Source of the DNA: Candidatus Nomurabacteria bacterium | GTDB lineage: Bacteria > Patescibacteriota > Saccharimonadia > JAGOAT01 | Assembly (NCBI GenBank): GCA_020639315.1 | Contig: JACKGM010000002.1 | Coordinates: 286,321-350,320, forward strand | Direction of reading: 5' to 3' | DNA: 64,000 nt | Shown here: positions 1-64,000 of the stretch, piece by piece | Layout of the letters: each line of letters begins with the position of its first letter | How positions within the stretch are numbered: position 1 is the stretch's first letter | The notes under the pieces: generated by a model | Seen by the model: only the letters and a program-made list of their open reading frames with translations | Told to the model about the DNA's origin: nothing | Database searches by the model: none | Position numbers and translations under genes: made by a program

Positions 1-9
1 TACGGTCAA

Positions 10-1884
10 ATGATTGATAAAGAGCTAATCAAGGAGCTGGGCCTTGACCAGATACACCGTGACAAACTAGAGGGTATCTTAGACGAGCTAGCAGTCATCT
101 TGCAACCTGCTCTATCAGACAAGCTTGAAGCATCGCTATCAGATGAGCAATTGGATCAATTTGATCAATTTCTAATCAAAAACGACGAAATGGGAGCCTT
201 TAGCTACCTTCAGCAACAAATTCCAAACTTTACCGAAGTAATCAAAGCGGTAATCGCTGACCAGAAAGAGATTCTTCGATCTCGAGTCGAGATGTTGATC
301 GGTGGTGACCCTAGCTTACGCGCAACCTCTGAGGATCAAACTATTTTAGCAGCTGCACCTGCTAACCCCCAGCCGATTAGCCCCCAACCAAACCCTACAA
401 ATACTACCTCACCCCAGCTACCCAGCTACTCCAATCAACCACCTAAGCCTAGCAATTCAGCTACTAACAATCAGCCAATTACCAACTCTACGATTGCACC
501 TCCGCCCAAGAGCTATGCAGATAAGATTGCTAGAGATAAATCTATCAATAAACCTACTAAAGATGCCCCTCCCAATAGCCCAAAAGATTCAAAACAATCA
601 GGCGCAGGCAACTCCTCAAATCCTACCAGCCAAAATGATTCAACTAAGCTATCTGGATCCAACCAAGCACCCCACGCTTTTCATTTACATGGAGGTAATT
701 ACAACGACTACCCCAATACTCAGCCCCAAAAATCTCCTGGCAACCTAAACTCTCATCAGCAACCAGCGACTAACTCTGATGTCAAGAGCTCTACTACAAA
801 TCCAATTCCAACCCCTGCTCCTAGTTCAAATCCCCCTAAGGCCAACAACAGCACTCCATATTCCCCTTCATCTAACCCCCACCCAAGACAGATCCAAACG
901 AATCCTTCAGCTGGAACTCAACCTACTCCAAGCTTTGACTTTTCAAAACCAACCAAACCCCAACCTACTTCAAACCAAGAACAGACTACAAATGCCAAGC
1001 TAGGATCGATCCCTCAGTCTATCCCAGCTCAGCCTTTTTCACCCAAACCTCTTACTGATTGGACTACTAGCCAGAGCAAACCAACCCCTCCTCCAGTAGC
1101 TTCTACTGCTCAGAGCTTCTCTAGCTCCCAAGATCCAAAGCCCTACATTGTACCTCAGTCAACCAATGACCTTAGCCAAACCTCAGCACCAACTCCCAAC
1201 CAACCAGCTAGCACGCCTGCTCCTAGTGAATCAGCACCCAATACTCCTCCGCAAATCAAAATCCCAGATGTCAATGCTCCTGATGGCGTTCCAAATATTT
1301 ATGAGGATTCCTACCTACGTAGTAGCTTCAATCAATCAGCTCCCAGTAACCCCCAACCTCAAACAGCCCCTGATACCAACCCCCAAGCACCTGCTAAGCC
1401 TGCACCACCTACTATCAATCCCTTTGTCCAATCCGCAGGTTCATATGCTCAAAACCCAACCCAACCTGTTAGCCCCAACCCATATCCAAACAGCCCCCAA
1501 AACCCCGTAGATAGCCTAACCGATCCTTATGCTCCACCTAGAAATGTAAGCTCTACTCCTCCACCAACTACCTACTCCACTGGAATACAAACCAACCCTC
1601 AGCCTGCCGCTCCAGCTAGCTATCCTCCGGCTAGTCACCCCCTAAGCTCGACTCAATCTACCCCCAATCCCGGCTTTCCTCAAGCCAATTCCGTATCTCA
1701 ACCTAGCCCCAATAATACCCCTAATACCCCAGCTTCTGTGCCCAACTCGACTACCCAGCCAGCTCAACCCTGGCAACCTCCAGCAAACCAAGTCAATCAA
1801 CCTACCCAACCTACTACTCCCAGCTACGACTATACCAATCCTGCCACCAACCCCAATCACCCCTTAAATAGCCTTAAGCAGTAG
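10..1884 (+). CDS. hypothetical protein: ~100-aa helical N-terminal domain followed by ~520 aa of P/S/T/N/Q-rich low-complexity sequence
   Basis: 624-aa ORF. The frame has no stop back to base 1, so the true start may lie upstream of the window. Composition read from the translation. No catalytic motif recognised. Confidence 0.5.
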   Translation: MIDKELIKELGLDQIHRDKLEGILDELAVILQPALSDKLEASLSDEQLDQFDQFLIKNDEMGAFSYLQQQIPNFTEVIKAVIADQKEILRSRVEMLIGGDPSLRATSEDQTILAAAPANPQPISPQPNPTNTTSPQLPSYSNQPPKPSNSATNNQPITNSTIAPPPKSYADKIARDKSINKPTKDAPPNSPKDSKQSGAGNSSNPTSQNDSTKLSGSNQAPHAFHLHGGNYNDYPNTQPQKSPGNLNSHQQPATNSDVKSSTTNPIPTPAPSSNPPKANNSTPYSPSSNPHPRQIQTNPSAGTQPTPSFDFSKPTKPQPTSNQEQTTNAKLGSIPQSIPAQPFSPKPLTDWTTSQSKPTPPPVASTAQSFSSSQDPKPYIVPQSTNDLSQTSAPTPNQPASTPAPSESAPNTPPQIKIPDVNAPDGVPNIYEDSYLRSSFNQSAPSNPQPQTAPDTNPQAPAKPAPPTINPFVQSAGSYAQNPTQPVSPNPYPNSPQNPVDSLTDPYAPPRNVSSTPPPTTYSTGIQTNPQPAAPASYPPASHPLSSTQSTPNPGFPQANSVSQPSPNNTPNTPASVPNSTTQPAQPWQPPANQVNQPTQPTTPSYDYTNPATNPNHPLNSLKQ

Positions 1885-1887
1885 CCA

Positions 1888-2457
1888 ATGCCAATCTATA
1901 CTAAGAAAGGAGACCAAGGCAAAACTTCTCTTTTCGATGGTACTAGAGTCGATAAGACCAATGCCAGGATCAATTGCCTCGGCACAATCGATGAATTGAA
2001 TAGTACGATTGGACTACTGGCTACTCTTATAACTTATGACCAAGAGCTAAAAATCAATGATATAGTTGTAGCTAATACTACTTTGCTCAAAGATATTCAG
2101 TCTAAGCTTTTCTCGATTGGAGCAAGTATTGCCAACCCTGCCATCGAGGTATTTGAGTCTGACTACCTGGATTTTACCAGTAAGGTAGAGGATTTGATTG
2201 ACCAAATGACAACAATTTTACCCAAGCTAAAAAACTTTATTTTACCGGGTGGCAATATGACAGCTGCCCAAGCTCAAGTGACTCGTTCTGTTACTAGGCG
2301 AGCCGAAAGAACTTACTTCGGACTAGAAGAATACCCGGACATCACTATTAGCCCAGCAATTGCCAGCCTACTCAACCGTCTCTCCGATTATTTCTTTACC
2401 CTCGCTCGGTATCTAAACTTTGCCTCCAAGGTTGATGAAACTATCTGGAAGCAATAG
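1888..2457 (+). CDS. PduO-type ATP:cob(I)alamin adenosyltransferase
   Basis: 189-aa ORF. The N-terminus MPIYTKKGDQGKTSLFDGTRVDK...CLGTIDELNSTIGL matches the characteristic N-terminal motif of PduO/MMAB-type adenosyltransferases. Size is typical. Confidence 0.85.
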   Translation: MPIYTKKGDQGKTSLFDGTRVDKTNARINCLGTIDELNSTIGLLATLITYDQELKINDIVVANTTLLKDIQSKLFSIGASIANPAIEVFESDYLDFTSKVEDLIDQMTTILPKLKNFILPGGNMTAAQAQVTRSVTRRAERTYFGLEEYPDITISPAIASLLNRLSDYFFTLARYLNFASKVDETIWKQ

Positions 2458-2624
2458 AGGCCCTATTTTCTAACCCTAAAGCCCACCAATAGCATAGCAA
2501 ATCATCACTTCAGTATTAATTTCACCTGGTTGATTTGGGTCTAACCCCGAGGGGTCTGGCGCTAGCTTTGACTGATCCACCGAAACCCAAACTCCATTGC
2601 ACCCAACTGGTAAATCTATTACCG

Positions 2625-3002
2625 TTATAACCCCGGCAATAGAAAGAATGTAGACTCTGGACCTTCTTTGTCATTCTGATCAGTCGCTATCAGTTTTACC
2701 CCTTCTAGTATTGAGGATTTAGGTGGCCTAAAAAATGCAATACTAGAGACTACTTGATCCAGAAAGCATGCTCCTGCCAAGCTTTCATCCTTCAAATCAT
2801 ACAAATCGGGCTTAATAATAATAAACGGTCCACACTCTACCGAAAGTCTTTCAAAAAGAATTTCTACAAGAAATTTTTCTGGGTCTTCACAACCTAAAAA
2901 ATATAGTTTAGTAACAGTAAATCCATCAACCTCTTCCTCAATATTTCTTAAATGTCTATTAAAGTTGTCACCAGGGTTACTATTCATTTCAATCAAACCC
3001 AT
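2625..3002 (-). CDS. hypothetical protein (125 aa)
   Basis: ORF overlaps the upstream gene by 14 nt (operon-like). No recognisable motif. Confidence 0.4.
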   Translation of the reverse strand: MGLIEMNSNPGDNFNRHLRNIEEEVDGFTVTKLYFLGCEDPEKFLVEILFERLSVECGPFIIIKPDLYDLKDESLAGACFLDQVVSSIAFFRPPKSSILEGVKLIATDQNDKEGPESTFFLLPGL

Positions 3003-3510
3003 ACCCTACCCATACTGCTGTATCTACAATCCCATCTTCTGCTCCATCAGTAGCCGTTGCAGGACCTACGGAGACCAAAACGTTTCCAGCTCCTAGTGGC
3101 AAATAGACTATCTTTGCCTCACCAGGATCAAGACTAAATGTGTATGTTGTATCTGTAGCTTCACCATCCTTCATCACGGACAAAGTAATTTCCGGTAGGT
3201 TAGGCCTATTTGGATCTCTGTAAACAATCATTACTCCAGTAGTATTACTAAATAATGCACCACCTTCAATCGATCGAGAGCTAGTTCTATGCCTTTTTGG
3301 CAACACACTAGAGCATCCCTCTGGTAATTTTTCAGCTAACCGTTCCGCCAACCCCGAAGCGATATCTTGATTAGGGTCTATGGGTTTTTCCACTGCCTCA
3401 ACCCTAAACTGCCCTAGAGCACCCTTAATATCACTCCAATCAACCAAACCTTGTATATCTTGACCTAACTTATCCTCCGGAAATCCTTCTTCCCTACTAC
3501 CCTTACCCAT
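2989..3510 (-). CDS. hypothetical protein (173 aa)
   Basis: ORF lies directly downstream of the 3538-5526 gene on the same strand. No recognisable motif. Confidence 0.45.
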   Translation of the reverse strand: MGKGSREEGFPEDKLGQDIQGLVDWSDIKGALGQFRVEAVEKPIDPNQDIASGLAERLAEKLPEGCSSVLPKRHRTSSRSIEGGALFSNTTGVMIVYRDPNRPNLPEITLSVMKDGEATDTTYTFSLDPGEAKIVYLPLGAGNVLVSVGPATATDGAEDGIVDTAVWVGYGFD

Positions 3511-3537
3511 CGTTACCTCCGATTAAATTAATACCCA

Positions 3538-5526
3538 TCAGTACACCACCACCGCCTGATTCGACAAGTTGCCGTGAATATTCATATTGGCCATCAATTG
3601 AGCGGCGGTCCAGTTGAGTTGACCGCTGACTGGATCATTGATAATAAAGCTAGTTGGGTTATCAGGATTTCCCCTAAAACCAATCACAGTCCTAGCATGT
3701 TCTCCTATGTATGCTCCTACCGCTGAACCGTTGGCGTTCCAATCAATCCTCTGCCCACTATAGCTATAGCCCCAAATCACTACCGGGTTATTGTTGGCAA
3801 TCTGGTTTGCAATAAAGCTAGCCGATACTCCATAATGCACGCTACTATTCGCTCCCAATGCTTGTGCTGCTGCTGCGATTGGTGGCGCGTAAACCCCATA
3901 GCCAGTCTTAGCCGACTGACTTCCCATCACATCTCCGACAAACATTTGGTAAGGATCATCCCATTGGTTGCCATCTACTTGCCATTGTTTCGGGTTGTAG
4001 CCCACAAGACTCATTATTTGATTTTCGGTCGCACTAATCCCTCGATATGCCAATGCCATCTTCAGAGCTGCTGATTCACAAGATAGCGGCATAGTCTGAT
4101 AAAAAAATGGTACTCCTAGTATTGTCACCCTCTCCTCAGTCACAAAGCTCCCCGTAAATCCACTACTACTAGGCAAACCAAAGCCAAGATTGACCACTCC
4201 AGCTCCAACTACTACCCGGTATTCAGAGCCATACCCCAAGCTGGTGTTTGGGACTACCAAAACCGTACTATCGCTAGCCCACTCCAGATGATAATCAAAG
4301 CTCGGCGCGACCGAAATCCTACTCTCGGCTGAGGCCCGATCGACAGCCTGGGAAAAATCTACCCGAAATCTAGAATTGATCGGTAGCCCATATCCCCCAG
4401 GAGAAATCGATGCATAAACTTCACCAACTGATCTAACCCTAAAGCTCCTAGGACTTTCGGCTTCCAATCTACCTCCAGCCTCAGTCCTAGCCCCAGTCAT
4501 AACTTCAATATCATAGCTATTTCCAGGAGTAATACCAGACAAGTCTAGCTTGATATTCTGAGCATCTAGCCAGCTATATCCGCCCAGATTGGTTTGAATA
4601 GTCGTCTCTTGCTGATTCATTGGTTCTGAGAAACTCAAAACCAGATTGGAATTTGGATTAAGGCTCTCAGTCTGATTGATACTTAGCTTTGGCTCCCTGA
4701 CTGTTTGAAACTTGTACTGCTTGACTGGCTTAAGCTGATCTTTGTAGTTATCGAATACTTCTACACCGTACTCGGTAGTCTGTCGATATTCCTGCTTGGG
4801 AACAAATTTGACCTCAGTCTTATCTTGAGATAAGATCTTGTCAAACTGAATCTCTGGCTGAGTTTTGATCTGAAAATCACTCAAGTCATTGTTGGGTTCG
4901 GTTAGCTTCAGGGTCAATGTTTGGTCAAGCTTGACATTGCTTGCCTGATCAAAATCTACAGCTTCGATCTCAGGGGCATCCTGAGTCCGAAACCCAAGCT
5001 CTAGATCTTGCTTATCACCAAATTTCTTGGCAATACCATTCAGCTTGACCCTATAATCAGTCCCGGTCTTCAGTCGTCCATCTGGCACCAAGACGATCTG
5101 ATCGACAAGACCCAATGCACCAGTATGCATAAGCTCCAAATGATAATCGAAGCTTGGCTCAGTCTCAACTGCAAAATTTTGATCGAGTCCAAAATTGGAC
5201 TTGATTTTCAGAGCCTGACCAATCTCTAGCTTGGCCTCGACTGGACTTAGCTCAAGCTCCCCCTCCAGGTAATGCCAAGTATTAGAGCCAACTATTCCAG
5301 CTAGTAGTCCCAACTGTAATACCATCAGGCCAACCAAAGCCAAGCCCAATCTTCTGGATATCAGGCGCAGAAAATAACCGAAACCAAATCTCCAAAATAA
5401 GCTCGGACTTAATTGTTCTATTTCTGGCTTGGGGTCTTTTGGGTTCTTATGATTCTGATTATTTTGGTAATTTTTGTTATTTTTGTTATTTTTATTTTTG
5501 TTTTTGTTTTTATGTTTGTGGCTCAA
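3538..5526 (-). CDS. membrane-anchored protein with Ig-like beta-rich repeats and a C-terminal peptidase C39-like (YvpB-type) domain
   Basis: K/N-rich N-terminal tail and one TM helix (LALVGLMVLQLGLLAGIVG). The C-terminal ~190 aa (FFYQTMPLSCESAALKMALAYRG...GEHARTVIGF) resembles C39_2 cysteine-peptidase-like domains. Confidence 0.6.
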   Translation of the reverse strand: MSHKHKNKNKNKNNKNNKNYQNNQNHKNPKDPKPEIEQLSPSLFWRFGFGYFLRLISRRLGLALVGLMVLQLGLLAGIVGSNTWHYLEGELELSPVEAKLEIGQALKIKSNFGLDQNFAVETEPSFDYHLELMHTGALGLVDQIVLVPDGRLKTGTDYRVKLNGIAKKFGDKQDLELGFRTQDAPEIEAVDFDQASNVKLDQTLTLKLTEPNNDLSDFQIKTQPEIQFDKILSQDKTEVKFVPKQEYRQTTEYGVEVFDNYKDQLKPVKQYKFQTVREPKLSINQTESLNPNSNLVLSFSEPMNQQETTIQTNLGGYSWLDAQNIKLDLSGITPGNSYDIEVMTGARTEAGGRLEAESPRSFRVRSVGEVYASISPGGYGLPINSRFRVDFSQAVDRASAESRISVAPSFDYHLEWASDSTVLVVPNTSLGYGSEYRVVVGAGVVNLGFGLPSSSGFTGSFVTEERVTILGVPFFYQTMPLSCESAALKMALAYRGISATENQIMSLVGYNPKQWQVDGNQWDDPYQMFVGDVMGSQSAKTGYGVYAPPIAAAAQALGANSSVHYGVSASFIANQIANNNPVVIWGYSYSGQRIDWNANGSAVGAYIGEHARTVIGFRGNPDNPTSFIINDPVSGQLNWTAAQLMANMNIHGNLSNQAVVVY

Positions 5527-5537
5527 TCGTATATTCC

Positions 5538-8069
5538 TTATTTATTACTTATTATTTTTCCTCGATTTAGACTATGGTCAAAATGATGGTACAAATGAAT
5601 CATAGCCAGAGAACATCCATAAAGTAATACCGAAAAAGTGTAGATCCTAATACTGCCAAGATCATAATAATCTATCAGTTGCCAACCTGCCACTACTAGA
5701 AATAGCCCGGCTAGGTATTGACCAGCAAGCGTTCTTCTTCTCCTAGCCTCAAGCATGGTTAAGGCAAAAGCAGTAATCATAATGCCACCACAGACTAGTT
5801 CCCGATTTTCTACTGAAAGTAAAAGTTTGAAAATGATTCCAAAATATAGACCGATCAGCGCTCCTATCCTCAGCCACTGGGCATGAGCTTGCTCAAAAAA
5901 GTTTGCCATTAGATACCATCCGACCGCGGCAACTATTGGTAGCACTGCAGTCAGAAGCTCAATATCTACTAGATATAAGAATCGATATACTGCTATAAAA
6001 AATGTTAGACTAGAAGCAATTCTTGTATAGTGCAAGTGCTCCTTTTTGGTGATCAAAAGAAACAAAATAGACAATAGAACAAGTCCTGCTACACTCAACA
6101 TATCCCCAGACATTAGTAAGAATAAACTCGACAAGAAAATGCTGATCATCCCAGCTAAGTGTACGACTATCTGGCTAGATTGATAATAATCTTTAAGACT
6201 ATTATTTAATTGGTGACCTTTTTGGCTAATCTTCAATTTTTTGTCACTCAACATGATCAGTACTGCGGACAGTAACAGCCAAAGGATCCCCAACCCCGAC
6301 ATATCTAGCTGATTAAATTGCCAGCCTAGCTGCAGTGATATCAACACTAGTATTAGTAAGAACATCCCCAAATTTGCTGGATATAGTCTAGTGACTCTCT
6401 TGAGTGAAGCAAGAGTATATTCGCTAATCATTAAGCTTGCCCCAATGACTAGACTCAGTGAAGCTACTATCAACCAATCCTGTCTCCCCAGCCACCCAGA
6501 GACAATAAAGATAGTCAGATTGACAACACCAGGGACAATCAATAAGTACCTCATATCAACCCTACTCTTTTCTCCTCCAAAGGTTTGGGTTAGTCTAATC
6601 CAGATACCCACGACTGCTACAATCAAGCTCACCATATCTACAAACAACAGTCCCGACACTAGATTGTCAAAGTAGTACTCGGCTAAGAATAAACTGCTCA
6701 GTGTCAGTATTGCCTGACTCAATACAAATAGTCCGGTTTTGGTTGATAGCCTGCTTAGATTGACAGCATAAACTAGACAATAAAAGCTAGTGATCAGTAG
6801 ATAGCTAAAGGCATTTAGTCCTGAAGCAATGCCCATCAAGACAAGTATTGTAGTCATAGCTACAATAGTATTGCCCCAAATACGAATAATCATCTGCTCT
6901 TCCAGATAATGATGACGATTGGTCAGCTCAAGCAACCCAGCTAATGCTACTAAAGGCATCAGGGCTAGCCGATGATCTAGACCAAAATATACTGGCAAAC
7001 AAAATGCTAGCGAGTAGACCGAGCCTAGTACTAGATGAAAAACATATTGGTGCTTGTGCTGACTGTAGTTGTAGCCAAGCCAGGCTATACTCCATAAGCT
7101 TGCCAGACCTATGGTCAGGCTATAGCTATTAAGACCTAGTCCGATCACACTTAGCCAACCTGCAAGCAATACTGACAAAATAAATATTCCCTCCATCACC
7201 TTAAATGAACCTATCAGCAGAGGTTGATCTTCTTCAATCATCATCAGCAAGAAGTAAATCCCCACCAAGACTAAGCTACCTGCAATAAAGAAGATATTAC
7301 TATCATACAAAGCAACACCGACTAGGTTGGCAATCATTGCTATACTGACCGAGACTAAACTGAGCTTACGGAAATCAGCTGCCAAAACCTTTTCAAAAAA
7401 TGAGCTCGATAAGATGATCAGAATTACCCCGGCCATTGCCCCAGCCAGACTAAAGCTATTGATATCCCCACCTGCGGCGTAGACCAAGGACTCCAAAGCA
7501 ACAATTACCGTGATACCTAAGGTATTTGCCACTACTCTACTTCTGCGTAACTCGTAGGCAAAGAGTGTAATAATGCTAACCATCACAAATCCCACTAGCC
7601 AATACAGTTTTCCTAGGCCAAAATCGCTATAGAGCCTTAAGGTTAGAGGCAAAGCCAAGAGTGAAGTAGCCGACAAATCATACCAAGCAGACCAGCTTGG
7701 ATTGGGTTTGCTGACTAGGGCTAACCCTAAATAATACTTAGTAGCAATCAGGACGAAATTTAAACCCAGTAGTATTGTCAGCACCAGACCAAAATAACTC
7801 AAATCATAACCAAAGCTTAGGATAGCTAGTAAAACCATTGTGGCAGTATTGACCACCAGCAAAGTCTTAATCAATCTATCTAACAATTTATTCTTGGCAA
7901 CCGCTTGTTCATTTTGCTTCTTTAAATTCTTACGCTTAAGCTTAGGTTTGACACTCAGTCCGTCAATAAATTGTCCAGCTTCGCCAGTCTCAAGTGGACT
8001 AGCTGAGGCAATCAAGCTCAAAAAGATAAACAAACCCCCAGTCAAGCCCAATCCCAACCAGGCTAACAT
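5538..8069 (-). CDS. large polytopic integral membrane protein (843 aa, >20 hydrophobic segments), function unknown
   Basis: Long ORF almost entirely made of hydrophobic helices. AAGGAG Shine-Dalgarno 5 nt upstream of the ATG at 8069. Confidence 0.6.
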   Translation of the reverse strand: MLAWLGLGLTGGLFIFLSLIASASPLETGEAGQFIDGLSVKPKLKRKNLKKQNEQAVAKNKLLDRLIKTLLVVNTATMVLLAILSFGYDLSYFGLVLTILLGLNFVLIATKYYLGLALVSKPNPSWSAWYDLSATSLLALPLTLRLYSDFGLGKLYWLVGFVMVSIITLFAYELRRSRVVANTLGITVIVALESLVYAAGGDINSFSLAGAMAGVILIILSSSFFEKVLAADFRKLSLVSVSIAMIANLVGVALYDSNIFFIAGSLVLVGIYFLLMMIEEDQPLLIGSFKVMEGIFILSVLLAGWLSVIGLGLNSYSLTIGLASLWSIAWLGYNYSQHKHQYVFHLVLGSVYSLAFCLPVYFGLDHRLALMPLVALAGLLELTNRHHYLEEQMIIRIWGNTIVAMTTILVLMGIASGLNAFSYLLITSFYCLVYAVNLSRLSTKTGLFVLSQAILTLSSLFLAEYYFDNLVSGLLFVDMVSLIVAVVGIWIRLTQTFGGEKSRVDMRYLLIVPGVVNLTIFIVSGWLGRQDWLIVASLSLVIGASLMISEYTLASLKRVTRLYPANLGMFLLILVLISLQLGWQFNQLDMSGLGILWLLLSAVLIMLSDKKLKISQKGHQLNNSLKDYYQSSQIVVHLAGMISIFLSSLFLLMSGDMLSVAGLVLLSILFLLITKKEHLHYTRIASSLTFFIAVYRFLYLVDIELLTAVLPIVAAVGWYLMANFFEQAHAQWLRIGALIGLYFGIIFKLLLSVENRELVCGGIMITAFALTMLEARRRRTLAGQYLAGLFLVVAGWQLIDYYDLGSIRIYTFSVLLYGCSLAMIHLYHHFDHSLNRGKIISNK

Positions 8070-8101
8070 TTTACTCCTTGTCGCAATATCTTAGACTCAA
8101 A

Positions 8102-8150
8102 CAAAAAAGCACCCAGCTTCCAGCAATCTGCTTGGTAGTATTGGGTGCTT
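8102..8150 (-). terminator. intrinsic terminator/attenuator hairpin inside the 5' leader of the 5538-8069 gene
   Basis: On the minus strand, AAGCACCCA...TGGGTGCTT forms a 9-bp stem with an inner sub-hairpin, followed by TTTTTTGT. It sits ~22 nt upstream of the SD of the membrane-protein gene. Confidence 0.5.
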
Positions 8151-8250
8151 GTGATTTGTATTTTGCTCATTTTGTTTATTTATTTTTTAAGGCAAGGTTT
8201 TTTGCGTTGCCTTACCTGTCAACGACAAGAGACTAACCTCTTATGTCTAG

Positions 8251-8279
8251 ATTATAAAGAACTAAATATTTATACGCAA
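8251..8279 (-). promoter_or_regulatory. sigma70-like promoter for the leader and membrane-protein gene
   Basis: Minus strand reads TTGCGT (8279-8274), a 17-nt spacer, then TATAAT (8256-8251). Confidence 0.4.
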
Positions 8280-8309
8280 GGGTTTTGTTGATTTTTCTGG
8301 GGATAAATC

Positions 8310-8364
8310 AAAAAAATAGCGACTCCTGATCAAATATCCCGTATTTGATTAAGAACCGCTATTT
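8310..8364 (-). terminator. strong intrinsic terminator (minus strand)
   Basis: AAATAGCG...CGCTATTT outer stem (8 bp) plus a 10-bp inner stem (TGATCAAATA/TATTTGATTA). On the minus strand it is followed by TTTTTTTGATTTAT. Confidence 0.55.
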
Positions 8365-9425
8365 TACTAAAACTTTTTAAGACACAATTTCCCATCATAC
8401 TCTAACCACATCAAAGAGTATGATCGGGCACTATTGGCACCCTCCGTTTTAAGTGTTATAAAATATAACTAATCGTTGTGGTTTGGGGTGAAGTGCCCGA
8501 CCAAGTAATAACCTGGGTCGATTTTGGACTCAAGTTATCTGGTAAGCCTCCTCGACATCCGCCGATGAGGAACCTAGGTCTGCTCCAGAACAGCACTCTG
8601 GAGCACGCCTAGGTCCTCACCTATTACTTACTAACTAGTTTTTGACACGTTAGAAGATTTGGATTGGTTATAGCTTTGGGCTATAACTGGTGCGAGGTGT
8701 GATATCAGTCGATTTGTTTGAGTTCTTGATCAACTTAATCACAATCATTATTTTTCCCTGAAGTTGAATATTCCTTTGCCTAGCATTGAATACTACTTAG
8801 TCTACCGAGGGTAAACTGATAGCACTTGCCCCATTCTCAATCATTTGACTGATTAAGAAAAAATATTCTTTTCTCCTGGTGATAATTCTAGTTTTTAAGA
8901 GCACAACTGCTATTCTCAATCTTGCGATCAAAAATAAAATTGCTCATTTTTCGTAAGCTTGTTACAAAAAGACTAGAGAAATCTTACCTGAAGAGTTTTC
9001 AGAGAGTTCCCTTACTATCATCAGAGTAAGGGGATCTTAAGCTAGGCAAAGGGGGTATAATCCTAGCTTAAGATTCCCCTACTCTTGATTACTGTCCTTG
9101 GGCAGTAAATGATAAATACTGGCGAAGCATCCTACCCCGTTCTAGCCTTGTCAGCCAGGCTATAGCAAAAAGCGATGTTCACGCACGCTTCTATGTAAGC
9201 TAACTGCCTCCTGACACCGACTCAAGGTATATTTCTATACCTATCTAACCCTCCGGGTAGAATCAATGCTATGTATTATCTAGATCGGTAGTCAATCAGG
9301 AGTACTGATCTCAAAACCTATCTAGGTAAGGAAATTTGATTTGGCTTATGAATTGTAAAAGAACCTTATTAAACTTGATCTTGTCAAGCTCAACGTTTCG
9401 CTGATGATTTAAACTTTCATCATGG
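8310..9425 (-). ncRNA. candidate ~1.1-kb structured non-coding RNA (unclassified)
   Basis: No ORF >=60 aa in any frame. Minus-strand promoter-like TTGACA (9458-9453), 17-nt spacer, TACGAT (9435-9430). Terminator at 8310-8364. Several 9-25-bp hairpins lie at 8394-8424, 8424-8500, 8567-8618, 8666-8688 and 9022-9087. No known RNA family recognised. Confidence 0.25.
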
Positions 9426-9672
9426 CTCTATCGTAGCAAAGCATTAGCATAATGTCAACACTTTTGTAGTAATAAATGTTACATAATCTGTACCTATATC
9501 TTATCTATATAATATGATTATCACTTTTCAATAGTTATACCAGTATAATATCGTTGTTATAATATATACATTATTTGCCATCTAAACCTTCTGTACCCCT
9601 ATTGCTATCGTATCCCTCTCGCGCTATCATCCCCTTCCCCCTTAAGGTCACTCTTGTATTAGACTTGTTCCT

Positions 9673-9836
9673 TATAGCAAACTCAAAACAAAACCGGACA
9701 ATTTGAGCTGTACTATAGAGAACTAGAAAGGTAGTTATTCTTAAGAGCCATATCCATAGATATGGTGAGTAAGAAAACTAGCTTTATAGACTCTAGAGTT
9801 GGGTCAAAAGTCTGGTTTTGTTTTTAACTTGCTATA
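9673..9836. mobile_element. MITE-A copy (164 bp, long imperfect palindrome)
   Basis: Ends are TATAGCAAACTCAAAACAAAACC and GGTTTTGTTTTTAACTTGCTATA. The two ~80-bp arms are mutually complementary around a central CCATATC-CATA-GATATGG hairpin. Near-identical copies at 43360 and 58728. Confidence 0.8.
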
Positions 9837-9989
9837 ACTAAGGTTTTCGGTCCCAAACCACCTACTTTGAAATATAATAAATCTTTTCACTTCATCACCT
9901 TAATTTTGTTAGGGCTCTTTACGAAAAGGCTATTCTAGTCTCAAGCTAGACAATTTTATGCTCAAAAATTATTGGGGAACAAGTCTATT

Positions 9990-10150
9990 AACCCTGTTGC
10001 CATATAAACTTGCGAGGTCAAAGCTGATGATTTTTATTCCAGACTAGCAAAACATGACAAAGCATAACAGGAGTTACGCTGCGAAGTGTTTTGCTAGTCT
10101 GGGGCAAAAATGGCACTTTTGAAGCCGTGAGGTTATATGGCAACAGGGTT
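9990..10150. mobile_element. MITE-B copy (161 bp)
   Basis: 17-bp perfect TIRs AACCCTGTTGCCATATA / TATATGGCAACAGGGTT. Inner inverted repeat CCAGACTAGCAAAACA. Flanked by ATT/ATT 3-bp direct repeats (9987-9989, 10151-10153). Confidence 0.85.
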
Positions 10151-10200
10151 ATTGTCATCCTCCGAACTTCAGAGAACTTACAGGTATCCAGAGCATTGTC

Positions 10201-10236
10201 ATCCCCCGTAATCCTCGCAAGAGGATTACGGGGGAT
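10201..10236. terminator. very strong hairpin (16-bp stem, GCAA loop), possible terminator ~95 nt downstream of trpS
   Basis: ATCCCCCGTAATCCTC-GCAA-GAGGATTACGGGGGAT read directly. A T-rich tract follows only on the plus strand, so function is uncertain. Confidence 0.3.
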
Positions 10237-10329
10237 CTAGTATTTGTATTTTGAATAAAACCTAATTCTCCTATTTATCTTACTATACAAAATAGCAGGG
10301 TTTATAAAAATTTTATACCCTTGTCCATA

Positions 10330-11334
10330 CTAAATCAGCCCAATCAATTGCTTGACCTGATCCAGCTTCTGGTCTGCCAGTTGCTGACAATGCTCTTTTC
10401 CCTCAGCCACTACCCTACCTAGCATTGCCTGATCCTCTCTAAAACTTCGATATCTAGTTTGTAAATCAGCTAGCGTATCAGCCACCAATTCTGCTAAATC
10501 CTGCTTAAACTGACCGTATCCAAGTCCACTATAACGCTTCTGTATGGCTTCGATTGATAGATCACCATTAAACCCTCGATAAATATTGATTAGATTGCTG
10601 ATCGCAGGTTGGGTAGCTGGATGATAAACTACCTGATTATACTGATCGGTTACAGCTTTCTTAATTTTTTTATTAACTTGCTCGGGAGGATCTTCCAATA
10701 GTATATAGCTCAAATGATTATCGCTACTTTTACTCATCTTTTTGCTTGGATCTTGCAGATTCATAATCCTTGACCCCGTTTGAACTATCTGACCCTTGGG
10801 TATTACAAATACTTCTTTGTAAAGATTATTAAACCTACTAGCAATGTCCCTAGTCAGTTCAATATGCTGGATCTGGTCATCTCCCACTGGCACAATATCA
10901 GTATTGTATAGTAAAATATCAGCCGCCATCAAAACCGGATAGTTATAGAGTCCCACTAATAGCCCCTCTGGTTTCTGACCAGCAGTCTTATCCTTGAACT
11001 GAGTCATCCGGTTGAGCTCACCGATAGTCGTATAATTGTCCAATATCCACGCCAACTCGCTATGTGCAGGAACAGTAGATTGAACCATGATCTTAGCGTT
11101 ACCTTGATCTGGGTCAATCCCCAACGCCAGCAACCACGCTATCATATCAAAAGTGCGTTCCTGGAGCTGATCGGGGTCCTGTCTGACTGTAATCGCATGC
11201 AGGTTAACTATGCTAAATATCAGCTGACTATCTGGGCTATCTTCCTGCAACTCTACCCACTGTTTCATTGCCCCAATATAATTCCCAATCGTCGGCTTAC
11301 CGCTGGGCTGTATCCCCGAAAATATTCTCGTCAT
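10330..11334 (-). CDS. trpS: tryptophanyl-tRNA synthetase
   Basis: 334 aa. Class I signatures GIQPSGKPTIGNYIGA and KMSKS. Length and layout typical of bacterial TrpRS. Confidence 0.95.
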   Translation of the reverse strand: MTRIFSGIQPSGKPTIGNYIGAMKQWVELQEDSPDSQLIFSIVNLHAITVRQDPDQLQERTFDMIAWLLALGIDPDQGNAKIMVQSTVPAHSELAWILDNYTTIGELNRMTQFKDKTAGQKPEGLLVGLYNYPVLMAADILLYNTDIVPVGDDQIQHIELTRDIASRFNNLYKEVFVIPKGQIVQTGSRIMNLQDPSKKMSKSSDNHLSYILLEDPPEQVNKKIKKAVTDQYNQVVYHPATQPAISNLINIYRGFNGDLSIEAIQKRYSGLGYGQFKQDLAELVADTLADLQTRYRSFREDQAMLGRVVAEGKEHCQQLADQKLDQVKQLIGLI

Positions 11335-11419
11335 ATAGCTATAATTTTAACACACCCCTTACCCCAACCAAACCCCACATAACCCCCAGCTTCAACCTCT
11401 CGATTTCGACATCTTCAGT

Positions 11420-11482
11420 TTCGGGGTCAGACCCCGAACTCGACCTTGCTAACAGATATAAATCGTCGGGGTCTGACCCCGA
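11420..11482. repeat. REPIN-like doublet R1
   Basis: TCGGGGTCAGACCCCGA, spacer with AACAGATATAAA, then TCGGGGTCTGACCCCGA. Differs by 1 nt from R2. Confidence 0.85.
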
Positions 11483-11537
11483 CTTGTATTTTTTTTAGAC
11501 ACCATGGCCTACTCTTGTAACTACTCTTGTAATCTAC

Positions 11538-11798
11538 TTAACCGTATAGCTGCGAGTGTGTTCCTATCAAAGCAAATATGATTATTTCCTCTGACTCTCT
11601 ATAGTATAGAGCTCGCAAGTCTCCTGATATATTAATACTATAATAACTAGCAAATCTTCCCTTTAGTGGATGTAGTCTCAAAATTGGATTTACTGGATCA
11701 ATCAAAAACAGTCTTAATCGTTGATCAAATTGAACTTGTTGTTTGGCTGGTAATTTTTGATATTGTTGCTTAAACTTTTTGTCATATTTAATAATCAT
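11538..11798 (-). CDS. type II toxin, RelE/YafQ-family mRNA interferase
   Basis: 86 aa. Contains ...LHPLKGRFASYYSINISGDLRALYY...LIGTHSQLY, typical of YafQ/RelE toxins. Overlaps the upstream antitoxin gene by 4 nt. Confidence 0.75.
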   Translation of the reverse strand: MIIKYDKKFKQQYQKLPAKQQVQFDQRLRLFLIDPVNPILRLHPLKGRFASYYSINISGDLRALYYRESEEIIIFALIGTHSQLYG

Positions 11799-12064
11799 GA
11801 CTTCAGGTCTTGTAGGAAATCCTCAACATTATCAAATGCCGAGCTGATTTGACCGTCTTCCCTATCTCTCTCCACTTGAGCAATCTTCTCCTCGAGCCCT
11901 ATGCTCATCGGTTCTGGAACATATATCTCAATATGCCTAGTCACAACCACTTGTTTTAGATAGCTATTAATTAAGCTACTGAGTGTAATCCCAGCGTCCT
12001 TAGCGAGCTGTTGAGCAGCCCTCTTGGTATCATCATCTGTTTTGATAGTAATTACTTGGCTCAT
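11795..12064 (-). CDS. type II antitoxin, RelB/DinJ-like ribbon-helix-helix
   Basis: The likely start MSQVITIKTDDDTKRAAQQLAKDAGITLSSLINSYLKQ (ATG at 12064) is an RHH-type N-terminus. The ORF-track start at 12121 runs into repeat-adjacent sequence. Confidence 0.7.
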   Translation of the reverse strand: MSQVITIKTDDDTKRAAQQLAKDAGITLSSLINSYLKQVVVTRHIEIYVPEPMSIGLEEKIAQVERDREDGQISSAFDNVEDFLQDLKS

Positions 12065-12138
12065 AATACTAAATATATACGTAGTATTACATATTGTCAA
12101 CCGAGCCCTGCCATAAATCAAAATCTAGAATCATAGAA

Positions 12139-12200
12139 TCGGGGTCTGACCCCGAACTCGACCTTGCTAACAGATATAAATCGTCGGGGTCTGACCCCGA
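12139..12200. repeat. REPIN-like doublet R2
   Basis: Same architecture and near-identical sequence to R1 and R3. Lies ~130 nt upstream of the RAYT-like gene. Confidence 0.85.
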
Positions 12201-12328
12201 CTTGTATAGATTGAAGACTATTATACTTGCAAAATTACTGGGTTTGAGCAACAATGTAACTAACTTTAGTGTTAGACTCAACGATTACTGACTATCGTTG
12301 TCTCTGTAAAATATAATCAATACTAACT

Positions 12329-12979
12329 ATGCCAAATCCAAATACTATTAGACGGTACTATCCTAATACCTTTTACCACTTATACAACCGTGGTAATCAT
12401 AAGTTGCCCATATTCTTTAACCATCAAGAATATTTGAAGTTCTTGGCTATACTGAAGTTTTTATTAACATCAGACAACAAGACGGCTGATTCTCTAAAAA
12501 TATTTGCTAAACCTAGGAGAAAAGAGCAAAATTTTAGCAAGAAAATTGCGTTAGTTAGTTTCGTCTTAATGCCAAACCACTTCCATATGATAATATATGC
12601 AAAAGACCCGAAGGACATAGAGAAATTCATGGGTAGGTTAAGCATAAAATACACTCAAATAGTTAACTCTAATCACAACCTGGTAGGTCGACTCTTCCAG
12701 GGTGTATATAAGGCTAGACCAATATTATCAGAAATTGACCTGACTAACACTTCTGCTTATATACACCTAAACCCAAACGAACTCACTCCTGATAATTCAG
12801 ATTATTATCTTTCCTACCCCTATTCGAGTCTGTCCAAAAACCATACTACATTAGGGGTTATCAATTTTGATTTACTCACCGATAAGGCGGATATATCACT
12901 AATTCAATATCATCAGTATTTATTGAATAAATCAAAAAATTTCGTTGAAATGCAAATGATTAAAAAACATGGTATCTAA
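12329..12979 (+). CDS. REP-associated tyrosine transposase (RAYT)-like HUH/Y1 protein (IS200-like fold)
   Basis: 216 aa. N-terminal FYHLYNRGNHKLPIF, HUH motif LMPNHFHMII and tyrosine motif SAYIHLNP. No tnpB partner. Flanked by REPIN-like doublets on both sides. Confidence 0.8.
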   Translation: MPNPNTIRRYYPNTFYHLYNRGNHKLPIFFNHQEYLKFLAILKFLLTSDNKTADSLKIFAKPRRKEQNFSKKIALVSFVLMPNHFHMIIYAKDPKDIEKFMGRLSIKYTQIVNSNHNLVGRLFQGVYKARPILSEIDLTNTSAYIHLNPNELTPDNSDYYLSYPYSSLSKNHTTLGVINFDLLTDKADISLIQYHQYLLNKSKNFVEMQMIKKHGI

Positions 12980-13026
12980 ACTTCTGAGGTGACCAAACTA
13001 AGCTATAAGTTCTAGAGAATAGTCTT

Positions 13027-13110
13027 CCTGACTTCGTGACTTCGGGGTCTGACCCCGAACTCGACCTTGCTAACAGATATAAATCGTCGGGGTCTGACCC
13101 CGAAGTCAGG
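13027..13110. repeat. REPIN-like doublet R3 (extended outer stem)
   Basis: Core as in R1/R2, with an additional complementary CCTGACTTCG (13027-13036) / CGAAGTCAGG (13101-13110). Sits between convergent gene ends. Confidence 0.85.
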
Positions 13111-13112
13111 AT

Positions 13113-13421
13113 TTAGTAGTAGATTTTTATCCGACCTGTGATCACTACGATTAGTACTATTAGACCAAGGAATCTACGCCACAAGTTGACCCCGTAGCGA
13201 ATCTCCAAATAAGCCCAATAAATCAAGCTAATGTCTCTAATTAGCCCCAAATAATAACTGATAGAAAAGCGACTAAGTATCAGGCTCGCTAGTCCAAAAT
13301 AAAACCAAATCTTCAAGGGCAGATTAGCAGGTTGGGCGACTACAATCCTACCCTGACTATCCCTAAAGCATTTATCTACCAGGAAATTTTTACATTTACT
13401 AATCAACTGATTTGATTTCAT
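13113..13421 (-). CDS. small membrane protein (hypothetical)
   Basis: Hydrophobic segments present. The likely start is MKSNQL (13421), because the track start at 13478 overlaps the upstream giant gene by 41 nt. Confidence 0.4.
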   Translation of the reverse strand: MKSNQLISKCKNFLVDKCFRDSQGRIVVAQPANLPLKIWFYFGLASLILSRFSISYYLGLIRDISLIYWAYLEIRYGVNLWRRFLGLIVLIVVITGRIKIYY

Positions 13422-13437
13422 CAGCACTAAGTCAAAC

Positions 13438-16400
13438 TTAATTCTTAGAATAGTCCTCTTGTCTACTCTTAAGACCAATCAACCAAACTAGGCTAGCGAT
13501 TGCTACTGCAACCAAGATAATAGTGAGGATACCAGCTCCGGTCTTGGGTAGTTGTTTCACCTTATCGATTAGACTATCTTTTGCTTCTAGATAATCCGGC
13601 ACTCCATTACCATCTTTGTCAACAAAACTCTTAGAATCAGTAGGGTTAGTACCGTTTTGCTCTTCGACATAGTCGGGTACTCCGTCACCATCGGTATCGA
13701 GATAATCATCTGGGTCATTGGGATCGGTGCCCTGCTGATTTTCAACGTAGTCAGGCACTCCGTCACCGTCAGTATCAAGGAAGTCGTCCGGATCATTGGG
13801 ATCAGTCCCCTGCTCTTGTTCGACTACATCAGGCACTCCGTCACCATCGGTATCAATCCCTTCCTGATAATCAGGGATACCATTGTTATTTTCGTCTACA
13901 AAATCATCAGGGTCGTCAGGGTTAGTACCGTTTTGCTCTTCGACATAGTCGGGCACTCCATCGCCGTCAGTATCAAGGAAGTCAGTAGGATCGCTAGGAT
14001 CAGTACCCTGCTCTTCTTCAACATAGTCAGGCACCAAGTCACCATCAGTATCTGGATAGCTGTCTGGGTCACTAGGGTCTGTACCCTCCTGAATCTCTAC
14101 ATAATCAGGTACTCCGTCACCGTCGGTATCAAGGAAGTCATCAGGGTCACTCGGGTCTGTGCCCTCCGATACTTCGACATAGTCGGGTACTTCATCACCA
14201 TCATTATCAGGGTAACTACTAGAGTCATAGGGGTTTGTACCTGCAACTACTTCGATGCTGTTTGGCACACCATCTTGATCGCTATCTAAAAAATCATTAG
14301 GGTCATTAGGGTTAGTACCCTCTTGAATTTCAACATAATCAGGTACACCATCACCGTCGGTATCAAGAAAATCATCAGGATCATTGGGGTCTGTACCCTC
14401 TTGAATCTCGATTGAATCCGGTACCCCATCCCCATCAGTATCTGGCCCATCACCAGGGTCATTTGGATTATATGGATCTGTACCATCGACTAATTCTTGG
14501 TAATCCGAGATACCATCATTATCACTATCTAGGAAGTCGTTAGAGTCGCTAGGATCAGTACCCTCAGTCTCTTCTACATAATCAGGCACCCCGTCACCGT
14601 CAGTATCCAAGAAGTCATCGGGATCATTGGGATCTGTGCCCTGTTGTAGTTCAACATAATCAGGAACCCCATCACCATCGCTGTCAACAAAACTATCCGG
14701 GTTGTTTGGATCTGTTCCGTCAATGATTTCAACATAATCTGGTACCCCGTCGCCGTCAGAATCAGGATAGCTTATAGAATCATAGGGATCAGTTCCTTCC
14801 TGCTCTTCGATATAGTTAGGCACCCCGTCACCGTCAGTATCCAAGAAGTCATCGGGATCATTGGGATCTGTGCCCTGTTGTAGTTCAACATAATCCGGAA
14901 CTCCATCACCATCAGTATCAGTGGCTTCGATTACTTGAAAATCTACATAGTCATAATTGTTTCTGAAACCTACATCAATCTGTTCAATCGTATCGAGATA
15001 GCCATAGTTGGTCAAAAATTGACCTGCGTTAACACCTATATCAGCTACCAATATAAGCTCAGCTTGAGCCGAAGTAACCAAGCTTGGAATTGACCAGGTT
15101 AAACTACCCTGATCAAAACTTCCATCAGTGACTTGTATGTCTGCTACTGTTAGCCCTGTAGGCAAACTGTCCTTGATCACAATACTGGTAGCATCATTGT
15201 CCCCGATGTTATTAACAACAATCTTATATACCACCTGACCACCTTCCTGAAGATTGCTCCTGATATCTTGATCATCGATTACCTTAGTCACTTCCAAGTC
15301 AGTTACTACAGGTACGACTCCTGTGGTAAAAGCGATCAAATCATTATCATTGAGATAATTATTATCATCTTGATCAAAACCTAAGAGACTAGCAGAATTA
15401 ATCACCTCTTGACCATTAGCTGCGTCAATATTGACAGTAATATCAAGTGTAGCTGTCGCAGCTGAAGCCAAACTTGGAATTTGCCAGATACCAGTAGCTG
15501 AGTCATAACTGCCGACCGAAGGGTTGGCACTGACAAAGCTTACCCCGCTAGGCAAGTCATCATTGATCATTAGCCCTGTAGCACCAATACTCCCTAGATT
15601 GTCTACTATAATCTGATAAGTCAGACTATCATTTTGATTGAATCCGCTATTGTCAAAGTCGATTGTTTTGAAGACTGCGATATCAGTCAGCATTGGCTCA
15701 ACACCGACCGTGAAGCTTGCACCATCTGAATCATTACTATAGTCGATATCGATTTGATCTAAGCTATCTAAGTAAGCTAGATTATCAAGCTGACTATTGA
15801 GGCTAGCATTGATGGTAGCTGTAATCACCAAACTCTCTTGACCATTGGCTGCCAAGCTAGCAAACTGCCACTGACCAGTCACCGGATCATAGCTACCTGA
15901 GCTAGTGGTGGCCGAAACAAAGCTCAGACCAGCTGGCAATTGGTCAATAATCGTTAGGTTGGTAGCCGATTGAGTAGTCTGATTGGTTGCAACTACTTGA
16001 TAAGTAATAATCTGACTAGTGGCCAGCTCTGCTCCACTATTCGGATAATCAATATTCTTGATCACTGCAACATCAGTCAGGACGGGAGTCGTCCCAACGG
16101 TGAACTGAATAGTGTCATTGTCGTTAGCAGAGTTGGGGTCGACTAGATTGGTGGCTACGGCTGTAATCTCACCATAGTTGTCGACTGCTTGGCCTAGGCT
16201 AGCATTGATAGTAGCTGTAATCCTGAGCTGAGTATTACTGTAAGCTGCCAGGCTAGAAACGCTCCAGTCCCCAGTGGCCTGATTGTAGCTACCAGTATCT
16301 GGAGTAGCCGAGACGAAGCTTAGTCCAGCTGGCAAAAGGTCACTAACCACGATATTGTTAGCTGTCTGATCTCCATAATTTTCTAGATTGACGATATAGA

Positions 16401-19400
16401 CTACCATGCCTCCGGTCGAGAAATCACTAGTACTACTAGCAAAATCGATATTGGTATATACCCCGAGGTCAGTTACCACCGGAGCTACCCCGACTACAAA
16501 CTCAATACTGTCGCTATTGTTGACTGCATTGGTATCAACTTGATCGAATCCATTGATCTGAGCAAGGTTATTGATTGTAGTACCACTAGCAGCACCAATG
16601 GTAGTGGTTACTAAGATTGTCTTAGTCTGATTGACAGCTAGCGTACCTAGATTCCAAGTCGTACCATTGTAGCTACCATCCCCTTGTGTACCGACTAGGG
16701 TTAGTCCGGCTGGCAGAGGATCGTTGACTGATACCCCTGTAGCATTCAAAGGACCTTGATTGGTCACTTCTAGCTTGTAAACCAATTGGTTACCAGAGTT
16801 GTAGCCAGAATTGGCAGTATCAAAAGTCTTATTGATCGAGAGATCGGTGACTTCACTGGCATTGTTTAATACTGTGTAGACACTGTCATAATTGTTACTG
16901 AGGTTGGTATCAGTTTGGTGCATACTCAGAATGTCAGAGATATTTACTACTACGCCACTACTGAGATCAACCCTGACTAATAGATTGAGTGTTGCGGTAC
17001 TACCTGTACCCAAAGAACCCAAATCCCAGACTCCTGTTGCTTGATCATAGCTACCATAGCCATTGGTATTAGCAGACACAAAGCTTGTGCCGTTTGGAAC
17101 TGCGTCTCGGACTATTACCATACTAGCAGGGTTAGAGCCTTGATTGGTCACATCTATTACATATTGAATTTGATCATTTTGACTGTATGGTCCAGGTGTC
17201 GATGCACTAATCGACTTATTGAGTACCAAATCAGTCGCAAGAATCGTGACTGGAGTATTAACCAGATCAACATTATCGCTATAGGTATTACCGAGCTCAC
17301 TTTCTGTCTCGACTAGGACCTGATTAGCCACTTCTGGAGCAGCTGCTTCATCCACTAGTACCTTGAATTCGAGTGGCTCAAGTGCCTGACCCTCTAGGAC
17401 TGGATAATTCTGATAGGTACATTCGATATCTTGACCGGTCACTAGACAGCTCCAGTTGGTCGAGCTAACCCAGCTATCAAAGCTCAGACCAGGATCGAGG
17501 CTATCAGTCACTACAATTGGTGAGGTAGCCAAGACCTGACCGACTGGACTACCTGGGGAGCTAGTATTATTACTGACTTGAATCCTATAAGTACCCAAAC
17601 TATTTTCGACGAAGCTACCGACTGCAGTCTTTTCTACTGCTAGATCAGGCCTAATCAGATCGACAGTGAATGATACGGTATCTGTATTGTTAGCTTGATT
17701 GGTGTCAAGCTGATCAGCTGACTGAATAGTCGCAGTGTTGTCTATCTGTCCATCCTGAGCTACAGTGGCCTGAATAGTCAAGGTAGCGCTAGAATTAGCA
17801 GCAATACTAGGTATAGTCCAAGTACTGCCACTGTAGCTACCACTAGAAGCAGTAACATTAGTAACATTTAACTCCGAGGGAACAACATCTTCTACTACAA
17901 TATTGCTAGCATTGAAGTCGGTCGGGTTTGTCACGGTTATTTGGTATTCGATGGTACTACCGAATTCGATTGGGTTGTCAGCTGATGAGACTTGCTTATC
18001 TAGGCTAAGATCAAGATCGACCATCATCCCGAAATCAACTGTCTGATTGTAGTTGCTGACCCAGCCACCGGTACTGGCGGTCTCAGAACCGTAGGCTAGA
18101 TTAACCCTACCGGATACTACACCGTAAACTCCATTGGTACCATCATCATTATTGTCAGTATTGTCTAGATAAGTAACTGGTTCATATGGTCCAGTCAAAG
18201 CATTGGTTCCACTAGTACTTGTATAGCCTTCTAGTGGCTGACCAGCAGCGAACTGACTAGTCGGAATCAAGACAAAGTAATTGCCATTGGCCAAATAGTC
18301 TATTTTGTAGTTCCCTGACGGATCAGCTGTAGCAGTGTCGATAAATATATCTGTATTTGGATCAAAAGTACTATTACCATCATCTAACCACAACTCAACC
18401 CCTACTCCACCAATACCATTATCTCCAGCATCAAATAGACCATTGTAATTATTGTCTGCGAAGACTGCACTACCGATTGAATTGTAACGAACTTGGGCGG
18501 AAACGGAGTCGGAATTGTTGCCAGTATTGGCTGCTATTTCATCTACACTTGATACACTAGCCGTGTTGTTGAGAGTCGGTGCCGCACTGCGATTGATAGT
18601 GTAGCCAAAACTGATCGTCGGTAAGCTAGCACCAGGAGCTAGATTGGATCCACCAGTGTAAATACAGGTCAAATTGTTAACCCCGACCCCAGGTACGACA
18701 TTACAGCTCCAACCTGCTGGGCTAATCGGTAGATTGAGAGTAAGTGAATCTGGAATCGCATCGGTCACAGTGATCGCTGCTCCATTGTCAAAAAAGCCAG
18801 TCGAGCTAGCCGCATTGCTCACTACAATACTGTAGGTACCGATTTGACCAACTTGAGGGTTGGCACTAGCGGTCTTGTCAATCGTCAAATCACAAGGTAC
18901 TGAATAGTTGACAGTCTGGACCTCACTGCCGTCACTGGCAGTGGGGGTTAGGACGAAACCAGCTACAGTTGGGTTATTAGTTGTTTCAGCATCGATACTT
19001 ATAAAATTAAGTAAAGTTAGAGCTCCTGTAGTGTTATCTATCGAGAACAACAGTAATCTTCTATCTAAACCTAGAGGGGCTTGTACATTAGTTGCTAGTA
19101 GTCTTGTCCCATCAGGTGAAATAACCAAGGAATGAAGGTAACCACCTCCGTAGTAAACTGCACTAGTTCGAACAGGAGCAGTAGGATCCGTCATGTCGTA
19201 TAGGTAAATTCTTACCCCATCATAGTCATTGCCAGCGATAGAGTCGTCTGTCTTAAATGCTGCATATGCAAAATTTCCTACCTTACTATAGGCAACATTA
19301 CCGTACTTCCTTACGGTAGTTTCTGAGTAAACTAAGGTATGAGGTAATGTTGCGTTAACCGAATAGTGCTCAAATGTATTATCGTTGATATATGGGCCAT

Positions 19401-20235
19401 CGGTTGCAACAAAATATGTACTGCTAGGACTAATCCACTGTTCGGGTACCATATCAATTGGAACATTTGCCCACCCTGTAAAAGCCTGTACATACAACGG
19501 GGATGTAGGTGCTGCAGGGTTTGAAATATCGTATGAGACAATCTCAGTATCACTGATTAGGTATAGTAATTTACCATCATCACTAAAGCTTGAGTAACGA
19601 ATTGGGCTAGTAATCAATGCTCCAGGATTAACTGTGGCAACTGTTGTCTCGCTAATTAGGTCAATCACTTTTACATCCTTAACAGTCTCCTCTACGCTAT
19701 AACTATACCTACCAGTTGGATCTGTGCCCAACTGTTGCCAAGAAAATGTTGAAGTCGCTACCACGGTCTTTGTTCCAGTGAAACTTAATCCATCTGGTGA
19801 TAATTCGGCAATACCTGTATTACCACGACCAAATAAAGCTTTCTCCTCAAGCTCAACCGCCACTATACTATGATCCCCACAGACCATCTGGCTAGGACTT
19901 AGGGTATAGCTCCAATTACCAGTCGTGCCATCTGATTTGGTACTATATTCAAACTGTGGTCCAGCTGCGTTGGCTAAGTAATCGAGGGGGTTTGTAGTGT
20001 AATCTGTATCGAGGTAAAGGCGAATATAAGCATTGGGATGAGTGGCAGTACCAGTGATAGTCTGAGAGGTCAGATTACCACCATTGGTCGGACTAGTAAC
20101 CCCAGGCGATGCACTTGTATTGGCCACTTGGAAAAAATTACCGAAGCTAATTATTCCAGCAACTACTATTAGCCCGATCGTAATCAGACTAGTTAGCTTC
20201 TCCTTGCTTCTTTTTATACTTTTGATCTTGATCAC
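13438..20235 (-). CDS. giant LPXTG-anchored surface protein (2265 aa): N-terminal signal/TM, beta-propeller-like region, ~10 DUF11/CARDB-like repeats, ~25 Asp-rich thrombospondin type-3-like Ca-binding repeats
   Basis: Repeats are read in the translation (e.g. DTDGDGVPDYVE...GTDPNDPDDFL many times). The C-terminus reads LPKTGAG, a hydrophobic helix, then KSRQ, which is a sortase signal. Confidence 0.85.
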   Translation of the reverse strand: MIKIKSIKRSKEKLTSLITIGLIVVAGIISFGNFFQVANTSASPGVTSPTNGGNLTSQTITGTATHPNAYIRLYLDTDYTTNPLDYLANAAGPQFEYSTKSDGTTGNWSYTLSPSQMVCGDHSIVAVELEEKALFGRGNTGIAELSPDGLSFTGTKTVVATSTFSWQQLGTDPTGRYSYSVEETVKDVKVIDLISETTVATVNPGALITSPIRYSSFSDDGKLLYLISDTEIVSYDISNPAAPTSPLYVQAFTGWANVPIDMVPEQWISPSSTYFVATDGPYINDNTFEHYSVNATLPHTLVYSETTVRKYGNVAYSKVGNFAYAAFKTDDSIAGNDYDGVRIYLYDMTDPTAPVRTSAVYYGGGYLHSLVISPDGTRLLATNVQAPLGLDRRLLLFSIDNTTGALTLLNFISIDAETTNNPTVAGFVLTPTASDGSEVQTVNYSVPCDLTIDKTASANPQVGQIGTYSIVVSNAASSTGFFDNGAAITVTDAIPDSLTLNLPISPAGWSCNVVPGVGVNNLTCIYTGGSNLAPGASLPTISFGYTINRSAAPTLNNTASVSSVDEIAANTGNNSDSVSAQVRYNSIGSAVFADNNYNGLFDAGDNGIGGVGVELWLDDGNSTFDPNTDIFIDTATADPSGNYKIDYLANGNYFVLIPTSQFAAGQPLEGYTSTSGTNALTGPYEPVTYLDNTDNNDDGTNGVYGVVSGRVNLAYGSETASTGGWVSNYNQTVDFGMMVDLDLSLDKQVSSADNPIEFGSTIEYQITVTNPTDFNASNIVVEDVVPSELNVTNVTASSGSYSGSTWTIPSIAANSSATLTIQATVAQDGQIDNTATIQSADQLDTNQANNTDTVSFTVDLIRPDLAVEKTAVGSFVENSLGTYRIQVSNNTSSPGSPVGQVLATSPIVVTDSLDPGLSFDSWVSSTNWSCLVTGQDIECTYQNYPVLEGQALEPLEFKVLVDEAAAPEVANQVLVETESELGNTYSDNVDLVNTPVTILATDLVLNKSISASTPGPYSQNDQIQYVIDVTNQGSNPASMVIVRDAVPNGTSFVSANTNGYGSYDQATGVWDLGSLGTGSTATLNLLVRVDLSSGVVVNISDILSMHQTDTNLSNNYDSVYTVLNNASEVTDLSINKTFDTANSGYNSGNQLVYKLEVTNQGPLNATGVSVNDPLPAGLTLVGTQGDGSYNGTTWNLGTLAVNQTKTILVTTTIGAASGTTINNLAQINGFDQVDTNAVNNSDSIEFVVGVAPVVTDLGVYTNIDFASSTSDFSTGGMVVYIVNLENYGDQTANNIVVSDLLPAGLSFVSATPDTGSYNQATGDWSVSSLAAYSNTQLRITATINASLGQAVDNYGEITAVATNLVDPNSANDNDTIQFTVGTTPVLTDVAVIKNIDYPNSGAELATSQIITYQVVATNQTTQSATNLTIIDQLPAGLSFVSATTSSGSYDPVTGQWQFASLAANGQESLVITATINASLNSQLDNLAYLDSLDQIDIDYSNDSDGASFTVGVEPMLTDIAVFKTIDFDNSGFNQNDSLTYQIIVDNLGSIGATGLMINDDLPSGVSFVSANPSVGSYDSATGIWQIPSLASAATATLDITVNIDAANGQEVINSASLLGFDQDDNNYLNDNDLIAFTTGVVPVVTDLEVTKVIDDQDIRSNLQEGGQVVYKIVVNNIGDNDATSIVIKDSLPTGLTVADIQVTDGSFDQGSLTWSIPSLVTSAQAELILVADIGVNAGQFLTNYGYLDTIEQIDVGFRNNYDYVDFQVIEATDTDGDGVPDYVELQQGTDPNDPDDFLDTDGDGVPNYIEEQEGTDPYDSISYPDSDGDGVPDYVEIIDGTDPNNPDSFVDSDGDGVPDYVELQQGTDPNDPDDFLDTDGDGVPDYVEETEGTDPSDSNDFLDSDNDGISDYQELVDGTDPYNPNDPGDGPDTDGDGVPDSIEIQEGTDPNDPDDFLDTDGDGVPDYVEIQEGTNPNDPNDFLDSDQDGVPNSIEVVAGTNPYDSSSYPDNDGDEVPDYVEVSEGTDPSDPDDFLDTDGDGVPDYVEIQEGTDPSDPDSYPDTDGDLVPDYVEEEQGTDPSDPTDFLDTDGDGVPDYVEEQNGTNPDDPDDFVDENNNGIPDYQEGIDTDGDGVPDVVEQEQGTDPNDPDDFLDTDGDGVPDYVENQQGTDPNDPDDYLDTDGDGVPDYVEEQNGTNPTDSKSFVDKDGNGVPDYLEAKDSLIDKVKQLPKTGAGILTIILVAVAIASLVWLIGLKSRQEDYSKN

Positions 20236-20361
20236 CTCACCTCTCCTCTTTTACTTTTTATTTAAGCTATCATCCAAAAAGCACTACAAACCTTCTGAAC
20301 CAAACTTTTGCTTACTCTTACTATAATAAGCATAAAAATTTTACTCGTCAACCCCCACCCC

Positions 20362-20424
20362 TTTCAAGGGCACCCCTTGCGGTTTCGTATCTGTAAAGTC
20401 GGCGTTTTCAAGGGCACCCCTTGC
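20362..20424. repeat. two 19-bp direct repeats TTTCAAGGGCACCCCTTGC, each a small hairpin
   Basis: Copies at 20362-20380 and 20406-20424, located 130-190 nt upstream of the giant gene start and downstream of the nuclease gene. Confidence 0.6.
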
Positions 20425-20494
20425 AGAATATGGGGAAAGCCTTGTGTTTAAATTTGGCTACATTTGATGCTCAAAAACTACTACAGAAATCAGT

Positions 20495-21244
20495 CTAGTT
20501 GCAGCTGCCCCAAAGCCCAACTTGCTTATTCTGGGCAATCTGTTGATAGACAATAAACTGATCCATCTTCTCTGCCCCGTAGTCCGTAAAAGCATAGCCA
20601 AAACCTTGCTCAATCATCGTTTGATTGATCAATTCCTGACCCAGATAGACATAGCGCAATAAGCGACCGAATCGGTCCCGATCTCCTTGAGTCTGATCCT
20701 CTATAAGCTCGACCATTTGACCTTTGACCCGCTCAATCAAATAATCCTTTGCCTCCTGAGCATAGCAATCATTGCTTGATAGCTCTGGGGTATCCAGACC
20801 AACAAACCTCACGACCTCTACTTCTCCTCCATAATCGGCCTTGATTGTATCTCCATCTACTACTTCAATCACTAGGTGTAAAGTCTTATCAGTCGACTGC
20901 TGGGGTGGCTGGGGCTTTGAATTATCTACAACTAATTGGCTATCATCAGTATAGTCTTGTTCTTTTTTGGGTTGACTAGCGCTAGATGAGAGCTCGGTAT
21001 TATCTCTCGGCTGATTGTCACTTAAGAGATACTGAAAACTAACCTCACCTTGTAGGTATTGAAGCTCTGGATTATCAGCTGACGGATTTGCTACGACAGG
21101 GGTAGATACAGGTATATTTGTAGTAATAGTATCATCAGCTTCCCTGTTAATACTATTACCTGAATATGAGAATAAGACCAATAATCCCACTCCCAAAACA
21201 GCCCCACCAAGAGCCAGTCTCTGCTTACGTTCAAACTTGAGCAT
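20495..21244 (-). CDS. membrane-anchored thermonuclease (staphylococcal nuclease-like)
   Basis: N-terminal TM helix. The C-terminal domain has VVDGDTIKA...VRFVGLDTPE...DRFGRLLRYVY, typical of the SNase fold. Confidence 0.8.
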   Translation of the reverse strand: MLKFERKQRLALGGAVLGVGLLVLFSYSGNSINREADDTITTNIPVSTPVVANPSADNPELQYLQGEVSFQYLLSDNQPRDNTELSSSASQPKKEQDYTDDSQLVVDNSKPQPPQQSTDKTLHLVIEVVDGDTIKADYGGEVEVVRFVGLDTPELSSNDCYAQEAKDYLIERVKGQMVELIEDQTQGDRDRFGRLLRYVYLGQELINQTMIEQGFGYAFTDYGAEKMDQFIVYQQIAQNKQVGLWGSCN

Positions 21245-21305
21245 AATACTCCTTAAGTAGGCAATTAGCCTAAAAGATTTAATTAACCTTAGTCTAGCAA
21301 ATTAG

Positions 21306-21950
21306 CTAGGATAATCCAAGCATAAGAGATATCTCACTCAAGCTACCGACCTCTAAGATCCCCTCCGGTGTCGGGTCCTGAGAATAGTAATCCCCAGTCC
21401 TACGAATCCTAATCTGTACTAGCCCTGCTAGAGGGTCTGTGATAAAAAATTCTACTCGATTGTCCAGGTAATAAATATTTTGATAATCTTTACCTCGAAA
21501 CCTCAGTCCTTTTCCCTGACCGGCGCTAGTGAGCTCTATCAACTGACGACTCTTAGCAGCCTCAGTCTGTAAAAGATCCAGACAAGACAAGGAGCTAGTA
21601 AGATTTATCTTAAATCGTTGAAAGCGATCTGAACCTAGAGTAAATATTGTCTGATCATCATCGCCAATACTTACTAAGAAATCAGCTACATCTGGATATT
21701 GATAGTCATGACCCTTAAAGAATTCTTCAGCCTTCGCTCTAATAGTAGCTTCATCGATATCAAAATATTTGTCCAAATGACTAAAAAGGTCGTAGCTACC
21801 ATATTGATTCTTGCTTTGCTGGTAAGTAGCAAGAAATTGATCCCGATCTACTCCTACATTGCCAGCGAAGCATTCAAGGCTGGCCTTGAATGCTTCCGAG
21901 TCAAACAATGTACCATCAAAGTCTAAAAGCCATAGATTGTTAAGTTTCAT
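21306..21950 (-). CDS. HAD-superfamily hydrolase-like protein
   Basis: N-terminal LWLLDFDGTLFDS (the DxDxT motif I). Overlaps the upstream gene by 4 nt. Confidence 0.55.
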   Translation of the reverse strand: MKLNNLWLLDFDGTLFDSEAFKASLECFAGNVGVDRDQFLATYQQSKNQYGSYDLFSHLDKYFDIDEATIRAKAEEFFKGHDYQYPDVADFLVSIGDDDQTIFTLGSDRFQRFKINLTSSLSCLDLLQTEAAKSRQLIELTSAGQGKGLRFRGKDYQNIYYLDNRVEFFITDPLAGLVQIRIRRTGDYYSQDPTPEGILEVGSLSEISLMLGLS

Positions 21951-24454
21951 ACTATTTTAATATCATTGATCTTGATTAACTTCAACCTCAAAAAGCTTAT
22001 TATCCCAATCACCCCTCGATATCCAGCCTTTGCTATCAGGGCATTCAACTGATTGGTCATAGTAAGTCCTACTACAAACATTACTAACCCCAAGTAAAAT
22101 ACCCACCAAGCCTTAGACCCAGCATCTGGCAATGATGATACTTGACTGAGCTGACTAGTCTGACTGACACTCTGCTGATTATTATCACTAGCCTGGGTGC
22201 TCAAACTACTCTCGATAGCAGAAGCTTGGCTAATAGTATTACTAGCCTCAGTAATAGTGTTAGACTGACTAGCACTAGTACTAGTAGAGCTATTAGCGCT
22301 ATCACTAGACTGGCTACTTGAGCTATTTGTACTGGAATCAAGACTAGAATTATTGGTATTACTAGTCTGGTTACTAGGTTGGTAATCGGTAATATATACG
22401 CTGGCTGTATCGAAGTTATTAACGGTATTTGTTTCTGTCTTATTTGAAATAACACTAGCCTTGTTGACAAAACTTGCAGCCGCTACCTCAATATCGGCTT
22501 TGATTGTTAGCTCTATATACCTACCAGGCTCCAAGCTTGCTTGATTAAGGGAGACAGAAATCTGACTATCTCCGATCAACTCCACCTGACAATGACTCTG
22601 GCTAATCCCAGGTGGCAAACTACAACTGATATTGGCCGTACTAGTAACCAACCCTGGAGGTAAGTTGTCGGTAATCCTTATCTGATCTATGCCCGTATCC
22701 CCAATATTGGTTACCCTAATCTTATAGACAATATCTTCGCTCTTGAGATAAGTTGACTTATCAGAATCTTTTGAGAGTGATAGGTCATAGTTTGGAACTT
22801 CCGTTATTGGACACCTGTAGCTAAAATTTGTAGTAATATTATCTATATTGTATCTGTAGATGCCTGCTACTGGGCTGGCATTACTGGTGATGAGATTTGA
22901 TACACTACCGATACTCTCTGGTATAGAACCAGTCAAATCAAAAGCTTCTAAACTACCAAGTCGGAGACTGGAAGTAGACTCCTTAAGATTGCCCAAATAA
23001 AGATATTTACCATTGGTACTAGTATACAGAGTATAGAGATACCTATTACTACTAAAGTCTGCCTGAGAGAAAACAGCAGAATCAACCTTGTAAATCCCTC
23101 CAGTCTGAAGGTTATAAAAGCTAACAAATGGTATATCTGTAGGATCCTGATCATCATACCCCAAATAAGCCACCCAATCACTAGCATAAGAGTTCACCGA
23201 TCCTATACTAAAATGTGAGCTATGAACCGCAAAATTGGTAGCCGAGAGCAAAGAGAGGTCATTAGGGTTGTGTTTACCAAGATACATTTGATCTGGATTA
23301 TTCAAGTCGATATAGAAGGTATCGACTTGATCACTGTACGGATTATAAAATAAGCTGACCAGGTAGCCATTCCCAGCCGAACCAACTGCAAGTGAACTAA
23401 CCAAATTCATTGTCTTGGTGTCGATCGCCTGAATATAAGACTGATTGCCTCCATCGTCTACAAGCGATAGATAAAGCCTATCTCCGTTATTAGACACCCC
23501 TAGCTCTCCATTTACATAATAGGCATAGCTGGGGTATAAGTTGTCCAGCTGATAACTACCAACCAAACTATAATTTGTAGTATCTGCCTTATCAATCAAG
23601 TACTGATTTGACGGTGAATCATAGTCATAGTAATAGATAAAATCTCCATCAGGGGATATACCGATATCATAGCTATAATTGACCTGATCAGGGCCACGAT
23701 CAAGGCTAATCTGATCCACGACATCAGCGGTATCGTAATCTATCACTAATAGCTCTGCCTGACCATTAGTGGTATTCTCCGTAAATAGATACAACTTTGA
23801 TCCATCTGGAGACAGCGGAGGGTAGCTTCTACCATAAGTATATGTATAGTTGCTCTGTATGTAACCTGCAGGCAATACCCTATCTGAGCCAAGATCGACG
23901 GGATTGGACAAAGTCTGAGTAGTCATATCAATATATCTTAGCTCTGCCCCACTACCTGTACTATTCACCAAGTAAATCCTATCACTTCCAGGGTAGCTAA
24001 ACCCTTGGCTATAATCTTGGTATCCTGTGAGGCTCAGATTTGACTGGCTGAGGCTGATAGGATCTTCAAATGCTTGCCCAATCAAATTCTGTCCATTCAT
24101 TTGATATATCTGATCTCCATACTCAGTAGCACTGAATAGTTGTTGAGAACTAGAGCAAACTAGCTGTTGGTTAGCTGGTAAAGTGTAGCTCCAGTCGCCC
24201 TGTGCGTCTGGTTCTACTGTAGTAATATATTGACCATTGATCGCAAGCTCAACTGTATTGCCTACTTCTGCCTTGCCACGAAAGGTCGGCTGACTAGTGT
24301 CAAAGTTCTGGCTAGATATGGGGTTGGTAACTGCCACCGCCTGAGCTTGCTTGACAGTTTGATAATCATATATCAGCCCCAAAATCAAAAGAACCCCACC
24401 TAGTATCAATAGACTAAGTGAGATCCGATTTTGATTTTGTTTACTTCTGATCAT
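21947..24454 (-). CDS. surface protein (835 aa): N-terminal TM, beta-propeller-like repeats, DUF11-like domain, Ser-rich stalk, LPDAG-type C-terminal anchor
   Basis: Domain pattern read from the translation. The C-terminus reads SSLPDAGSKAWWVFYLGLVMFVVGL. Confidence 0.65.
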   Translation of the reverse strand: MIRSKQNQNRISLSLLILGGVLLILGLIYDYQTVKQAQAVAVTNPISSQNFDTSQPTFRGKAEVGNTVELAINGQYITTVEPDAQGDWSYTLPANQQLVCSSSQQLFSATEYGDQIYQMNGQNLIGQAFEDPISLSQSNLSLTGYQDYSQGFSYPGSDRIYLVNSTGSGAELRYIDMTTQTLSNPVDLGSDRVLPAGYIQSNYTYTYGRSYPPLSPDGSKLYLFTENTTNGQAELLVIDYDTADVVDQISLDRGPDQVNYSYDIGISPDGDFIYYYDYDSPSNQYLIDKADTTNYSLVGSYQLDNLYPSYAYYVNGELGVSNNGDRLYLSLVDDGGNQSYIQAIDTKTMNLVSSLAVGSAGNGYLVSLFYNPYSDQVDTFYIDLNNPDQMYLGKHNPNDLSLLSATNFAVHSSHFSIGSVNSYASDWVAYLGYDDQDPTDIPFVSFYNLQTGGIYKVDSAVFSQADFSSNRYLYTLYTSTNGKYLYLGNLKESTSSLRLGSLEAFDLTGSIPESIGSVSNLITSNASPVAGIYRYNIDNITTNFSYRCPITEVPNYDLSLSKDSDKSTYLKSEDIVYKIRVTNIGDTGIDQIRITDNLPPGLVTSTANISCSLPPGISQSHCQVELIGDSQISVSLNQASLEPGRYIELTIKADIEVAAASFVNKASVISNKTETNTVNNFDTASVYITDYQPSNQTSNTNNSSLDSSTNSSSSQSSDSANSSTSTSASQSNTITEASNTISQASAIESSLSTQASDNNQQSVSQTSQLSQVSSLPDAGSKAWWVFYLGLVMFVVGLTMTNQLNALIAKAGYRGVIGIISFLRLKLIKINDIKIV

Positions 24455-24547
24455 TTTTAATTTTAGTTTTATTTATTATTTAGCAACTAACTCCTTAAGT
24501 TTATCATAGACTAACCCCAAAAGCCACAGCTAACGCCCTTGTGCTTT

Positions 24548-24612
24548 TGCGGGGTCTGACCCCGCACTTGACCCTTTTAACAGATATAAACTTGCGGGGT
24601 CTGACCCCGCAA
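24548..24612. repeat. REPIN-like doublet R4
   Basis: TTGCGGGGTCTGACCCCGCA...AACAGATATAAA...TTGCGGGGTCTGACCCCGCAA. The outer stem bases changed in a compensatory way relative to the other copies. Confidence 0.85.
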
Positions 24613-24625
24613 TGGGTTTTTTGGA

Positions 24626-25651
24626 TCAATCTTCGCTAGAGTTTTGAGGCAATAAAGCTCGAGAATTACCGATCTGGATAGCTAGCTTATCATGATCTTT
24701 GATTGATGACTCAAAAGCTCGCTGAGCGTTACCAAGGTGCTTCCCTGTCAACTGTAAATTGTCCCCGAGCTTACCTGACTGCGTAGCAATTGCCGAAATC
24801 GAAGCAATAATCTGCTTGGCCTTCTCTTCTATCTTCTCTCCCTCCATAGCTAGTAGTACCGTTTGCAAAAAATAATAAAATGAGTTTGGTGACACCATAA
24901 ATACTCTCTGGTCCACCCCATATTGCTGCAAATCAGTATCACTCAAAATATGATAATAAATGTTTTCACTGGGAATATACATCATGGCAAAATCAACAGT
25001 CCCCTCATCAGGTAGGATATACTTTTTGGATATTGAACGGATATGCACTTTGACGTCTTTAGCAAAATCTTTCAAGCTCTGCCCCGAATCTCCAGAATCA
25101 GCCTTCATAGCCTTAGTAAAGTTTTCCAAAGGAAATTTGCTATCAATCGGGATTAATCCATTCTTGGTCCTGATCACTGCATCGACTTTGACCCCCGAAC
25201 GAAATCCGTATTGCAAACTAAAGCTCCTCAAGGGCAACATTTGCGTCAAAAGGTCTTTCATCACCTGCTCACCAATATTACCTCGCAGCTTTGGTGACCT
25301 CAAGAAGTCTTGCAATTCCTTCATATTGCGACCAATCTCACTAAACTTGCCGACTTCTCTACTCAGATCCGAGTAAGCTTTAGCAGCATTGTTAAGCCGA
25401 TCTTGCATTTGACGCTGATTATCTGCTATCGAACGGTTGATATTGTCCAAATCAGCCTTCAATAGATTGACGGTACTATCATTTCTAATCTGTTCTCTTA
25501 ATACCTCGATTGACTTGGATTGAAAAATCATCTGCCTCAACACCAACCCAACTATCCCGATCAAAACCACAATCAAGGCCAATACCAAAATCTCCATCTG
25601 CTTATTATAAATCATAAGCATTATTCCCCCAAATATTAACCCTGTTGCCAT
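24626..25651 (-). CDS. rmuC: DNA recombination protein RmuC
   Basis: N-terminal TM, coiled coil and C-terminal RmuC-type domain (AMMYIPSENIYY, VSPNSFYYFL). The first 14 nt of the track ORF lie inside the MITE-B TIR, so the true start is probably an internal Met (25621 to 25597). Confidence 0.8.
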   Translation of the reverse strand: MATGLIFGGIMLMIYNKQMEILVLALIVVLIGIVGLVLRQMIFQSKSIEVLREQIRNDSTVNLLKADLDNINRSIADNQRQMQDRLNNAAKAYSDLSREVGKFSEIGRNMKELQDFLRSPKLRGNIGEQVMKDLLTQMLPLRSFSLQYGFRSGVKVDAVIRTKNGLIPIDSKFPLENFTKAMKADSGDSGQSLKDFAKDVKVHIRSISKKYILPDEGTVDFAMMYIPSENIYYHILSDTDLQQYGVDQRVFMVSPNSFYYFLQTVLLAMEGEKIEEKAKQIIASISAIATQSGKLGDNLQLTGKHLGNAQRAFESSIKDHDKLAIQIGNSRALLPQNSSED

Positions 25652-25798
25652 ATAACCTCACGGCTTCAAAACTGCCATTTTTGCCCCAGACTAGCAAAAC
25701 ACTTCGCAGCGTAACTCCTGTTGTGCTTTGTCGTGTTTTGCTAGTCTGGAATAAAAATCATCAGCTTTGACCTCGCAAGTTTATATGGCAACAGGGTT
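25638..25798. mobile_element. MITE-B copy (161 bp, reverse orientation) between divergent rmuC and tyrS
   Basis: Same TIRs as the other copies. ATT/ATT TSD at 25635-25637 and 25799-25801. Confidence 0.85.
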
Positions 25799-25838
25799 AT
25801 TGAAAGAAACCTCATCAGATGATAAGCTTATATCAGAT

Positions 25839-27050
25839 ATGACAAAAGTAGTTTTAGATCCAGACAAGATTGACCAAGCTTTGACTCGTTCGGTGGCAGA
25901 AATATTACCAACTCCAGAGGGACTCAAGCAACAGCTAACTAGCGGTCGACGACTAACCTTTTACCTTGGAATTGACCCGACAGCTGACTATATCCATTTG
26001 GGGCACTCGACCAATTATCTGATGCTAGAAAGGTTTCACCAGCTCGGTCACAAGATTATTGTTCTGATCGGTGATTTCACTGCAATGATTGGAGATCCTA
26101 GTGACAAGAGCTCGATGCGGGTTCAACTGACCAAGGAGCAAGTCTTAAAAAACCTCAAGACCTTCAAGTCCCAGATTGGCAAAATCCTAGACTTTGAATC
26201 TACAGACAACCCGATAGAGTTCAAATTCAATTCCGAGTGGCTTTCCAAGCTAACCTTCGAAGACTCAGTGGAATTGGCTTCAAACTTCACAGTCCAACAA
26301 ATGCTGGAGCGAGACTCCTTTGCCAAAAGAATATCTGAAAATAAGCCCCTATTTGTCCATGAGTTTTTCTATCCCTTGATGCAAGGTTATGATTCGGTAG
26401 CAATGGACGTCGATGTAGAGATCGGAGGGACTGATCAGACCTTTAATATGTTGGCTGGCCGCACTCTGCTCAAACGCTATAAATCCAAAGAAAAATACAT
26501 CATAGCCTCTACCCTACTGGTCAACCCAGAGACTGGCGAAAAGTTGATGAGCAAGAGCCTGGGGACAGGGGTCGGGCTAGATTTACCTGCCAAGGAAATG
26601 TACTTTAAAATCATGCAGTTGCCAGATGCGGGTATCATCCAATGCTTTATTGACTGCACCCGGCTGAGTCTAGATCAGATTGGTCAAATCGAGCTCAGAC
26701 TTCAATCTGGGGTTAACCCGCGTGATATCAAACAGGAATTAGCAACTGAGATTGTCACAATGTATCACAGTGCCAAACAGGCTGAACAGGCTCAAGCTGA
26801 GTGGACATCTGAAGTCAGCCAAGGCAATATCGCAAAAGACATTCGCAATATCCAGCTCGGTCCCAATGAATCACTGACAGAAGTAATAGTTAGGGTTGGG
26901 ATAGCAGGTAGTAAGAGCGAGGTTCGTCGACTATTAGCCCAGGGGGGGATCAAGGTTGATCAAAATAAAATTGGTTCAGACCTGACAAAGCTTGAGGATG
27001 GATCAATAGTCCAAGTCGGCAAGAAACATGCTTTTAGAATCGTGTTGTAG
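25839..27050 (+). CDS. tyrS: tyrosyl-tRNA synthetase
   Basis: YLGIDPTADYIHLGH (HIGH region), KLMSKSLG (KMSKS-type) and a C-terminal S4-like domain. The start is placed at MTKVVLDPDK because the track start (TTG 25767) and ATG 25785 lie inside MITE-B. Confidence 0.9.
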   Translation: MTKVVLDPDKIDQALTRSVAEILPTPEGLKQQLTSGRRLTFYLGIDPTADYIHLGHSTNYLMLERFHQLGHKIIVLIGDFTAMIGDPSDKSSMRVQLTKEQVLKNLKTFKSQIGKILDFESTDNPIEFKFNSEWLSKLTFEDSVELASNFTVQQMLERDSFAKRISENKPLFVHEFFYPLMQGYDSVAMDVDVEIGGTDQTFNMLAGRTLLKRYKSKEKYIIASTLLVNPETGEKLMSKSLGTGVGLDLPAKEMYFKIMQLPDAGIIQCFIDCTRLSLDQIGQIELRLQSGVNPRDIKQELATEIVTMYHSAKQAEQAQAEWTSEVSQGNIAKDIRNIQLGPNESLTEVIVRVGIAGSKSEVRRLLAQGGIKVDQNKIGSDLTKLEDGSIVQVGKKHAFRIVL

Positions 27051-27845
27051 CCTTATCGCATGATCGCTATCGGGTGAATTACTGCTATTATCAATAATCC
27101 CGTGCAGGTTAATCGTAATAATACTTACAATGATTGCCCCAATAATCAACATCAAAGACTGCCACCCTGCGACCTTTCTATCCTCCCCTGAGTGAATCTC
27201 GGGAATAATGTCGCTAACCGCAATATAGATAAAAAATCCTGCCACCAACCCAAGCACCGCACCGAGAGAAACCTCAACCGACTGCCCTAGCTGGAAAAAC
27301 ACTACCGCTGCTATAGTCGTAGCTAAAGCGCTCAATATATTGACCCAAACCACCTTGGTCCTACTAAGACCTTTGTGTAAAAGTAGACCAAAGTCCCCAA
27401 TCTCCTGAGGTATCTCATGGGTAGCTACTGCCAAAGTGACAACCACCCCCGTCTCTGGACTGACCAAAAATCCAGCCGCGATTGCAATCCCATCAATAAA
27501 ATTATGGAGGCTATCTCCGATAATTACCAAGGCTACCGTAGGGTCTGTATGCTGATCCTGATGTGGATGATGGTGATGAAACCAGTGAATAAACCTTTCC
27601 AGTATAAAAAAGGTTAAGATTCCGATCATAGTAAAGCTAAGAGCTGTATCTATATCTCCTTCATGAGCAGCTTCGGGTAGCAAATCGACAAAGGCCGCTG
27701 CGATCAACGCTCCAGCTGCAAATGGAGTAGCGTAAGTGGTGAGCAAGCTTGCCCGCTTTTTACTAGCAATCAACAGCATCCCACCGACCAGTGAGAAAAT
27801 CCCACCGACCAGTGAGAAAAATATTACCTGCCATAAAGTTGCCAT
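27003..27845 (-). CDS. ZIP-family divalent metal transporter (ZupT-like)
   Basis: HNFIDGIAIAAGF and HEIPQEIGDFGLL signature helices, plus a His-rich loop HHHHPHQDQH. The 3' end overlaps tyrS convergently. Confidence 0.85.
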   Translation of the reverse strand: MATLWQVIFFSLVGGIFSLVGGMLLIASKKRASLLTTYATPFAAGALIAAAFVDLLPEAAHEGDIDTALSFTMIGILTFFILERFIHWFHHHHPHQDQHTDPTVALVIIGDSLHNFIDGIAIAAGFLVSPETGVVVTLAVATHEIPQEIGDFGLLLHKGLSRTKVVWVNILSALATTIAAVVFFQLGQSVEVSLGAVLGLVAGFFIYIAVSDIIPEIHSGEDRKVAGWQSLMLIIGAIIVSIITINLHGIIDNSSNSPDSDHAIRLQHDSKSMFLADLDY

Positions 27846-27900
27846 ACTATAGTCTATTTTACCCCAAACATTCCAGCCTGAAAATAGCCCTATAGCCGCC

Positions 27901-27952
27901 TATAGCAAGCTCAAAACAAAACCGGACAATTTGAGCTGTACTATAGAGAACT
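27901..27952. mobile_element. truncated MITE-A (left ~50 bp only)
   Basis: TATAGCAAGCTCAAAACAAAACCGGACAATTTGAGCTGTACTATAGAGAACT is identical to the left arm of full copies, after which similarity is lost. Confidence 0.7.
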
Positions 27953-28063
27953 ATAGCCCCCGTAAAACAAAACCTGTTTGTTTTGGGTGATTAGATTATC
28001 GATCTAGAATTGTCGGATGCAAAAATCCTATTTATATCATGCTATAATTGCTATAATAAAATC

Positions 28064-29551
28064 ATGCAAGATGACAAACCCCTAAACCCAGATCCAGAGT
28101 TTGCTAGTCTGATCCAAGATGCCCTGTCTGATGACACTAAGAAGTCCAAAGAAGCAATTCAAAAGATCAACAAGCATAAATACCAGATAGACACCTCCAA
28201 TGCAAAACAAATTCTAGACCTGATTAAGATAAGACAAACCTTCAATCAATCCCAAATATACACGCTCTATAGGATGGTAATAACTGCAGTCATAGGCTCG
28301 ACGGGGAGGGATTACTATGACCAGATTGTAGACTTCTTTTATGAAGGAATTACGAGTGACGACGGCAGAATCCGTGAACTCAGTCGAAAGCTCATCATGA
28401 ATTATAGCTTTTTTGCCCCCTTAGACAAAGCTGACCCCAGAGGATATAAAGCCTGGGATAAAGTAGTTGCTGAGATCGAAAAATTAATTTCACAATACAG
28501 CCCTAGTCAAAAACCCAACAATATCGAAGAGGCCAAACCATCTATTTACAAATCTCTAGCCCTTACTTGGTACGATGCTACAAAAGTGTTGCTTTACCAC
28601 CAGCGAAATGACCTAGAACAAGCAGTCATAGACTTAGACCTCCCCCCAGAATACCCGGACTACAATGACTTGGCCTACCAATTCACCAAAGACAAAGCAA
28701 TTGCCCAAATCTCGGCCTACTATCAAGAGCATGACCTCACCCAGACAAAAGAGCTACTAAAACAAATCGAAAACCGTTCAAAAAAAGATCTTAAATCGGT
28801 TCTCAAGAAACTAGGTAAATCCGAATACTACGCCAACTTGATAAAAGCAGCCAAAGCTGCAGTAGACGGCAAAATATCAGGGGAATACCTCTCAAGTGTT
28901 TTAGCCGAAATAGTACCAGAAATCTACAACCTAGACCCAGGAGAAGATGAGCAAAACTTAGATACTATCAGAAAATACAACCCAATCCTTAGATCAGTGA
29001 TGGATTTAAACGACAATCTGATTCTGGCTATTCCTCGATCTGTTCCTCACTCTATGCAAATGGTTCAGCCTGGATTCCAGGAGTATAATCGATCAAAACC
29101 AAAAAGAGTTGATTATAATCAATTTTTACAATCAATAATCAATATTCATGATGAAATTGACGCTTTTTATCAAGAAATCAGTACCAAGTGGAATAATGAA
29201 GTCAAAGAGTTTGAAAAACAATTCGGCAAGTCAAATATAGTAAAAAGCTATGACTTTAGTGAACTGACCCAAGTAGTTCACTTCGTTTTGACTTATCTAA
29301 TAGATGTCGACTATAGAATGCTTTTGACCAAGACACCGAAACAGATTGTTGCTATTTTGACTGCTATTATCTACTCCGTACCTCTTAGTTTTAATTTTAG
29401 ATTTGCAATGATATCAAATCAGGAATTAGCAGAATATGCGGGATGGAAATCAACCTCTAGCTTGCCTACTGGTTACGATAGTCTGACCCAAGAAGTTATA
29501 AGTAATCTACCAGACCCCACACTAATCTTGATCTCAGAACAAGACTCTTAA
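28064..29551 (+). CDS. hypothetical protein (~495 aa)
   Basis: Long ORF. The start is placed at ATG 28064 (MQDDKPLNPD) because TATAAT (28052-28057) lies 6 nt upstream. The track uses TTG at 28010. Confidence 0.5.
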   Translation: MQDDKPLNPDPEFASLIQDALSDDTKKSKEAIQKINKHKYQIDTSNAKQILDLIKIRQTFNQSQIYTLYRMVITAVIGSTGRDYYDQIVDFFYEGITSDDGRIRELSRKLIMNYSFFAPLDKADPRGYKAWDKVVAEIEKLISQYSPSQKPNNIEEAKPSIYKSLALTWYDATKVLLYHQRNDLEQAVIDLDLPPEYPDYNDLAYQFTKDKAIAQISAYYQEHDLTQTKELLKQIENRSKKDLKSVLKKLGKSEYYANLIKAAKAAVDGKISGEYLSSVLAEIVPEIYNLDPGEDEQNLDTIRKYNPILRSVMDLNDNLILAIPRSVPHSMQMVQPGFQEYNRSKPKRVDYNQFLQSIINIHDEIDAFYQEISTKWNNEVKEFEKQFGKSNIVKSYDFSELTQVVHFVLTYLIDVDYRMLLTKTPKQIVAILTAIIYSVPLSFNFRFAMISNQELAEYAGWKSTSSLPTGYDSLTQEVISNLPDPTLILISEQDS

Positions 29552-29591
29552 TAGACTTGTCCACCAGAACGGAATTTTACAAAATCTTCAT

Positions 29592-29655
29592 TTCGGGGTC
29601 TGACCCCGAACCCGACCTATATAACAGATATAAATGGTCGGGGTCTGACCCCGAA
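29592..29655. repeat. REPIN-like doublet R5
   Basis: TTCGGGGTCTGACCCCGAA...AACAGATATAAA...TCGGGGTCTGACCCCGAAG. Confidence 0.85.
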
Positions 29656-29737
29656 GTAGGGGTTTTGGGGTGTTGCCAAAAGAAGAGAAAAAGATGATTT
29701 TAGCTTCAAATTACGCTATAATAGTCTAGGCATCTAT

Positions 29738-29814
29738 AGGGGTGTAGCTCAGTTGGCTAGAGCATCGGTCTCCAAAACCGAGGGCCGCGGGTTCGAATCC
29801 TGCCACCCCTGCCA
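29738..29814 (+). tRNA. tRNA-Trp (anticodon CCA), CCA end encoded
   Basis: The cloverleaf was folded by hand. Acceptor AGGGGTG/CACCCCT, anticodon arm TCGGT-CTCCAAA-ACCGA, T-loop GGTTCGAATCC. Confidence 0.95.
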
Positions 29815-29898
29815 TTTTGTCTCAAACTATGCTAGAATGATTTCTAGCTCAAAACCCAGAACATCTGTACTTCCCCACTTCTGGTTTGAGAAACCCAT

Positions 29899-29949
<51 letters not shown>

Positions 29950-29973
<24 letters not shown>

Positions 29974-30083
29974 TACAGAATTTCACACAATGCATTTGAT
30001 AATCTCAATCTAGACTAAATTCTACCTTGGGCTACTAGTCTCAATTTTAACTGAGTTTTGAGTTTACACAATTTAGTTTATAA
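29950..30083 (+). repeat. att-like repeat copy A (tRNA-Asn 3' end plus ~110 bp downstream)
   Basis: Homologous to 31721-31854. The 24 bp GTTCGAATCCTCTCCCCGGAGCCA are identical, and the downstream TTGATAATCTCAATCTAGACTA...GAGTTTACACAATTTAGTTTATAA is ~85-90% identical. Confidence 0.8.
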
Positions 30084-30361
30084 TCTCTGCCCTTGGGGTT
30101 TTAAGAGAATTTGAACAAAGGTTAAGTAAATCTTTACCAGAATTAGGCTTATCGTTGGTTTAGAGAAGCTACACTCTATTAAGACTTACAGTTTAAAATT
30201 ACCAGATGGCTCTACAGTACCCGTAGATACAGACTTAACAAAAACACAAAGTATCTTGATGAAGTTATCTAGGGCGTGATTTGGGTGACCTAAACCGTGA
30301 AGTCAGGAACATCGTCGCGCCCATTTTTTGTATATCTCTAGCTTTTAGCTATCGTCCATAG

Positions 30362-31414
30362 CTACTTCTTTTTATAGCGCGTTGTTCGTCCTTGACCAAT
30401 TCGTTCCACTTTTTTGATATCAAGCAACCTGTTGAGTGCCTGAGACACCGTTGCCCTGGCTACCCCAGTTTTATCTGCAATCTCACCTGGCATGGCTTCT
30501 TCAACAGTCTGCAGATAACGCCAGACCTTGATTTGCTGGGGCGACAGGGTTTTTTCTAGGTTTTCATTTTCAACCAGCTTTATTGCTTGCTGAGCCTGCT
30601 CTAAAAGAAGCCCCAGAAAATAGACAGTCCAGTCGTTTATAGAATCGTCTTCAGTGTCAAAGGTTGCTTGACTTCTTCGTAGTGCCAAATAGTAGTTTGA
30701 CTTACTTTGTTCGACTAGTTTCTCGTGTGAAACGTATGGGGTGTATTCATAGCCTCTAGACAAAAGCAAATAATTAGTTAGCAGCCTTGACATACGGCCG
30801 TTGCCATCTAAGAATGGGTGAATCTTTAGGAAAGATACAATAAAGTTGGATATGATCAACAAAGGATGGTATTTGTTCTCGTGTAGAGCTTCAGTGTACC
30901 AGTCTACAAGTTCTTGCATTTCTTTGGGGGTTAGATACGCGGGAGTAGTTTCAAAGATTACCGCCAAAATATTACCTTCAACATCAGTCATCTCTACCTT
31001 ATTTTCTAGGTTTTTGTATTCACCTTTGTGCCAAACATCTTTGCTGGAGTATTGCAGCAACTGAGCGTGTAAATATTTGATTGTATTTTCGCTAAAATCA
31101 ATCGATTTATGGTTATCAAAGATAAATTCTAGTGTTTCATAGTAGCCTTGAACTTCTTGGGTGTCTCTTTCTGAAAATTTCTGTATTTTGAGATTGTCTA
31201 TATATTCTTCAACATCAGTATCAGACATTTCTGAGCCTTCGATACGTGTTGAGGAGCCAGTCGAGGTAATCAACGTAGAGCGCTTTAATGTACCCAGAAT
31301 CTGCGGGTTTAAGTTTGTCTTTCCAGACCATCGTCCTTTTAACTCATCTATCTGAGCAACAAGATTAATAACTTCCTTGGGTAACTTTTCTATACGCTTG
31401 TCATTGCTATTCAT
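30362..31414 (-). CDS. Fic/DOC-family protein with C-terminal winged-helix DNA-binding domain
   Basis: Canonical Fic motif HPFLDGNGRMSRLL. The C-terminus GEIADKTGVARATVSQALNRLL is HTH-like. Confidence 0.9.
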   Translation of the reverse strand: MNSNDKRIEKLPKEVINLVAQIDELKGRWSGKTNLNPQILGTLKRSTLITSTGSSTRIEGSEMSDTDVEEYIDNLKIQKFSERDTQEVQGYYETLEFIFDNHKSIDFSENTIKYLHAQLLQYSSKDVWHKGEYKNLENKVEMTDVEGNILAVIFETTPAYLTPKEMQELVDWYTEALHENKYHPLLIISNFIVSFLKIHPFLDGNGRMSRLLTNYLLLSRGYEYTPYVSHEKLVEQSKSNYYLALRRSQATFDTEDDSINDWTVYFLGLLLEQAQQAIKLVENENLEKTLSPQQIKVWRYLQTVEEAMPGEIADKTGVARATVSQALNRLLDIKKVERIGQGRTTRYKKK

Positions 31415-31502
31415 AATCTAATATAGAGTATATATGAGATTATATTAGATTACAAGAGATTAACGCCAAAAAAACTTGATTAATCTACAAATGGAACTAA
31501 GA

Positions 31503-31686
31503 TATAGCAAGCTCAAAACAAAATCCAATTCCCTGACTAAGATAATAGAGAACCAGTAGTTGAGTTCTTCTACTGAATCATATCCATGATATGGTGAAGG
31601 AGAAAACTCAGTCTAATGGACTCTAGTGTCTAGTCAGGAATTGTGATTGATAGAAATATCTGATTTTGTTTTTAACTTGCTGTATA
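31503..31686. mobile_element. MITE-A subfamily-2 copy (184 bp), uninterrupted
   Basis: Ends are TATAGCAAGCTCAAAACAAAATC and GATTTTGTTTTTAACTTGCTGTATA. Collinear with the 50071-50419 copy except for the MITE-B insertion there. Confidence 0.8.
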
Positions 31687-31720
31687 AAAGCCATACAGAG
31701 GCAGGTTATCTATGCCAAAA

Positions 31721-31854
31721 GTTCGAATCCTCTCCCCGGAGCCAAGTTGAATTTTACAAAATACGGTTGATAATCTCAATCTAGACTAGATTCTACCCTA
31801 GACTACTAGTCTCAATTTTAACTGAGATTTGAGTTTACACAATTTAGTTTATAA
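31721..31854 (+). repeat. att-like repeat copy B (displaced 24-bp tRNA-Asn 3' end plus downstream homology)
   Basis: See copy A. It also shares 39 bp (GAGCCAAGTTGAATTTTACAAAATACGGTTGATAATCTC) with copy C at 38500. Confidence 0.8.
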
Positions 31855-31952
31855 CTCAGTTCTGTGATCTGAGGCGAAATTCATATGACCAATGTCATAA
31901 TTCATACTAGCAGGATTTGAGGAGGTGCGAAACTCGTGTACAATAATGTTAT

Positions 31953-32135
31953 ATGGCAAACGACAAACTACCAGAGTATCTAACACTAAGTGAAGGGAGT
32001 AAGATGCTAAAAGTGCATCCAAACACCCTATGCAACTGGGATAAGAGTGGTACGCTCAAGCACATTCGGATTGGCGAGCGTAAGATACGCCGATACAAAA
32101 AAGAAGATGTACTAAAGTTTTTGGAGCTGAATTAG
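31953..32135 (+). CDS. excisionase-family helix-turn-helix DNA-binding protein (HTH_17/MerR-like)
   Basis: 60 aa. LTLSEGSKMLKVHPNTLCNWDKSGTLKHIRIGERKIRRY is typical of Xis/AlpA-type HTH proteins. First gene of the island operon. Confidence 0.7.
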   Translation: MANDKLPEYLTLSEGSKMLKVHPNTLCNWDKSGTLKHIRIGERKIRRYKKEDVLKFLELN

Positions 32136-32795
32136 ATGCGATTGTTAAACCACCAACCTGGTGAGCTACAAGAGAAGCTATCTGAGTACCTCAAGAAAGA
32201 CGCACTTTATAAAGCAGTTTTTGAATACACAAAAAGCCGATTTGAAAAAGCAAACCATTTGCCAGCACATAATTGGTCACACGCTTACAGGGATACCTTG
32301 AATGCGATTGTTATAGGCGAAGCAGAAAATGCAGATATGGCTATTGTTTTGCCAGCGATAACTATGCACGATATTGGCTTCCTGTACGGTGCTAGTGGTA
32401 AAACACACGGGGCTGTCGGTGCTGACAAGCTGGCTGAATACCTAAAAGAAGGTAACATCCAGTATTCTGATGATGCCATTGAAAAAATCGCTGCCTGCAT
32501 ACGTACCCATAAAGGAAGTATGCACAATGAAAAACCTGAAAGCTTGGAGGCGAAAGTTGTCGCAGATGCAGATTTACTTGAGAAGTTTGGACCATTTGGC
32601 GTCTACCAGAATATACGTACATTTACTGAGTTTAATTGGGCATTAGAGAAAAACCTTGAGCGTGCAACACAGATATTCAACCTAACTCTTGAAACTGGAA
32701 CAGGTAGACGATTAGCAGAGCCTGGCAGAAAATTTGTAGCTAATTTCTACAACCAACTAGCGGAAGCTTATGAACCATATCAGGAGCAGGAGTGA
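32136..32795 (+). CDS. HD-domain phosphohydrolase
   Basis: H...HD pattern (HNWSHAYR ... ITMHDIGF ... RTHKG ... DADLLE). Confidence 0.7.
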   Translation: MRLLNHQPGELQEKLSEYLKKDALYKAVFEYTKSRFEKANHLPAHNWSHAYRDTLNAIVIGEAENADMAIVLPAITMHDIGFLYGASGKTHGAVGADKLAEYLKEGNIQYSDDAIEKIAACIRTHKGSMHNEKPESLEAKVVADADLLEKFGPFGVYQNIRTFTEFNWALEKNLERATQIFNLTLETGTGRRLAEPGRKFVANFYNQLAEAYEPYQEQE

Positions 32796-33274
32796 CCGAC
32801 GAAGACTTTATCAAACTAGCCATTCAAGCTGCTAAAGATGCTGAGGCATCAGGCGGTGCTGCGATTGGGGCGATAATGGTCAAAGACGGTAAGGTTATCG
32901 CAAAAGGTTGGAGTAACCCCTACGGTAAGCGTGACCCGTCAAATCACGGCGAGATTGACTGTATCCGCAATTGTGCCAAAGAGAACGACTTGATGGATAT
33001 GCAAGGATGTACTTTATATGGAACACTTGAGCCTTGCTCTATGTGTACTGGTGCGGCATTGTGGGCTGGAGTAGACAGAATAGTATTCGGTGCATATGCA
33101 GCCGATGTAGCTGGTAACGACTACGAATATGATGATTATAGTTCTGAAAAATTAGCAAAGACTTCAAGAAAGTTAGCCGACCCAAGCCGAGGCAACATTG
33201 AGGTTGTTGGCGGCGTACTACGTGATGAGTGCAAAGAACTGCTTAAAGACTACAAAGGTTGGCAGAAGCAATGA
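32792..33274 (+). CDS. CDA-fold nucleoside/nucleotide deaminase (TadA/guanine-deaminase-like)
   Basis: HGEIDCI (H[AG]E) and LEPCSMCTGA (PCxxC) zinc-binding motifs. GTGA overlap with the upstream gene. Confidence 0.85.
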   Translation: MTDEDFIKLAIQAAKDAEASGGAAIGAIMVKDGKVIAKGWSNPYGKRDPSNHGEIDCIRNCAKENDLMDMQGCTLYGTLEPCSMCTGAALWAGVDRIVFGAYAADVAGNDYEYDDYSSEKLAKTSRKLADPSRGNIEVVGGVLRDECKELLKDYKGWQKQ

Positions 33275-33849
33275 AAAATGCAATCCTAGTTCCTGGCAGA
33301 CCAGATAAAGACGAATACTACGACCCAAAGTATCCAACCAACAGTAATGGACACTGGTTTCCTTGGTTGTCAAAGCAGTTACAAATCAATGATGTGTTTG
33401 CCGTGGCTATTGAACCGCCAAAACCTTGGCAACCAAGATATGATGTTTGGAAAAAAGAGTTTGAAAAGTTTGATATTACGCCTGAAACTGTCTTGGTAGG
33501 TCATAGCTGTGGTGGTGGTTTCCTGGTTCGCTGGCTCAGCGAGAACAAGGACAAAAAGGTTGGCAAAGTCATATTGGTCGCTCCTTGGCTAAATCCAGAG
33601 AACAACCCTGTTTCTGACACGGCTGACTTCTTTGAGTTTGAGATTGACCCAGACTTGGTTAGCCGCACTGCTGGCGTGACTATCTTCAATTCCGACAACG
33701 ACCAAGCAACGATACACAAGTCCGTTCAAATCATTCGTGATGAAGTCAAAGATGTTAGCTACAAAGAGTTTCACGACTATGGTCACTTCTGTTTTGAGGA
33801 TATGAACACCGAGGAGTTTCCTGAGCTAGCTGAGGAAGCGATAAAGTGA
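33271..33849 (+). CDS. alpha/beta serine hydrolase, YdeN/RBBP9-like
   Basis: ILVPGRPDKDEYYD...WFPWL...LVGHSCGGGF...ILVAPW. The start is placed at the ATGA overlap (33271) rather than the track TTG at 33259. Confidence 0.55.
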   Translation: MKNAILVPGRPDKDEYYDPKYPTNSNGHWFPWLSKQLQINDVFAVAIEPPKPWQPRYDVWKKEFEKFDITPETVLVGHSCGGGFLVRWLSENKDKKVGKVILVAPWLNPENNPVSDTADFFEFEIDPDLVSRTAGVTIFNSDNDQATIHKSVQIIRDEVKDVSYKEFHDYGHFCFEDMNTEEFPELAEEAIK

Positions 33850-34961
33850 GTGAGCAAATGACGAACCTTGATATGGAAAAAATCAATGCAGGTATAGCCG
33901 ATAGAACGGATGTTTTCTACTGGCAGACAGACCGTGCTGTTGACCCAGTCGAAGCTGGACATATCTGGGCAGACAGACACAGATACTTTACTGACAGTGA
34001 GCTGGTTGAGCGAGTAAACACGGCATTAAGTGACGCTAAACTAGCTGGTATTGAGCCACTGGACTTAGATGCTCAGACCAACCTAGGTAACGTAAACTCT
34101 GTTCGTGTAGGAACACTTGTGTCTGGTAAAGAAGTAATCTTGCGATGCCATCCAAAAGGTGTACGCAACGGTTATTTCCACGCCGAGGCAGCCGCATCAC
34201 ATCTTGCAAAAGAAACTGGCTTACCAAGCTACGATACGCTTGCTGTTCACGATTACGAGAACGGCGAAGACTTTGCCTTCCACGTCCTGGAAAAACTCTC
34301 AGGCACAGCTATCAAGAAGTGGCTTGAAGCTCATCCTGATGACGAAGCAGCCTTATTGCCTCAAATTGGCAGGATGATGGCACGACTACATCAAGTAAAA
34401 GTTGATGGTTTTGGACCATTTGATAATGAATGTGCTAAAACTGGTGAGCTTGTTGGGCTACACAAGACATTCGGCGAGGCAGTACGAGCTGGTTTGCCGT
34501 TTAATCTAGATGTATTGCAGAAAGAGGGCGTACTGACTGACGAGCAAACATCTGCCATTACTAAGTTGTTTGGCGACGACAATCCTTTGCTTACACTTGA
34601 ACAAGGTGTCTTGGTTCATAATGATTTTGCTGACTGGAACTTGCTGACTGACGGCAAAGACGTGACAGGTATTTTGGACTGGGACGAATGTGTGTCTGGT
34701 GATGCCGTTAGCGACATTGCTTGTTGGAGTACGTTCTTTGACCCTGAGCGATTAGAGGGTTTCTTGGAAGGCTATTGGCAGGTTGCGGATAAGCCATCCG
34801 ACTTCCAAGACAGGTTTGAGCTACTACGCTTACGATACGTGTTGTCTAAGATGACACTTCGTTTACGTCGCTATACCTGGGAACAAACTGACTTTATGCG
34901 TGAAAAAATTGAAACGGGTAAAGTACACTTGGCTCAATCAATGGAGTACTTTGGGATATGA
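33846..34961 (+). CDS. aminoglycoside-phosphotransferase (APH)/choline-kinase-family small-molecule kinase
   Basis: Brenner motif VLVHNDFADWNLL followed by GILDWDE. Size 371 aa. Confidence 0.75.
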   Translation: MSEQMTNLDMEKINAGIADRTDVFYWQTDRAVDPVEAGHIWADRHRYFTDSELVERVNTALSDAKLAGIEPLDLDAQTNLGNVNSVRVGTLVSGKEVILRCHPKGVRNGYFHAEAAASHLAKETGLPSYDTLAVHDYENGEDFAFHVLEKLSGTAIKKWLEAHPDDEAALLPQIGRMMARLHQVKVDGFGPFDNECAKTGELVGLHKTFGEAVRAGLPFNLDVLQKEGVLTDEQTSAITKLFGDDNPLLTLEQGVLVHNDFADWNLLTDGKDVTGILDWDECVSGDAVSDIACWSTFFDPERLEGFLEGYWQVADKPSDFQDRFELLRLRYVLSKMTLRLRRYTWEQTDFMREKIETGKVHLAQSMEYFGI

Positions 34962-35503
34962 AATTATACAGATTTAGTCCAATAGAGAATAAGGCGAGCC
35001 TGATAGAAGCCGTCAAATATACACACTTTGCCTGTTATGAACTTTGTAAGCAATCCTTTGGCTCATACTTACCTAACGCAGGTAATATGGGCATCTTTTG
35101 CCATTACGACGATGAATTTGAACAGCTTGTAACAATCCGCAAGGAACTGACAGAACCCTCTGATGACCCAAATCAGAAGTATTTCAAGCTACACGAACCG
35201 ATTGTTGTGCCTGAGCAAGATGGCGTACCAGAAACAACCTACACACATTTGTACATCCGAAAGCCAGACCCATATCGTCATCACGTTGGCGATGTTGATT
35301 TTTATCTTGAGCAACAGCAATACGATGAGCTGAAACAGTCGCTCATTGACGGCAAGCAAGTAAAGGGTGCAAGAGTATTCCCACGCAATGACCTGGATAT
35401 GGTTGAACTTTATGACCCTGATGTTGATGCACTTGGCTATGTAAGCACCAACACAATGACCGAGAAAGTAAGAATAAAACTATCTGACGAAACAAAACTA
35501 TGA
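34958..35503 (+). CDS. hypothetical protein (181 aa)
   Basis: ORF with ATGA overlaps at both ends. No motif recognised. Confidence 0.5.
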   Translation: MKLYRFSPIENKASLIEAVKYTHFACYELCKQSFGSYLPNAGNMGIFCHYDDEFEQLVTIRKELTEPSDDPNQKYFKLHEPIVVPEQDGVPETTYTHLYIRKPDPYRHHVGDVDFYLEQQQYDELKQSLIDGKQVKGARVFPRNDLDMVELYDPDVDALGYVSTNTMTEKVRIKLSDETKL

Positions 35504-36390
35504 GTAAGATTGCCGTAATTGCTGATGTACACCTTTTGCCTGAAACTCAGGAATTGATTAGCCAGTTATCCGCAACTACACTCGCTTTTCCGTCACAAGA
35601 CACTCAGCCAAGTGCTGATGAGCTTATTGAACGTACTGCGGATGCAGATGCCGTGTTAGTTAGCCCAGGAACTAAAATTACCGAGGAATATCTTAGTTCC
35701 TGTCCGTCCGTTAAATACATAGGCATTTGTGGTACTTCAAAGGAAAATGTTGACCTAGATGCTGTTGAAAAACGGCACATTACTCTTACGAACGTAGTTG
35801 ATTACGGCGATGAGCCAGCAGCTGAGTTTATCTTTATGCAACTTGAATACCTTGTCAGAGGTATGGGTCAGAACCAATGGAAAGATTATCCAACTGAGCT
35901 TATGGGCAAGAAAATGGGAATTATCGGCTTAGGTGCTTTAGGCACAGCTATTGCAAACCTGGCTCTGGCATACAAAATGGATGTTTCTTATCACAGCAAA
36001 ACGAGGAGGCCAGAGCAAGAACAACTTGGAGTTTCATATTCTGAAAAAGATGAGCTACTAAAAACCTGCCAAATCATCGTAATCTGCACACCTAGCAACC
36101 TTGTTGCAATTTCCAAGGACGATTTTGAACTTATTCAGTCCAATGTCATCATCGTTCAGGCAAGTATGGGTATGTGCCTAGACCAAGGAGCATTTCTTGA
36201 TTGGATAAAACAAGATAGCAACTTTGCATTGTTTGACTACTCGGCTGGTAACGAAAGCTACGAAGCCTACAAAGATTTACCAAGAGTTATTTTCCCTAAG
36301 GTTATCGCTGGTCACACTCAAGAAACCAAACAAAGACTTGGCGATAAAGTAATTCAAAACCTCAAGAAATATCTTGAAGGAAATGTATGA
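35500..36390 (+). CDS. D-isomer-specific 2-hydroxyacid dehydrogenase family protein
   Basis: NAD-binding GIIGLGALGTAIA (GxGxxG) and the overall two-domain layout. Confidence 0.75.
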   Translation: MSKIAVIADVHLLPETQELISQLSATTLAFPSQDTQPSADELIERTADADAVLVSPGTKITEEYLSSCPSVKYIGICGTSKENVDLDAVEKRHITLTNVVDYGDEPAAEFIFMQLEYLVRGMGQNQWKDYPTELMGKKMGIIGLGALGTAIANLALAYKMDVSYHSKTRRPEQEQLGVSYSEKDELLKTCQIIVICTPSNLVAISKDDFELIQSNVIIVQASMGMCLDQGAFLDWIKQDSNFALFDYSAGNESYEAYKDLPRVIFPKVIAGHTQETKQRLGDKVIQNLKKYLEGNV

Positions 36391-37049
36391 GCAAGCACGT
36401 AGTAATCTATTCACACGGTTTTGGTGTTCGCAAAGACGATAGAGGCTTGTTTACTGATATTGCCGATGCCATACCAGAAGCAAACCACGTGATGTTTGAC
36501 TACAACCACGTTGATGAGCGAGCAAATACGCTCACAGTCAGCCCATTACAAGAGCAAGTTCAAAAGCTCAGAGAGCAGCTTGAAAAGATTGAGGGTGATG
36601 CAATTATTGACGTTGTGGCACACTCCCAAGGTTGCCTCATAGCAGCACTTGCGAAACCACAGAATGTTCGGCAGATACTATGCCTTGCACCGCCAGATAA
36701 TGTGGACACCGAACGGCTAATCAACTTCTTCGGAAACCGTGAAGGTAGTATCGTTGATTTGGAAGGTCAATCACGAATACCCAGATGTGACGGCACTACA
36801 ACCATCATCCCTTCTGCATATTGGCAGAGCTTAAAGGGACTTGATGCCATTCGCTTATACAATCGCTTACCAGACTTAGCTAAGGTTAAGTTCGTAATTG
36901 CCAATGACGATGAAGTGCTTGGTATGAGCAATTTTGACAATACTGACGAACGCATTGAATTAGCTCAACTAGACGGCAGTCACGATTTTACAGATGAAGC
37001 TAGACAACCATTGGTTGATTTGGTTAGAAACGAGCTACTGAATGCCTGA
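36387..37049 (+). CDS. alpha/beta hydrolase
   Basis: VIYSHGFG (oxyanion region) and VAHSQGC (nucleophile elbow). A late GSHDF supplies the candidate His. Confidence 0.6.
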   Translation: MSKHVVIYSHGFGVRKDDRGLFTDIADAIPEANHVMFDYNHVDERANTLTVSPLQEQVQKLREQLEKIEGDAIIDVVAHSQGCLIAALAKPQNVRQILCLAPPDNVDTERLINFFGNREGSIVDLEGQSRIPRCDGTTTIIPSAYWQSLKGLDAIRLYNRLPDLAKVKFVIANDDEVLGMSNFDNTDERIELAQLDGSHDFTDEARQPLVDLVRNELLNA

Positions 37050-37422
37050 TGCGAAACAAAAGTTTGAAGTACGTAATTCCAGTATTTCAGGGAAAGGCTT
37101 GTTTGCTACGACATTGATTAAAGCAAGTGAAGCCGTTATTTCCTGGCATCCAAAAGTACTGACACGTGAAGAAGCTGATGCCTTACCATCATCCGAGCAT
37201 CACTATCTTTATCCTGATGGCGACAAGATGCTGTATATGCAAGCACCTGAGCGGTTTATGAACCATTCTTGCGAGCCTAATACGCACGTTGTCGGCAAAA
37301 GCGATGTTGCTATACGTGATATTGAACCTGGTGAAGAAATAACCTCAGACTATATGGACTTAGAAACTGAGAACTTTATTTGTCATTGTGGTTTAGAAAA
37401 TTGTAGGGGCAAGAAAAAGTGA
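37042..37422 (+). CDS. SET-domain methyltransferase with post-SET Cys cluster
   Basis: GKGLFA, FMNHSCEPN, GEEITSDY and C-terminal CHCGLENCRG. Confidence 0.9.
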   Translation: MPDAKQKFEVRNSSISGKGLFATTLIKASEAVISWHPKVLTREEADALPSSEHHYLYPDGDKMLYMQAPERFMNHSCEPNTHVVGKSDVAIRDIEPGEEITSDYMDLETENFICHCGLENCRGKKK

Positions 37423-37431
37423 GTATATGAT

Positions 37432-38166
37432 ATGGAAAATGAATCAAACATAAAGATTAACCTTACTCAAAATCCTGACAGCAATAAAAAGCATAGACTT
37501 CTATGCGCAAGTTGTCGTAGGAAAACAAATCACACTACCCAGCAATCGTTAAGACGGGGATGGGAAACAGATGATAGCCATATAGCTGGTTACGACGATT
37601 TTCTTATTGTGAAATGCGATGGCTGCGAAACGGTACAGTTCTGCCAAATATCATCCTGCTCGGAATATTATTATAGTGCCGAAAACCCACAAACAGGCGA
37701 GATGGAAACATATTATAGTGAGAAAATTGACCAATATCCTGCGGTTAACACTTCTTATGAGAAACCAAGCACATTCCACAGTATGCCGAGCGAGATTAAA
37801 GACGCCTGTGCCGAAACCTACTCAGCTTTATGTGGCGACTTACCCAAGCTCGGAGCGGCTGGCACAAGATTGATAATTGAAACCTTGTGCCTAGTAAATA
37901 ACATTGGAAACGGCAATCTTAAGCAGAAAATCAACGCCTTGGCTAAAAAAGGTGTAATCACTGGCTCAATGAGGACAATGCTGCACAAGGTTAGGCTATT
38001 TGGGAACGACAAACTGCATACAACTGCAACCCCCAAGAAGGTTGACCTTGAGCAAGCTTGGAGTGCAGTCTGTAATTTACTTCGTTCGGTCTATGGCACA
38101 AAAGACACGACAGCCTATTTCAAGGCTTTTAGTCAAGATAAAGTAAAACCAAAGGCAGACAAATAG
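37432..38166 (+). CDS. zinc-ribbon plus DUF4145-like protein
   Basis: N-terminal CASCRRKTNH...CDGCETVQFC. The C-terminus IIETLCLVNNIG...LAKKGVITGSMRTMLHKVRLFGNDKLH resembles the DUF4145 helical domain. Confidence 0.5.
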   Translation: MENESNIKINLTQNPDSNKKHRLLCASCRRKTNHTTQQSLRRGWETDDSHIAGYDDFLIVKCDGCETVQFCQISSCSEYYYSAENPQTGEMETYYSEKIDQYPAVNTSYEKPSTFHSMPSEIKDACAETYSALCGDLPKLGAAGTRLIIETLCLVNNIGNGNLKQKINALAKKGVITGSMRTMLHKVRLFGNDKLHTTATPKKVDLEQAWSAVCNLLRSVYGTKDTTAYFKAFSQDKVKPKADK

Positions 38167-38260
38167 CTAGCCGACGAAAAACGCTTGGTAATTCTGCTCC
38201 CACAAATTAGGGATATATACGGCGGAGTGCTATTTTGGCAGAACTAAGGGCGACCACCCC

Positions 38261-38416
38261 CTAGGTATAGCTGTCAAAATCAAACGGTTCAAACTCAGGT
38301 AATTCAAGCTCAGGGAAAGGTTCAAGCTCAAGCATTACAGCCTCAAAATCTAAACTCACAAACTCTAAGTGCAAATCAGGAAGCTCCAACATTTCAAGTT
38401 CAGGAAGGTCTATCAT
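38261..38416 (-). CDS. possible 51-aa highly acidic repeat peptide (MIDLPELEMLELPDLHLEFVSLDFEAVMLELEPFPELELPEFEPFDFDSYT)
   Basis: Hand-translated ORF below the track's apparent ~60-aa size floor. Weak SD. Could be fortuitous. Confidence 0.2.
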   Translation of the reverse strand: MIDLPELEMLELPDLHLEFVSLDFEAVMLELEPFPELELPEFEPFDFDSYT

Positions 38417-38499
38417 ACTGCAACCAGTAGTTCCTTCATGGCATTTAACTTATACTCATCATAGTCCGCACTAGCAGTTCGCAACGTGTCCGCTACTGC

Positions 38500-38538
38500 G
38501 AGCCAAGTTGAATTTTACAAAATACGGTTGATAATCTC
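38500..38538 (+). repeat. att-like repeat copy C (39 bp)
   Basis: GAGCCAAGTTGAATTTTACAAAATACGGTTGATAATCTC is identical to 31739-31777. Confidence 0.75.
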
Positions 38539-38666
38539 CGATAATGGTAACTTTGAGGATCTTAAAACTAGGTTTGTTGTCAACCTAAACTTTAGGTCTT
38601 TTAGATACCGTATATAATACAAACAGATGGACGGTTTTGTTTTGAGTATGCTATACAACTTAGGGC

Positions 38667-39770
38667 TTATATGTTTTCGGCAGGTATATGTCCACCCTGC
38701 ACTGTGGTACTCCTAGCCTCATCCACTGTGTGCTGCCATCTATTCACAGCATTCTCCAGTGAGAGTAAGCTACGGTCTACTACATTCAATACCTTAGCTT
38801 GCCCTTCATCTACAAGTCTACTTTCTAGGATTAAGCGGTATTGTTGCAATATCTGCAGAATAGCCTTTTTTAGCTCTAATAACCCAGCCTCACCACCACT
38901 AACCTCTTGAGGATAATCGGGACTATCGTGGGAACCGAGATATTCTAGCCATACAACTGAACCTATTAGATCCTCTTCAAGCCCACCTATGCGATCCATG
39001 TTGGCCCCATAGTCAACTATTCCGAAACCCTCCAGGGGATCGTATAGGACATTTGAAAGTTTATGATCAATTGCAATACCGTTTTTATTAGCAATCTCTA
39101 TAGTATCTACAAGTCTAGATAACTGTTCACTAGTTATGCTTCTAACCTCATCAAGCGTCAACTCCCAAATCTCTCTACCCGGTATTATTTCAGCTATAGT
39201 AACACCCTCTACATATGAAGCAGCTATTATCTGCTCTAGATGATGAATACCCTTACCCAACACAGCACCTTCTAGGTTAATATCTATTGTCGAAGCATCA
39301 GTATTATTATCCCCATATGGCAATCTGACAGCATATGTCTTATCATCTAGCGTTATTGAAAAGACTACAGAGTTTCCCCCTCTGCCCAAGAAGCCAGGGT
39401 GATTTTCGGGCTTATCAATAGTAAGTAGTTCTTGCCTTAAGGTATCTACAGAGGATGCAAAATAGTCATATGCTTCTAGCATTGCAAGGCGACCCTTAAT
39501 GGGTTCATACTCATAACCACCTACTGAATGCAAAAAATCACTATAATCGTCTGGATCTACAGGTAACGATTCTGCTACAGCCCTATTCGGCCCGTGACTT
39601 AATCCAATACCTACCCCATGACCCAACGCCAATCGGGCAATCTCGTGGAAAAACCTTATTCTCTCGCCCCAGTCAGTAACTTTCTCAGCAAAGAAAGTTG
39701 CCATAGCGGCTTGATCTCCTAAGGCGTGACCCCTTACATTATCGTGATTCCTAGTAGCGTCTTCAGACAT
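38667..39770 (-). CDS. protein-kinase-like fold protein (atypical)
   Basis: GGNSVVFSI...YAVRLP (P-loop/Lys region), IAIDHKLSNVLY (catalytic-loop-like D-x-K-x-x-N) and IVDYG (DFG-like). Confidence 0.45.
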   Translation of the reverse strand: MSEDATRNHDNVRGHALGDQAAMATFFAEKVTDWGERIRFFHEIARLALGHGVGIGLSHGPNRAVAESLPVDPDDYSDFLHSVGGYEYEPIKGRLAMLEAYDYFASSVDTLRQELLTIDKPENHPGFLGRGGNSVVFSITLDDKTYAVRLPYGDNNTDASTIDINLEGAVLGKGIHHLEQIIAASYVEGVTIAEIIPGREIWELTLDEVRSITSEQLSRLVDTIEIANKNGIAIDHKLSNVLYDPLEGFGIVDYGANMDRIGGLEEDLIGSVVWLEYLGSHDSPDYPQEVSGGEAGLLELKKAILQILQQYRLILESRLVDEGQAKVLNVVDRSLLSLENAVNRWQHTVDEARSTTVQGGHIPAENI

Positions 39771-39993
39771 TGTATTTTTTTATTTTTTTTAATCCTATAA
39801 CAGTACTATAATAATAATGTATCCTGTGGTCAATGCAACGATCAATATACATCTAGTACTGTAATGATTTGTCCCCCTCCCCAAATCACAAACACCTTGT
39901 CTATTCTCTAGGTATATCTCCAATTATATCCGAAATATCAACGAGAAAGGGCTTGATTGAGATTAAATTGAAGTTTTTTGTTATACTTGATTT

Positions 39994-40461
39994 ATGACTA
40001 AAACGGTTATCACAATTTGCTCAAGTGCAGCCTTCTATAGACAAGCAGTAGAAATACAAGACCAACTCAGCAGGCTTGGTGTCGAGGTTATAGTACCCAA
40101 AACAGCAACACGGATGAAAGAGTCTGATGATTTTGATGTTAGTCACTACAAAACATGGTTTGCCGATGCAAATGACTACCACAAAAAAGCAGAGCTCATG
40201 CGTGCTCACTTTGAGGAGATAGAGAAAAGCAATGCGATTCTTGTCCTAAATTATGAAAAGCACGGTGTCGATAACTATATAGGCGGTAATGTGCTGATGG
40301 AGATGGCCTTAGCATTTTGGCTTAAAAAGCCAATATTTATCATGAATGGACTTCCCGAAAAATCAGCATTTGAAGAAGAGATTAAAGGTATGGAACCGAT
40401 TCTATTACACGGTGATGCTAATGCTCTACCTAAACTTTATGAAGAAATAATCAGCATGTAG
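39994..40461 (+). CDS. nucleoside 2-deoxyribosyltransferase-like superfamily protein (tentative)
   Basis: 155 aa. The flavodoxin-like pattern ITICSSAAF...ILVLNYEKHGVDNYIGGNVLMEMALAFWLKKPIFI resembles NDT-like/YtoQ-like proteins. Confidence 0.35.
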   Translation: MTKTVITICSSAAFYRQAVEIQDQLSRLGVEVIVPKTATRMKESDDFDVSHYKTWFADANDYHKKAELMRAHFEEIEKSNAILVLNYEKHGVDNYIGGNVLMEMALAFWLKKPIFIMNGLPEKSAFEEEIKGMEPILLHGDANALPKLYEEIISM

Positions 40462-41007
40462 ATGGAAGAGCTTTGGCAACTCTACGACAAACAAGGTCGA
40501 GCAATAAGTAGCAAAGGGGCTACAAAAGACGATGTCTTTAATAATGGCCTACTTCATAGTTCATCGCATGTATGGATCTGGCGGGCAAGAGAAAATCAAC
40601 GAGAAATCTTGCTTCAGCAACGTGCTTCCGATAAGCATATATGGCCTAACCGTTTTGATACTTCGGCAGCTGGACATATAGATTTAGATGAAAAACCACT
40701 TGATGCAGCTATACGTGAAATAGCTGAAGAGATTGGACTTACAATAGTAGGTGATGAGCTAAACTTATTCTGTGTGCATCGAACCTATCTAAAAGCTGAA
40801 AATGGTTCGATAGAAAACGAATTCCAGTGGCTCTATAGCCTAGAGCTTACTAATAAAACTGACTTTGTTCTACAGCCCACAGAAGTAAAGTCACTAAAAT
40901 GGATACCACTTGAGCAGTTCAAAGCAGAAAACAAAAGCGAGCAATATCTTCCCCACGGTGAACTATACTACAATACAGTTGTATCTGCCATAGAGTCTGC
41001 TGAATAA
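40462..41007 (+). CDS. NUDIX hydrolase
   Basis: Nudix box GHIDLDEKPLDAAIREIAEEIGL. Confidence 0.85.
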   Translation: MEELWQLYDKQGRAISSKGATKDDVFNNGLLHSSSHVWIWRARENQREILLQQRASDKHIWPNRFDTSAAGHIDLDEKPLDAAIREIAEEIGLTIVGDELNLFCVHRTYLKAENGSIENEFQWLYSLELTNKTDFVLQPTEVKSLKWIPLEQFKAENKSEQYLPHGELYYNTVVSAIESAE

Positions 41008-41086
41008 TAATTAGACAGTACTACTCGAGTCTAGAACCCTTACAACTTTGTTTTTTACTTGGGTTGCATGATAAGATACTGTCATA

Positions 41087-41200
41087 ATGGATACAAGGGT
41101 AGACAGACTATCATCGCTTGAGCAAGTAGGCGAGCTACTTCAAGTGTACCCTAGTCCCCTGCGAAACTGGGATAAAGACAGAACACTCAGACCAATTTGA
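41087..41200 (+). pseudogene. truncated excisionase-like HTH gene (38 codons then TGA)
   Basis: Hand translation gives MDTRVDRLSSLEQVGELLQVYPSPLRNWDKDRTLRPI*. This parallels LTLSEGSKMLKVHPNTLCNWDKSGTLKHIRIG of the 31953 gene but stops early. Confidence 0.5.
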
Positions 41201-41263
41201 CTTAGTGGACAAAAATACGGCGGTATTAAGTATAATTAGATATTAAAGGAGTTAAGTGGAACA

Positions 41264-41671
41264 ATGAACAAAGATTTTATCAAAGATATTATACCTAGGG
41301 GCTACAAAACTAGAGGTAGCTATACTCCAGCTAATAAAATTGACCTGGGCAGTCATTATCTAATATTTGTGTCTGGCGTACAAGCACCGAAAAATGACGA
41401 CCACAGCGTAGTCACAGACGATATTGAAGAACAAACTAAATTTGTGTTTGAGGATATTATTAAGATTTTACAGCTGGCAGACGCAACAATTGATGATGTA
41501 GTAAAAGCGGTCATATACATTACCGATATAGACGACTTTGACAAAATATCTGCCATTAGAGGTGAGTATTTCAAGAATCCAATGCCAGTTAGTACATTGA
41601 TTGAGGTTAATCGTATGAATAGGGATGGTGCAAAGATAGAAATAGAAGTAACTGCGGTGGTAAAAAAGTGA
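41264..41671 (+). CDS. RidA/YjgF/L-PSP family protein
   Basis: 135 aa. LIFVSGVQAP...TKFVFEDIIKILQLADATIDDVVKAVIYI...PVSTLIEV...KIEIEVTA. Confidence 0.8.
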   Translation: MNKDFIKDIIPRGYKTRGSYTPANKIDLGSHYLIFVSGVQAPKNDDHSVVTDDIEEQTKFVFEDIIKILQLADATIDDVVKAVIYITDIDDFDKISAIRGEYFKNPMPVSTLIEVNRMNRDGAKIEIEVTAVVKK

Positions 41672-42258
41672 TTATTTACCTTACCAGACACGGGCAAACA
41701 ACTGGCGATATTGAAAACCGTTATGGTGGCGACTACGATGACCACTTAACTGATATAGGCAAGCAACAGTCTGCACAGTTGGCTGAACGATTATCAAATA
41801 AAGGTATTGGTCTACTTTTTGCTAGTCCGCTCATTAGGACAAAAGAAACCGCTACAGTGATAGCTGAGAGGCTGAGTCTTGTAACAAATATCTTTGATGA
41901 TTTTAGAGAACGCAACAGCTACGGTATTTTGACTGGAATGACCAAAGACGAAGCATTGCAAAAATATCCTGATCAAATACAAATACTGAAAGATGTTCGC
42001 GCTACGGTTGAAGGTGCTGAAGAGTATGCGTCGTTTCAGCAACGCATCATCAATGCTCTAGCGACTATTAGCCAGGAGCAGGTAGATAGGATTGCAATAG
42101 TAACACACGGTGGACCAATGCGCCTTATATTTAGAGATATTCTTGAACTGGGTGAGATTGATGTGGATGACTGTGCATTTGCCGTCCTTGAAGCAGATAA
42201 CGATACGTATACCCTACTAGATAAAAGTGGTATTACCATAAAGAAACAACTATCCTAA
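41668..42258 (+). CDS. histidine phosphatase (phosphoglycerate-mutase-like) family protein
   Basis: IYLTRHGQT catalytic motif, SPLIRTKETA, VTHGGPMR. Confidence 0.85.
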   Translation: MIIYLTRHGQTTGDIENRYGGDYDDHLTDIGKQQSAQLAERLSNKGIGLLFASPLIRTKETATVIAERLSLVTNIFDDFRERNSYGILTGMTKDEALQKYPDQIQILKDVRATVEGAEEYASFQQRIINALATISQEQVDRIAIVTHGGPMRLIFRDILELGEIDVDDCAFAVLEADNDTYTLLDKSGITIKKQLS

Positions 42259-42349
42259 ATTTTACCCATTACTAGGACACTCGTCCAACATTAATCCTTT
42301 CTCGTAAGCATATTGTATTACTAATCAAGATGGGTTACACTACTGGTAC

Positions 42350-43138
42350 ATGTCAGAAAATTTCAATGGGTATACTCCTGAACAAGGACCTAGTGGTATC
42401 GTTGCTATGTATCAAGATGCTACATCTGATCCTGATCGAGATCTCCCTAGCCATACTATCTTACCCCCCAATATGTGTTTTGCACTATTTAGCACCATAC
42501 TAAGGGAAAAGCAAATATCTCGTACTGGCACATATGACTATGATAGCGAGCCTCCTACAATATCCCGAGAAGCTACGGAAGATACCCATCAATATCTTGC
42601 AGAATTTTGCGAGACTAATTGCGACAGCGGGTGTGCAGTTACCCAGGCTTATAGCGATCAAGAAATACGCGAGCGATTATCGTTATCGGGTTTTCGTATT
42701 GTTCATGATAACCCAGATACGGTTACTCAGGCAGATGCTATTACCGACGCCCTAATCAGCTACTTTCAAGGTATACTGACACCCGATGAAGAACCAGATG
42801 AGTATTCATATATTCAGGGTGAGAGTTTCCTGCGGAGACTTTACAAACAAGTATGCGACGGGCTGACCACAGCAATTACTCCAGAGGTAGACGGTAATAC
42901 CTTAGCCGGTTTGATGGTAATATGTATATCCAATATACAAATATTTAAAGATATCCTAAGAAAAGTTATTATAAAAAATATGCCAAATTCAGAAGATAAA
43001 GTACCCTTAGAAATAACTCCTGCAATGATCATAGATTACTTACTAACTATGCCTCAAGATGATAGTAACGCATACTGCCTCAAAGTTACACCTAGGGGTA
43101 GTACTTTCGGGTTTCCTATCTCCCTATATAATGAGTAG
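42350..43138 (+). CDS. hypothetical protein (262 aa)
   Basis: ORF only. No motif recognised. Confidence 0.45.
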   Translation: MSENFNGYTPEQGPSGIVAMYQDATSDPDRDLPSHTILPPNMCFALFSTILREKQISRTGTYDYDSEPPTISREATEDTHQYLAEFCETNCDSGCAVTQAYSDQEIRERLSLSGFRIVHDNPDTVTQADAITDALISYFQGILTPDEEPDEYSYIQGESFLRRLYKQVCDGLTTAITPEVDGNTLAGLMVICISNIQIFKDILRKVIIKNMPNSEDKVPLEITPAMIIDYLLTMPQDDSNAYCLKVTPRGSTFGFPISLYNE

Positions 43139-43359
43139 GTGTCTAAGCCCATGCTCTAAACTATACTACTCTAGTCTAGAACCTTTACAACCTGGTCTTA
43201 AGGTATCAAAAGACTGCAATCGCCAAATCATTACAGATACTACTGTGGAGCAACCAAGGCCTATAACCAGAAACGCTACCTTAATAGATAGAGATAACTA
43301 CTAAATCTAATGGCTAAAGGAATAATATATCTAATGACATCAGCGGTATCGGGCTTGGT

Positions 43360-43523
43360 TATAGCAAGTTAAAAACAAAACCAGCCTTTTGACCCAACTC
43401 TAGAGTCTATAAAGCTAGTTTTCTTACTCACCATATCTATGGATATGGCTCTTAAGAAGAACTACCTTTCTAGTTCTCTATAGTACAGCTCAAATTGTCC
43501 GGTTTTGTTTTTAACTTGCTATA
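43360..43523. mobile_element. MITE-A copy (164 bp, reverse orientation)
   Basis: Reverse complement is ~95% identical by eye to 9673-9836. It directly abuts REPIN R6. Confidence 0.8.
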
Positions 43524-43524
43524 C

Positions 43525-43589
43525 TTTCGGGGTCAGACCCCGTCATTTTATATCTGTTGGAAGGGTTCAGTACGGGGTCTGACCCCGAA
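43525..43589. repeat. REPIN-like doublet R6 (reverse orientation)
   Basis: TTCGGGGTCAGACCCCGTC...TTTATATCTGTT...TACGGGGTCTGACCCCGAA. Confidence 0.85.
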
Positions 43590-43620
43590 AAGAAGGTGGC
43601 TACCATCAAGCCCGACAACC

Positions 43621-44262
43621 CTACTTCCCCGCCATCAAAGGATTAGGCTCAGGTCGCTCTACCCTGGAAAGCAAATGCCTATCCGTATGAGCAAACGCTT
43701 GATCACGATCAGGAATTATTAGCATAGTAGTCTCATCATACTTCCAGGAATTGTTGTCCAAGATCTCGACTATAATATTAGCCTTGGTAGTCTTAAAATT
43801 TTTCTCAAGAAATGGATTGGAACAAATACCATTGGTCGTGGATCCTCTCTCGGCTCGTAGCTCAAACTTCTTCTCCCTCTCAGTAACCTTACCACTATAG
43901 AGAGCTATTTGCCCCCTTGGAATTGCTAAGGTCAAGTAAACAATTTCTTGATCAGGATCCCAGAGCCAATACCCAACTTGGTCGTGAAAAGTCTCGACCT
44001 GACCAAGCTTGACGATATGTGTATGATACCTTAGGCCATATAAAAGCTGAGGGCCATTGGTCTGAGGATCAATCGGTCTTAGTTGGTATTTCTCAAAATA
44101 TTGACGCTGCCTTGCCCCATCGTCTTCACTAGGATCGACTGGATGCAAATCGTGCCCAATCGAGCCTTCAAATACCCCAGCCAATGACTTCAATGGGCCT
44201 AAATTGGCCAAGGTATCTGGACTATTGTCTGGCTCTGTATAGATATCTTGATGTAATTTCAT
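43621..44262 (-). CDS. heme-binding beta-barrel (nitrobindin/THAP4-like, DUF1794) domain protein (tentative)
   Basis: LGPLKSLAGVFEGSIG...QVGYWLWDP pattern. 4-nt overlap with msrA. Confidence 0.4.
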   Translation of the reverse strand: MKLHQDIYTEPDNSPDTLANLGPLKSLAGVFEGSIGHDLHPVDPSEDDGARQRQYFEKYQLRPIDPQTNGPQLLYGLRYHTHIVKLGQVETFHDQVGYWLWDPDQEIVYLTLAIPRGQIALYSGKVTEREKKFELRAERGSTTNGICSNPFLEKNFKTTKANIIVEILDNNSWKYDETTMLIIPDRDQAFAHTDRHLLSRVERPEPNPLMAGK

Positions 44263-44759
44263 TTTGATACCAACCCTTTGCCAGACCTAAGATAATGACA
44301 GCTATATCCACCTGGGTTCTTCTGCAGATAATCCTGATGATATGCTTCAGCCGGATAGAAAGTACTCAGTGGCTCTATACTGGTCTGGACTGGATCTGAA
44401 TAAAGCTTCGAGTCATTGACTAGCCTGATCATGCTCTCGGCAGCTTGCCTCTCTGATTCACTAGTATAAAAAATCGCCGAACGGTAACTTGTCCCTATAT
44501 CATTACCCTGTTGATTCTTAGTCGTAGGATCATGAATTCGAAAAAAATAGTCAAGCAGCTGATCCCTACTAATCAGACTTGGATCGTATTTGATCCTGAC
44601 AGCCTCGGCGTGACCTGGATGATTGTGATAATCTGGATCTTTGTTTTGTCCGCCAGTATAACCGACTTCGGTATCGACTACCCCTGGCTGATGACGAATC
44701 AAATCCTCTAGACCCCAAAAACAGCCTCCCGCCAAGACCAGCTCCTCAGACTTGATCAT
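44259..44759 (-). CDS. msrA: peptide-methionine (S)-S-oxide reductase
   Basis: [12 protein letters not shown] active-site motif, [17 protein letters not shown]. Confidence 0.9.
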
Positions 44760-45136
44760 CTCTTCTCTGCCCTCGGATCAAAATCAAGCGCCAATGAATT
44801 GATACAGTAACGCCTGCCAGTAGTTTCTTTGGGCCCATCAGTAAAGACATGCCCCAAGTGACCTCCGCAGTTAGCACAAGTCACCTCTGTCCTAATCATC
44901 CCATGTGAGTCATCAATAATTTCCTTGACCGCACCTTCGACTGCCTGGTCAAAGCTTGGCCACCCAGATCCAGAATCAAATTTTGTATCAGAATTAAACA
45001 AAATTGCACCACAGCCAGCACAATGATAGCTACCATCAGCCTTATTGTTGAGTAATTTCCCACTAAATGGCGCCTCTGTCTCTTTATCCAGCAAGATAGC
45101 CTTTTGCTTGGCACTCAATTTGGGTTTACCTATCAT
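44756..45136 (-). CDS. msrB: peptide-methionine (R)-S-oxide reductase
   Basis: CAGCG...GWPSF...[12 protein letters not shown]...RYCINS. Confidence 0.9.
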
Positions 45137-45291
45137 CTAGTAAGATTATATAGCATGCTCAAAACAAAACCAACACTCGGGTCCTCTCCTCTGACCAAGA
45201 TGTCAAATCGTATTTTTGTTTTATCTAGCTATTTGAGATAAAATTAAATCTAGCTACCGACTGTGGCCAACCAATACGTAAGGAGTTTGTT

Positions 45292-47124
45292 ATGAAAAAA
45301 ATTATCAATTTTAGCAAAGAATACCCATTTGTAGCTGGAGTGATGATCATCATTATACTGGCAATCATCCTAGACCTGGCCGGCCTGACTAGTCAGTCAG
45401 ATCTGCTACTGGGTAGCTTTTCAATCCTCATGGCATTGCGCCTCAGTACTGATATGTTAAAAACTCTGAAGGAAGGACGCTATGGGATAGATATCCTAGC
45501 AGTCGTAGCTATCATTAGCACCGTAGCAGTCGGCGAATACTGGGCATCTATTGTGATAGTTTTGATGCTGACAGGTGGTGAAGCTCTAGAAGACTATGCC
45601 TCAGGTCGGGCCCAAAGAGAGCTCAACGCTCTGCTCGATAGGGCCCCAAAAACTGCCCATTTGGTGACCGGTGACAAATTCAAGACTGTAGCACTTTCTA
45701 CAATCAAGCCTGGAGATATTCTACTGGTCAAGCCAGGTGAAGTCATCCCGGTCGATGCCATACTACTTGATCAATCAGCAGAATTCGATGAATCTTCATT
45801 GACTGGTGAGAGTCTGCCGGTCGAGCATCATCAGGGAGAAGCGCTCCTCAGTGGTTCAATCAATGGCGGAGAGGCAATCCGAATCGAGGCACTTAGATCA
45901 TCAGACCAGAGCCAGTACCAGCAAATCATTGAGTTGGTCAAATCTGCGACTGGCACTGAAGCACCCTTCGTCCGTCTAGCCGATCGTTACGCTGTACCTT
46001 TCACCCTGATTTCATTTACTATCGCTGGTATCGCCTGGATCAGCTCAGGCGAAGCACTTAGGTTTGCTCAAGTCTTAGTAGTAGCTACACCCTGCCCTCT
46101 CTTGCTTGGAGCACCGATTGCCCTAGTCTCTGGTATGAGTCGAGCTGCCAAGCATGGGATTATTGTCAAAAGTGGCTCAATCTTAGAGCGTCTGGCTACT
46201 ATCAAGAGCGTAGCTTTTGATAAAACTGGCACCTTGACTAGTGGTGAGCCAGTAGTCAGCTTGGTCAACCCTCAGCCAGGATTTAAGGATCAAGACATCT
46301 TACTCTATGCTGCTAGCGCCGAACAACAATCTGCTCATATTCTAGCCCGAGCACTAGTCAGCGAAGCCATCAATCAGAAGCTGGCTCTTGTCTCACCCAA
46401 GAAGCTTCAAGAGACTACTGCTTATGGCGTATCGGCTACGATCGAGGGCAAAAAGATCCTAGTCGGCAAACATAGCTTCCTCACCAGTAACCAAGTCGAT
46501 CTATCCGATCGGCAAATTAGTCAGGCTGGTGAGACTATTGTCTATGTAGCGATTGATCAACAATTCGCTGGTACGATTGCTTTCCGGGATCAAGTCCGAC
46601 CCGAAACCAAACAAACTTTAGCTAATCTCAAGTCCCTTGGCATCAACAGTACCTTGATGCTGACTGGTGACAACCAGGCTACTGCCAGACGGATTGCTAA
46701 AGAGATCGGGATTGTTGATTTCCAAGCTGACTGCCTGCCGATTGACAAAGTCAATGCGATCAAAAATGCTCCGATTCGTCCAATCATGATGGTTGGTGAT
46801 GGTGTCAATGATGCACCCGTGCTAGCGTCCGCCGATGTTGGCCTAGCAATGGGAGCGCGTGGCTCGACTGCAGCCAGCGAAACTGCTGATGTCGTAGTCC
46901 TAGTCGATGACTTGTCCAGAAGCTACCAAGCAATCCAGATAGCCAAAGATACTATGCAAATCGCGACCCAGAGTATTTGGATCGGTATTGCTATCAGCGT
47001 AGGGTTGATGTTGATCGCTTCTACCGGCGTTCTGCCAGCCGTGGTGGGTGCTGGACTCCAAGAAGTAGTTGATGTCGTGGTGATGATCAATGCCTTGAGA
47101 GCCCATGGCTCATGGCGTAGTTAG
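45292..47124 (+). CDS. P1B-type heavy-metal-translocating ATPase (no N-terminal HMA domain; TPCP transmembrane motif)
   Basis: LTGESLPV, ATPCPLLLGAP, DKTGTLT and GDGVNDAP. AAGGAG SD upstream. Confidence 0.9.
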   Translation: MKKIINFSKEYPFVAGVMIIIILAIILDLAGLTSQSDLLLGSFSILMALRLSTDMLKTLKEGRYGIDILAVVAIISTVAVGEYWASIVIVLMLTGGEALEDYASGRAQRELNALLDRAPKTAHLVTGDKFKTVALSTIKPGDILLVKPGEVIPVDAILLDQSAEFDESSLTGESLPVEHHQGEALLSGSINGGEAIRIEALRSSDQSQYQQIIELVKSATGTEAPFVRLADRYAVPFTLISFTIAGIAWISSGEALRFAQVLVVATPCPLLLGAPIALVSGMSRAAKHGIIVKSGSILERLATIKSVAFDKTGTLTSGEPVVSLVNPQPGFKDQDILLYAASAEQQSAHILARALVSEAINQKLALVSPKKLQETTAYGVSATIEGKKILVGKHSFLTSNQVDLSDRQISQAGETIVYVAIDQQFAGTIAFRDQVRPETKQTLANLKSLGINSTLMLTGDNQATARRIAKEIGIVDFQADCLPIDKVNAIKNAPIRPIMMVGDGVNDAPVLASADVGLAMGARGSTAASETADVVVLVDDLSRSYQAIQIAKDTMQIATQSIWIGIAISVGLMLIASTGVLPAVVGAGLQEVVDVVVMINALRAHGSWRS

Positions 47125-47159
47125 GTTATGCTATAATTTAGTTAATTATTAGGAGGACT

Positions 47160-48200
47160 ATGCAAAAAATCATTCCCAATCTCTGGTTTGATCGTAACGC
47201 TCGCCAGGCGGTCGAGTATTATAAGTCAATTTTTGACGACTTAGCATTGACAGGATCCAGCCAATATCCCAAAAGCAAAGATCAACTCGACTTACGCAAA
47301 ACCTCGGATACTCCAGGCTTGCCTTCCGAAGATTCAGAAATTCTTTTATCTGATGGAAGCGATGCTGATGCATCGGTGACAGCAGAAAAAGTAGTTCTGG
47401 ACTTCGGAGGCGATCCTGGGGATGCAGGGATTTTGAGTAAGTCGAGTCAAAGTCTCGCAGATTTTCAGACTGACTTGGCCGGCCAAGACCTGACTATCAG
47501 TATTTCGATCTATGGTTATGACTTCACCTTGATCAACGCCGGGCCAGAATTCAAAGCTACTCCCTCCAACTCCTTCATGATCTATTTCAACCCAACCAAA
47601 CCTGGACAATCCAAACAAGACCTGACCAAAATCGCCAACCGTCTACTCGAAAAGGGAACTGCCCTGATGCCCCTTCAGGAGTATGACTTTAGTCCTTGGT
47701 TTGCTTGGATAGAAGACAAATACGGATTCAGCTGGCAATTAATCTTAATCGAACCCCAAGACCCCGAATATCCTCGAATCGTACCTGCTTGGATGTTTGG
47801 TGGACCAGTTCAAAATCAAGCAAAATCAGCGTCGAGTTACTATCAATCTGTATTCAAGCATTCTAGTCGGGGCCTAGAGTTCAGCTATCCGAAGGCTACT
47901 GGCCCTGCCCAGGCAGGCTCAATCATGTACTCTGACTTCAAGCTAGAAAACCAATGGTTTGCTGCTAATGATGCAGGGGTAAACCAAGATTTTAGCTTTA
48001 CAGAAGCTGTGTCTTATCAGATTAACTGTGCCGATCAAGCAGAGATTGATTATTATTGGTCCAAACTATCTAATGACCCAGCTAGTGAGCAGTGTGGCTG
48101 GTGCAAGGACCGATATGGCATATCCTGGCAAATCGTACCCGCTAATATCGAAAAGTTGATGAATCAGAAAAAAATCATTATTGACCAGTATGAACAGTGA
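47160..48200 (+). CDS. tandem PhnB-like/VOC-fold (3-demethylubiquinone-9 3-methyltransferase-domain, PF06983-like) protein carrying an in-frame MITE-C insertion
   Basis: Two domains: MQKIIPNLWFDRNARQAVEYYKSIF...FSWQLIL and RIVPAWMFGG...CGWCKDRYGISWQIVP. An extra ~55 aa sits in domain 1, encoded by 47285-47449. Confidence 0.65.
   Translation: MQKIIPNLWFDRNARQAVEYYKSIFDDLALTGSSQYPKSKDQLDLRKTSDTPGLPSEDSEILLSDGSDADASVTAEKVVLDFGGDPGDAGILSKSSQSLADFQTDLAGQDLTISISIYGYDFTLINAGPEFKATPSNSFMIYFNPTKPGQSKQDLTKIANRLLEKGTALMPLQEYDFSPWFAWIEDKYGFSWQLILIEPQDPEYPRIVPAWMFGGPVQNQAKSASSYYQSVFKHSSRGLEFSYPKATGPAQAGSIMYSDFKLENQWFAANDAGVNQDFSFTEAVSYQINCADQAEIDYYWSKLSNDPASEQCGWCKDRYGISWQIVPANIEKLMNQKKIIIDQYEQ
47285..47447. 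mobile_element. MITE-C full-length copy (163 bp palindrome) inside a CDS
   Basis: TIRs are ACTCGACTTACGCAAAACC and GATTTTGAGTAAGTCGAGT. The arms are ~70% complementary. CA/CA flanks are present. Element plus 2-bp duplication is 165 nt, or 55 codons. Confidence 0.7.
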
Positions 48201-48537
48201 TACCAAGGTAGCACCTGCACCAAGCGGTGATGGCTGCAAAGAATGCCTAGCGATGGATGGATGGTGGCTTCATTTGCGTCGTTGTCTGGCATGCGGGCAG
48301 ATTGGATGCTGTGACAGCTCACCTAGTCAGCACGCAAGAGGACATTGGCAAGAGTCGGGACATAGGCAGATCATGAGCTATGAACCCGGAGAGTCCTGGT
48401 ACTATGACTGGGAGGACAATACGATGATTGATCTGCCAGACATCACCATCACTCCTCCTTTACACCATCCCCTATCTCAACCTGCACCTGGACCCGCAGG
48501 CAAAGTACCCGATGACTGGGAATACCTACTTAATTAG
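48181..48537 (+). CDS. UBP-type zinc-finger domain protein
   Basis: CKEC...HLRRCLACGQIGCCDSSPSQHARGHWQESGH is the Cys/His pattern of zf-UBP. Confidence 0.65.
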   Translation: MTSMNSDTKVAPAPSGDGCKECLAMDGWWLHLRRCLACGQIGCCDSSPSQHARGHWQESGHRQIMSYEPGESWYYDWEDNTMIDLPDITITPPLHHPLSQPAPGPAGKVPDDWEYLLN

Positions 48538-48556
48538 TAACCACAATAATCTGCAC

Positions 48557-48745
48557 TTATCCGAAAAGTGGTTTACCCGAACTATAATGTAAGTTCAGCT
48601 CTTTTAACACTTCGATCAATGTACCTTGATCAAGATCCTCATACTTTTTAAAGCGAATACAACTTTTCCCGACACTCACCTTACCGAGTTTACCAGCGTA
48701 GCTTTCTGCAATATACTTACCATCTATCACTGCACAGAGATAGAT
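48557..48745 (-). pseudogene. C-terminal fragment of a DUF1801 (YdhG-like) gene split by IS30
   Basis: IYLCAVIDGKYIAESYAGKLGKVSVGKSCIRFKKYEDLD... continues the N-terminal fragment at 49827-50062 once the IS is removed. Confidence 0.75.
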
Positions 48746-49826
48746 CCTAGATTCTATTTCCAAATGCAACCTTAGCTAAGTCTAACTCACTATTAGGGTT
48801 AGAAGCAAGCCAATCGTAAACCTCTTGAGGTGTATGCCACCCTAGTCTTTTTCTAGGCTTGTTATTAAGCTCCCAGGCTATATCATCTAGCTCTTGTTGG
48901 GTTAGTCCCCTAATATCACTACGCTTAGGGAGATACGCCCTAAGTTGTCCGTTGATATTCTCGTTAGCTCCTCTCTGCCAAGAGCTATATGGATCAGCAA
49001 AGTATACCTCTATACCAATAGCTTCTGTGATTCTCTCGTGTTTAGTGAACTCAGTACCATTATCAAAGGTGATGGTATGGGCAACAAGACCTCTAAGCCC
49101 GTCTATTACTGCATTGGCTGTCTCCTCTGCTGTCTTACGGTCTAGTTTAGTAAATACTACTAAACTACTAATTCTCTCGTTTACAGTGTTAATAGCTTGT
49201 TTATGTAGGTATAAGACACTATCACCCTCCCAATCTCCTAGTCTGGTTCTTTGATTTACAACTTCTGGTCTTTTATGGATAGATACTCGATTTGGTATCT
49301 TAGACCTATGAGATGACCTACCTTGATTCTTGGTTCTCTTTTTCTTGCCTTGTCTAAGATATTGATAGAGCTTTTCCTCTTTAGCCCAAGAGCTAGTATA
49401 TATCCAGTTATAGATAGTTTCAGCAGAGACTGATGGGTGTCCTTCTTTCTTTAATCTACCTGAGATAGTTACTGGATTCCAGCCCTTCTGTAGGCAGTCT
49501 ACTACTCGACTGCGTAAACGATGATTAACTGGGTTATCTAAGATTGGTATCTGTCTAGATTCTTGTCGGTTCTCTTCATAGCTAGATTGAGCTATCCAGG
49601 TATGATAGATACCTTTACCATCAAGCCCTCTTTTGATCTCTCTACCTATAGTAGATTTATCTTTACCAATTCGCTTTGCTATTTGATTATTTGTATAATT
49701 GTCTTGGAGTAAGACTTCTATCTTACCCCGTTCTGCAGCCGTTAGGTGACTCATGCAATCCTTTCGTTTAATTGTATGTATTATTCTAACGGTTGCATTT
49801 GATATTGGAACTATGGGATCGCCATA
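48746..49826 (-). mobile_element. IS30-family insertion sequence (1081 bp)
   Basis: Imperfect 26-bp IRs (CCTAGATTCTATTTCCAAATGCAACC and GGTTGCATTTGATATTGGAACTATGG, 18/26). 3-bp TSD GAT at 48743-48745 and 49827-49829. Confidence 0.85.
48747..49754 (-). CDS. IS30-family DDE transposase
   Basis: N-terminal HTH (LTAAERGKIEVLL..NNQIAKRIGKDKSTIGREI), DWEGD, TFDNGTEF, YFADPYSSWQRGANEN. The start is placed at MSHL (49754). The track start at 49862 lies outside the IS. Confidence 0.9.
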   Translation of the reverse strand: MSHLTAAERGKIEVLLQDNYTNNQIAKRIGKDKSTIGREIKRGLDGKGIYHTWIAQSSYEENRQESRQIPILDNPVNHRLRSRVVDCLQKGWNPVTISGRLKKEGHPSVSAETIYNWIYTSSWAKEEKLYQYLRQGKKKRTKNQGRSSHRSKIPNRVSIHKRPEVVNQRTRLGDWEGDSVLYLHKQAINTVNERISSLVVFTKLDRKTAEETANAVIDGLRGLVAHTITFDNGTEFTKHERITEAIGIEVYFADPYSSWQRGANENINGQLRAYLPKRSDIRGLTQQELDDIAWELNNKPRKRLGWHTPQEVYDWLASNPNSELDLAKVAFGNRI

Positions 49827-50062
49827 TAATTTTTCTGATTCATAAGAGCAATAATTGGCCACCGACCAGGCTGCTTCATACTACTACTCTGATAGTCCAT
49901 CATCCCATACCCGAGGCCTACTCCTCCACCCATACCTTTGTAGATTGTCGGTTGACAATCCGGTGCATATTGCCGAATCAAAGCATCTACCTTACGCAAG
50001 TCAGACTCTCGCTCTCCAGTCTTGGCAAAGTATTCTTCGGCAGTCTTAGCTTCAATTTTCAT
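49827..50062 (-). pseudogene. N-terminal fragment of the IS30-split DUF1801 gene
   Basis: MKIEAKTAEEYFAKTGERESDLRKVDALIRQYAP...WPIIALMNQKNYMA. Joins in frame to the fragment at 48745. Confidence 0.75.
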
Positions 50063-50070
50063 TGTTATAT

Positions 50071-50419
50071 TATACAGCAAGTTAAAAACAAAATCAGATA
50101 TTTCTATTAATCACAATAACCCTGTTGCCATATAACCTCACGGCTTCAAAACTGCCATTTTTGCCCCAGACTAGCAAAACACTTCGCAGCGTAACTCCTG
50201 TTATGCTTTGTCGTGTTTTGGTATTCTGGAATAAAAAATCATCAGCTTTGACCTCGCAAGTTTATATGGCAACAGGGTTAATTCCTGACTAGACTCTAGA
50301 GTCCATTAGACTGAGTTTTCTCCTTCACCATATCATGGATATGATTCAGTAGAAGAACTCAACTACTGGTTCTCTATTATCTTAGTCAGGGAATTGGATT
50401 TTGTTTTGAGCTTGCTATA
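50071..50419. mobile_element. MITE-A subfamily-2 copy (reverse) carrying a nested MITE-B
   Basis: Collinear with the reverse complement of 31503-31686, except for a 162-bp insertion plus 3-bp duplication. Confidence 0.85.
50118..50279. mobile_element. MITE-B copy (162 bp) nested in MITE-A
   Basis: Same TIRs as the other copies. AAT/AAT TSD at 50115-50117 and 50280-50282. The uninterrupted target CACAATTCCTG is seen in the 31503 copy. Confidence 0.9.
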
Positions 50420-50431
50420 TCATCAATTACC

Positions 50432-50493
50432 TCGCGAACTGTTCGCGAATTTTGCCATCTCACCAGATTATAGATGTCGCGAACTGTTCGCGA
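50432..50493. promoter_or_regulatory. two copies of the 17-bp perfect palindrome TCGCGAAC-T-GTTCGCGA (candidate operator pair)
   Basis: Copies at 50432-50448 and 50477-50493, 45 bp start-to-start, both followed by ATT(T). Upstream of the DUF1697 gene. Confidence 0.4.
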
Positions 50494-50586
50494 ATTTGCG
50501 CTATTCTGATATCTGTCAAGGTCTGCTAGTAGGGCGTTAAAGACACTGGCAAGAAAATGGAAGTACTATATAATAGAATAATAACT

Positions 50587-51129
50587 ATGAAATTTGTTGC
50601 ACTACTACGCGGAATCAATGTCGGAGGCAAAAATAAAATCCCAATGTCCGAACTAAAGAGATTATTTGAGGACTTGGGTTTTGATAATGTCTTGACCTAT
50701 ATCAATTCAGGCAATGTTATTTTTGAAACAGAACCGACTGAGACACCTATCCTCAATCAAGCCTGCGAGCAAGCAATAGCCAAGCACTTTGGTTTTCATA
50801 TTGTCTGTTCGGTGATTGAGGCCAATCGACTTATTAAGGCTCTAGATAATAGTCCTAGTTGGTGGGATCAAGATGAAGGTAAGCACAATGCAATATTTGT
50901 CATAGCACCCAAAACTACTGCTCAAGTCATTGACGAGATAGGTGATACCAAGCCAGAGTACGAAAAGATTTCTGCCTTTGAGCCAATTATCTTCTGGTCG
51001 GCACCGATTGAAACTTTCAGTAAGACTCGCTATAGCCAGATAGTTGGCTCAAAGGCCTACCAATTTATCACAATTCGCAATGCCAATACTACCAAAAAGC
51101 TTGCTCAGCTCTGCAGATTGGAAACTTAA
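50587..51129 (+). CDS. DUF1697 family protein
   Basis: MKFVALLRGINVGGKNKIPMSELKRLFEDLGF...INSGNVIF is the family-typical N-terminus. The track start at 50557 adds 10 aa. Confidence 0.8.
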   Translation: MKFVALLRGINVGGKNKIPMSELKRLFEDLGFDNVLTYINSGNVIFETEPTETPILNQACEQAIAKHFGFHIVCSVIEANRLIKALDNSPSWWDQDEGKHNAIFVIAPKTTAQVIDEIGDTKPEYEKISAFEPIIFWSAPIETFSKTRYSQIVGSKAYQFITIRNANTTKKLAQLCRLET

Positions 51130-51132
51130 GAT

Positions 51133-51528
51133 CTACCGAGTGACTTCCCCACCCAGACTTTGCCAATTGTCCAAAGATACCAGGTCGGTCAGATTATGAT
51201 AGCCAGCTTGTTTTAGGATCTCGATTGCCTGAGCGCTCCTATTACCACTTCTACAATATACATATATCTGTTGTTCTGGGCTAATGTTGCCGTATTGCCC
51301 GGACTGAATTTGCTGAAGGGGGATATTGATAGCTTTGGCGGCATGCCCAGATTGGTACTCTTCCGCCGTCCGGACATCTACAAGCACTGCCCCATTGTCA
51401 AGATTTTGTTCGATAGTGGTGATTTGTGAGCTAGGACTTTGGGCTGCTTGCTCCGAATTGTCTCCACCTGCCAAAATAATTCCTATCAAACCAAGAATTA
51501 TACATAAGCCTATGATCCATTTCTTCAT
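51133..51528 (-). CDS. membrane-anchored/secreted rhodanese-domain sulfurtransferase
   Basis: N-terminal hydrophobic helix. LVDVRTAEEYQSGH and active-site loop YCRSGNRS. Confidence 0.85.
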   Translation of the reverse strand: MKKWIIGLCIILGLIGIILAGGDNSEQAAQSPSSQITTIEQNLDNGAVLVDVRTAEEYQSGHAAKAINIPLQQIQSGQYGNISPEQQIYVYCRSGNRSAQAIEILKQAGYHNLTDLVSLDNWQSLGGEVTR

Positions 51529-51590
51529 AATTTATACTATAGCATACTAATCATAATCCTACCCTCCTTTGGTATGATTATCTGAATTGA

Positions 51591-53351
51591 TTATATAGTA
51601 GACTTGTTTTTAATGCCAACCGATAGCTCTTCAAGCTGCTTATCATCTACCTGACTTGGACTATTCATCATCAGATCCACCCCCGAACCATTTTTGGGGA
51701 AAGCAACTACCTCACGAATATTACCCTCTCCCATTAGTTCCATAAACATCCGATCCACCCCAAAGGCGCACCCTGCATGAGGAGGAGCACCGTATTTAAA
51801 AGCTCCAATCATTGCCCCAAACTTACTATCAACATACTCCCTACTGTGTCCCAAGACCGCAAATGCCCGATACATTGACTCTGGATGATAGTTTCGTACT
51901 CCCCCAGAACATACCTCATAACCATTCATCACCATATCAAACTGATCAGCCAAAATCGCAAGCTTATCTTCTCTCTCAAAATCTTTGGGGCCCCTGAGTG
52001 GCATGGTAAATGGGTTGTGACCGAAATCTAGCTTACCGGTAATCGAATCCAGCTCATAAAATGGAAAGTCAATGACCCAAGCCAAAGCCAAAACATTCGG
52101 ATCTTTGAGACCGAGGTCGGTGCCAAGCTTGCTTCGTAAGGCACCGAGCAAATGATTGACCTTTACTCTATCACCAACGCCAAAAAATATTGTACCTCCC
52201 TCTTCTGCTTCGGTAATCTGGACAATTGATTCAAGCTCTTGATCACTCAAAAATTTGGCAATTGCTGAGCTAGCAGTACCATATTCTACCTTGAGGTATG
52301 GTAATCCCCCAGCTCCATTGAGCCTAGCAAACTCAGTCAACTGATCGATTTCTTTGCGACTAAAGCCAGCTGGTGCGACTATTGCCTTTACCACACCACC
52401 CGAACTAATAGCATTAGCAAATACTCCAAAATCTGTACCACTCAAAGCTTCTGTCAGATCCACTAGCTCCATACCAAAACGTAGATCGGGTTTGTCACTA
52501 CCATAACGATCCAGTGCCTCTCTATAGCTGATCCGTGGTATCTGCTCAGTCTTGAGCTGTTTTCTAGCAAAGTTGACCACCAAATCTGTGATCAAAGGCT
52601 CGATCAATTGACGCACCTCTTCTCCATCCTCGACAAAAGACATTTCGAGATCTAGCTGGTAAAATTCACCGTACAAACGATCTGCTCTCGGATCCTCATC
52701 TCGGAAACAGGTAGCTAGCTGATAATATCTAGGTATACCTGCAGTCATCAGTAGCTGCTTAAATTGCTGGGGAGCTTGGGGTAGTGCGTAAAATTTACCC
52801 GGATGCAACCTAGATGGTACCAAGAAATCTCTGGCTCCTTCGGGACTAGAATTTGCTAGTATTGGTGTAGTAATCTCTACAAAATCTTTGGATTTCATAA
52901 AATCTCTGATCTGACTAAAATATTCTGATCGCCTGACAAGCATTTTTTGCATTTTATCACGCCTCAGATCTAGGTAGCGATACTTGAGACGAACTTCTTC
53001 ACTGACTGATTGACTATCATTGATTGGAAACGGCAAAGGCTCTGAGCTATTGAGTACTTGGAGCTGATCGACTACTATCTCGATTGATCCTGAATCAATA
53101 TTGGGATTGACTAATTTTTCGGCTCGATTGACCACCTTACCTATAGCTCGAATCACAAACTCATCACGCAAGCTTTCAGCAAGATCAAACTGCTGATGGC
53201 CACTGGCAATAGTCAACTGGACTATCCCGGTGTGGTCTCTCAAATCGATAAATATTAGACCCCCATGATCCCGTCGAGAATTAACCCACCCCTCGACCTG
53301 CACCTCTTGACCAATCTGACCTACCGTCTCACTCGCAAGTATTCTTTTCAT
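51591..53351 (-). CDS. aspS: aspartyl-tRNA synthetase
   Basis: OB-fold GWVNSRRDHGGLIFIDLRDHTGIVQ, class II motifs FRDEDPRADR and GAPPHAGCAFGVDR. The start is placed at MKRILA (53351). The track start at 53372 adds 7 aa. Confidence 0.95.
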   Translation of the reverse strand: MKRILASETVGQIGQEVQVEGWVNSRRDHGGLIFIDLRDHTGIVQLTIASGHQQFDLAESLRDEFVIRAIGKVVNRAEKLVNPNIDSGSIEIVVDQLQVLNSSEPLPFPINDSQSVSEEVRLKYRYLDLRRDKMQKMLVRRSEYFSQIRDFMKSKDFVEITTPILANSSPEGARDFLVPSRLHPGKFYALPQAPQQFKQLLMTAGIPRYYQLATCFRDEDPRADRLYGEFYQLDLEMSFVEDGEEVRQLIEPLITDLVVNFARKQLKTEQIPRISYREALDRYGSDKPDLRFGMELVDLTEALSGTDFGVFANAISSGGVVKAIVAPAGFSRKEIDQLTEFARLNGAGGLPYLKVEYGTASSAIAKFLSDQELESIVQITEAEEGGTIFFGVGDRVKVNHLLGALRSKLGTDLGLKDPNVLALAWVIDFPFYELDSITGKLDFGHNPFTMPLRGPKDFEREDKLAILADQFDMVMNGYEVCSGGVRNYHPESMYRAFAVLGHSREYVDSKFGAMIGAFKYGAPPHAGCAFGVDRMFMELMGEGNIREVVAFPKNGSGVDLMMNSPSQVDDKQLEELSVGIKNKSTI

Positions 53352-53419
53352 AGCCATTATTATATAGCACATACCCCCTAAAACAAAACCTATTCACCGA
53401 ACCCAGACATAGGATCTAA

Positions 53420-53485
53420 CTTCGGGGTCTGACCCCGAAACAGGTACTGCCAACAGATATAAATCGACGGGGTCTGACCCCGAAG
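53420..53485. repeat. REPIN-like doublet R7
   Basis: CTTCGGGGTCTGACCCCGAAA...AACAGATATAAA...GACGGGGTCTGACCCCGAAG. Confidence 0.85.
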
Positions 53486-53556
53486 TGACGAGATAAGATT
53501 TGCTCTTTATATAGAACTCTAGCAAAAGTATACGGAAGTCCGATATAATACCCACC

Positions 53557-53904
53557 ATGACAGTGGATCAATATCTTGCAAATTTTAATGGTGAAGTTTA
53601 CGCCAGACTCCAGGCAGTCCGTAAACTGATCAGAACAGAAGTGCCAGAGGCAACCGAGTCGATTGCCTACGGTATGCCAGCTTACAAATTTTCTGGTAAG
53701 CCACTAGTCTATTTTGCTGGCTATGCCCAGCATCTAGGACTCTATGCTACACCGAGTAGCCATCAAGCTTTTGCCAAGCAACTTTCTAAATACAAGCAAG
53801 GCAAGGGGTCTGTCCAATTCCCCCTGGATCAACCCTTGCCACTTGATCTAATCAGGGAGATTATTAGATACAAAGCTCAACAAATTAGTAATGATCGACT
53901 TTGA
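53557..53904 (+). CDS. DUF1801 (YdhG-like) domain protein
   Basis: VDQYL...RLQAVRKLIRTEVPEATESIAYGMPAYKFSGKPLVYFAGYAQHLGLY. Confidence 0.75.
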   Translation: MTVDQYLANFNGEVYARLQAVRKLIRTEVPEATESIAYGMPAYKFSGKPLVYFAGYAQHLGLYATPSSHQAFAKQLSKYKQGKGSVQFPLDQPLPLDLIREIIRYKAQQISNDRL

Positions 53905-53936
53905 TAGCTAGGATTAAGTTATAATAACTAATAACG

Positions 53937-54560
53937 ATGGAATGCAGTAATACTGAACCCACTTTAGAAGCCAAGATTCAACAAGGTCGTGAACTTATTA
54001 TTCAAGCTCCTCAATTATTTATATCAGTGGACATAGAGGCAGACGGAATTGCTGGTCGGGGTTCTATCCTAGAAATAGCCGGAGTAAGCCCGGATGGTCA
54101 ATCTATATTTTCCAGCTTAGTATTTCCAAAAAATCAATTGTTTATTCCTGAGTATCAGCAATTCTGCGATAATCATGGTCTTAGCAGGGATCAGCTCAGA
54201 GATGCACCAAGATCCCCTGTAGTCATACGAGAATTTGCTGACTGGGTTGAATCGCTTTGTAAAATGTATCAAAAAGAAGCCGTTTTTACTGGATTTAATG
54301 CTGGATATGATAAAGCACTATTTGATCTCTACTGTATAGAGCTAGGAATACAAAACCCCTTTGTCACCTCACCTCTAGATATCAAAAGTATGGTCTTTGG
54401 ATTATTGGGTTCTCCATGGGGCTGGGATGCAACAAAAAAATCATCTTTGCCCGATAATCTAAAGCCGGAAAGAAAATTTAGCCACCAGGCCCTTGATGAT
54501 GCAAAGTACCAGCTTGAAATACTGTGCCTAATCGCATATGAATCCACAAACCTTAACTAA
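53937..54560 (+). CDS. DEDDh-type 3'-5' exonuclease (DnaQ-like)
   Basis: ISVDIEADG (Exo I) and HQALDDAKY (Exo III). Confidence 0.6.
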   Translation: MECSNTEPTLEAKIQQGRELIIQAPQLFISVDIEADGIAGRGSILEIAGVSPDGQSIFSSLVFPKNQLFIPEYQQFCDNHGLSRDQLRDAPRSPVVIREFADWVESLCKMYQKEAVFTGFNAGYDKALFDLYCIELGIQNPFVTSPLDIKSMVFGLLGSPWGWDATKKSSLPDNLKPERKFSHQALDDAKYQLEILCLIAYESTNLN

Positions 54561-54629
54561 CATGTTCCGAAACTACTCAACCCTATAATTGCGGGCTATA
54601 GAACAGACAACCGACCTGTGGCAAGATAG

Positions 54630-54724
54630 ACTCGACTTACGTAAAATCCCTGAACTCCCAGACTCACCTCCAGCGTCCAGAACTCCTTTTTTAAGCTGTC
54701 ACCGAGGTTTTGCATAAGTCGAGT
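54630..54724. mobile_element. MITE-C short derivative (95 bp)
   Basis: TIRs are ACTCGACTTACGTAAAATC and GGTTTTGCATAAGTCGAGT. Its reverse complement aligns to both ends of the 47285 copy, with the central ~68 bp missing. Confidence 0.65.
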
Positions 54725-54749
54725 AAAGTGTTAGGTCTATAGATCCTAG

Positions 54750-55010
54750 CTAGTACAAGTAAATCCGACAATGCCTCAGTCTACTGAGGCAATTTTGAAT
54801 GGCCTTCAAGAGGTTGCGGTGATCTGGGTAAACATCAGGGTTATAATAAATTGTCAGAATTCCTTTGCGCTCTTTTGCGCTCTCGACTCCCCCCAATTTG
54901 CTGATATAAATGCTATCAAAACGGTTGAAATACACCTGATCATCATTAAACCAAAGCACCAAAGAACCTGATCTATAATATTTATATCTGATGCTTAGGC
55001 TATTTGACAT
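54750..55010 (-). CDS. hypothetical protein (86 aa)
   Basis: ORF only. Confidence 0.3.
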   Translation of the reverse strand: MSNSLSIRYKYYRSGSLVLWFNDDQVYFNRFDSIYISKLGGVESAKERKGILTIYYNPDVYPDHRNLLKAIQNCLSRLRHCRIYLY

Positions 55011-55027
55011 CTCTGCCCCAGATTAGC

Positions 55028-55876
55028 CTAAAGCTTTTCAAAGAAGAAATTGTTGGTCTCCAGCCAACCCTCTAGATTGCCACAATCTAGGTGCTTACCC
55101 TGACTGATATATGGTATCAATTTTTTGTCTTTTGCAAATTGGAGCATTGGTATAGTAAAAAAGTATTCTCCTTGCTCGGTCTTATTTTCAGCAAGCTGTT
55201 CACTGGTATATTCAAAGATTCGATCGTCAAAGATATACCGCCCAAGATTGATCAGATTGGAAGGAGCCTGACCTGACTCTGGCTTCTCTACTACCTGGTC
55301 AATGTAGCTTTGACCGTCCTGCTCTCGCAAGCCAAATACACCATACCGATAGAGCTGATCATCTGGTCTTTTTTGGGTAACCACCAACCCATCTGCCTCA
55401 CTATCATAGAAATAGTCAAGCATTTCTTTGATGTCATTATTGGGATGATAAACATAATCATCACCCATGACCATCAAGAAATACTTGTTACCAATCTGAT
55501 CTCTGACTAGCTCAAAAGGAATAGAAGTACCATGAGGTGCCTCTGGCCTGACATCCTGCTCAATAAAATGCAGATTGACCGATTGGTAAAACTCTTCATA
55601 TCGAGCCAATCGGTCCAGTTTACCATGCGCCTGCAAAAAGCCATTGATCTCTGGATTTGGACTAAAGTGACGCTTAATCTGATCATTGCCCTGAGCCACA
55701 ATAATATAAATATCTTTAATCCCAGCCCCTATCATATCTTCGATAATATATTCGATTACCGGACGATTGAGTATAGGTAACATTGGCTTGGCGATAGTTT
55801 TGGTCACTGGCAAAAACCTTGAGCCATAACCTGCGGCCGCAATTACCCCCTTGGTCACTACCCTAGACTTTGCCAT
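55028..55876 (-). CDS. UTP-glucose-1-phosphate uridylyltransferase-like sugar nucleotidyltransferase
   Basis: GVIAAAGYGSRFLPVTKTIAKPMLPILNRPVIEY, the GalU-type N-terminal motif. Confidence 0.8.
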   Translation of the reverse strand: MAKSRVVTKGVIAAAGYGSRFLPVTKTIAKPMLPILNRPVIEYIIEDMIGAGIKDIYIIVAQGNDQIKRHFSPNPEINGFLQAHGKLDRLARYEEFYQSVNLHFIEQDVRPEAPHGTSIPFELVRDQIGNKYFLMVMGDDYVYHPNNDIKEMLDYFYDSEADGLVVTQKRPDDQLYRYGVFGLREQDGQSYIDQVVEKPESGQAPSNLINLGRYIFDDRIFEYTSEQLAENKTEQGEYFFTIPMLQFAKDKKLIPYISQGKHLDCGNLEGWLETNNFFFEKL

Positions 55877-56156
55877 TGTCTACCTCTAGGCTAGCTGGTT
55901 GCCAGCGTTGCAATTTTGGAATTTTTTTGACCATTTGCCTAGCGACGAAACGCGGGAAGCGCATCTCGACTAGCTTCTGTTCGACTATAGCTTGCATCTC
56001 CTGACAATTACAATTTCGAGTAAATTGACCTTCCCGATAGCAGTACTTGCAGTATTGATCGACTAGCACACCGCCTTGATCTGTACCCCAATTGGCCATC
56101 TGCTTATCTAGTGGCATCCCACAGCTTTGACAAAATTTCTTATTTCTAAAAATCAT
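55863..56156 (-). CDS. zinc-ribbon domain protein
   Basis: CQSCGMPL...YCKYCY, a two CxxC pattern. Overlaps the downstream gene by 14 nt. Confidence 0.55.
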   Translation of the reverse strand: MIFRNKKFCQSCGMPLDKQMANWGTDQGGVLVDQYCKYCYREGQFTRNCNCQEMQAIVEQKLVEMRFPRFVARQMVKKIPKLQRWQPASLEVDNGKV

Positions 56157-56204
56157 TTTTCACTATTACCTTTCTTGTAAAATAACCCCTTAACTATTTA
56201 GCCC

Positions 56205-56489
56205 TTAGCTTTCCAGATAAATTTTATCAATATTTTTCGCCAATTCATAATCTTTGTCGGTTAGTCCCCCCTCAGAGTGAGTAATAGTGCTGACTCCTAG
56301 CTCCGAGTAATTGATTACTAGTCTAGGGTGATGCCCCATCAGCTCAGCCAACTCGGCGATCTCGACACTGATACGAATAGAATCGACAAAATTCTTAGTC
56401 TGATAATGCTTGACTAGCCCGAGATGTTTATCAATCGTCCACCCCTCAGGCAACTGTCGCTTTTCTGTCTGCTTGCTTTTTCTAATCAT
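56205..56489 (-). CDS. pterin-4a-carbinolamine dehydratase
   Basis: GHHPRLVINYSELGVSTITHSEGGLTDKDYELAKNID matches the PCD signature. Confidence 0.85.
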   Translation of the reverse strand: MIRKSKQTEKRQLPEGWTIDKHLGLVKHYQTKNFVDSIRISVEIAELAELMGHHPRLVINYSELGVSTITHSEGGLTDKDYELAKNIDKIYLES

Positions 56490-56505
56490 AATGATGATTA
56501 TACCA

Positions 56506-56570
56506 CTTCGGGGTCAGACCCCGTCAATTTATATCTGTTAGCAACCCCTGGTTCGGGGTCAGACCCCGTC
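56506..56570. repeat. REPIN-like doublet R8 (reverse orientation)
   Basis: CTTCGGGGTCAGACCCCGTC...TTTATATCTGTT...TTCGGGGTCAGACCCCGTCAG. Confidence 0.85.
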
Positions 56571-56661
56571 AGTACCTGAGAATGATTTGAGCTTATGCTT
56601 GCAAGTAATAACCAACAGTGATATATAAATGATTAAGACTATTATGAGCTAAGGGGTACAT

Positions 56662-58497
56662 ATGAATAATCCTAACCGATCAAGAGGTGATAGACGGAAC
56701 AAAAGACGCCCGACTAGGCTAACTTTGGCTATAGTAGTTAGTATCATGGGGCTATTTCCCACAAACGCTACAGCTAACGAACCTGCAAAAGCTCCAGTCA
56801 GTGTAGAAATAAAGACTCCAACCAGTAATGCAATTGGCTTCGGTCCCGAAGGTGGTGCTATTACTCCTCTACCAAATGTTGGCATCACTAACCCAGAACT
56901 AGTCCGACCACAAATTGCTAACCTGTATCCAAATACCAATCACGCGATCGAGGCAATCACCCAAGGTCAACCTTTGCCAGGGACTGTAGATGTAGCAATC
57001 CAATTTGAAGGCAAGGTTGACCTGGAGTCTACCGAAGACAACATCTTGATCATCAACCTCACTACTGGCGAGGTTGAACCAGGAGACCCCAGACTCAGTC
57101 TCTTCGACTCTGGTGATCCAGATCAAGATGACGCCAAGAGCAATACTATTCTGGTCTCCAGAGCTGGTAGATTATATGAACCAAATACTCAGTATCTAGT
57201 AGTAGTATTCAAAGGGGTTAAGGACACCAATGGCAAGCTTTTTAAGCCGAGCAATAATGTCACTCAAGCTCTCGACCCAGAATTTGGAAGTGGTTCCTTA
57301 AGAGAGTATGGCAATACAGTACTTGGTCAACTAGATGCACGCGGGATTAAACCTAGCGATGTCCTAGCCTTCACCAGCTTTGAGACCTCAGACTACGAAA
57401 ATCAAGCCCGAGTGCAATTCTCTACCATGGCAGATGTTGTCAAAGCCCACTCACCGGAAACCAAGATTAGCAGTGTCGAAAGACCAAACCACCCAGGCCA
57501 TCCTGGTGCCATTCGAGTCAGAGGTACTTTTAGCTCCCCCCAGTTTGAAACTCTTAGTTTTGGAGCCAACAATTTCAACAACTCCCCCGAAGCAATCCCA
57601 TTCATCCTAGATCTACCCAGCCCCCAGGTAGCATCTAGCCAAGGTGTTGACATCCAGAATACCCCGATAGTGGTCCTAGCACCTGGTGTTGGTACAGGCA
57701 AAGAGCTAGCCTTTAGCTATAGCACTGTCTTACTACCGATGGGCATTGCTACCCTGAGCATTGATCCTGCTTATCACGGAGAGCGCGGTAGCTTAACTGA
57801 TCTAATCAAGCCCGACACAGCCTACAAAATCTCTCAGATCCTTGCTGGATATGGTCTCGACCTAATCGGTGCTGAAAATGCGATCTTATCTGGCAAAGTC
57901 AACCAGGCACTCGCAGAAAATGGAATAAGTATGCGACTCACTAATGACCCAACCAAAGTTGGGCTGGCTGGGATCTCGCTTGGTTCGCAGGCAGCTGGAA
58001 TTGCTACAGAATATCGCCTTGGCACTGGTCCTGTCCTATCAGGCGTCAGTGGTGCTGGAGCTGTCGATACTATTGCCAGAGTCGATAATCCTCTAGGTGT
58101 GGCATTTTACGGGCTGCTTCCATCTGATATTACCTCGACTGAAGCAATGGTAGCAATTCAATCCCTGATGTATTTACAGTCCCTCAGGGCAGATGCTTTG
58201 GCCGATCCAAACTCAGACCAAACGGTTCACCACATAGTGTCTCCCCAGGATACAACGGTCAATTATGCTACCTTTGTTCGGCTGGCAATTGAGCAAGGGT
58301 TTGACCCAGCTCAAGGTTGGTCTAGGGGCGAAGCTGGTACTTATATTGGGAAGCGAGGTACTATTATGGTCATCGATATGCCAAACATAGTTATTATTGG
58401 CAGAAGACCTGGAGGCTTGGTTGGGCATATGGCGTTTAATACCCAATATGCAAGGAATACTATTTGGCAAGTGTATAACCCACTCCGACAGTCTTAA
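56662..58497 (+). CDS. secreted protein, possible alpha/beta hydrolase
   Basis: Basic N-terminus plus a hydrophobic signal (RRNKRRPTRLTLAIVVSIMGLFPTNATA). GISLGS (GxSxG) at ~aa 430. Confidence 0.4.
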   Translation: MNNPNRSRGDRRNKRRPTRLTLAIVVSIMGLFPTNATANEPAKAPVSVEIKTPTSNAIGFGPEGGAITPLPNVGITNPELVRPQIANLYPNTNHAIEAITQGQPLPGTVDVAIQFEGKVDLESTEDNILIINLTTGEVEPGDPRLSLFDSGDPDQDDAKSNTILVSRAGRLYEPNTQYLVVVFKGVKDTNGKLFKPSNNVTQALDPEFGSGSLREYGNTVLGQLDARGIKPSDVLAFTSFETSDYENQARVQFSTMADVVKAHSPETKISSVERPNHPGHPGAIRVRGTFSSPQFETLSFGANNFNNSPEAIPFILDLPSPQVASSQGVDIQNTPIVVLAPGVGTGKELAFSYSTVLLPMGIATLSIDPAYHGERGSLTDLIKPDTAYKISQILAGYGLDLIGAENAILSGKVNQALAENGISMRLTNDPTKVGLAGISLGSQAAGIATEYRLGTGPVLSGVSGAGAVDTIARVDNPLGVAFYGLLPSDITSTEAMVAIQSLMYLQSLRADALADPNSDQTVHHIVSPQDTTVNYATFVRLAIEQGFDPAQGWSRGEAGTYIGKRGTIMVIDMPNIVIIGRRPGGLVGHMAFNTQYARNTIWQVYNPLRQS

Positions 58498-58526
58498 CCT
58501 CTTCCTGTCACAGATTTATCTTCCAG

Positions 58527-58652
58527 TCACCAAACCAAATTTCCATCACTTCTCCTCTGTCATCTTCCAAATTTACTTCCTCCTATCGCATCACCAAGCC
58601 AAATTTCCGTACCCTCTCACGTCACCAAGCCAAATTTCCGTACCCTCTCACG
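58527..58652. repeat. tandem array of ~31-bp units (2 identical, 2-3 degenerate)
   Basis: TCACCAAGCCAAATTTCCGTACCCTCTCACG occurs at 58591-58621 and 58622-58652. Degenerate units lie at 58527, 58560 and 58653. Confidence 0.7.
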
Positions 58653-58655
58653 TCA

Positions 58656-58688
58656 TCTCCCATAATTTCCGTAGGAAATTATGGGAGA
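58656..58688 (+). terminator. 15-bp-stem hairpin TCTCCCATAATTTCC-GTA-GGAAATTATGGGAGA
   Basis: Read directly. Lies ~160 nt downstream of the 56662-58497 stop. The following T-tract is weak. Confidence 0.35.
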
Positions 58689-58727
58689 CCCAGTATTTGA
58701 ATTGAAGTATTCAGAGAATGGCAGACC

Positions 58728-58888
58728 TATAGCAAGCTCAAAGCAAAACCGGACAATTTGAGCTGTACTATAGAGAACTAGAAAGGTAGTTCTTCTTAAG
58801 AGCCATATCCATAGATATGGTGAGTAAGAAAACTAGCTTTATAGACTCTAGAGTTGGGTCAAAAGTCTGGTTTTGGTTTTAACTTGCT
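58728..58888. mobile_element. MITE-A copy
   Basis: Near-identical to 9673-9836. Confidence 0.8.
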
Positions 58889-58940
58889 ATGGGATCAAGA
58901 ATTTATTTGCGACACAAGACAAAGTGTTAGTTCAATAAAA

Positions 58941-59030
58941 TGGCGGAGAGGGTGGGATTCGAACCCACGAGACGGTTTCCCGCCCGCTGGTTTTCAAGAC
59001 CAGTACCTTCAACCACTCGGTCACCTCTCC
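58941..59030 (-). tRNA. tRNA-Ser (anticodon TGA), long variable arm, CCA encoded
   Basis: Reverse complement reads GGAGAGGTGACCGAGTGG...CTGGT-CTTGAAA-ACCAG...GGTTCGAATCCCAC-CCTCTCC-G-CCA. Confidence 0.95.
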
Positions 59031-59051
59031 AGCAGGTAAGATTATACCACA

Positions 59052-60848
59052 CTAATCCCCCAAAAAATCCCCGACCTGATGACTCCAAAGCTCTGCGTAT
59101 TTGCCCTGACTAGCAATCAGCTGATCATGACTACCTTCCTCGACAATCTTGCCTGAGTCAATATAAATAATTCGATCCATCTGCTTGATAGTACTCAGTC
59201 TATGAGCGACTACCACGGTAGTCCGATTTTGCATCAAATTGCCCAAAGACTCCGAAATATACTTCTCACTCCTACTATCGAGGGCTGAAGTCGCCTCATC
59301 AAGTAGCAAAATCGGTGAGTTGACTAACATTGCTCGAGCAATCGCCACCCTCTGCCTTTGACCACCGGATAGTTTGAGCCCTCTTTCTCCGACCATTGAA
59401 TCATAGCCATGCGTGAAACTACGGATGAATTTATCAGCGTGGGCCAATCTAGCTACCTCTATCACCTGCTGGTCACTCGCTTCCCGGTTGCCATACCGAA
59501 TATTATCTTTTAGGCTGCGATGAAAAAGTGAGGTATCTTGGGGGACATAGGCAATACTTCGCCTGAAATACTCTTGCTGATAATCCCGAACATCTATCCC
59601 ATCGACCTCTATGGTCCCCGAGTCAATGTCATAAAACCTCTGAATCAATTTGATAATCGTACTCTTGCCCCCTCCACTCGGCCCAACTAGCCCAACTCTT
59701 TAACCCGGCTCAATTTGCAGACTAAAGCCCTCAAAGACCGAGCTCTGCTCATTGGCATAACCAAACCCCACCTGCTTAAACTCGATCCTACCGAGAGTAA
59801 CCCCTTTGCCAACCGCACTAGTCTTGTCCAGTATATCAGGAATGGTATCAATGATTTCAAGCATTTCCCAAGATTCATGCAGAGCTTGCTCAATTCCTTC
59901 TATCAACTTCCCTAGATCCCACAGATCAGAAAATACTCTTCTGAAATAAAACTGCATCAGGATTGCCATACCTAGAGTCAAGCTACCTCTAGCTACTGCT
60001 ACGATAGTCAGGTACAAAGTAAGAGTCTCAAATATCGAGATCCCTATCACCTGAACAAATCGTAGCAAATTACTCCTCTTCCAGTACCCTAGATAAGCAG
60101 TTAGTTGAGCTTGGACCACAGTAGCAAACCTTCTCTCCTCATATTCACTACTACCAAAAGCCTTGATCGTAATTCCATTGCTCAGATTGTCTGACAAAAT
60201 ACCAGTGACAAGCGTATCTTCCCTGGTTGCTCGATCAGCATAGTCAGAACTACGCCTATATAGATAGATCATCACGACTGAAAAAATCATAACCCATGCT
60301 ACAAATGCTAGTCCGATTGCCGGTGATGCAATTGATACAATCACTGCAGCAGCAATAATTCTTACCGACATAGTCAGAATACTAAACATAAATTCCCTAT
60401 AAATTACTCGGTAATTCTTAAAGAATCTTTTATACTTATTGACCAAAGATCCAGCAAATTGATCGGTAAAAAACTGATAGCTCTGGGAGATTAAGCTCTT
60501 AAAACTCTCTTGGGATAGTGTGTTTGAAGCCCGAACCATTAATTTATCAGAGGTGAATTCGGCAATTCTCCAGCCAAAATTTAACGTCATCGAGCTGATG
60601 AAGAGGTATATTGCCAATTGAATAAGCTGATAATATACCGGGCTCGTGCCTTGTCCTTCTAGTGACACTAGACCATCCAGTATCCTTGATATCAAGTATG
60701 GGCTTAGAGAGTACCCTATTAGTACTGATGCAGTTACCAGTGTTGCTGCTACTAAGAGTAGTTTCCAACTAGGAGCGGTATACTGCCAATATATCTTAAG
60801 TACGGCTAAATATTTGGTCTTATTGGTCGGTTTTTTTGATTTTAACAC
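59052..60848 (-). pseudogene. MsbA-like ABC exporter (fused TMD-NBD) interrupted by one in-frame TAA just before Walker A
   Basis: The TMD ORF ends ...FSLQIEPG-TAA. The next in-frame codons read RVGLVGPSGGGKSTIIKLIQRF... (Walker A), then LSGGQRQR, LLLDEATSALD and H-loop AHRL. Confidence 0.8.
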
Positions 60849-61069
60849 TAATTTCTCCTTTCTCTTGATGTATACTACTTCTTACTAAACTTAAGACCTA
60901 AGTATTTTGAGCCGTAACCCTACCTGGGCGCAGACCCAATGTTGAGTAGAATTATAGCAATAACCCTGGTATCACAACAAGTATACTCTATCCACTTCAC
61001 CTCCGTACCAAGACCATACTAGAATGCCTCAGATCATATCTACACCTTATCAATAATAACCCTGAAATA

Positions 61070-61771
61070 TCAAGTTGTGCGAGACCTCCAGGGAAGGGTA
61101 AATCTTTTACCACCTGTATGTTGTTCTGATTGCGAGATAGCACAACCAGACCCTAGCAAGGTTAGAGTATCCTTAATACTGCTTAGTCTTTCTGGAAATA
61201 TTTGCCCGAAGTCATTTATCCAATCTTCTAGCGTTTGCTCCTCACTTCGAAAAACCAAATTATCAAATATATCAATCTCGCCAATACCTATTCGCCTAGC
61301 TCCCATAAAGTCACGTTCGAATTCCTCACGGAAAACCTCAACAGCTGTATCAACAGGATTACCCTTGCCATCATAGCCAATCCTTTTATCCTCATGGGTT
61401 CTTGCAGTCGGGGGTTTCTGGTAGTAGTAGACAACCTCTATCATGCCTCCTAATCTAGACCGGACTCTAGCAACCACCCACGCCTTTACATGTAAGGTAT
61501 CTTCCCCTATATCAACGGGTTGCTCCCCTAAATCAAATAGTGTCTCCACTGGTAATTGACTATTTCTGTCATTTTGCCTATCACCCAAGATGAGTCCTTC
61601 TAATCCATCATATATTGGATTCCAACCTCCTAATTGGTCTAATACTCTGCCTACTTCCATTTTAAGCCTAGCTTGCTCATTCTGCCGTCCGATGTCACTC
61701 AAAACTTTACCCTGACTCTCTTCGAAATAATCTCCAGTTTTTTCACCAAATATTGGCACTCCCGCCGCCAT
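61070..61771 (-). CDS. hypothetical protein (~233 aa)
   Basis: ORF only. The start is tentatively placed at MAAGVPIF (61771), avoiding overlap with the upstream gene. Confidence 0.4.
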   Translation of the reverse strand: MAAGVPIFGEKTGDYFEESQGKVLSDIGRQNEQARLKMEVGRVLDQLGGWNPIYDGLEGLILGDRQNDRNSQLPVETLFDLGEQPVDIGEDTLHVKAWVVARVRSRLGGMIEVVYYYQKPPTARTHEDKRIGYDGKGNPVDTAVEVFREEFERDFMGARRIGIGEIDIFDNLVFRSEEQTLEDWINDFGQIFPERLSSIKDTLTLLGSGCAISQSEQHTGGKRFTLPWRSRTT

Positions 61772-61790
61772 AATATACCTCCTATCTGCT

Positions 61791-62084
61791 TTACAGCTTA
61801 TAAACAAACTTCTGTGAGCTACTAGGCTCCTTGTCTGTTCGATGGATACATCCAGCCCAGCAACATGGTCGACGCTTGCCTTCCTCTAGCTCCTCGATTG
61901 ACCTTCTGACCCTTCTAGCCCTAGTCTGCTCCTGCTTGGCATTTTCTACCCAACAAATAAACTCATTCCTTGCCAGAGGTGTCAAACCTTGCCAAATATC
62001 TATGACTGCACTCTGATCCAGTGCCTTAGCCAAATCCTCAGGCATCTGATGAACTACTCCTCCGGATAGACTTGATTGTTTCAT
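61791..62084 (-). CDS. YdeI/OmdA-family protein
   Basis: MPEDLAKALD...WQGLTPLARNEFICWVENAKQEQTRARRVRRSIEEL. The start is at ATG 62084, with TATAAT 6 nt upstream. Confidence 0.65.
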   Translation of the reverse strand: MKQSSLSGGVVHQMPEDLAKALDQSAVIDIWQGLTPLARNEFICWVENAKQEQTRARRVRRSIEELEEGKRRPCCWAGCIHRTDKEPSSSQKFVYKL

Positions 62085-62281
62085 AATCTGATTATAGCAG
62101 AATCTAATCCTCGCCTTCAATAACCGTAGTACCATCCGAAATGCGACTAACAGTACATCTCTGCTATCTTAATTCTAGTATTATCCTAGTTACTTACAGG
62201 TTAGAAAAGTATGGGTGAGTCAAATTCTCAAGTCGCTTATTTTGTTCTGGGGTAAAATATTGGTTGTTAGTAACTACTATT

Positions 62282-63451
62282 TTAGGCATTTCTAAACCTA
62301 CTAAAACTAAACTTGCTAACATCAATATCACTCTTACCCGTTTTTGCTAGTTGCGATAGTGTCTCGCCGATGGCAGCAGAGTGCTTAAAGCCGTGCCCAG
62401 AACAAGGCGATGCTATGATTACATTTTTATGTTTGGGGTGAAAATCAATCACAAACTTAGCATCAGGAGTGTCTGTGTACATACACGTCACAGCCTTGAT
62501 ACATTTGCTAGTAAGGTGCGGAAACTGCTCTTTAACGTAATGGTCGTAGACAGATTGTATCTCTTCCGACGTAACTTCCCTCTCGATGTCATCTGGTGAT
62601 GTATCTGTGTCATAAGTCTCAGTAGCTAACTTGATGCCACCTTGAGGCCCGTCAACTGCTGGGAATCCATAAAAATTGTCGTACCTCTGATTACTAAATT
62701 CCCAGACGAAGATAGGCATCTCACGAAACGCTTCGTAATTTTTCTCGTCATCAATATCAAACCAATAAAGCACTTGGCGGTGGATTTTGAATATATCCCT
62801 ATACTTAGGTAAGAAGTCAGTGACCCACGGTCCAGCAGAGATAATGAGCTTATCAGCTTTATATCTACCTCTATCAGTTGCTATAGTCACAGAACTGTTG
62901 TCAGCCGTAAATCCTTTGACTTTTTCATTTAGGTTGAGTGTAGCTCCGTATTTTTTAGCAAGCTCTAACTGTACCTCAATGCACCTTTCAGGACGCACAT
63001 AACCCGCTTCGGGTTCATAGTAACCTCTCTCGTCACTCCTGATATTGAATAAGGGGAAGCGTTGCTTAATCTCTAAATTGGTTAGCTTCTCATGCTTAAT
63101 GCCGTATTTATCAGCAGCATCATACGTATTTTGCAAAAAGTCACTGCTCTTGTGTTGCCCGTAACCATCCGAAACGGTCATTATTAAACCACCGCATTGA
63201 TTTAGTAGCTCTTTTCCTGTTTCTTTCTCAATCTCATACCAAATCTCATGTGAACGTCGAACGAGAGGAACATATTCCATTCCTTCGCCGATTGCCAATC
63301 GTGTAATCCTTGTGTTGCCGTGTGTAGAGCCTAATTTATGCGGTGGAGCAAACTGGTCAATACCTAAAACGTTCACGCCAGACTTTGCTAATTGATAGAC
63401 GGTAGCACTCCCCATTGCTCCAAGTCCGACAACGATTACGTCATATCTCAT
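62282..63451 (-). CDS. FAD-dependent sarcosine/N-methyltryptophan oxidase-like oxidoreductase
   Basis: YDVIVVGLGAMGSATVYQLA (dinucleotide-binding site) and ASPCSGHGFKH (the covalent-FAD Cys region of MSOX/SolA). Confidence 0.8.
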   Translation of the reverse strand: MRYDVIVVGLGAMGSATVYQLAKSGVNVLGIDQFAPPHKLGSTHGNTRITRLAIGEGMEYVPLVRRSHEIWYEIEKETGKELLNQCGGLIMTVSDGYGQHKSSDFLQNTYDAADKYGIKHEKLTNLEIKQRFPLFNIRSDERGYYEPEAGYVRPERCIEVQLELAKKYGATLNLNEKVKGFTADNSSVTIATDRGRYKADKLIISAGPWVTDFLPKYRDIFKIHRQVLYWFDIDDEKNYEAFREMPIFVWEFSNQRYDNFYGFPAVDGPQGGIKLATETYDTDTSPDDIEREVTSEEIQSVYDHYVKEQFPHLTSKCIKAVTCMYTDTPDAKFVIDFHPKHKNVIIASPCSGHGFKHSAAIGETLSQLAKTGKSDIDVSKFSFSRFRNA

Positions 63452-63664
63452 GCTCCTTATTATAACAGAGCAAAGCAGCAGAGACTGTCAACTCTATTAG
63501 ACTTGTTCCCCAATAAGGTTTCTGGCACCATATAGCAAGTTAAAAACAAAATCAGATTTCTAGATTCTAGCAAACATTAGGGCTATTTGATTAGTCTAAT
63601 ATGGTTACTCTGGGTGGTGAGTAAATATGAAATCTAATATGCAAAAATGCTTTTTAGCGATCTG

Positions 63665-64000
63665 TCAAAAGATGGTTCTATAGAATGTATTATATTGACC
63701 TGACGCGGAAGCTACAAAATCTATTGTGCAATTCCTTTTGTTAGGAACGAAACCACCATTAGTGATTATTCCTATTGCGACCGCTCTCATATACCCTGGG
63801 TCAATTAAAACCGTATTCTCTGGTAAAGCAATTTGGCCCTCCAAAGAATTAATGAATGAATTGGTGGGACGATTTGGATCTTTATTATCTATAAAGCTAA
63901 CCATCCTTGCGGCCCATTCTGGTATTTCATAAAATGAATCTCCCTGAGATAGGCAATAATAATTACCCTTAATTTTTTCAACATCTTTTTTCGATAAATC
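63665..64000 (-). CDS. hypothetical protein, 5'-truncated by the window edge
   Basis: The track lists 63665-63904. Hand translation shows the frame stays open to base 64000 (…DLSKKDVEKIKGNYYCLSQGDSFYEIPEWAARMVSF…). Confidence 0.4.
   Translation of the reverse strand, partial: DLSKKDVEKIKGNYYCLSQGDSFYEIPEWAARMVSFIDNKDPNRPTNSFINSLEGQIALPENTVLIDPGYMRAVAIGIITNGGFVPNKRNCTIDFVASASGQYNTFYRTIF

Follow-up and report, generated by a model that had tools for sequence, protein, structure and literature searches.

A ten-gene operon in a tRNA-Asn island as a probable strain-specific mix of separately travelling accessory genes in Saccharibacteria

The ten open reading frames that lie back to back on the plus strand at positions 31953-38166 of the window (the whole 64,000-nucleotide stretch that we analyzed) appear, from comparisons of their sequences, to be a strain-specific mix of accessory enzyme genes that travel separately, together with one likely anti-phage gene. 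We consider it probable that the operon is cargo of a family of integrative elements that target tRNA genes in Saccharibacteria and that the combination is accidental rather than a pathway. The complete gene set was found only in metagenome contigs that match the window at 99.96% identity or more, and subsets of the ten recur elsewhere, with their order shuffled, inside arrays that are just as tight. The original prediction took tight coupling as an argument for a single functional unit, and named a lack of co-occurrence in other genomes as what would speak against it; such a lack is largely what our neighborhood comparison found, and the single unit is not upheld. The operon comprises the following features:

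31917..31944, plus strand: promoter-like site, TTGAGG-16-TACAAT (consensus scan)
31953..32135, plus strand: g1, 60-aa HTH_17/MerR/excisionase-type protein (Pfam HTH_17, E 4.8e-10)
32136..32795, plus strand: g2, HD-domain phosphohydrolase, 219 aa (Pfam HD, E 3.8e-7)
32792..33274, plus strand: g3, CDA-fold nucleoside/base deaminase (Pfam, E 7.5e-23)
33271..33849, plus strand: g4, YdeN/RBBP9-type serine hydrolase (Pfam PF06821, E 1e-11)
33846..34961, plus strand: g5, APH-family kinase (Pfam APH, E 5e-23)
34958..35503, plus strand: g6, 181-aa protein with a predicted YecM-like VOC fold (AF2 and Foldseek)
35500..36390, plus strand: g7, D-isomer-specific 2-hydroxyacid dehydrogenase (2-HADH; Pfam 2-Hacid_dh and 2-Hacid_dh_C)
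36387..37049, plus strand: g8, alpha/beta-fold hydrolase with an AHSQG nucleophile elbow (weak Pfam matches only)
37042..37422, plus strand: g9, stand-alone SET-domain methyltransferase, 126 aa (Pfam SET, E 4.9e-15)
37432..38166, plus strand: g10, Cys4 zinc ribbon and DUF4145/HEPN, 244 aa (Pfam DUF4145, E 1.5e-13)

The plus-strand ten-gene run that had been predicted is confirmed by the open reading frames and their junction coordinates, all nine junctions being exactly as claimed, and the predicted gene order and domain labels are borne out by a Pfam search that recovers every domain call made (HTH_17/MerR, HD, dCMP_cyt_deam_1, Ser_hydrolase, APH, 2-Hacid_dh, SET, and DUF4145). The first gene directly abuts the second; GTGA start/stop overlaps join g2 to g3 (32792) and g4 to g5 (33846), ATGA overlaps lie at 33271, 34958, 35500, and 36387, an 8-nt overlap joins g8 to g9 (37042), and g10 starts 9 nt after the end of g9 (37432). 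Genes called independently on the metagenome contigs have the same starts. Four-nucleotide overlaps occupy 6 of the 9 operon junctions, whereas there are 5 among the 30 remaining same-strand junctions of the window (binomial P ~0.001); the operon is denser than its surroundings, yet built in the same style as the rest of this compact genome. The promoter-like site ends 8 nt ahead of the g1 ATG and would therefore yield a nearly leaderless mRNA, and −10 boxes of a similar kind immediately precede the ATG of solo g6 genes in other genomes. Transcription is probably as a single message from this promoter just upstream of g1, with translation presumably proceeding by coupling.

The operon lies in an island, as was correctly predicted, and the tRNA-Asn gene is the anchor of an integration hotspot with the following features:

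29899..29973, plus strand: tRNA-Asn (GTT) (ARAGORN; Rfam tRNA, 72 bits)
29950..30083, plus strand: repeat copy 1, the tRNA-Asn 3' end and 110 nt downstream
30362..31414, minus strand: Fic/DOC protein with a C-terminal winged HTH (Pfam Fic, E 3e-17)
31721..31777, plus strand: displaced exact copy of the tRNA-Asn 3' end, GTTCGAATCCTCTCCCCGGAGCCA, then the left 39-nt direct repeat
31778..31854, plus strand: conserved left-end module sequence, within the 90%-identity repeat
38199..38228, plus strand: hairpin-containing short motif CCCACAAATTAGGGATATATACGGCGGAGT after g10, with a single match in the window
38261..38416, minus strand: 51-aa very acidic ORF (16 D/E) inside the repeat-bounded module (ORF list)
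38489..38538, plus strand: right direct-repeat copy, with a perfect 39 nt at 38500-38538

A tRNA-Trp gene lies just upstream of tRNA-Asn, at 29738-29814. Repeat copy 1 (134 nt) is 90% identical to 31721-31854, in which the left-end sequence at 31778-31854 resembles the stretch after the real tRNA-Asn, and a first module of 1.77 kb, enclosed by repeat copies 1 and 2, contains the Fic/DOC gene and no other. Perfect 39-nt direct repeats bound the operon near the displaced tRNA-Asn 3' end: the left copy is at 31739-31777, the right one is preceded by a degenerate tRNA-3'-like stretch, and the window contains exactly two occurrences of the 39-mer, where chance would give 0. The CCCACAAATTAGGGATATATACGGCGGAGT motif also flanks a g6 array in another genome (L005, at 6132-6162 and 7586-7616), and gene calling on contigs L001 and L102 also predicts the acidic ORF. 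No recombinase was found anywhere in the 64-kb window and no empty-site allele of the island among the contigs compared.

Relatives of the element (L106-L111 and L100) run from a tRNA gene through a large serine recombinase gene and an HTH_17 gene into an array, which is often closed by a defence-type gene (ApeA-HEPN, OLD nuclease, or an RT-like gene). Within 3 kb upstream of the arrays there are 25 same-strand tRNA genes, versus 5.4 expected (P 8e-10). Genes resembling g1 (48-64% identity) head differing arrays in L004, L093, L095, L106, L107, L108, and L110, and g1 itself matches the TIGR01764 excise and BldC models, both below cutoff; it is the conserved opening gene of such arrays. In the scenario that we propose, intact relatives show the layout of the element: next to a tRNA gene come a large serine recombinase, encoded on the other strand, several genes that point leftward, and a rightward array in which HTH_17 opens a co-directional, start/stop-overlapping series of unrelated accessory genes, often with a defence-type gene last. 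The copy in the window occupies the tRNA-Asn hotspot behind the separate Fic module and between the 39-nt repeats; as it has no recombinase, it would be either a decayed copy or one mobilizable only in trans. This arrangement recalls tRNA-integrated islands and the recombinase-less, tandem-accreting CIMEs in its position downstream of a tRNA gene, its displaced tRNA 3'-end copy and terminal direct repeats, its two tandem modules, its variable cargo, and the site-specific recombinase beside the tRNA in its relatives. It differs in that the window copy carries neither integrase nor recombinase, the relatives use large serine recombinases instead of the usual tyrosine integrases, and the cargo is a single start/stop-overlapping operon with a small HTH gene first.

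We compared 76 other species-level genomes with a g6 orthologue (63-88% identity), 14 HD-anchored loci, and 3 APH-anchored loci; g6, HD, and APH served as anchors, with SET and g8 left out. Neighbors differ across all three kinds of loci. At most three of the other nine genes lie near g6 in any of the 76 genomes, in permuted orders; the deaminase is never present in the 14 HD-anchored loci, g6 is absent from all three APH-anchored loci, and g10 is absent from every other array compared. In the closest relative, L004, nucleotide similarity stops exactly at ATGA start/stop junctions: its order is deaminase, g6, g8, where the window has deaminase, serine hydrolase, APH, g6, 2-HADH, g8, and its g3 copy, joined straight to g6, is 94% identical to that of the window. 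At the protein level, L100 reads serine hydrolase (a 90% identical g4 copy), APH, g8, the last two meeting at the junction, and L008 retains a 71-nt g8 remnant. The 150 array neighbors of g6 belong to 95 Pfam families, few of them match PADLOC, and the pool, which includes APH, PNPOx, Ldh_2, serine hydrolase, 2-HADH, NUDIX, and GNAT and is common to DPANN archaea too, would have supplied the gene set through gene-by-gene gain, loss, and reshuffling. Some linkages exceed chance: APH directly precedes g6 in five other species, and the serine hydrolase, 2-HADH, and deaminase also recur close to g6, which could mean partial functional coupling rather than co-transfer.

The products would work independently of one another. 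The HD hydrolase, deaminase, two hydrolases, APH, VOC-fold protein, 2-HADH, and SET methyltransferase are best read as stand-alone enzymes, most of which, judging from their families, would act on small molecules in house-cleaning or xenobiotic modification. The HD protein g2 scores 47 bits against the PRK10119 model (cutoff 286), and its orthologues (63-81% identity) lie in other arrays, never followed next by the deaminase. The deaminase g3 belongs with the TadA/guanine deaminase/cytosine deaminase group (91.7 bits against the TadA model, cutoff 150; PDB matches 3OCQ, 1Z3A, and 1TIY). The g5 family shows high conservation (67% identity or more among the best 120 matches), g7 falls below the cutoffs of the NCBIfam PGDH and glyoxylate-reductase models, and g8 orthologues (63-78% identity) lie 3' of g6 in L004 and L016 and 3' of APH in L100. 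For g6, which has more than 1,500 homologues and had been left as an unknown protein, the label can be improved: its AF2 model (pLDDT 90.7) points to a YecM-like fold of the VOC (glyoxalase/bleomycin-resistance/dioxygenase) superfamily, the best Foldseek match in the PDB being E. coli YecM (1K4N; E 2.6e-4, TM 0.58, probability 1.0), followed by methylmalonyl-CoA epimerases, dioxygenases, and FosX/FosB. The superfamily includes glyoxalase I, FosA/B/X, bleomycin-resistance proteins, methylmalonyl-CoA epimerase, and extradiol dioxygenases; g6 differs in having no sequence-level relationship, with no Pfam match and an hhalign probability of 2% against YecM.

The predicted zinc-ribbon/DUF4145 label of g10 is confirmed and can be sharpened to that of a candidate single-gene defence system. 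RAZR (PD-T7-4) is a ring-activated zinc-finger RNase that acts as a single gene (PMC13017515, Nature 2026). Like it, g10 has an N-terminal Cys4 zinc ribbon (C25xxC28...C62xxC65), carries an R-x7-H pair (R188-x7-H196) in a DUF4145/HEPN domain at its C terminus, is a single gene within a mobile island, and matches the PADLOC PD-T7-4 model (E 8e-8); it differs in being very divergent and longer (244 aa) and in its CPR host. It matches PHROG 1305 along its full length (E 4.5e-26), a phmmer search of the PDB gave no match, and a large protein database holds only two homologues. On these grounds, g10 is a RAZR-like candidate HEPN RNase that would act in abortive infection, and is likely the anti-phage gene of the operon.

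That the whole operon is instead a multi-gene anti-phage system, with the HD hydrolase and deaminase depleting or modifying nucleotides and the DUF4145 protein as sensor or effector, is highly improbable. The island setting, the g10 match, the ApeA-HEPN or OLD nuclease genes that close related arrays, and a weak match of the deaminase to a dCTPase model favor it, and a CDA-fold deaminase plus an HD hydrolase recalls nucleotide-depletion defences (anti-phage dCTP deaminase; dGTPase). Both proteins, however, are small, single-domain, and short of the family thresholds, at which the suggested nucleotide-depletion role fails: g3 shares only the zinc-binding motif with the defence dCTP deaminases (25 bits, cutoff 400; 160 aa versus ~440-630 aa), g2 has no PADLOC match, and the two are never together in other loci, while g10 recurs in no other array and its PD-T7-4/RAZR counterpart acts alone. 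The prediction that no described system has this composition stands, PADLOC returning only weak single-gene matches. A coherent small-molecule pathway or pathway core, with the remaining genes as accessory steps, is unlikely. The APH kinase, VOC-fold enzyme, and 2-HADH might, for example, process a single substrate stepwise, either to repair ketosamine or dicarbonyl damage or to modify a host metabolite, and this fits the excess of 4-nt overlaps over the genome background, the weak fructosamine-kinase match of the APH in the Pfam search, and the VOC fold of g6. In the window, L008, L009, and L055, APH directly precedes g6 and shares 4 nt with it; in L025 and L028 the two genes are side by side or almost so, and 2-HADH adjoins g6 in the window, L027, and L029. 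Yet APH is immediately upstream in just 5 of the 76 g6 loci outside the window (five other species), the APH-anchored loci lack g6, 2-HADH may precede g6, follow it, or lie apart from it, and no fixed trio exists outside the window strain.

In Tn5, too, an APH gene is coupled with a VOC-fold ble gene, and the neo-ble-str operon of Tn5, also on a mobile element, has the same order of kinase then VOC-fold gene; the resemblance is at fold level only, and APH and g6 need not occur together. A resistance or detoxification array of integron-like content, in which independent, co-selected genes each inactivate their own antibiotic or toxic metabolite from the actinobacterial host or from organisms nearby, is unlikely. 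The pool is dominated by APH, VOC (the bleomycin-/fosfomycin-resistance fold), alpha/beta hydrolases, GNATs, NUDIX, and EamA exporters, and the best solved relative of the APH is a hygromycin-B 4-O-kinase (E 4e-5), but no gene attains any curated resistance-family cutoff, and many pool families (PNPOx, Ldh_2, YCII, RidA, His_Phos, and PheS) are not resistance families. The APH kinase, part of the suggested antibiotic- or xenobiotic-modifying role, scores far below every resistance-APH cutoff. We also regard as very unlikely a dedicated, integron-analogous cassette-exchange platform of ultra-small prokaryotes, formed by the HTH and serine recombinase and swapping genes at start/stop-overlap junctions. 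The gene-boundary precision of the L004 breakpoints, the junctions free of intergenic sites, the permuted orders, the conserved HTH leader and adjoining serine recombinase, and the pool shared with DPANN archaea all suggest it; but the junctions hold no conserved recombination motif, recombinases adjoin only a minority of arrays, and ordinary illegitimate or homologous recombination would leave this pattern too if selection then favored intact genes that are translationally coupled. Integron arrays are similarly one-directional and compact, with unrelated accessory genes (VOC, APH, hydrolases, GNAT, and NUDIX), single-gene turnover, and orders permuted between genomes, whereas the operon has no attC sites and no IntI, its junctions span −8 to +9 nt, and its genes are translationally coupled with no recombination sites between them.

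The reading that we favor remains an accidental cargo of separately travelling genes. A point against it is the strong purifying selection on the genes of the pool, which fits important functions; the point of interest in these arrays is their gene-precise modular shuffling.

The ten-gene operon is most plausibly a unique string of accessory enzyme genes, each distributed independently of the others, with a candidate defense gene resembling RAZR (PD-T7-4, a single-gene anti-phage RNase) in last place. Its ten open reading frames, called on the window and all on the plus strand between 31953 and 38166, encode an HTH_17 protein (g1), an HD protein (g2), a deaminase (g3), a serine hydrolase (SerHyd, g4), an APH-family kinase (g5), a 181-amino-acid protein (g6), a 2-hydroxyacid dehydrogenase (2-HADH, g7), an alpha/beta hydrolase (g8), a SET protein (g9), and a zinc-ribbon/DUF4145 protein (g10). 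The junctions and domain labels of the original prediction were borne out. The g1/g2 junction, at 32136, has neither gap nor overlap; neighboring genes share GTGA at 32792 and 33846 and ATGA at 33271, 34958, 35500, and 36387; g8 and g9 overlap by 8 nt at 37042; and 9 nt separate g9 from g10, which starts at 37432 (from g1 to g10: 0, −4, −4, −4, −4, −4, −4, −8, and +9 nt). Genes called independently on public contigs have identical starts. Pfam confirmed every claimed domain (HTH_17/MerR, HD, CDA-fold deaminase, PF06821, APH, 2-Hacid_dh, SET, and DUF4145); alpha/beta-hydrolase matches to g8 were weak, and g6 had no Pfam match at an E value of 0.01 or better. Four-nucleotide overlaps make up 6 of the 9 operon junctions versus 5 of 30 among the remaining same-strand gene pairs of the window (P of about 0.001). 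The operon is unusually tight, yet stylistically like its compact genome.

The proposal that this coupling marks a single functional unit failed, because neighborhoods anchored on g6, HD, and APH reveal that the gene set is not kept together across species. The complete set is confined to contigs that share 99.96% identity or more with the window. g6 itself has more than 1,500 homologs, the best 120 of which are at least 72% identical, and anchoring on it yielded 80 loci from species-representative genomes at 63 to 88% identity. When these loci were searched by tblastn with the ten proteins, most held none of the other nine operon genes near g6, and a minority held one to three, in varying orders.

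Operon genes near g6 at loci of other genomes, in gene order
L004: deaminase, g6, g8
L008 and L009: APH, g6
L013: g6, SerHyd
L016: g6, g8
L027: HD ... 2-HADH, g6
L028: SerHyd ... APH, g6

Gene calling and clustering placed g6 most often in a same-strand array of 1 to 12 genes, in which 4-nt overlaps account for 34% of junctions versus 7% elsewhere in the same loci, a contrast partly built in, since a gap of ≤40 nt was the criterion for assigning genes to an array. The 150 array neighbors of g6 represent 95 Pfam families, an accessory pool that includes APH (9 neighbors), PNPOx (7), Ldh_2 (6), Ser_hydrolase (6), 2-HADH (5), and NUDIX (5), together with EamA, deaminase, glyoxalase, YCII, SDR, S51, cyclase, EEP, GNAT, and HAD proteins. 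The APH family is as conserved as g6 (its best 120 matches are at least 67% identical, one of them source-labeled Micrarchaeota). In one APH-bearing locus, L100, the order is 2-HADH, x, SerHyd (90%), APH (82%), and g8 (73%), after which come genes for a tyrosine integrase and a large serine recombinase and then tRNA-Pro. Among metagenome loci anchored on HD (63 to 81% identity), the deaminase never lies beside HD; the two closest retain a g1-like HTH gene ahead of it. A literature search found no description of arrays of this kind.

At the nucleotide level, the mosaicism is gene precise. blastn similarity between the window and L004 breaks and resumes exactly at ATGA junctions, so that window segments 32793 to 33276, 34958 to 35503, and 36386 to 37049 correspond to contiguous sequence in L004; relative to that locus, the window carries SerHyd and APH between the deaminase and g6, and 2-HADH between g6 and g8. 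In L100, APH is joined directly to g8 at the protein level (tblastn), and thus the window, compared with L100, holds g6 and 2-HADH between them. L008 has kept a 71-nt remnant of g8.

Nucleotide depletion by the HD protein and the deaminase, suggested originally, was rejected because both proteins miss their family cutoffs and their genes are unlinked in other loci. A defense system spanning the whole operon was also rejected: PADLOC matches to the operon were weak and confined to single genes, and a PADLOC census of the 150 array neighbors of g6 was sparse. Partial functional coupling of some genes, for example, of APH with g6, is possible. APH directly upstream is the commonest neighbor of g6, yet it occupies that position in 5 of 76 loci, and g6 is absent from all three long APH contexts. 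Judged from the sequences, the ten genes would be co-expressed for economy and not for cooperation among their products.

It is conceivable, though in our estimation rather improbable, that the tRNA-downstream, HTH-led arrays of Saccharibacteria and other ultra-small prokaryotes constitute an undescribed cassette-type platform, in which whole genes of a highly conserved pool, common to CPR bacteria, DPANN archaea, and others, are inserted, deleted, and reordered exactly at ATGA/GTGA junctions without attC-like sites and with large serine recombinases. The operon differs from integrons: its junctions of −8 to +9 nt leave no room for attC, and no IntI tyrosine integrase was found in the window. 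No conserved recombination motif is visible at the gene junctions beyond ATGA(A). It is simpler to suppose that recombination was of the ordinary kind, and that selection then favored genes that were intact and coupled, than to invoke a dedicated mechanism.

g6 recurs across a wide taxonomic range. At 63 to 88% identity (loci L004 to L083), it is found in Saccharibacteria, in other Patescibacteria phyla, and on contigs labeled Nanoarchaeota, Woesearchaeota, and Micrarchaeota, as well as on contigs labeled Gammaproteobacteria, Bdellovibrionales, and Vitreimonas, the last of these 1.4 Mb long. By contig label, 19 of the 80 loci fall outside the Patescibacteria, and nine of the 19 are archaeal. 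Among about 185,000 species representatives, the gene is present in only 171, and the family comprises just 153 cluster representatives at 50% identity. This extreme conservation, combined with patchy occurrence, points to repeated horizontal transfer. As a viral gene, g6 was rejected: IMG/VR yielded a single partial match.

The original description of g6 as unknown stands at the sequence level, where no family link is detectable, but its fold can now be assigned. A hypothetical protein in a Candidatus Saccharibacteria MAG has the same sequence (100% identity), and the AlphaFold2 model of g6 is confident (pLDDT of 90.7). A Foldseek search of the PDB returned Escherichia coli YecM (1K4N; E value of 2.6e-4, TM score of 0.58) as the best solved match, followed by methylmalonyl-CoA epimerases, extradiol dioxygenases, FosX/FosB, and glyoxalase/bleomycin-resistance proteins. 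The top matches are vicinal-oxygen-chelate (VOC) proteins without exception, and the modeled fold of g6 is that of the VOC proteins, with paired beta-alpha-beta-beta-beta units. Membership in the Pfam Glyoxalase or YecM sequence models is absent, hhalign against E. coli YecM gave a nonsignificant probability of 2%, and a literature search on YecM added nothing on function.

Specific functions were likewise sought for two of the enzymes. g3 belongs to the TadA/guanine deaminase/cytosine deaminase group, and its identification as the tRNA adenosine(34) deaminase TadA was rejected at 91.7 bits versus an equivalog cutoff of 150. The anti-phage dCTP deaminase model (NF041025/PADLOC dCTPase), membership in which entails a match over a kinase-like N-terminal region plus the deaminase, was matched by g3 only across residues 52 to 99, the zinc motif, and this assignment was also rejected (25 bits versus a cutoff of 400). 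g5 is an APH-fold kinase far under every resistance-family cutoff; its best NCBIfam match, APH(3'), scored 28 bits versus a cutoff of 205, and its assignment as an aminoglycoside O-phosphotransferase resistance enzyme was rejected.

The last gene is the one for which a defensive role can be proposed. PD-T7-4 was recently characterized as RAZR, a single-gene abortive-infection RNase composed of a zinc-finger domain and DUF4145 (a divergent HEPN domain), triggered by ring-shaped phage proteins, with catalytic residues R146 and H154 in RAZR-Ec (PMC13017515). g10 shares exactly this architecture, including the R-x7-H arrangement: an N-terminal Cys4 zinc ribbon (C25xxC28 and C62xxC65) precedes a C-terminal DUF4145 domain (Pfam E value of 1.5e-13), and R188-x7-H196 has the same Arg-His spacing as R146/H154. 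From these sequences, we infer that R188 and H196 are equivalent to R146 and H154 of RAZR-Ec; the residue offset of 42 is consistent with the PADLOC alignment (protein residues 54 to 199 to profile positions 41 to 157). g10 matched PADLOC PD-T7-4 over a partial stretch (E value of 8e-8, 30 bits) and PHROG 1305 over its full length (E value of 4.5e-26); phmmer against the PDB and tblastn against phage records returned no match, and the AlphaFold2 model, with a pLDDT of 37.6, is unusable. Close homologs of g10 are almost absent, unlike those of the conserved enzyme genes of the operon. Such scarcity is typical of fast-evolving defense genes.

In the window, the operon lies downstream of a tRNA gene, in a region with the following features.

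Features of the accessory region in the window
29899-29973 (+): tRNA-Asn, upstream of the operon and in the same orientation
29974-31720: 1.77-kb module bounded by the genuine 3' end of tRNA-Asn and by the 24-nt copy of that end, with a single gene (Fic/DOC plus winged HTH); its left end is homologous to that of the operon module
31721-31744: exact 24-nt copy of the tRNA-Asn 3' end, opening the next feature
31721-31854: second copy (90% identity) of the 134-nt stretch that follows tRNA-Asn
31739-31777 and 38500-38538: perfect 39-nt direct repeat, enclosing the operon and a 51-amino-acid acidic ORF
31953 (+): operon start
38199-38228: motif CCCAMAAATTNGG...TATACRGCGGAGT, after the last operon gene
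38261-38416 (−): the 51-amino-acid ORF, with 16 acidic residues in a repetitive LE/PE pattern
39994-43138: downstream run of small accessory genes, similar in content to arrays elsewhere (a 155-amino-acid protein abutting NUDIX, RidA and a His_Phos_1 phosphatase with a 4-nt overlap, and a 262-amino-acid protein)
29594-29655 and 43526-43590: paired GC-rich hairpins (CGGGGTCTGACCCCG), a 70-nt inverted repeat (81% complementary) bracketing the whole 29.6- to 43.6-kb accessory region
48747-49862 (−): IS-type transposase (HTH_38 plus rve core), the sole recombination gene recognized by Pfam among the scanned window ORFs

No match to the 39-nt repeat is expected by chance, and the repeat pattern is, on the sequence, what two related modules inserted one after the other at tRNA-Asn would leave. 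A duplicated promoter is an unlikely explanation for the repeat: the gene beyond its right copy is convergent, and 1.45 kb separates that copy from the next plus-strand gene, which makes a simple duplication of regulatory sequence doubtful. The position 3' of a tRNA gene and the direct repeats with a displaced tRNA 3' fragment resemble those of tRNA-integrated genomic islands. The window copy differs in having no integrase or recombinase of its own, whereas its relatives carry serine recombinases; the tyrosine integrase and the serine recombinase of L100, used as tblastn queries, had no match in the 64-kb window. No empty-site allele was found; all contigs with shared flanking genes are collinear with the window. 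Contigs bearing the downstream 367-amino-acid protein were among the collinear ones, and the upstream 513-amino-acid protein, used as a query, had no metagenome relatives and no exact record.

The closest nonidentical g6 homologs (84 to 86% identity) share a recurrent layout.

Layout of the loci with the closest nonidentical g6 homologs
L106: tRNA-Gly, large serine recombinase (opposite strand), several leftward genes, g1-like HTH (50% identical), Ldh_2, 127-amino-acid gene, g6, APH, RT-like gene
L107: as L106 from the recombinase on; tRNA not detected
L108: gene set of L109, tRNA not detected; then a second recombinase module and another HTH_17-led array
L109: tRNA-Gly, recombinase, peptidase S51, g6, OLD-TOPRIM nuclease, second recombinase module
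L110: HTH, Ldh_2, methyltransferase, SDR, His_Phos, g6, GNAT, 130-amino-acid gene, ApeA-HEPN
L111: 3' part of the L110 array

Serine recombinases also adjoin g6 arrays in L005, L007, L012, and L035. Across 76 loci, 25 same-strand tRNA genes lie within 3 kb upstream of the array versus 5.4 expected (4.6-fold; P of 8e-10), versus 5 upstream on the opposite strand and 2 per strand downstream. The most plausible reading of the operon is that it forms the cargo arm, led by an HTH gene, of an element family that targets tRNA genes and uses serine recombinases; the window copy would be a member without a recombinase.

Further observations concern the ends of these elements and arrays. In L106, the last 27 nt of tRNA-Gly (316 to 342) are exactly repeated 139 nt downstream (455 to 481), within the serine recombinase 3' end, and this repeat is probably the att site of that element. 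In six loci (L083, L065, L032, L050, L008, and L055), a same-strand tRNA ends 2 to 116 nt ahead of the first gene of the g6 array, and solo g6 genes in L012, L018, L020, and L024 have a TAAAAT/TAGAAT box 6 to 7 nt before the ATG, which suggests leaderless mRNAs or 5' ends derived from tRNA processing. The CCCAMAAATTNGG...TATACRGCGGAGT motif, which also occurs on both sides of a three-gene g6 array in L005 (6132 to 6162 and 7586 to 7616), might serve as a terminator or mark the edge of an element. In the closest related array, that of L004, the two leading genes (2824 to 3870; HTH and a 278-amino-acid protein) weakly match PADLOC MADS mad1 and mad2 (E values of 1e-9 and 2e-10); g1 of the window also matches mad1 (E value of 3e-6). 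The 51-amino-acid acidic ORF has no Pfam match and was predicted as a gene on two public contigs; it could be a DNA-mimic-type protein or spurious.

The window also holds a palindromic MITE-like element of about 164 nt with terminal inverted repeats (TATAGCAAGYTNAAAACAAAA), a motif matched 14 times versus 0.04 expected. Copies lie at 9673-9836, 31503-31684, 43360-43523, 58728-58891, and 50073-50419 and are up to 98.7% identical to one another; one separates the Fic gene from the displaced tRNA fragment. Half copies lie at 27901-27953 (53 nt, 96% complementary to 43471-43523) and 38624-38655. The element has no Rfam match and was not found in the other loci.

These data outline a family of tRNA-targeting serine-recombinase elements, the cargo arm of which is a modular array of conserved accessory enzymes. 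They give a fold to g6, a widespread uncharacterized protein, and identify a highly divergent RAZR-like candidate defense gene in Saccharibacteria. That genes of a streamlined CPR genome are translationally coupled cannot be taken as evidence that they share a function, a caution for anyone who annotates "dark matter" genomes from operons. A systematic census would be worthwhile, given how precisely genes are shuffled and how widely the pool is spread; the occurrence of the cargo pool in DPANN archaea and some Proteobacteria as well indicates a concrete route of gene flow among episymbionts.

Follow-up and report, generated by a model that had tools for sequence, protein, structure and literature searches.

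A palindromic element of 163 bp interrupts a gene of the VOC superfamily at positions 47285 to 47447 of the window, by which we mean the whole stretch of 64,000 nucleotides that was analysed. It is very probably a non-autonomous DNA transposon (MITE) that sits in frame in its host gene and behaves much like the Rickettsia palindromic elements (RPEs). The family to which it belongs was found, among the sequences that carry an organism name, only in Saccharimonadales. The term RPE-like is used here as an analogy, for a likeness of behaviour and not as a claim of homology; in this sense the family is new, and so is the phylum for RPE-like behaviour, but the kind of element is not. We lean slightly towards the view that the family has been shaped by selection for life inside coding sequence, as reflected in a 3n length, a hydrophilic and stop-free frame for each orientation, and a hairpin in which changes are compensated with one strand favoured.

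The interrupted VOC gene

Based on the open reading frame and its Pfam matches, the host gene (47160 to 48200, plus strand) encodes a tandem two-domain PF06983 protein (PhnB-like, VOC superfamily) of 346 residues, and an AGGAGG motif lies upstream of its ATG at 47152-47157. The PF06983 match to the protein (E = 4.8e-55) is split over three stretches; the second domain (residues 207-326) is covered by one unbroken match, and residues 43-97 are derived from the element. This places the element in domain 1 and leaves domain 2 without the segment, as the initial annotation had it. The site reads gatCA, then the element from ACTCG to CGAGT, then CAaag. Comparison of the flanks identifies the two CA dinucleotides as a target-site duplication, with the left copy at 47283-47284 preceded by T and the right copy at 47448-47449 followed by A. 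Element and duplication together add 163 + 2 = 165 nt, or 55 codons, and the gene stays open because of this length and because the host frame uses the one stop-free frame of the element. Translated in element frame +1, the copy reads LDLRKTS...GILSKSS; the 55-residue insert peptide begins with LDLRK and ends with SKSS, then Q, and the predicted peptides across the junctions at 47284/47285 and 47449/47450 would be YPKSKDQLDLRK and ILSKSSQSLADFQ. Flanks and translation are in agreement with the CA/CA duplication, the 55 added codons, the open frame and the peptide that had been quoted for this site.

The same annotation had called the segment an insertion, and the homologues bear this out. The 55 residues are absent from all 119 of the best homologues among the matches listed (292-315 aa). 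In an alignment of 16 sequences the insert forms a clean block with YPKSKD on one side and QSLADFQ on the other, and excision of the element in silico yields YPKSKDQSLADFQ, which matches the consensus YPxSKEEGLADFQ without a gap. All 82 columns that are invariant in this alignment are kept in the interrupted protein. In a second public assembly the locus and its insert are base-identical over 4653 bp; the two assemblies possibly share the same reads, which makes this a weak resequencing test, and the identity gives no sign of a frameshift in the insert. AlphaFold2 predicts both VOC domains with confidence, most blocks having a pLDDT above 90, and the fold is kept in the prediction despite the insert. 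The insert itself (residues 46-97) has a pLDDT below 50 and lies between the strand at 29-35 and the next helix in this prediction of a single protein. Such low confidence is expected and proves little, since the model's alignment contained no other insert-bearing sequence. Judged by its sequence, the VOC gene gains 55 hydrophilic, acidic and predicted-disordered residues and is not broken. The hairpin of about -90 kcal/mol in its mRNA could nonetheless draw RNase III or slow ribosomes, and the open gene may be impaired.

The element and its family

The ends, the fold and the flanks define the element on the plus strand, with the ACTCGACTTACGCAAAACCTCG-type end at its 5' side. A motif search located the left terminal inverted repeat, ACTCGACTTACGCAAAACC, at 47285-47303 (plus strand) and the right one, ACTCGACTTACTCAAAATC on the minus strand with two mismatches to the left end, at 47429-47447. 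The end motif, with up to three mismatches allowed, occurs four times in the window as compared with 0.00 expected from shuffles. The 165-nt stretch folds at -89.7 kcal/mol, shuffles giving -45.0 ± 3.7 (z = -12). The outer arms, 40 nt long, are 75% complementary, close to the approximately 70% first estimated for the palindrome. There is no transposase gene within the 163 bp; all that its long open frames specify is a peptide of 54 aa, low in complexity and without a start codon.

The remaining two end-motif matches flank a 95-bp copy at 54630-54724, which motif search and comparison assign to the same family as an internal-deletion derivative. On the plus strand it carries the AAAATCCCTG end at its 5' side, in the orientation opposite to that of the VOC copy. 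It consists of about 72 nt of one arm and the opposite end, about 68 bp having been deleted internally; the duplication is not intact (AG/AA). The copy is intergenic, with ORFs at 53937-54560 and 55028-55876 on either side. The window also holds separate, REP-like GC-rich doublets.

Two copies elsewhere are 92.6% and 88% identical to the VOC copy; one lies between genes in a different sample, and the other interrupts murI. Together with the 95-bp derivative, which had been correctly described as intergenic, they uphold the earlier view that the segment is a repeat rather than native sequence. Genome and metagenome scans placed copies in 37 loci. In all, 16 distinct copies of 163 bp from 10 lineages were recovered as well as deletion derivatives, and a scan of viral contigs returned a single ordinary intergenic copy. 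Across 15 distinct 163-bp copies (the set of 16 copies and 10 lineages without the copy at locus L039), identity is 93% in the ends and 49% in the interior. Of the 24 distinct insertion sites, 11 have kept a perfect 2-bp duplication; at these 11, T precedes the left repeat in 10 and A follows the right repeat in all. An equally valid description is an element of 161 bp with a 4-bp TNNA duplication on its flanks, and 165 nt are added either way. The perfect duplication is absent from the other 13 sites, for which we assume decay.

The interior drifts to about 49% identity while the 163-bp length, a stop-free frame for each orientation and the long hairpin are conserved. In the hairpin, 93.4% of the cells at 54 pairs across copies are paired and 26 of the 54 pairs have changed on both sides, as compared with 8 to 13 in slid controls; none of 500 shuffles reached the observed values. 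All 18 folded copies gave between -63 and -98 kcal/mol on the favoured strand, and in 17 of the 18 one strand had the better fold. There are 53 G.T cells to 8 A.C cells, a count that is biased because the favoured strand served to predict the pair set; folding energies compared between the two strands are free of this bias. The steadier hairpin on one strand suggests that a single-stranded form of that strand matters, be it a DNA transposition intermediate or RNA. Thirteen of 16 copies, and 8 of 10 lineages, have frames +1 and -1 open together, where palindrome-preserving permutations would lead one to expect 0.45 copies; owing to the common ancestry of the copies, neither these counts nor those of the covarying pairs represent independent events. 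Among the listed copies, stops occur always in frame 0 and nearly always in frame +2. Intergenic copies are already annotated in public databases as hypothetical proteins of 59 to 94 aa.

In-frame copies in other genes and the fate of the host gene

To find further genic copies, 1.84 billion representative proteins were searched exhaustively with a profile, instead of by a word-indexed search. The word-indexed protein database, queried with the peptide profile, had returned 13 small ORFs only and missed the window's own protein, and is no gauge of genic frequency. The exhaustive search gave 154 matches, about 30 of which are proteins of at least approximately 170 aa, each with one full-length match; genuine Pfam domains were present in all 10 of these that were tested. 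The hosts of in-frame copies include VOC, MsrB, MurI, RuvX, TsaE, aminotransferase IV, FemAB, glycosyltransferases, sortase and others. The MsrB with a copy has exactly 55 residues more than the MsrB of the window itself. In RuvX the Pfam match falls into two stretches with the insert between them, and a membrane protein of 450 aa likewise contains a copy. The MurI copy lies in GCA_020428505.1, an assembly that also holds the base-identical VOC locus. TsaE alleles at least 96% identical to each other are 202 aa long with, and 147 aa long without, exactly 55 residues, the filled site reading CCT AA[163 bp]AA GAAAGAC. Glycosyltransferases only 45% identical carry the insert at an equivalent site. 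The comparison with RPEs that had been proposed for the single VOC copy gains in strength from this recurrence of in-frame insertion in unrelated genes.

Both orientations of the element are found in genes, giving peptides that begin with LDLRKT or LDLRKIP. A rule that the sense strand is always the more stable strand was true of the first five genic copies and was abandoned once the larger set showed both orientations. Copies in frame at the N-terminus of an ApbE protein (L004) and a KhpB-like protein (L008), whose true start codons are uncertain, and a copy upstream of radA (L010) are counted as possible cases only. A 107-bp derivative (L018, L022, L031 and L037) was rejected as an in-frame case, as the 78 aa upstream of it do not resemble coding sequence and 107 + 2 cannot be divided by three.

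Does the VOC gene still work? The insertion could have effectively inactivated it, leaving a young pseudogene or a gene silenced by the hairpin, in which case the element would be an ordinary MITE whose coding aspect is without biological meaning. We regard this as unlikely, though deserving of serious attention. The open frame might merely reflect the stop-poor frame of the family, the hairpin is very stable and the insert has no predicted structure. The 12 nucleotide differences between the VOC copy and its 92.6%-identical relative cause 7 amino-acid differences, which offers no hint that the peptide is under purifying selection, and we know of no established function for PhnB-like proteins. 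Against inactivation, the remainder of the gene is intact, from its strong AGGAGG site to the full set of invariant columns, and the same family lies in frame in murI, tsaE and ruvX, which are normally essential genes. The glycosyltransferase insert, common to such distant proteins, implies long retention in working genes, and the avoidance of stops is frame-specific over the 10 lineages.

Mobilisation, related elements and implications

We infer the mechanism of transposition from the inverted repeats and the duplications only. Judging from this anatomy, a transposase supplied in trans would recognise the terminal inverted repeats, each about 20 bp long, and insert the element at a T-CA-A site in the part of VOC domain 1 that codes for a loop, with duplication of the CA. 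The element would then persist as selfish DNA in a small, gene-dense genome, as RPEs do, presumably because genes put up with about one third of the insertions they receive, which would extend a surface loop or a terminus. Several DDE families typically make duplications of 2 to 4 bp and prefer short targets such as TNNA or TNA. With similar short duplications and targets, transposons of the IS5 superfamily and the IS30 family offer a possible lead to the mobiliser; no full-length partner was found here. The IS30-family ORF at 48747-49862, 1.3 kb downstream, has unrelated ends, without inverted repeats like those of the element, and neither an autonomous element nor a transposase bounded by such ends turned up in the window or the retrieved loci. 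The solitary ends in the retrieved loci are partial matches, are located at contig ends or lie beside ordinary genes.

A single-strand transposase of the HUH/Y1 type, as for IS200/IS605-derived palindromes or REPINs, would be a different mobiliser from DDE cut-and-paste. It would suit a structure that is better conserved than the sequence and a strand that is consistently the more stable, and it would fit the lack of a DDE partner in the window and the retrieved loci. We consider it improbable: the flanking 2-bp direct duplications vary in sequence, whereas to our knowledge IS200/IS605 elements make no target duplications; the terminal inverted repeats of about 20 bp are the best-conserved part; and no TnpA(Y1) or RAYT gene was present among the ORFs inspected beside solitary ends.

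There is very little to recommend removal of the element after transcription or translation, as an intron-like hairpin or a mini-intein, even though a compensated, strand-asymmetric hairpin would suit a function at the RNA level and the boundaries of the element are exact. An Rfam search of 46500-48500 on both strands, with E up to 1, gave no match, and group I and group II introns are far larger than 163 nt. Inteins have an N-terminal Cys or Ser and a C-terminal His-Asn followed by Cys, Ser or Thr, and measure about 130 aa or more; the far smaller insert starts with L, ends with S-S, and lacks the intein nucleophile and HN motifs. Both orientations are genic, so that the mRNA often bears the less stable strand, and the 2-bp duplication is consistent with DNA transposition. 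A native, lineage-specific origin of the 55 residues as coding sequence, with the intergenic look-alikes as fragments copied from genes, is hardly credible, for all the open frame and the hydrophilic peptide, given their absence from every homologue listed, the inverted-repeat ends, flanking duplication and 163-nt hairpin, the finding of copies in both orientations at over 20 unrelated sites and within unrelated proteins, and the presence/absence polymorphism in tsaE.

We compared the family with known systems. Its small size without a transposase, terminal inverted repeats, duplication, dispersed copies and filled and empty alleles are those of a MITE; the one feature of MITEs that was sought in the window and retrieved loci and not found is an autonomous IS relative that shares these ends. 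A stable palindromic hairpin and recurrent in-frame insertion in unrelated genes are the behaviour of RPEs. Size, intragenic location and duplications speak against a REP/REPIN-RAYT system, and the comparisons with inteins and with the structured RNAs of Rfam were negative as well. REPs are 20 to 40 bp long and extragenic, and have no target duplications; with these RAYT-mobilised REP/REPIN repeats the family shares short palindromic repeats and a conserved structure, but it differs by its 163 bp, its duplications and its location inside genes.

According to PMC10969869 and PMC1779305, RPE-1 to RPE-10 (Ogata et al. 2000, 2002) are palindromes of about 100 to 150 bp that are both intergenic and protein-coding; many copies lie in frame in housekeeping genes that are unrelated to one another and are translated into a peptide in the predicted product, reportedly in a way compatible with the fold of the host protein, and no associated transposase is given as known. 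The Saccharibacteria family resembles them in its 163-bp hairpin, in its in-frame copies in 10 or more genes verified by Pfam, in the predicted disordered loop and in having as host a reduced-genome obligate symbiont or parasite. It differs in occurring in Patescibacteria/Saccharibacteria instead of Alphaproteobacteria and in having clear terminal inverted repeats, about 20 bp long, together with a 2-bp (or 4-bp TNNA) duplication, which give it the look of a classical MITE. A further difference is that its interior has diverged much more than its ends, shows many compensatory changes and is biased towards one strand. Intragenic ERIC, large BOX, QMITE1 (Coxiella) and MITEb/MITEe (Anabaena) elements also form in-frame fusions with host ORFs, and such MITE-host fusions have been called 'not unusual' (PMC10969869). 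They too are small, non-autonomous inverted-repeat elements with ORFs able to fuse on insertion. Whereas their fusions are described as occasional, here the 3n length and the open frames in two orientations are kept over 10 lineages, and insertion in the middle of a domain is common in the database matches. In the literature searched, no paper linked MITEs with Saccharibacteria or Patescibacteria.

In-frame protein-coding palindromes have so far been regarded as nearly Rickettsia-specific. A second, apparently unrelated family in Saccharibacteria would make a pattern of this, namely that selfish DNA in gene-dense symbiont genomes can become translatable. If the reading holds, the RPE strategy would have arisen convergently and independently in a second lineage of reduced-genome symbionts, where intergenic space is scarce. 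Some of the lineage-specific extra loops of CPR proteins, among them the essential MurI, TsaE and RuvX, would then be domesticated or tolerated selfish DNA, and blocks of 55 residues will show up as unexplained insertions in alignments and predicted structures of CPR proteins. The family supplies material for testing this in the filled and empty tsaE alleles, the ancient shared glycosyltransferase inserts and the recent VOC and murI inserts.

The interrupted VOC gene

The VOC gene occupies 47160-48200 on the plus strand as a 346-aa ORF with AGGAGG upstream at 47152-47157. In Pfam, the encoded protein matched PF06983 ('3-demethylubiquinone-9 3-methyltransferase' / PhnB-like domain, VOC superfamily) in three stretches with E = 4.8e-55, the second domain (residues 207-326) being covered by one unbroken stretch. 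The related solved structures are the PhnB-like proteins 3OMS, 1U7I, 1U69 and 1TSJ. The first domain is interrupted at 47285-47447 by a 163-bp element with ACTCGACTTACGCAAAACC and GATTTTGAGTAAGTCGAGT as inverted-repeat ends. Allowing up to three mismatches, the window contains the end motif four times, with none expected; the remaining pair delimits a 95-bp copy at 54630-54724. As a single long hairpin, the 165-nt stretch has a folding energy of -89.7 kcal/mol, compared with -45.0 +/- 3.7 for shuffles (z = -12). The element is flanked as gatCA/ACTCG...CGAGT/CAaag, so that with the CA/CA duplication the insertion came to 163 + 2 = 165 nt, which is 55 codons, and no stop interrupts the host frame. 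The initial annotation was correct in every factual statement (inverted-repeat ends, palindromic arms, 165 nt or 55 codons, open frame and 95-bp copy).

It had also claimed a 55-aa insertion relative to PF06983 homologues, which the comparison with those homologues bears out. The exact 346-aa protein is present in NCBI as 'VOC family protein [Candidatus Saccharibacteria bacterium]', and the following 119 homologues among the matches listed are 292-315 aa long. When 16 sequences were aligned, the insert stood out as a single, sharply bounded block between YPKSKD and QSLADFQ. In-silico excision of 47285-47449 yields YPKSKDQSLADFQ, which keeps the frame and aligns without gaps to the family consensus YPxSKEEGLADFQ. 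Contig JAGQMQ010000003.1 of GCA_020428505.1 is identical to the window across 4653 bp, insert included, an agreement of two assemblies that is weak evidence against sequencing error because the reads may be shared. A surface loop had been raised as a possible location of the insert. AlphaFold2, run with the homologue alignment, modeled both VOC domains confidently (pLDDT above 90 in most 10-residue blocks) and placed residues 46-97 between the strand 29-35 and the helix after the insert with pLDDT below 50, a low confidence that is expected because the alignment had no other insert-bearing sequence. The predicted placement fits a tolerated loop. A copy of a non-autonomous, mobile palindromic element has inserted here with a 2-bp duplication, adding 55 stop-free codons, and we regard the in-frame MITE insertion as almost certain. 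The end of the VOC gene overlaps by 20 nt a TTG-start ORF (48181-48537, plus strand) for a small zinc-finger protein of the zf-UBP type (PF02148), a domain mostly known from eukaryotic ubiquitin hydrolases.

Dispersal and conserved form of the family

One-genome-per-species bacterial and archaeal genomes, and also metagenomes, were scanned for the end ACTCGACTTAYKYAAAAYCYCKG as an exact pattern. The genomes gave 13 loci, all in Saccharimonadales/Saccharibacteria MAGs (seven MAGs), and the metagenomes 24. Pairing of the ends defined 34 elements at 24 distinct sites, the majority exactly 163 bp long. Three elements (two distinct sites) measured 161 bp, and shorter derivatives of 106-107, 95, 75 and 60 bp recurred. 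One 325-bp copy is host to a second, unrelated MITE nested within it, and a 92.6%-identical relative of the window copy is intergenic in another sample's contig. Of the 24 sites, 11 retain a perfect 2-bp direct repeat, with varying sequence (CA, AA, GA, CT, TA, AC, TT, AT). At these 11 sites a T precedes the left repeat in 10 and an A follows the right repeat in all, which defines the target as T-NN-A. Since the element begins with A and finishes with T, a 161-bp element flanked by a 4-bp TNNA duplication is an equally valid description. The imperfect duplications are consistent with decay, which would have run at about the divergence of the ends.

Direct evidence of gain or loss comes from tsaE. 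TsaE proteins at least 96% identical occur as 202-aa and 147-aa alleles, a difference of exactly 55 residues, and two different metagenomes supply the filled-site/empty-site pair (loci L040 226-834 and L041 167-610, at least 96% identical). The filled site reads CCT AA[163 bp]AA GAAAGAC; its empty counterpart is 165 nt shorter at the same place.

Length, hairpin and open frames of the family are conserved beyond chance. Identity across 15 distinct 163-bp copies averages 93% over the 22 terminal bases of each end and 49% (range 26-97%) over the 119 internal bases; the length is constant at exactly 163 bp despite this internal drift. RNAalifold predicted 54 pairs on a 12-copy alignment, with standard pairs in 93.4% of the cells. 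Both sides had changed at 26 hairpin pairs, as against 8-13 when the 3' partners were slid by 1-3 columns, and none of 500 shuffles matched any observed hairpin measure.

The fold differs between the strands. The two ends of an element are of different types, ...AAAACCTCG and ...AAAATCCCTG, and in 17 of 18 copies the strand with the ...AAAACCTCG type 5' is more stable than its complement by 6-21 kcal/mol. There were 53 G.T wobbles to 8 A.C cells in the hairpin as a whole and 30 to 7 in its interior, a count that is biased because the pairs were predicted on the favoured strand; the energy comparison is unbiased. One U.G pair is invariant. These results suggest a role for one specific strand in single-stranded form. 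Selection on host mRNA does not simply explain the bias, since genes carry the element in both orientations.

For the reading frames, the copy at locus L039 was added to the 15, and the 16 were grouped into 10 lineages at 75% internal identity. Frame +1 (LDLRKT...GILRKSS) is stop-free in 13 copies and frame -1 (LDLRKIP...EVLRKSS), in the other orientation, in 15. Both are open in 13 of the 16 copies and in eight of the 10 lineages, compared with 0.45 copies expected from a per-copy permutation of base-pair units that preserves composition and palindromy. Frame 0 carries stops in every listed copy, one stop being part of the right end; frame +2 carries them in nearly all listed copies, though the ends leave it unblocked. 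As the majority of the listed copies are intergenic, the open frames are not simply the result of a filter on genic copies.

In-frame copies in other genes

The family repeatedly inserts in frame. In an MsrB gene (locus L021, minus strand), the element lies between GEYVDNH and KDGSYACGACG and splits the Pfam SelR match in two; alignment to the window's own MsrB (44759-45136, minus strand) showed exactly 55 additional columns in one block. Another copy, its AT duplication intact, sits in a 450-aa membrane protein (L034), and two others are in frame at the N-terminus of ApbE (L004) and KhpB-like (L008) proteins whose start codons are uncertain. A profile of the encoded peptide was searched with HMMER over every one of 1.84 billion representative proteins (E up to 0.001). 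Most of the 154 hits were ORFs of 50-120 aa, which we read as gene calls on intergenic copies. Because the open frame is conserved, such copies are routinely called as 59-94-aa hypothetical proteins in public databases (proteins P0121-P0132 and many profile hits), probably annotation artefacts.

About 30 hits were of about 170 aa or longer with one full-length match, and the 10 of these that were scanned all proved to contain genuine domains. They are RuvX, whose match is split in two around the insert, Asp/Glu racemase (MurI), a class IV aminotransferase, two group-1 glycosyltransferases, an AAA_18 kinase-like protein, TsaE, FemAB, a sortase and a chorismate-binding enzyme. Those bearing NCBI names are from Candidatus Saccharibacteria. 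The MurI gene lies on contig JAGQMQ010000069.1 of GCA_020428505.1, the assembly with the identical VOC locus, and its 163-bp copy matches the window copy at 143 of 163 positions; at least two genes are thus interrupted in frame in this assembly, which matches the window exactly where they overlap. The glycosyltransferases (P0149 and P0159, 45% identical) carry the insert at an equivalent position, which suggests either a hot spot or an insert that a working gene has kept for a long time. P0159 (483 aa; MBI1856913.1) has two element-derived inserts 17 residues apart, and the FemAB protein P0179 (MBI1856673.1), also with an insert, is encoded on the same 654-kb contig of one Saccharibacteria genome.

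The interrupted proteins would be made and functional, and for the VOC protein itself we put continued function at somewhere between an even and a reasonably good chance. Translatability may be selected, as it would let the element survive in a gene-dense genome, a proposal we rate slightly above even.

Mobilisation, neighbouring repeats and likeness to Rickettsia elements

A trans-acting transposase binding the ~20-bp ends would mobilise the element; neither a transposase nor an autonomous copy with these ends was found in the window or in any other locus examined. The neighbouring IS30-family transposase ORF (48747-49862, minus strand; HTH_38 and rve integrase core), 1.3 kb downstream of the VOC gene, was rejected as the mobiliser, its ends being unrelated to the 163-bp element. 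The second assembly's contig terminates just before this ORF. The sole viral-collection copy (L043 5455-6974 and 6937-7099 for copy and neighbours together, IMG/VR contig 3300025582_000056) lies just downstream of a reverse-transcriptase-like ORF and overlaps the start of an opposite-strand ORF resembling an Avd (four-helix-bundle) gene; judged from their translations, these neighbours are possibly a diversity-generating retroelement.

Other repeats are present in the window. A second MITE-like family, with ends TATAGCAAG(C/T)T(C/A)AAAACAAAA... and ...TTTTGTTTT(T/G)A(A/G)CTTGCTATA, occurs at 9671-9836, 27899-27953, 31501-31684, 43358-43523, 50072-50419, 58726-58891 and 63530-63566, apparently always between genes; 9673-9835 and 58728-58890 are 98% identical, and a relative is nested in a 163-bp-family copy (L017 3971-4295). 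A third palindromic family of about 165 bp (TAACCCTGTTGCCATATAAC ... GTTTATATGGCAACAGGGTTA) is found at 9986-10151, 25634-25799 and 50114-50280, the last nested in the TATAGCAAG-type element at 50072-50419. REP/REPIN-like doublets, two GC-rich palindromes (TCGGGGTCTGACCCCGA) with a conserved spacer containing AACAGATATAAA, number at least six in the 64 kb (11421-11500, 12139-12218, 13042-13121, 24549-24628, 29593-29672, 53422-53501, 43526-43558, 56507-56584). A 2265-aa ORF (13438-20235, minus strand) with about 10 tandem 78-bp (26-aa) repeats of 62-70% identity at 13604-14968 is probably a large surface protein.

Rickettsia palindromic elements (RPEs) are repeats of 100-150 bp that are plentiful both within and between genes; a large number sit in frame in unrelated genes, and each encodes a peptide judged compatible with the host fold (PMC10969869, PMC1779305). 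A 2024 review calls in-frame MITE fusions 'not unusual', places RPEs at the extreme and raises, as speculation, the possibility of the same in other prokaryotes (PMC10969869). The 163-bp family, from a different phylum, agrees in behaviour with RPEs on every feature tested (a stable palindromic hairpin and recurrent in-frame insertion in unrelated genes). RPEs are not known to have the textbook inverted-repeat ends and target duplications that this family has, and the family is formally a MITE behaving like an RPE. The RPE-like reading put forward in the initial annotation is supported by the recurrence of in-frame copies in unrelated genes, and the explanation as a whole is, in our judgment, highly probable. 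No paper in the literature searched linked MITEs with Saccharibacteria or Patescibacteria. A second RPE-like example, in a new phylum and with unusually clear evidence of family-level constraints, is well supported. The phenomenon has precedent, and here it recurs in a second reduced-genome symbiont lineage; frame-specific stop avoidance, a compensated, strand-biased hairpin and filled and empty alleles make the family a useful system for studying how selfish DNA becomes protein sequence.

Follow-up and report, generated by a model that had tools for sequence, protein, structure and literature searches.

A MITE-B element nested in a MITE-A copy of a Saccharimonadia genome, and an IS5/PIF-Harbinger-like insertion sequence family with the same ends

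The 64-kb stretch of DNA analysed here (64,000 nucleotides, hereafter the window) carries at positions 50071-50419 a copy of the repeat MITE-A that is interrupted by a copy of a second repeat, MITE-B. Did MITE-B enter this site by transposition, and if so, what moved it? The interrupted ("filled") MITE-A copy belongs to subfamily-2 and lies on the plus strand between a DUF1801-like gene (minus strand, start codon at 50060-50062) and a DUF1697 gene (50557-51129); it is 349 bp long with its insert, 184 bp being MITE-A proper, and its ends read TATACAGCAAG...CTTGCTATA. A second subfamily-2 copy, at 31503-31686 on the minus strand, is unfilled.

A preliminary description of this DNA held that the filled copy is collinear with the reverse complement of 31503-31686, that a 162-bp MITE-B (50118-50279) interrupts it with AAT on both sides, and that a lack of collinearity around the insertion would speak against this. 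Our alignment finds the two copies collinear base for base, with 185 of 187 positions identical; once MITE-B is taken out, 185 positions match, 2 do not, and the additional AAT accounts for the one gap, of 3 nt. The same result comes from the repeat-finder arms (I4 and I21) that join the two copies, 31640-31687 with 50070-50117 (48 nt, 98%) and 31501-31642 with 50280-50421 (142 nt, 99%), which in the unfilled copy overlap by exactly 3 nt, 31640-31642. This triplet (AAT on the minus strand) is present once in the unfilled copy and twice in the filled copy, at 50115-50117 and 50280-50282 on the plus strand, as direct reading of the sequence, the repeat arms and the alignment all show, and the filled/empty comparison identifies it as a target-site duplication. 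MITE-B was inserted into MITE-A, and a sister copy keeps the unfilled site; the insertion and the 3-bp duplication are direct observations, made on one filled/empty pair. The two MITE-A copies lie in unrelated surroundings, so they are separate insertions and segmental duplication is excluded, and since these hosts differ at only 2 of 187 positions the nested event postdates a recent duplication of MITE-A.

The direction of the change is not given by the sequences alone, and the order could in theory be the reverse: MITE-B would already have been present in the ancestral MITE-A, and the copy at 31503-31686 would have lost it by precise excision, with one AAT left behind. Precise excision is common among related eukaryotic elements, mPing for example, which lends this idea some plausibility. 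However, it calls for two events in place of one, copying of the 349-bp composite by the MITE-A machinery and then clean loss of the passenger, and the MITE-A subfamily-1 copies are all without MITE-B; we consider excision improbable and take insertion as the direction below.

The terminal 17-mer of MITE-B, AACCCTGTTGCCATATA, occurs six times in the window, in three inward-facing pairs (9990/10150, 25638/25798 and 50118/50279), where 0.18 matches are expected by chance and none of 100 shuffles reached six. The inverted ends had been given as 17 bp and perfect; they are perfect, but their length is 18 bp (AACCCTGTTGCCATATAA) in all three copies. Copy B1 (161 bp, 9990-10150, minus strand) lies 180 bp downstream of trpS between ATT at 9987-9989 and ATT at 10151-10153, copy B2 (161 bp, 25638-25798, plus strand) lies between the divergent rmuC and tyrS genes with ATT at 25635-25637 and at 25799-25801, and copy B3 (162 bp, 50118-50279, plus strand) is the one that interrupts MITE-A between AAT and AAT. 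The coordinates and ATT flanks first reported for B1 and B2 hold, and the pairwise identity of the three copies once oriented (B1 is opposite to the other two) is 97.5-98.1%, higher than the roughly 95% first estimated, with 3-4 substitutions and 0-1 indel per 161-162 bp. All three are intergenic, B3 by virtue of the position of its MITE-A host between the DUF1801-like and DUF1697 genes. The only ORFs in MITE-B are mechanical ones of up to 55 aa, and the peptide of such an ORF, used as a query for homologues and copy number, gave no match. MITE-B is thus short and non-coding, with inverted ends, a target duplication and dispersed, nearly identical copies (three in 64 kb and a fourth in metagenome contig L108), as expected of a MITE. 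Both ends of B2 (25635-25655 and 25781-25801) also carry an outward-facing ATG, ATGGCAACAGGGTT, that reads MATGL..., and the mechanical ORFs of rmuC (24626-25651) and tyrS (25767-27050) consequently begin within the MITE or run into it.

Along its whole length MITE-B is imperfectly palindromic and folds into a single hairpin, with dG -40.7 kcal/mol (shuffles -15.1; z -8.2). Such a fold, in copies that are all intergenic and beside gene starts or ends, might mean that MITE-B in the first place serves the host as a structured RNA or DNA hairpin (a terminator, small RNA or regulatory site) and that its spread was secondary. Whole-length palindromes are, on the other hand, typical of MITEs, MITE-B matched no Rfam family, a look for promoter- or terminator-like sites within B3 found none, and the target duplication and the ends that MITE-B has in common with an insertion sequence (below) suffice without any host function, so a primary host role seems very improbable.

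What, then, could have moved it? A tblastn search of the 64-kb window found no cognate transposase for MITE-B, in agreement with the preliminary description, which had reported none with matching ends there and had suggested looking elsewhere for an autonomous element with MITE-B ends. Such a partner family exists outside the window, in other metagenomes. A scan of 185,579 species-representative genomes with the 18-mer gave 28 single matches, about the chance level. One of these is real (L009, a Saccharibacteria MAG contig); the other 27 are chance-like 18-mers with no second inverted end, transposase or MITE-B similarity. L009 contains a 76-bp mini-MITE with MITE-B ends and, 600 bp from it, a decayed (deleted) insertion sequence whose left end matches the mini-MITE across most of its first ~30 nt. 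The scan of metagenomes returned 100 loci, seven of them real (L108, L067, L050, L099, L066, L122 and L124), and that of viral contigs had no match to the end sequence. L067 has a 164-bp MITE-B relative (77-78% identity) flanked by AAT/AAT and L050 a partial one, while L099, L066, L122 and L124 hold elements of 1084-1143 bp bounded by MITE-B-type ends. The L099 element (177-1260, 1084 bp) matches MITE-B at 20 of 20 positions at both ends and has an intact 320-aa ORF; the transposase ORFs of L066 and L122 are also intact, and L124 carries a partial MITE-B relative (1-91) and a frameshifted insertion sequence (4031-5129) 3.9 kb apart on the same contig, a co-occurrence that is directly observed. 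There is one long ORF per insertion sequence in L099, L066 and L122, with no second Myb/SANT-like ORF. Loci retrieved with the protein as query, a route that takes no account of the ends (L131-L136, L143 and L144), have MITE-B-type ends about 65 bp upstream of the ATG and, wherever the contig extends that far, about 55 bp after the stop codon. In all, a DDE_Tnp_4-type transposase lies between exactly MITE-B-type ends at 12 independent loci. MITE-B and these insertion sequences share only their 18-20 bp ends; MITE-B is therefore not a simple internal deletion of any insertion sequence that we recovered, and it is through the ends that the two are paired.

The 320-aa transposase matches Pfam DDE_Tnp_4 (PF13359, E = 3e-24, 85.8 bits against a cut-off of 24.8), HTH_Tnp_4 (E = 3e-10) and PF01609 (DDE_Tnp_1 type, E = 1e-9), and residues D146, D221 and E265 are invariant across 10 transposase sequences, down to 40% identity. 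Among NCBIfam models transpos_IS5_4 fits it best, but it does not pass the curated IS5 model NF033581 (62.6 bits, cut-off 140). The HTH_Tnp_4 and DDE_Tnp_4 matches place the ~1.1-kb insertion sequence, as a probable member, in the IS5 / PIF-Harbinger superfamily. Homologues number 2557 at E <= 1e-10, among them many intact genes of 319-324 aa in metagenomes; the closest lie mostly on contigs of 1.0-1.3 kb, the pattern of a collapsed multi-copy repeat, and those deposited are named only "transposase" or "transposase family protein". A more distant relative (29-35% identity, split into two ORFs) is present at L133 955-1814, beside a copy with MITE-B-type ends and an IS110-like fragment. A PDB profile search with positions 27-114 of the transposase alignment (A6) matched only TAL-effector repeats (AvrBs3, Hax3; E = 1e-8 to 1e-5); the motif in common is VQ.LLPVL, no stretch passes alone, and we treat these matches as probably spurious.

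A transposase of a different kind lies much closer, 260 bp from MITE-B: an IS30-family gene (48747-49862) in an element at about 48750-49812 with a 371-aa product (HTH_38 and rve domains), whose imperfect ends, 20 bp each, lie at 48752-48771 and 49791-49810. As IS30 elements, too, duplicate 2-3 bp, both proximity and duplication length would allow this one to have moved MITE-B. Its ends, TTCTATTTCCAAATGCAACC and GGTTGCATTTGATATTGGAA, nevertheless have nothing in common with AACCCTGTTGCCATATAA, as the preliminary description had also noted, and the transposase found between exactly MITE-B ends at the 12 independent loci is of another family; IS30 as the driver of MITE-B is effectively refuted. 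The IS30 element also splits an apparent DUF1801-like gene (recognised by eye, no Pfam match) into an N-terminal part at 49811-50062 and a C-terminal part at 48557-48769.

The reading that we prefer, at a probability of roughly 85%, is that MITE-B is a non-autonomous, non-coding element mobilised in trans by the DDE transposase of the ~1.1-kb insertion sequence with the same 18-20-bp ends. The transposase would bind the AACCCTGTTGCCATATAA ends and excise the element, which would then be pasted into an A-N-T target (mostly AAT or ATT) with a 3-nt staggered cut, and repair of the gaps would leave the triplet duplicated; one such event would have placed MITE-B in the AAT at position 45-47 of the MITE-A copy that is now at 50071-50419. 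The shared ends and the domains and catalytic triad of the transposase are observed directly, and we infer the cut-and-paste chemistry, the mobilisation in trans and a working copy of the insertion sequence in this genome.

The target preference is clear across the MITE-B/insertion sequence family, where 29 of the 34 flanking triplets have the form A-N-T (P about 1e-25 for base frequencies of 30% A and T), N being A in 13, T in 11, G in 3 and C in 2. These elements define an insertion sequence/MITE family, unnamed until now, whose target is A-N-T. The duplication itself is less uniform. Matching triplets are found on both sides of 5 of the 13 copies with both flanks visible (B1, B2, B3, L067 and L144), the autonomous copy of L144, on a 29-kb contig, having a perfect AGT/AGT duplication, and in the other eight, all on metagenome or MAG contigs, the triplets do not match and yet are still mostly A-N-T. 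Given the A-N-T spectrum, triplets would match by chance in about 27% of copies, and 5 of 13 is not significant alone, so that outside the window and the plasmid records the 3-bp duplication is not statistically established; it rests mainly on the filled/empty pair, the window copies and three relatives on cyanobacterial plasmids with AAT/AAT each. In the mismatched copies a 1.1-kb multi-copy repeat may have been joined to the wrong flank during assembly, or copies may have recombined. The 3-bp A/T-rich target-site duplication first proposed is thus borne out by the filled/empty pair, the window copies, L067 (AAT/AAT), L144 (AGT/AGT) and the cyanobacterial AAT/AAT repeats; the absence of 3-bp repeats at other genomic copies, which had been named as an observation against it, applies to the eight mismatched copies and not to L067, L144 or the plasmid relatives.

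Other ways of reading the flanks were considered. With the element boundaries set at ACCCTG...CAGGGT, every copy allows a TA duplication of the IS630 / Tc1-mariner type; this reading is excluded because the empty site would then read CACAATAATTCCTG, and CACAATTCCTG is observed. A 1-bp duplication, with T...A inside the element, gives the same sequence as the 3-bp reading and is indistinguishable from it; we keep 3 bp for the symmetric ends that it gives. The A-N-T flanks could also be an extension of the inverted ends (AAT...ATT), which fits L009 and L136, but the flanks are direct repeats in the window and on the cyanobacterial plasmids and the empty site is incompatible with such an extension. 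Shifts of the element boundary were tried for direct repeats of the form TWA, and none gives TWA.

Mobilisation had been described as "recent or ongoing". A fourth copy of MITE-B, identical to B1 at 161 of 161 positions, lies at a different locus in L108, which gives that description partial support, while against it the window copies differ by about 2%. It is possible, though short of probable, that MITE-B is a relic here, that is, that the nested insertion is real and the family immobile with no working transposase left: besides the ~2% divergence, the window has no transposase, two of the recovered autonomous copies are decayed (L124 is frameshifted and L009 deleted), and readable strains with 100% identical flanking DNA seem to share the MITE arrangement as far as their contigs reach. 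The B1-identical copy at another locus in another sample argues the other way, as do the MITE-A hosts, only 2 of 187 positions apart, with a nested event that followed a recent MITE-A duplication, and the abundance in metagenomes of intact transposase genes (319-324 aa), most of which lie on contigs as long as the insertion sequence, as would be expected of multi-copy repeats. In L108 (762-1064) the B1-identical MITE-B is flanked by TAT/AAT and has a 53-nt fragment of MITE-A subfamily-1 on one side but unrelated DNA on the other; either the locus is rearranged or the short-read contig is chimeric. At 10196-10237 B1 is adjoined by a small hairpin repeat, TTGTCATCCCCCGTAATCCTC...GAGGATTACGGGGGATC, and a related one adjoins the identical MITE-B of L108 (about 1000-1045) in the opposite orientation.

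Close strains were compared through trpS. The TrpRS encoded in the window has the same sequence as that of MAG GCA_020428505.1 (100% identity), and over 4.2 kb the contig of this MAG agrees with the window at 99.9% identity. The closest named relatives of the protein share 79% and 52-55% identity with it and belong without exception to Candidatus Saccharibacteria, Saccharimonadia or Patescibacteria, so that a Saccharibacteria host is very probable, judged from this one protein. Every short-read assembly of this organism is interrupted by the MITE repeats: those that extend to them (L001, L002, L138, L150 and L151) stop at the edge of a MITE-A or MITE-B, L001 and L002 inside B1, which confirms that MITE-A and MITE-B are multi-copy repeats, and the other assemblies that reach the B3 region all end at the MITE-A edge, 50392-50395. 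At the B1 locus, trpS is followed directly by protein-coding genes in L148 and L149, whose trpS DNA is about 99-99.7% identical to that of the window, and in the relative L145, where these genes encode proteins of 85 aa and 258 aa and a PHP-domain protein. The window, GCA_020428505.1 and SRR12358676 diverge from those strains just past the trpS stop codon (region 9576-10316), and where sequence of this lineage exists it has the hairpin repeat, MITE-B and MITE-A in place of genes. The repeat-bearing segment after trpS therefore differs between close strains, though it offers no clean empty site; L145 (79% identical) does not serve as an orthologous one, its region being rearranged and not collinear. 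For an insertion polymorphism at B2, database records of TyrRS with the likely true start were sought and none was found. Repeat-flanked segments also differ between strains that are ~99% identical: a toxin-antitoxin cassette (11490-12138, RelB/YafQ genes at about 11538-12064) lies between direct REP doublets at 11421-11500 and 12139-12218, and L148 is without exactly this 718-bp unit while being 99.7-99.9% identical on both sides, a REP-bounded strain indel.

Prokaryotic MITEs that are paired with insertion sequences through shared ends have been reviewed (PMC3184786, PMC10969869). Like MITE-B, the members of such pairs (Nezha/ISNpu3, Chunjie, MITEAba12 and Correia) are small and non-coding, with perfect inverted ends, a target duplication, multiple copies, an intergenic position and a whole-element hairpin; the sequence of MITE-B is new among them. 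The mobility of Nezha was inferred from a filled/empty comparison (PMC3184786), with the empty site in a sister species, whereas that of MITE-B lies inside a second MITE of the same genome. Nezha/ISNpu3 is not a relative of MITE-B, its direct repeat being 10 bp (PMC6042816) as against 3 bp. Filled and empty sites in one genome, with a MITE within a MITE, make this a textbook-quality case of bacterial MITE transposition; MITE-B is nonetheless clean but ordinary bacterial transposon biology and leaves the understanding of MITEs unchanged. What is new is the partner family and its A-N-T target.

The partner resembles the IS5 family in its ~1.1 kb length, single transposase gene, short inverted ends, DDE transposase and 3-bp duplication, and the IS5 subgroups ISL2, IS1031 and IS427 make duplications of 2-4 bp. 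It differs in that it scores far below the NCBIfam cut-off, matching Pfam DDE_Tnp_4 and HTH_Tnp_4, and in that its ends start with AACCC, in contrast to the GA/GG ends of the IS5 groups. Among the closest known elements are unnamed cyanobacterial insertion sequences carried by Nostoc punctiforme pNPUN02 and by plasmids of Leptolyngbya boryana; their transposases are 40-42% identical to that of L099 over 91% of its length; the three deposited records have elements of about 1.0 kb with a single ORF, but their ends (AGAGTTGTTGGGAAATA) are different and they come from a different phylum. The Pfam family DDE_Tnp_4 is also the catalytic domain family of eukaryotic PIF/Harbinger transposases, and the Tourist and mPing MITEs share only their ends with their partner elements, as MITE-B does with its own autonomous element. 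The PHIS superfamily, which is related to IS5, includes canonical Harbinger elements with 3-bp duplications (PMC12730594). These are made, as for MITE-B, at a short A/T-rich target, but the bacterial partner differs in its host, its single ORF and a target of A-N-T rather than TWA (TAA/TTA). A limited collection of papers contained no description of MITEs in Saccharibacteria. A more far-reaching reading, possible though short of probable, is that no insertion sequence/MITE pair had been described before from Saccharibacteria (Candidate Phyla Radiation), that this one is still active, and that together with MITE-A, REP/RAYT and IS30 it drives structural differences between strains in a very small genome; if so, the 320-aa transposase and its simple 18-bp ends might be developed into a native transposon tool for bacteria that are hard to manipulate.

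The repeat load of the window is unusually dense, with six MITE-A, three MITE-B, eight REP doublets with a RAYT-like gene and one IS30 in 64 kb. Besides the two subfamily-2 copies there are MITE-A subfamily-1 copies at 9673-9842 (plus strand) and 43354-43523 (minus strand), both flanked by TA, and at 58728-58890 (plus strand), and a truncated fragment at 27899-27953 (plus strand) in which only the first ~55 nt match. The flanks of MITE-A are TA at 9 of 10 ends (five copies), which is compatible with an IS630/mariner-type element, and its subfamilies share ~25-nt ends and a central palindrome (CATATCCAT.GATATGG) and differ elsewhere. The eight REP-like doublets (TCGGGGTCTGACCCCGA...AACAGATATAAA...TCGGGGTCTGACCCCGA) lie at 11421-13121, with further copies at 24549, 29593, 43526, 53422 and 56504; three of them surround a Y1_Tnp (RAYT-like) gene at 12329-12979 in a REPtron-like arrangement, and L145 has a variant of the REP stem, CGAGGTCAGACCTCG, that is changed on both stem sides. 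The 3' end of tRNA-Asn (29899-29973) is repeated, from 29957-30006, at 31728-31777 and 38489-38538, like the att sites of tandem integrated islands; the first unit contains a Fic-domain gene (30362-31414) and the unfilled MITE-A, and no integrase was recognised. Finally, a hairpin at 8987-9086 (stem about 26 bp, dG -42 kcal/mol, z -4.5), for which a search of Rfam gave no family and only chance miRNA-like matches, is 92% conserved in L145, where the surrounding DNA is only 68-79% identical.
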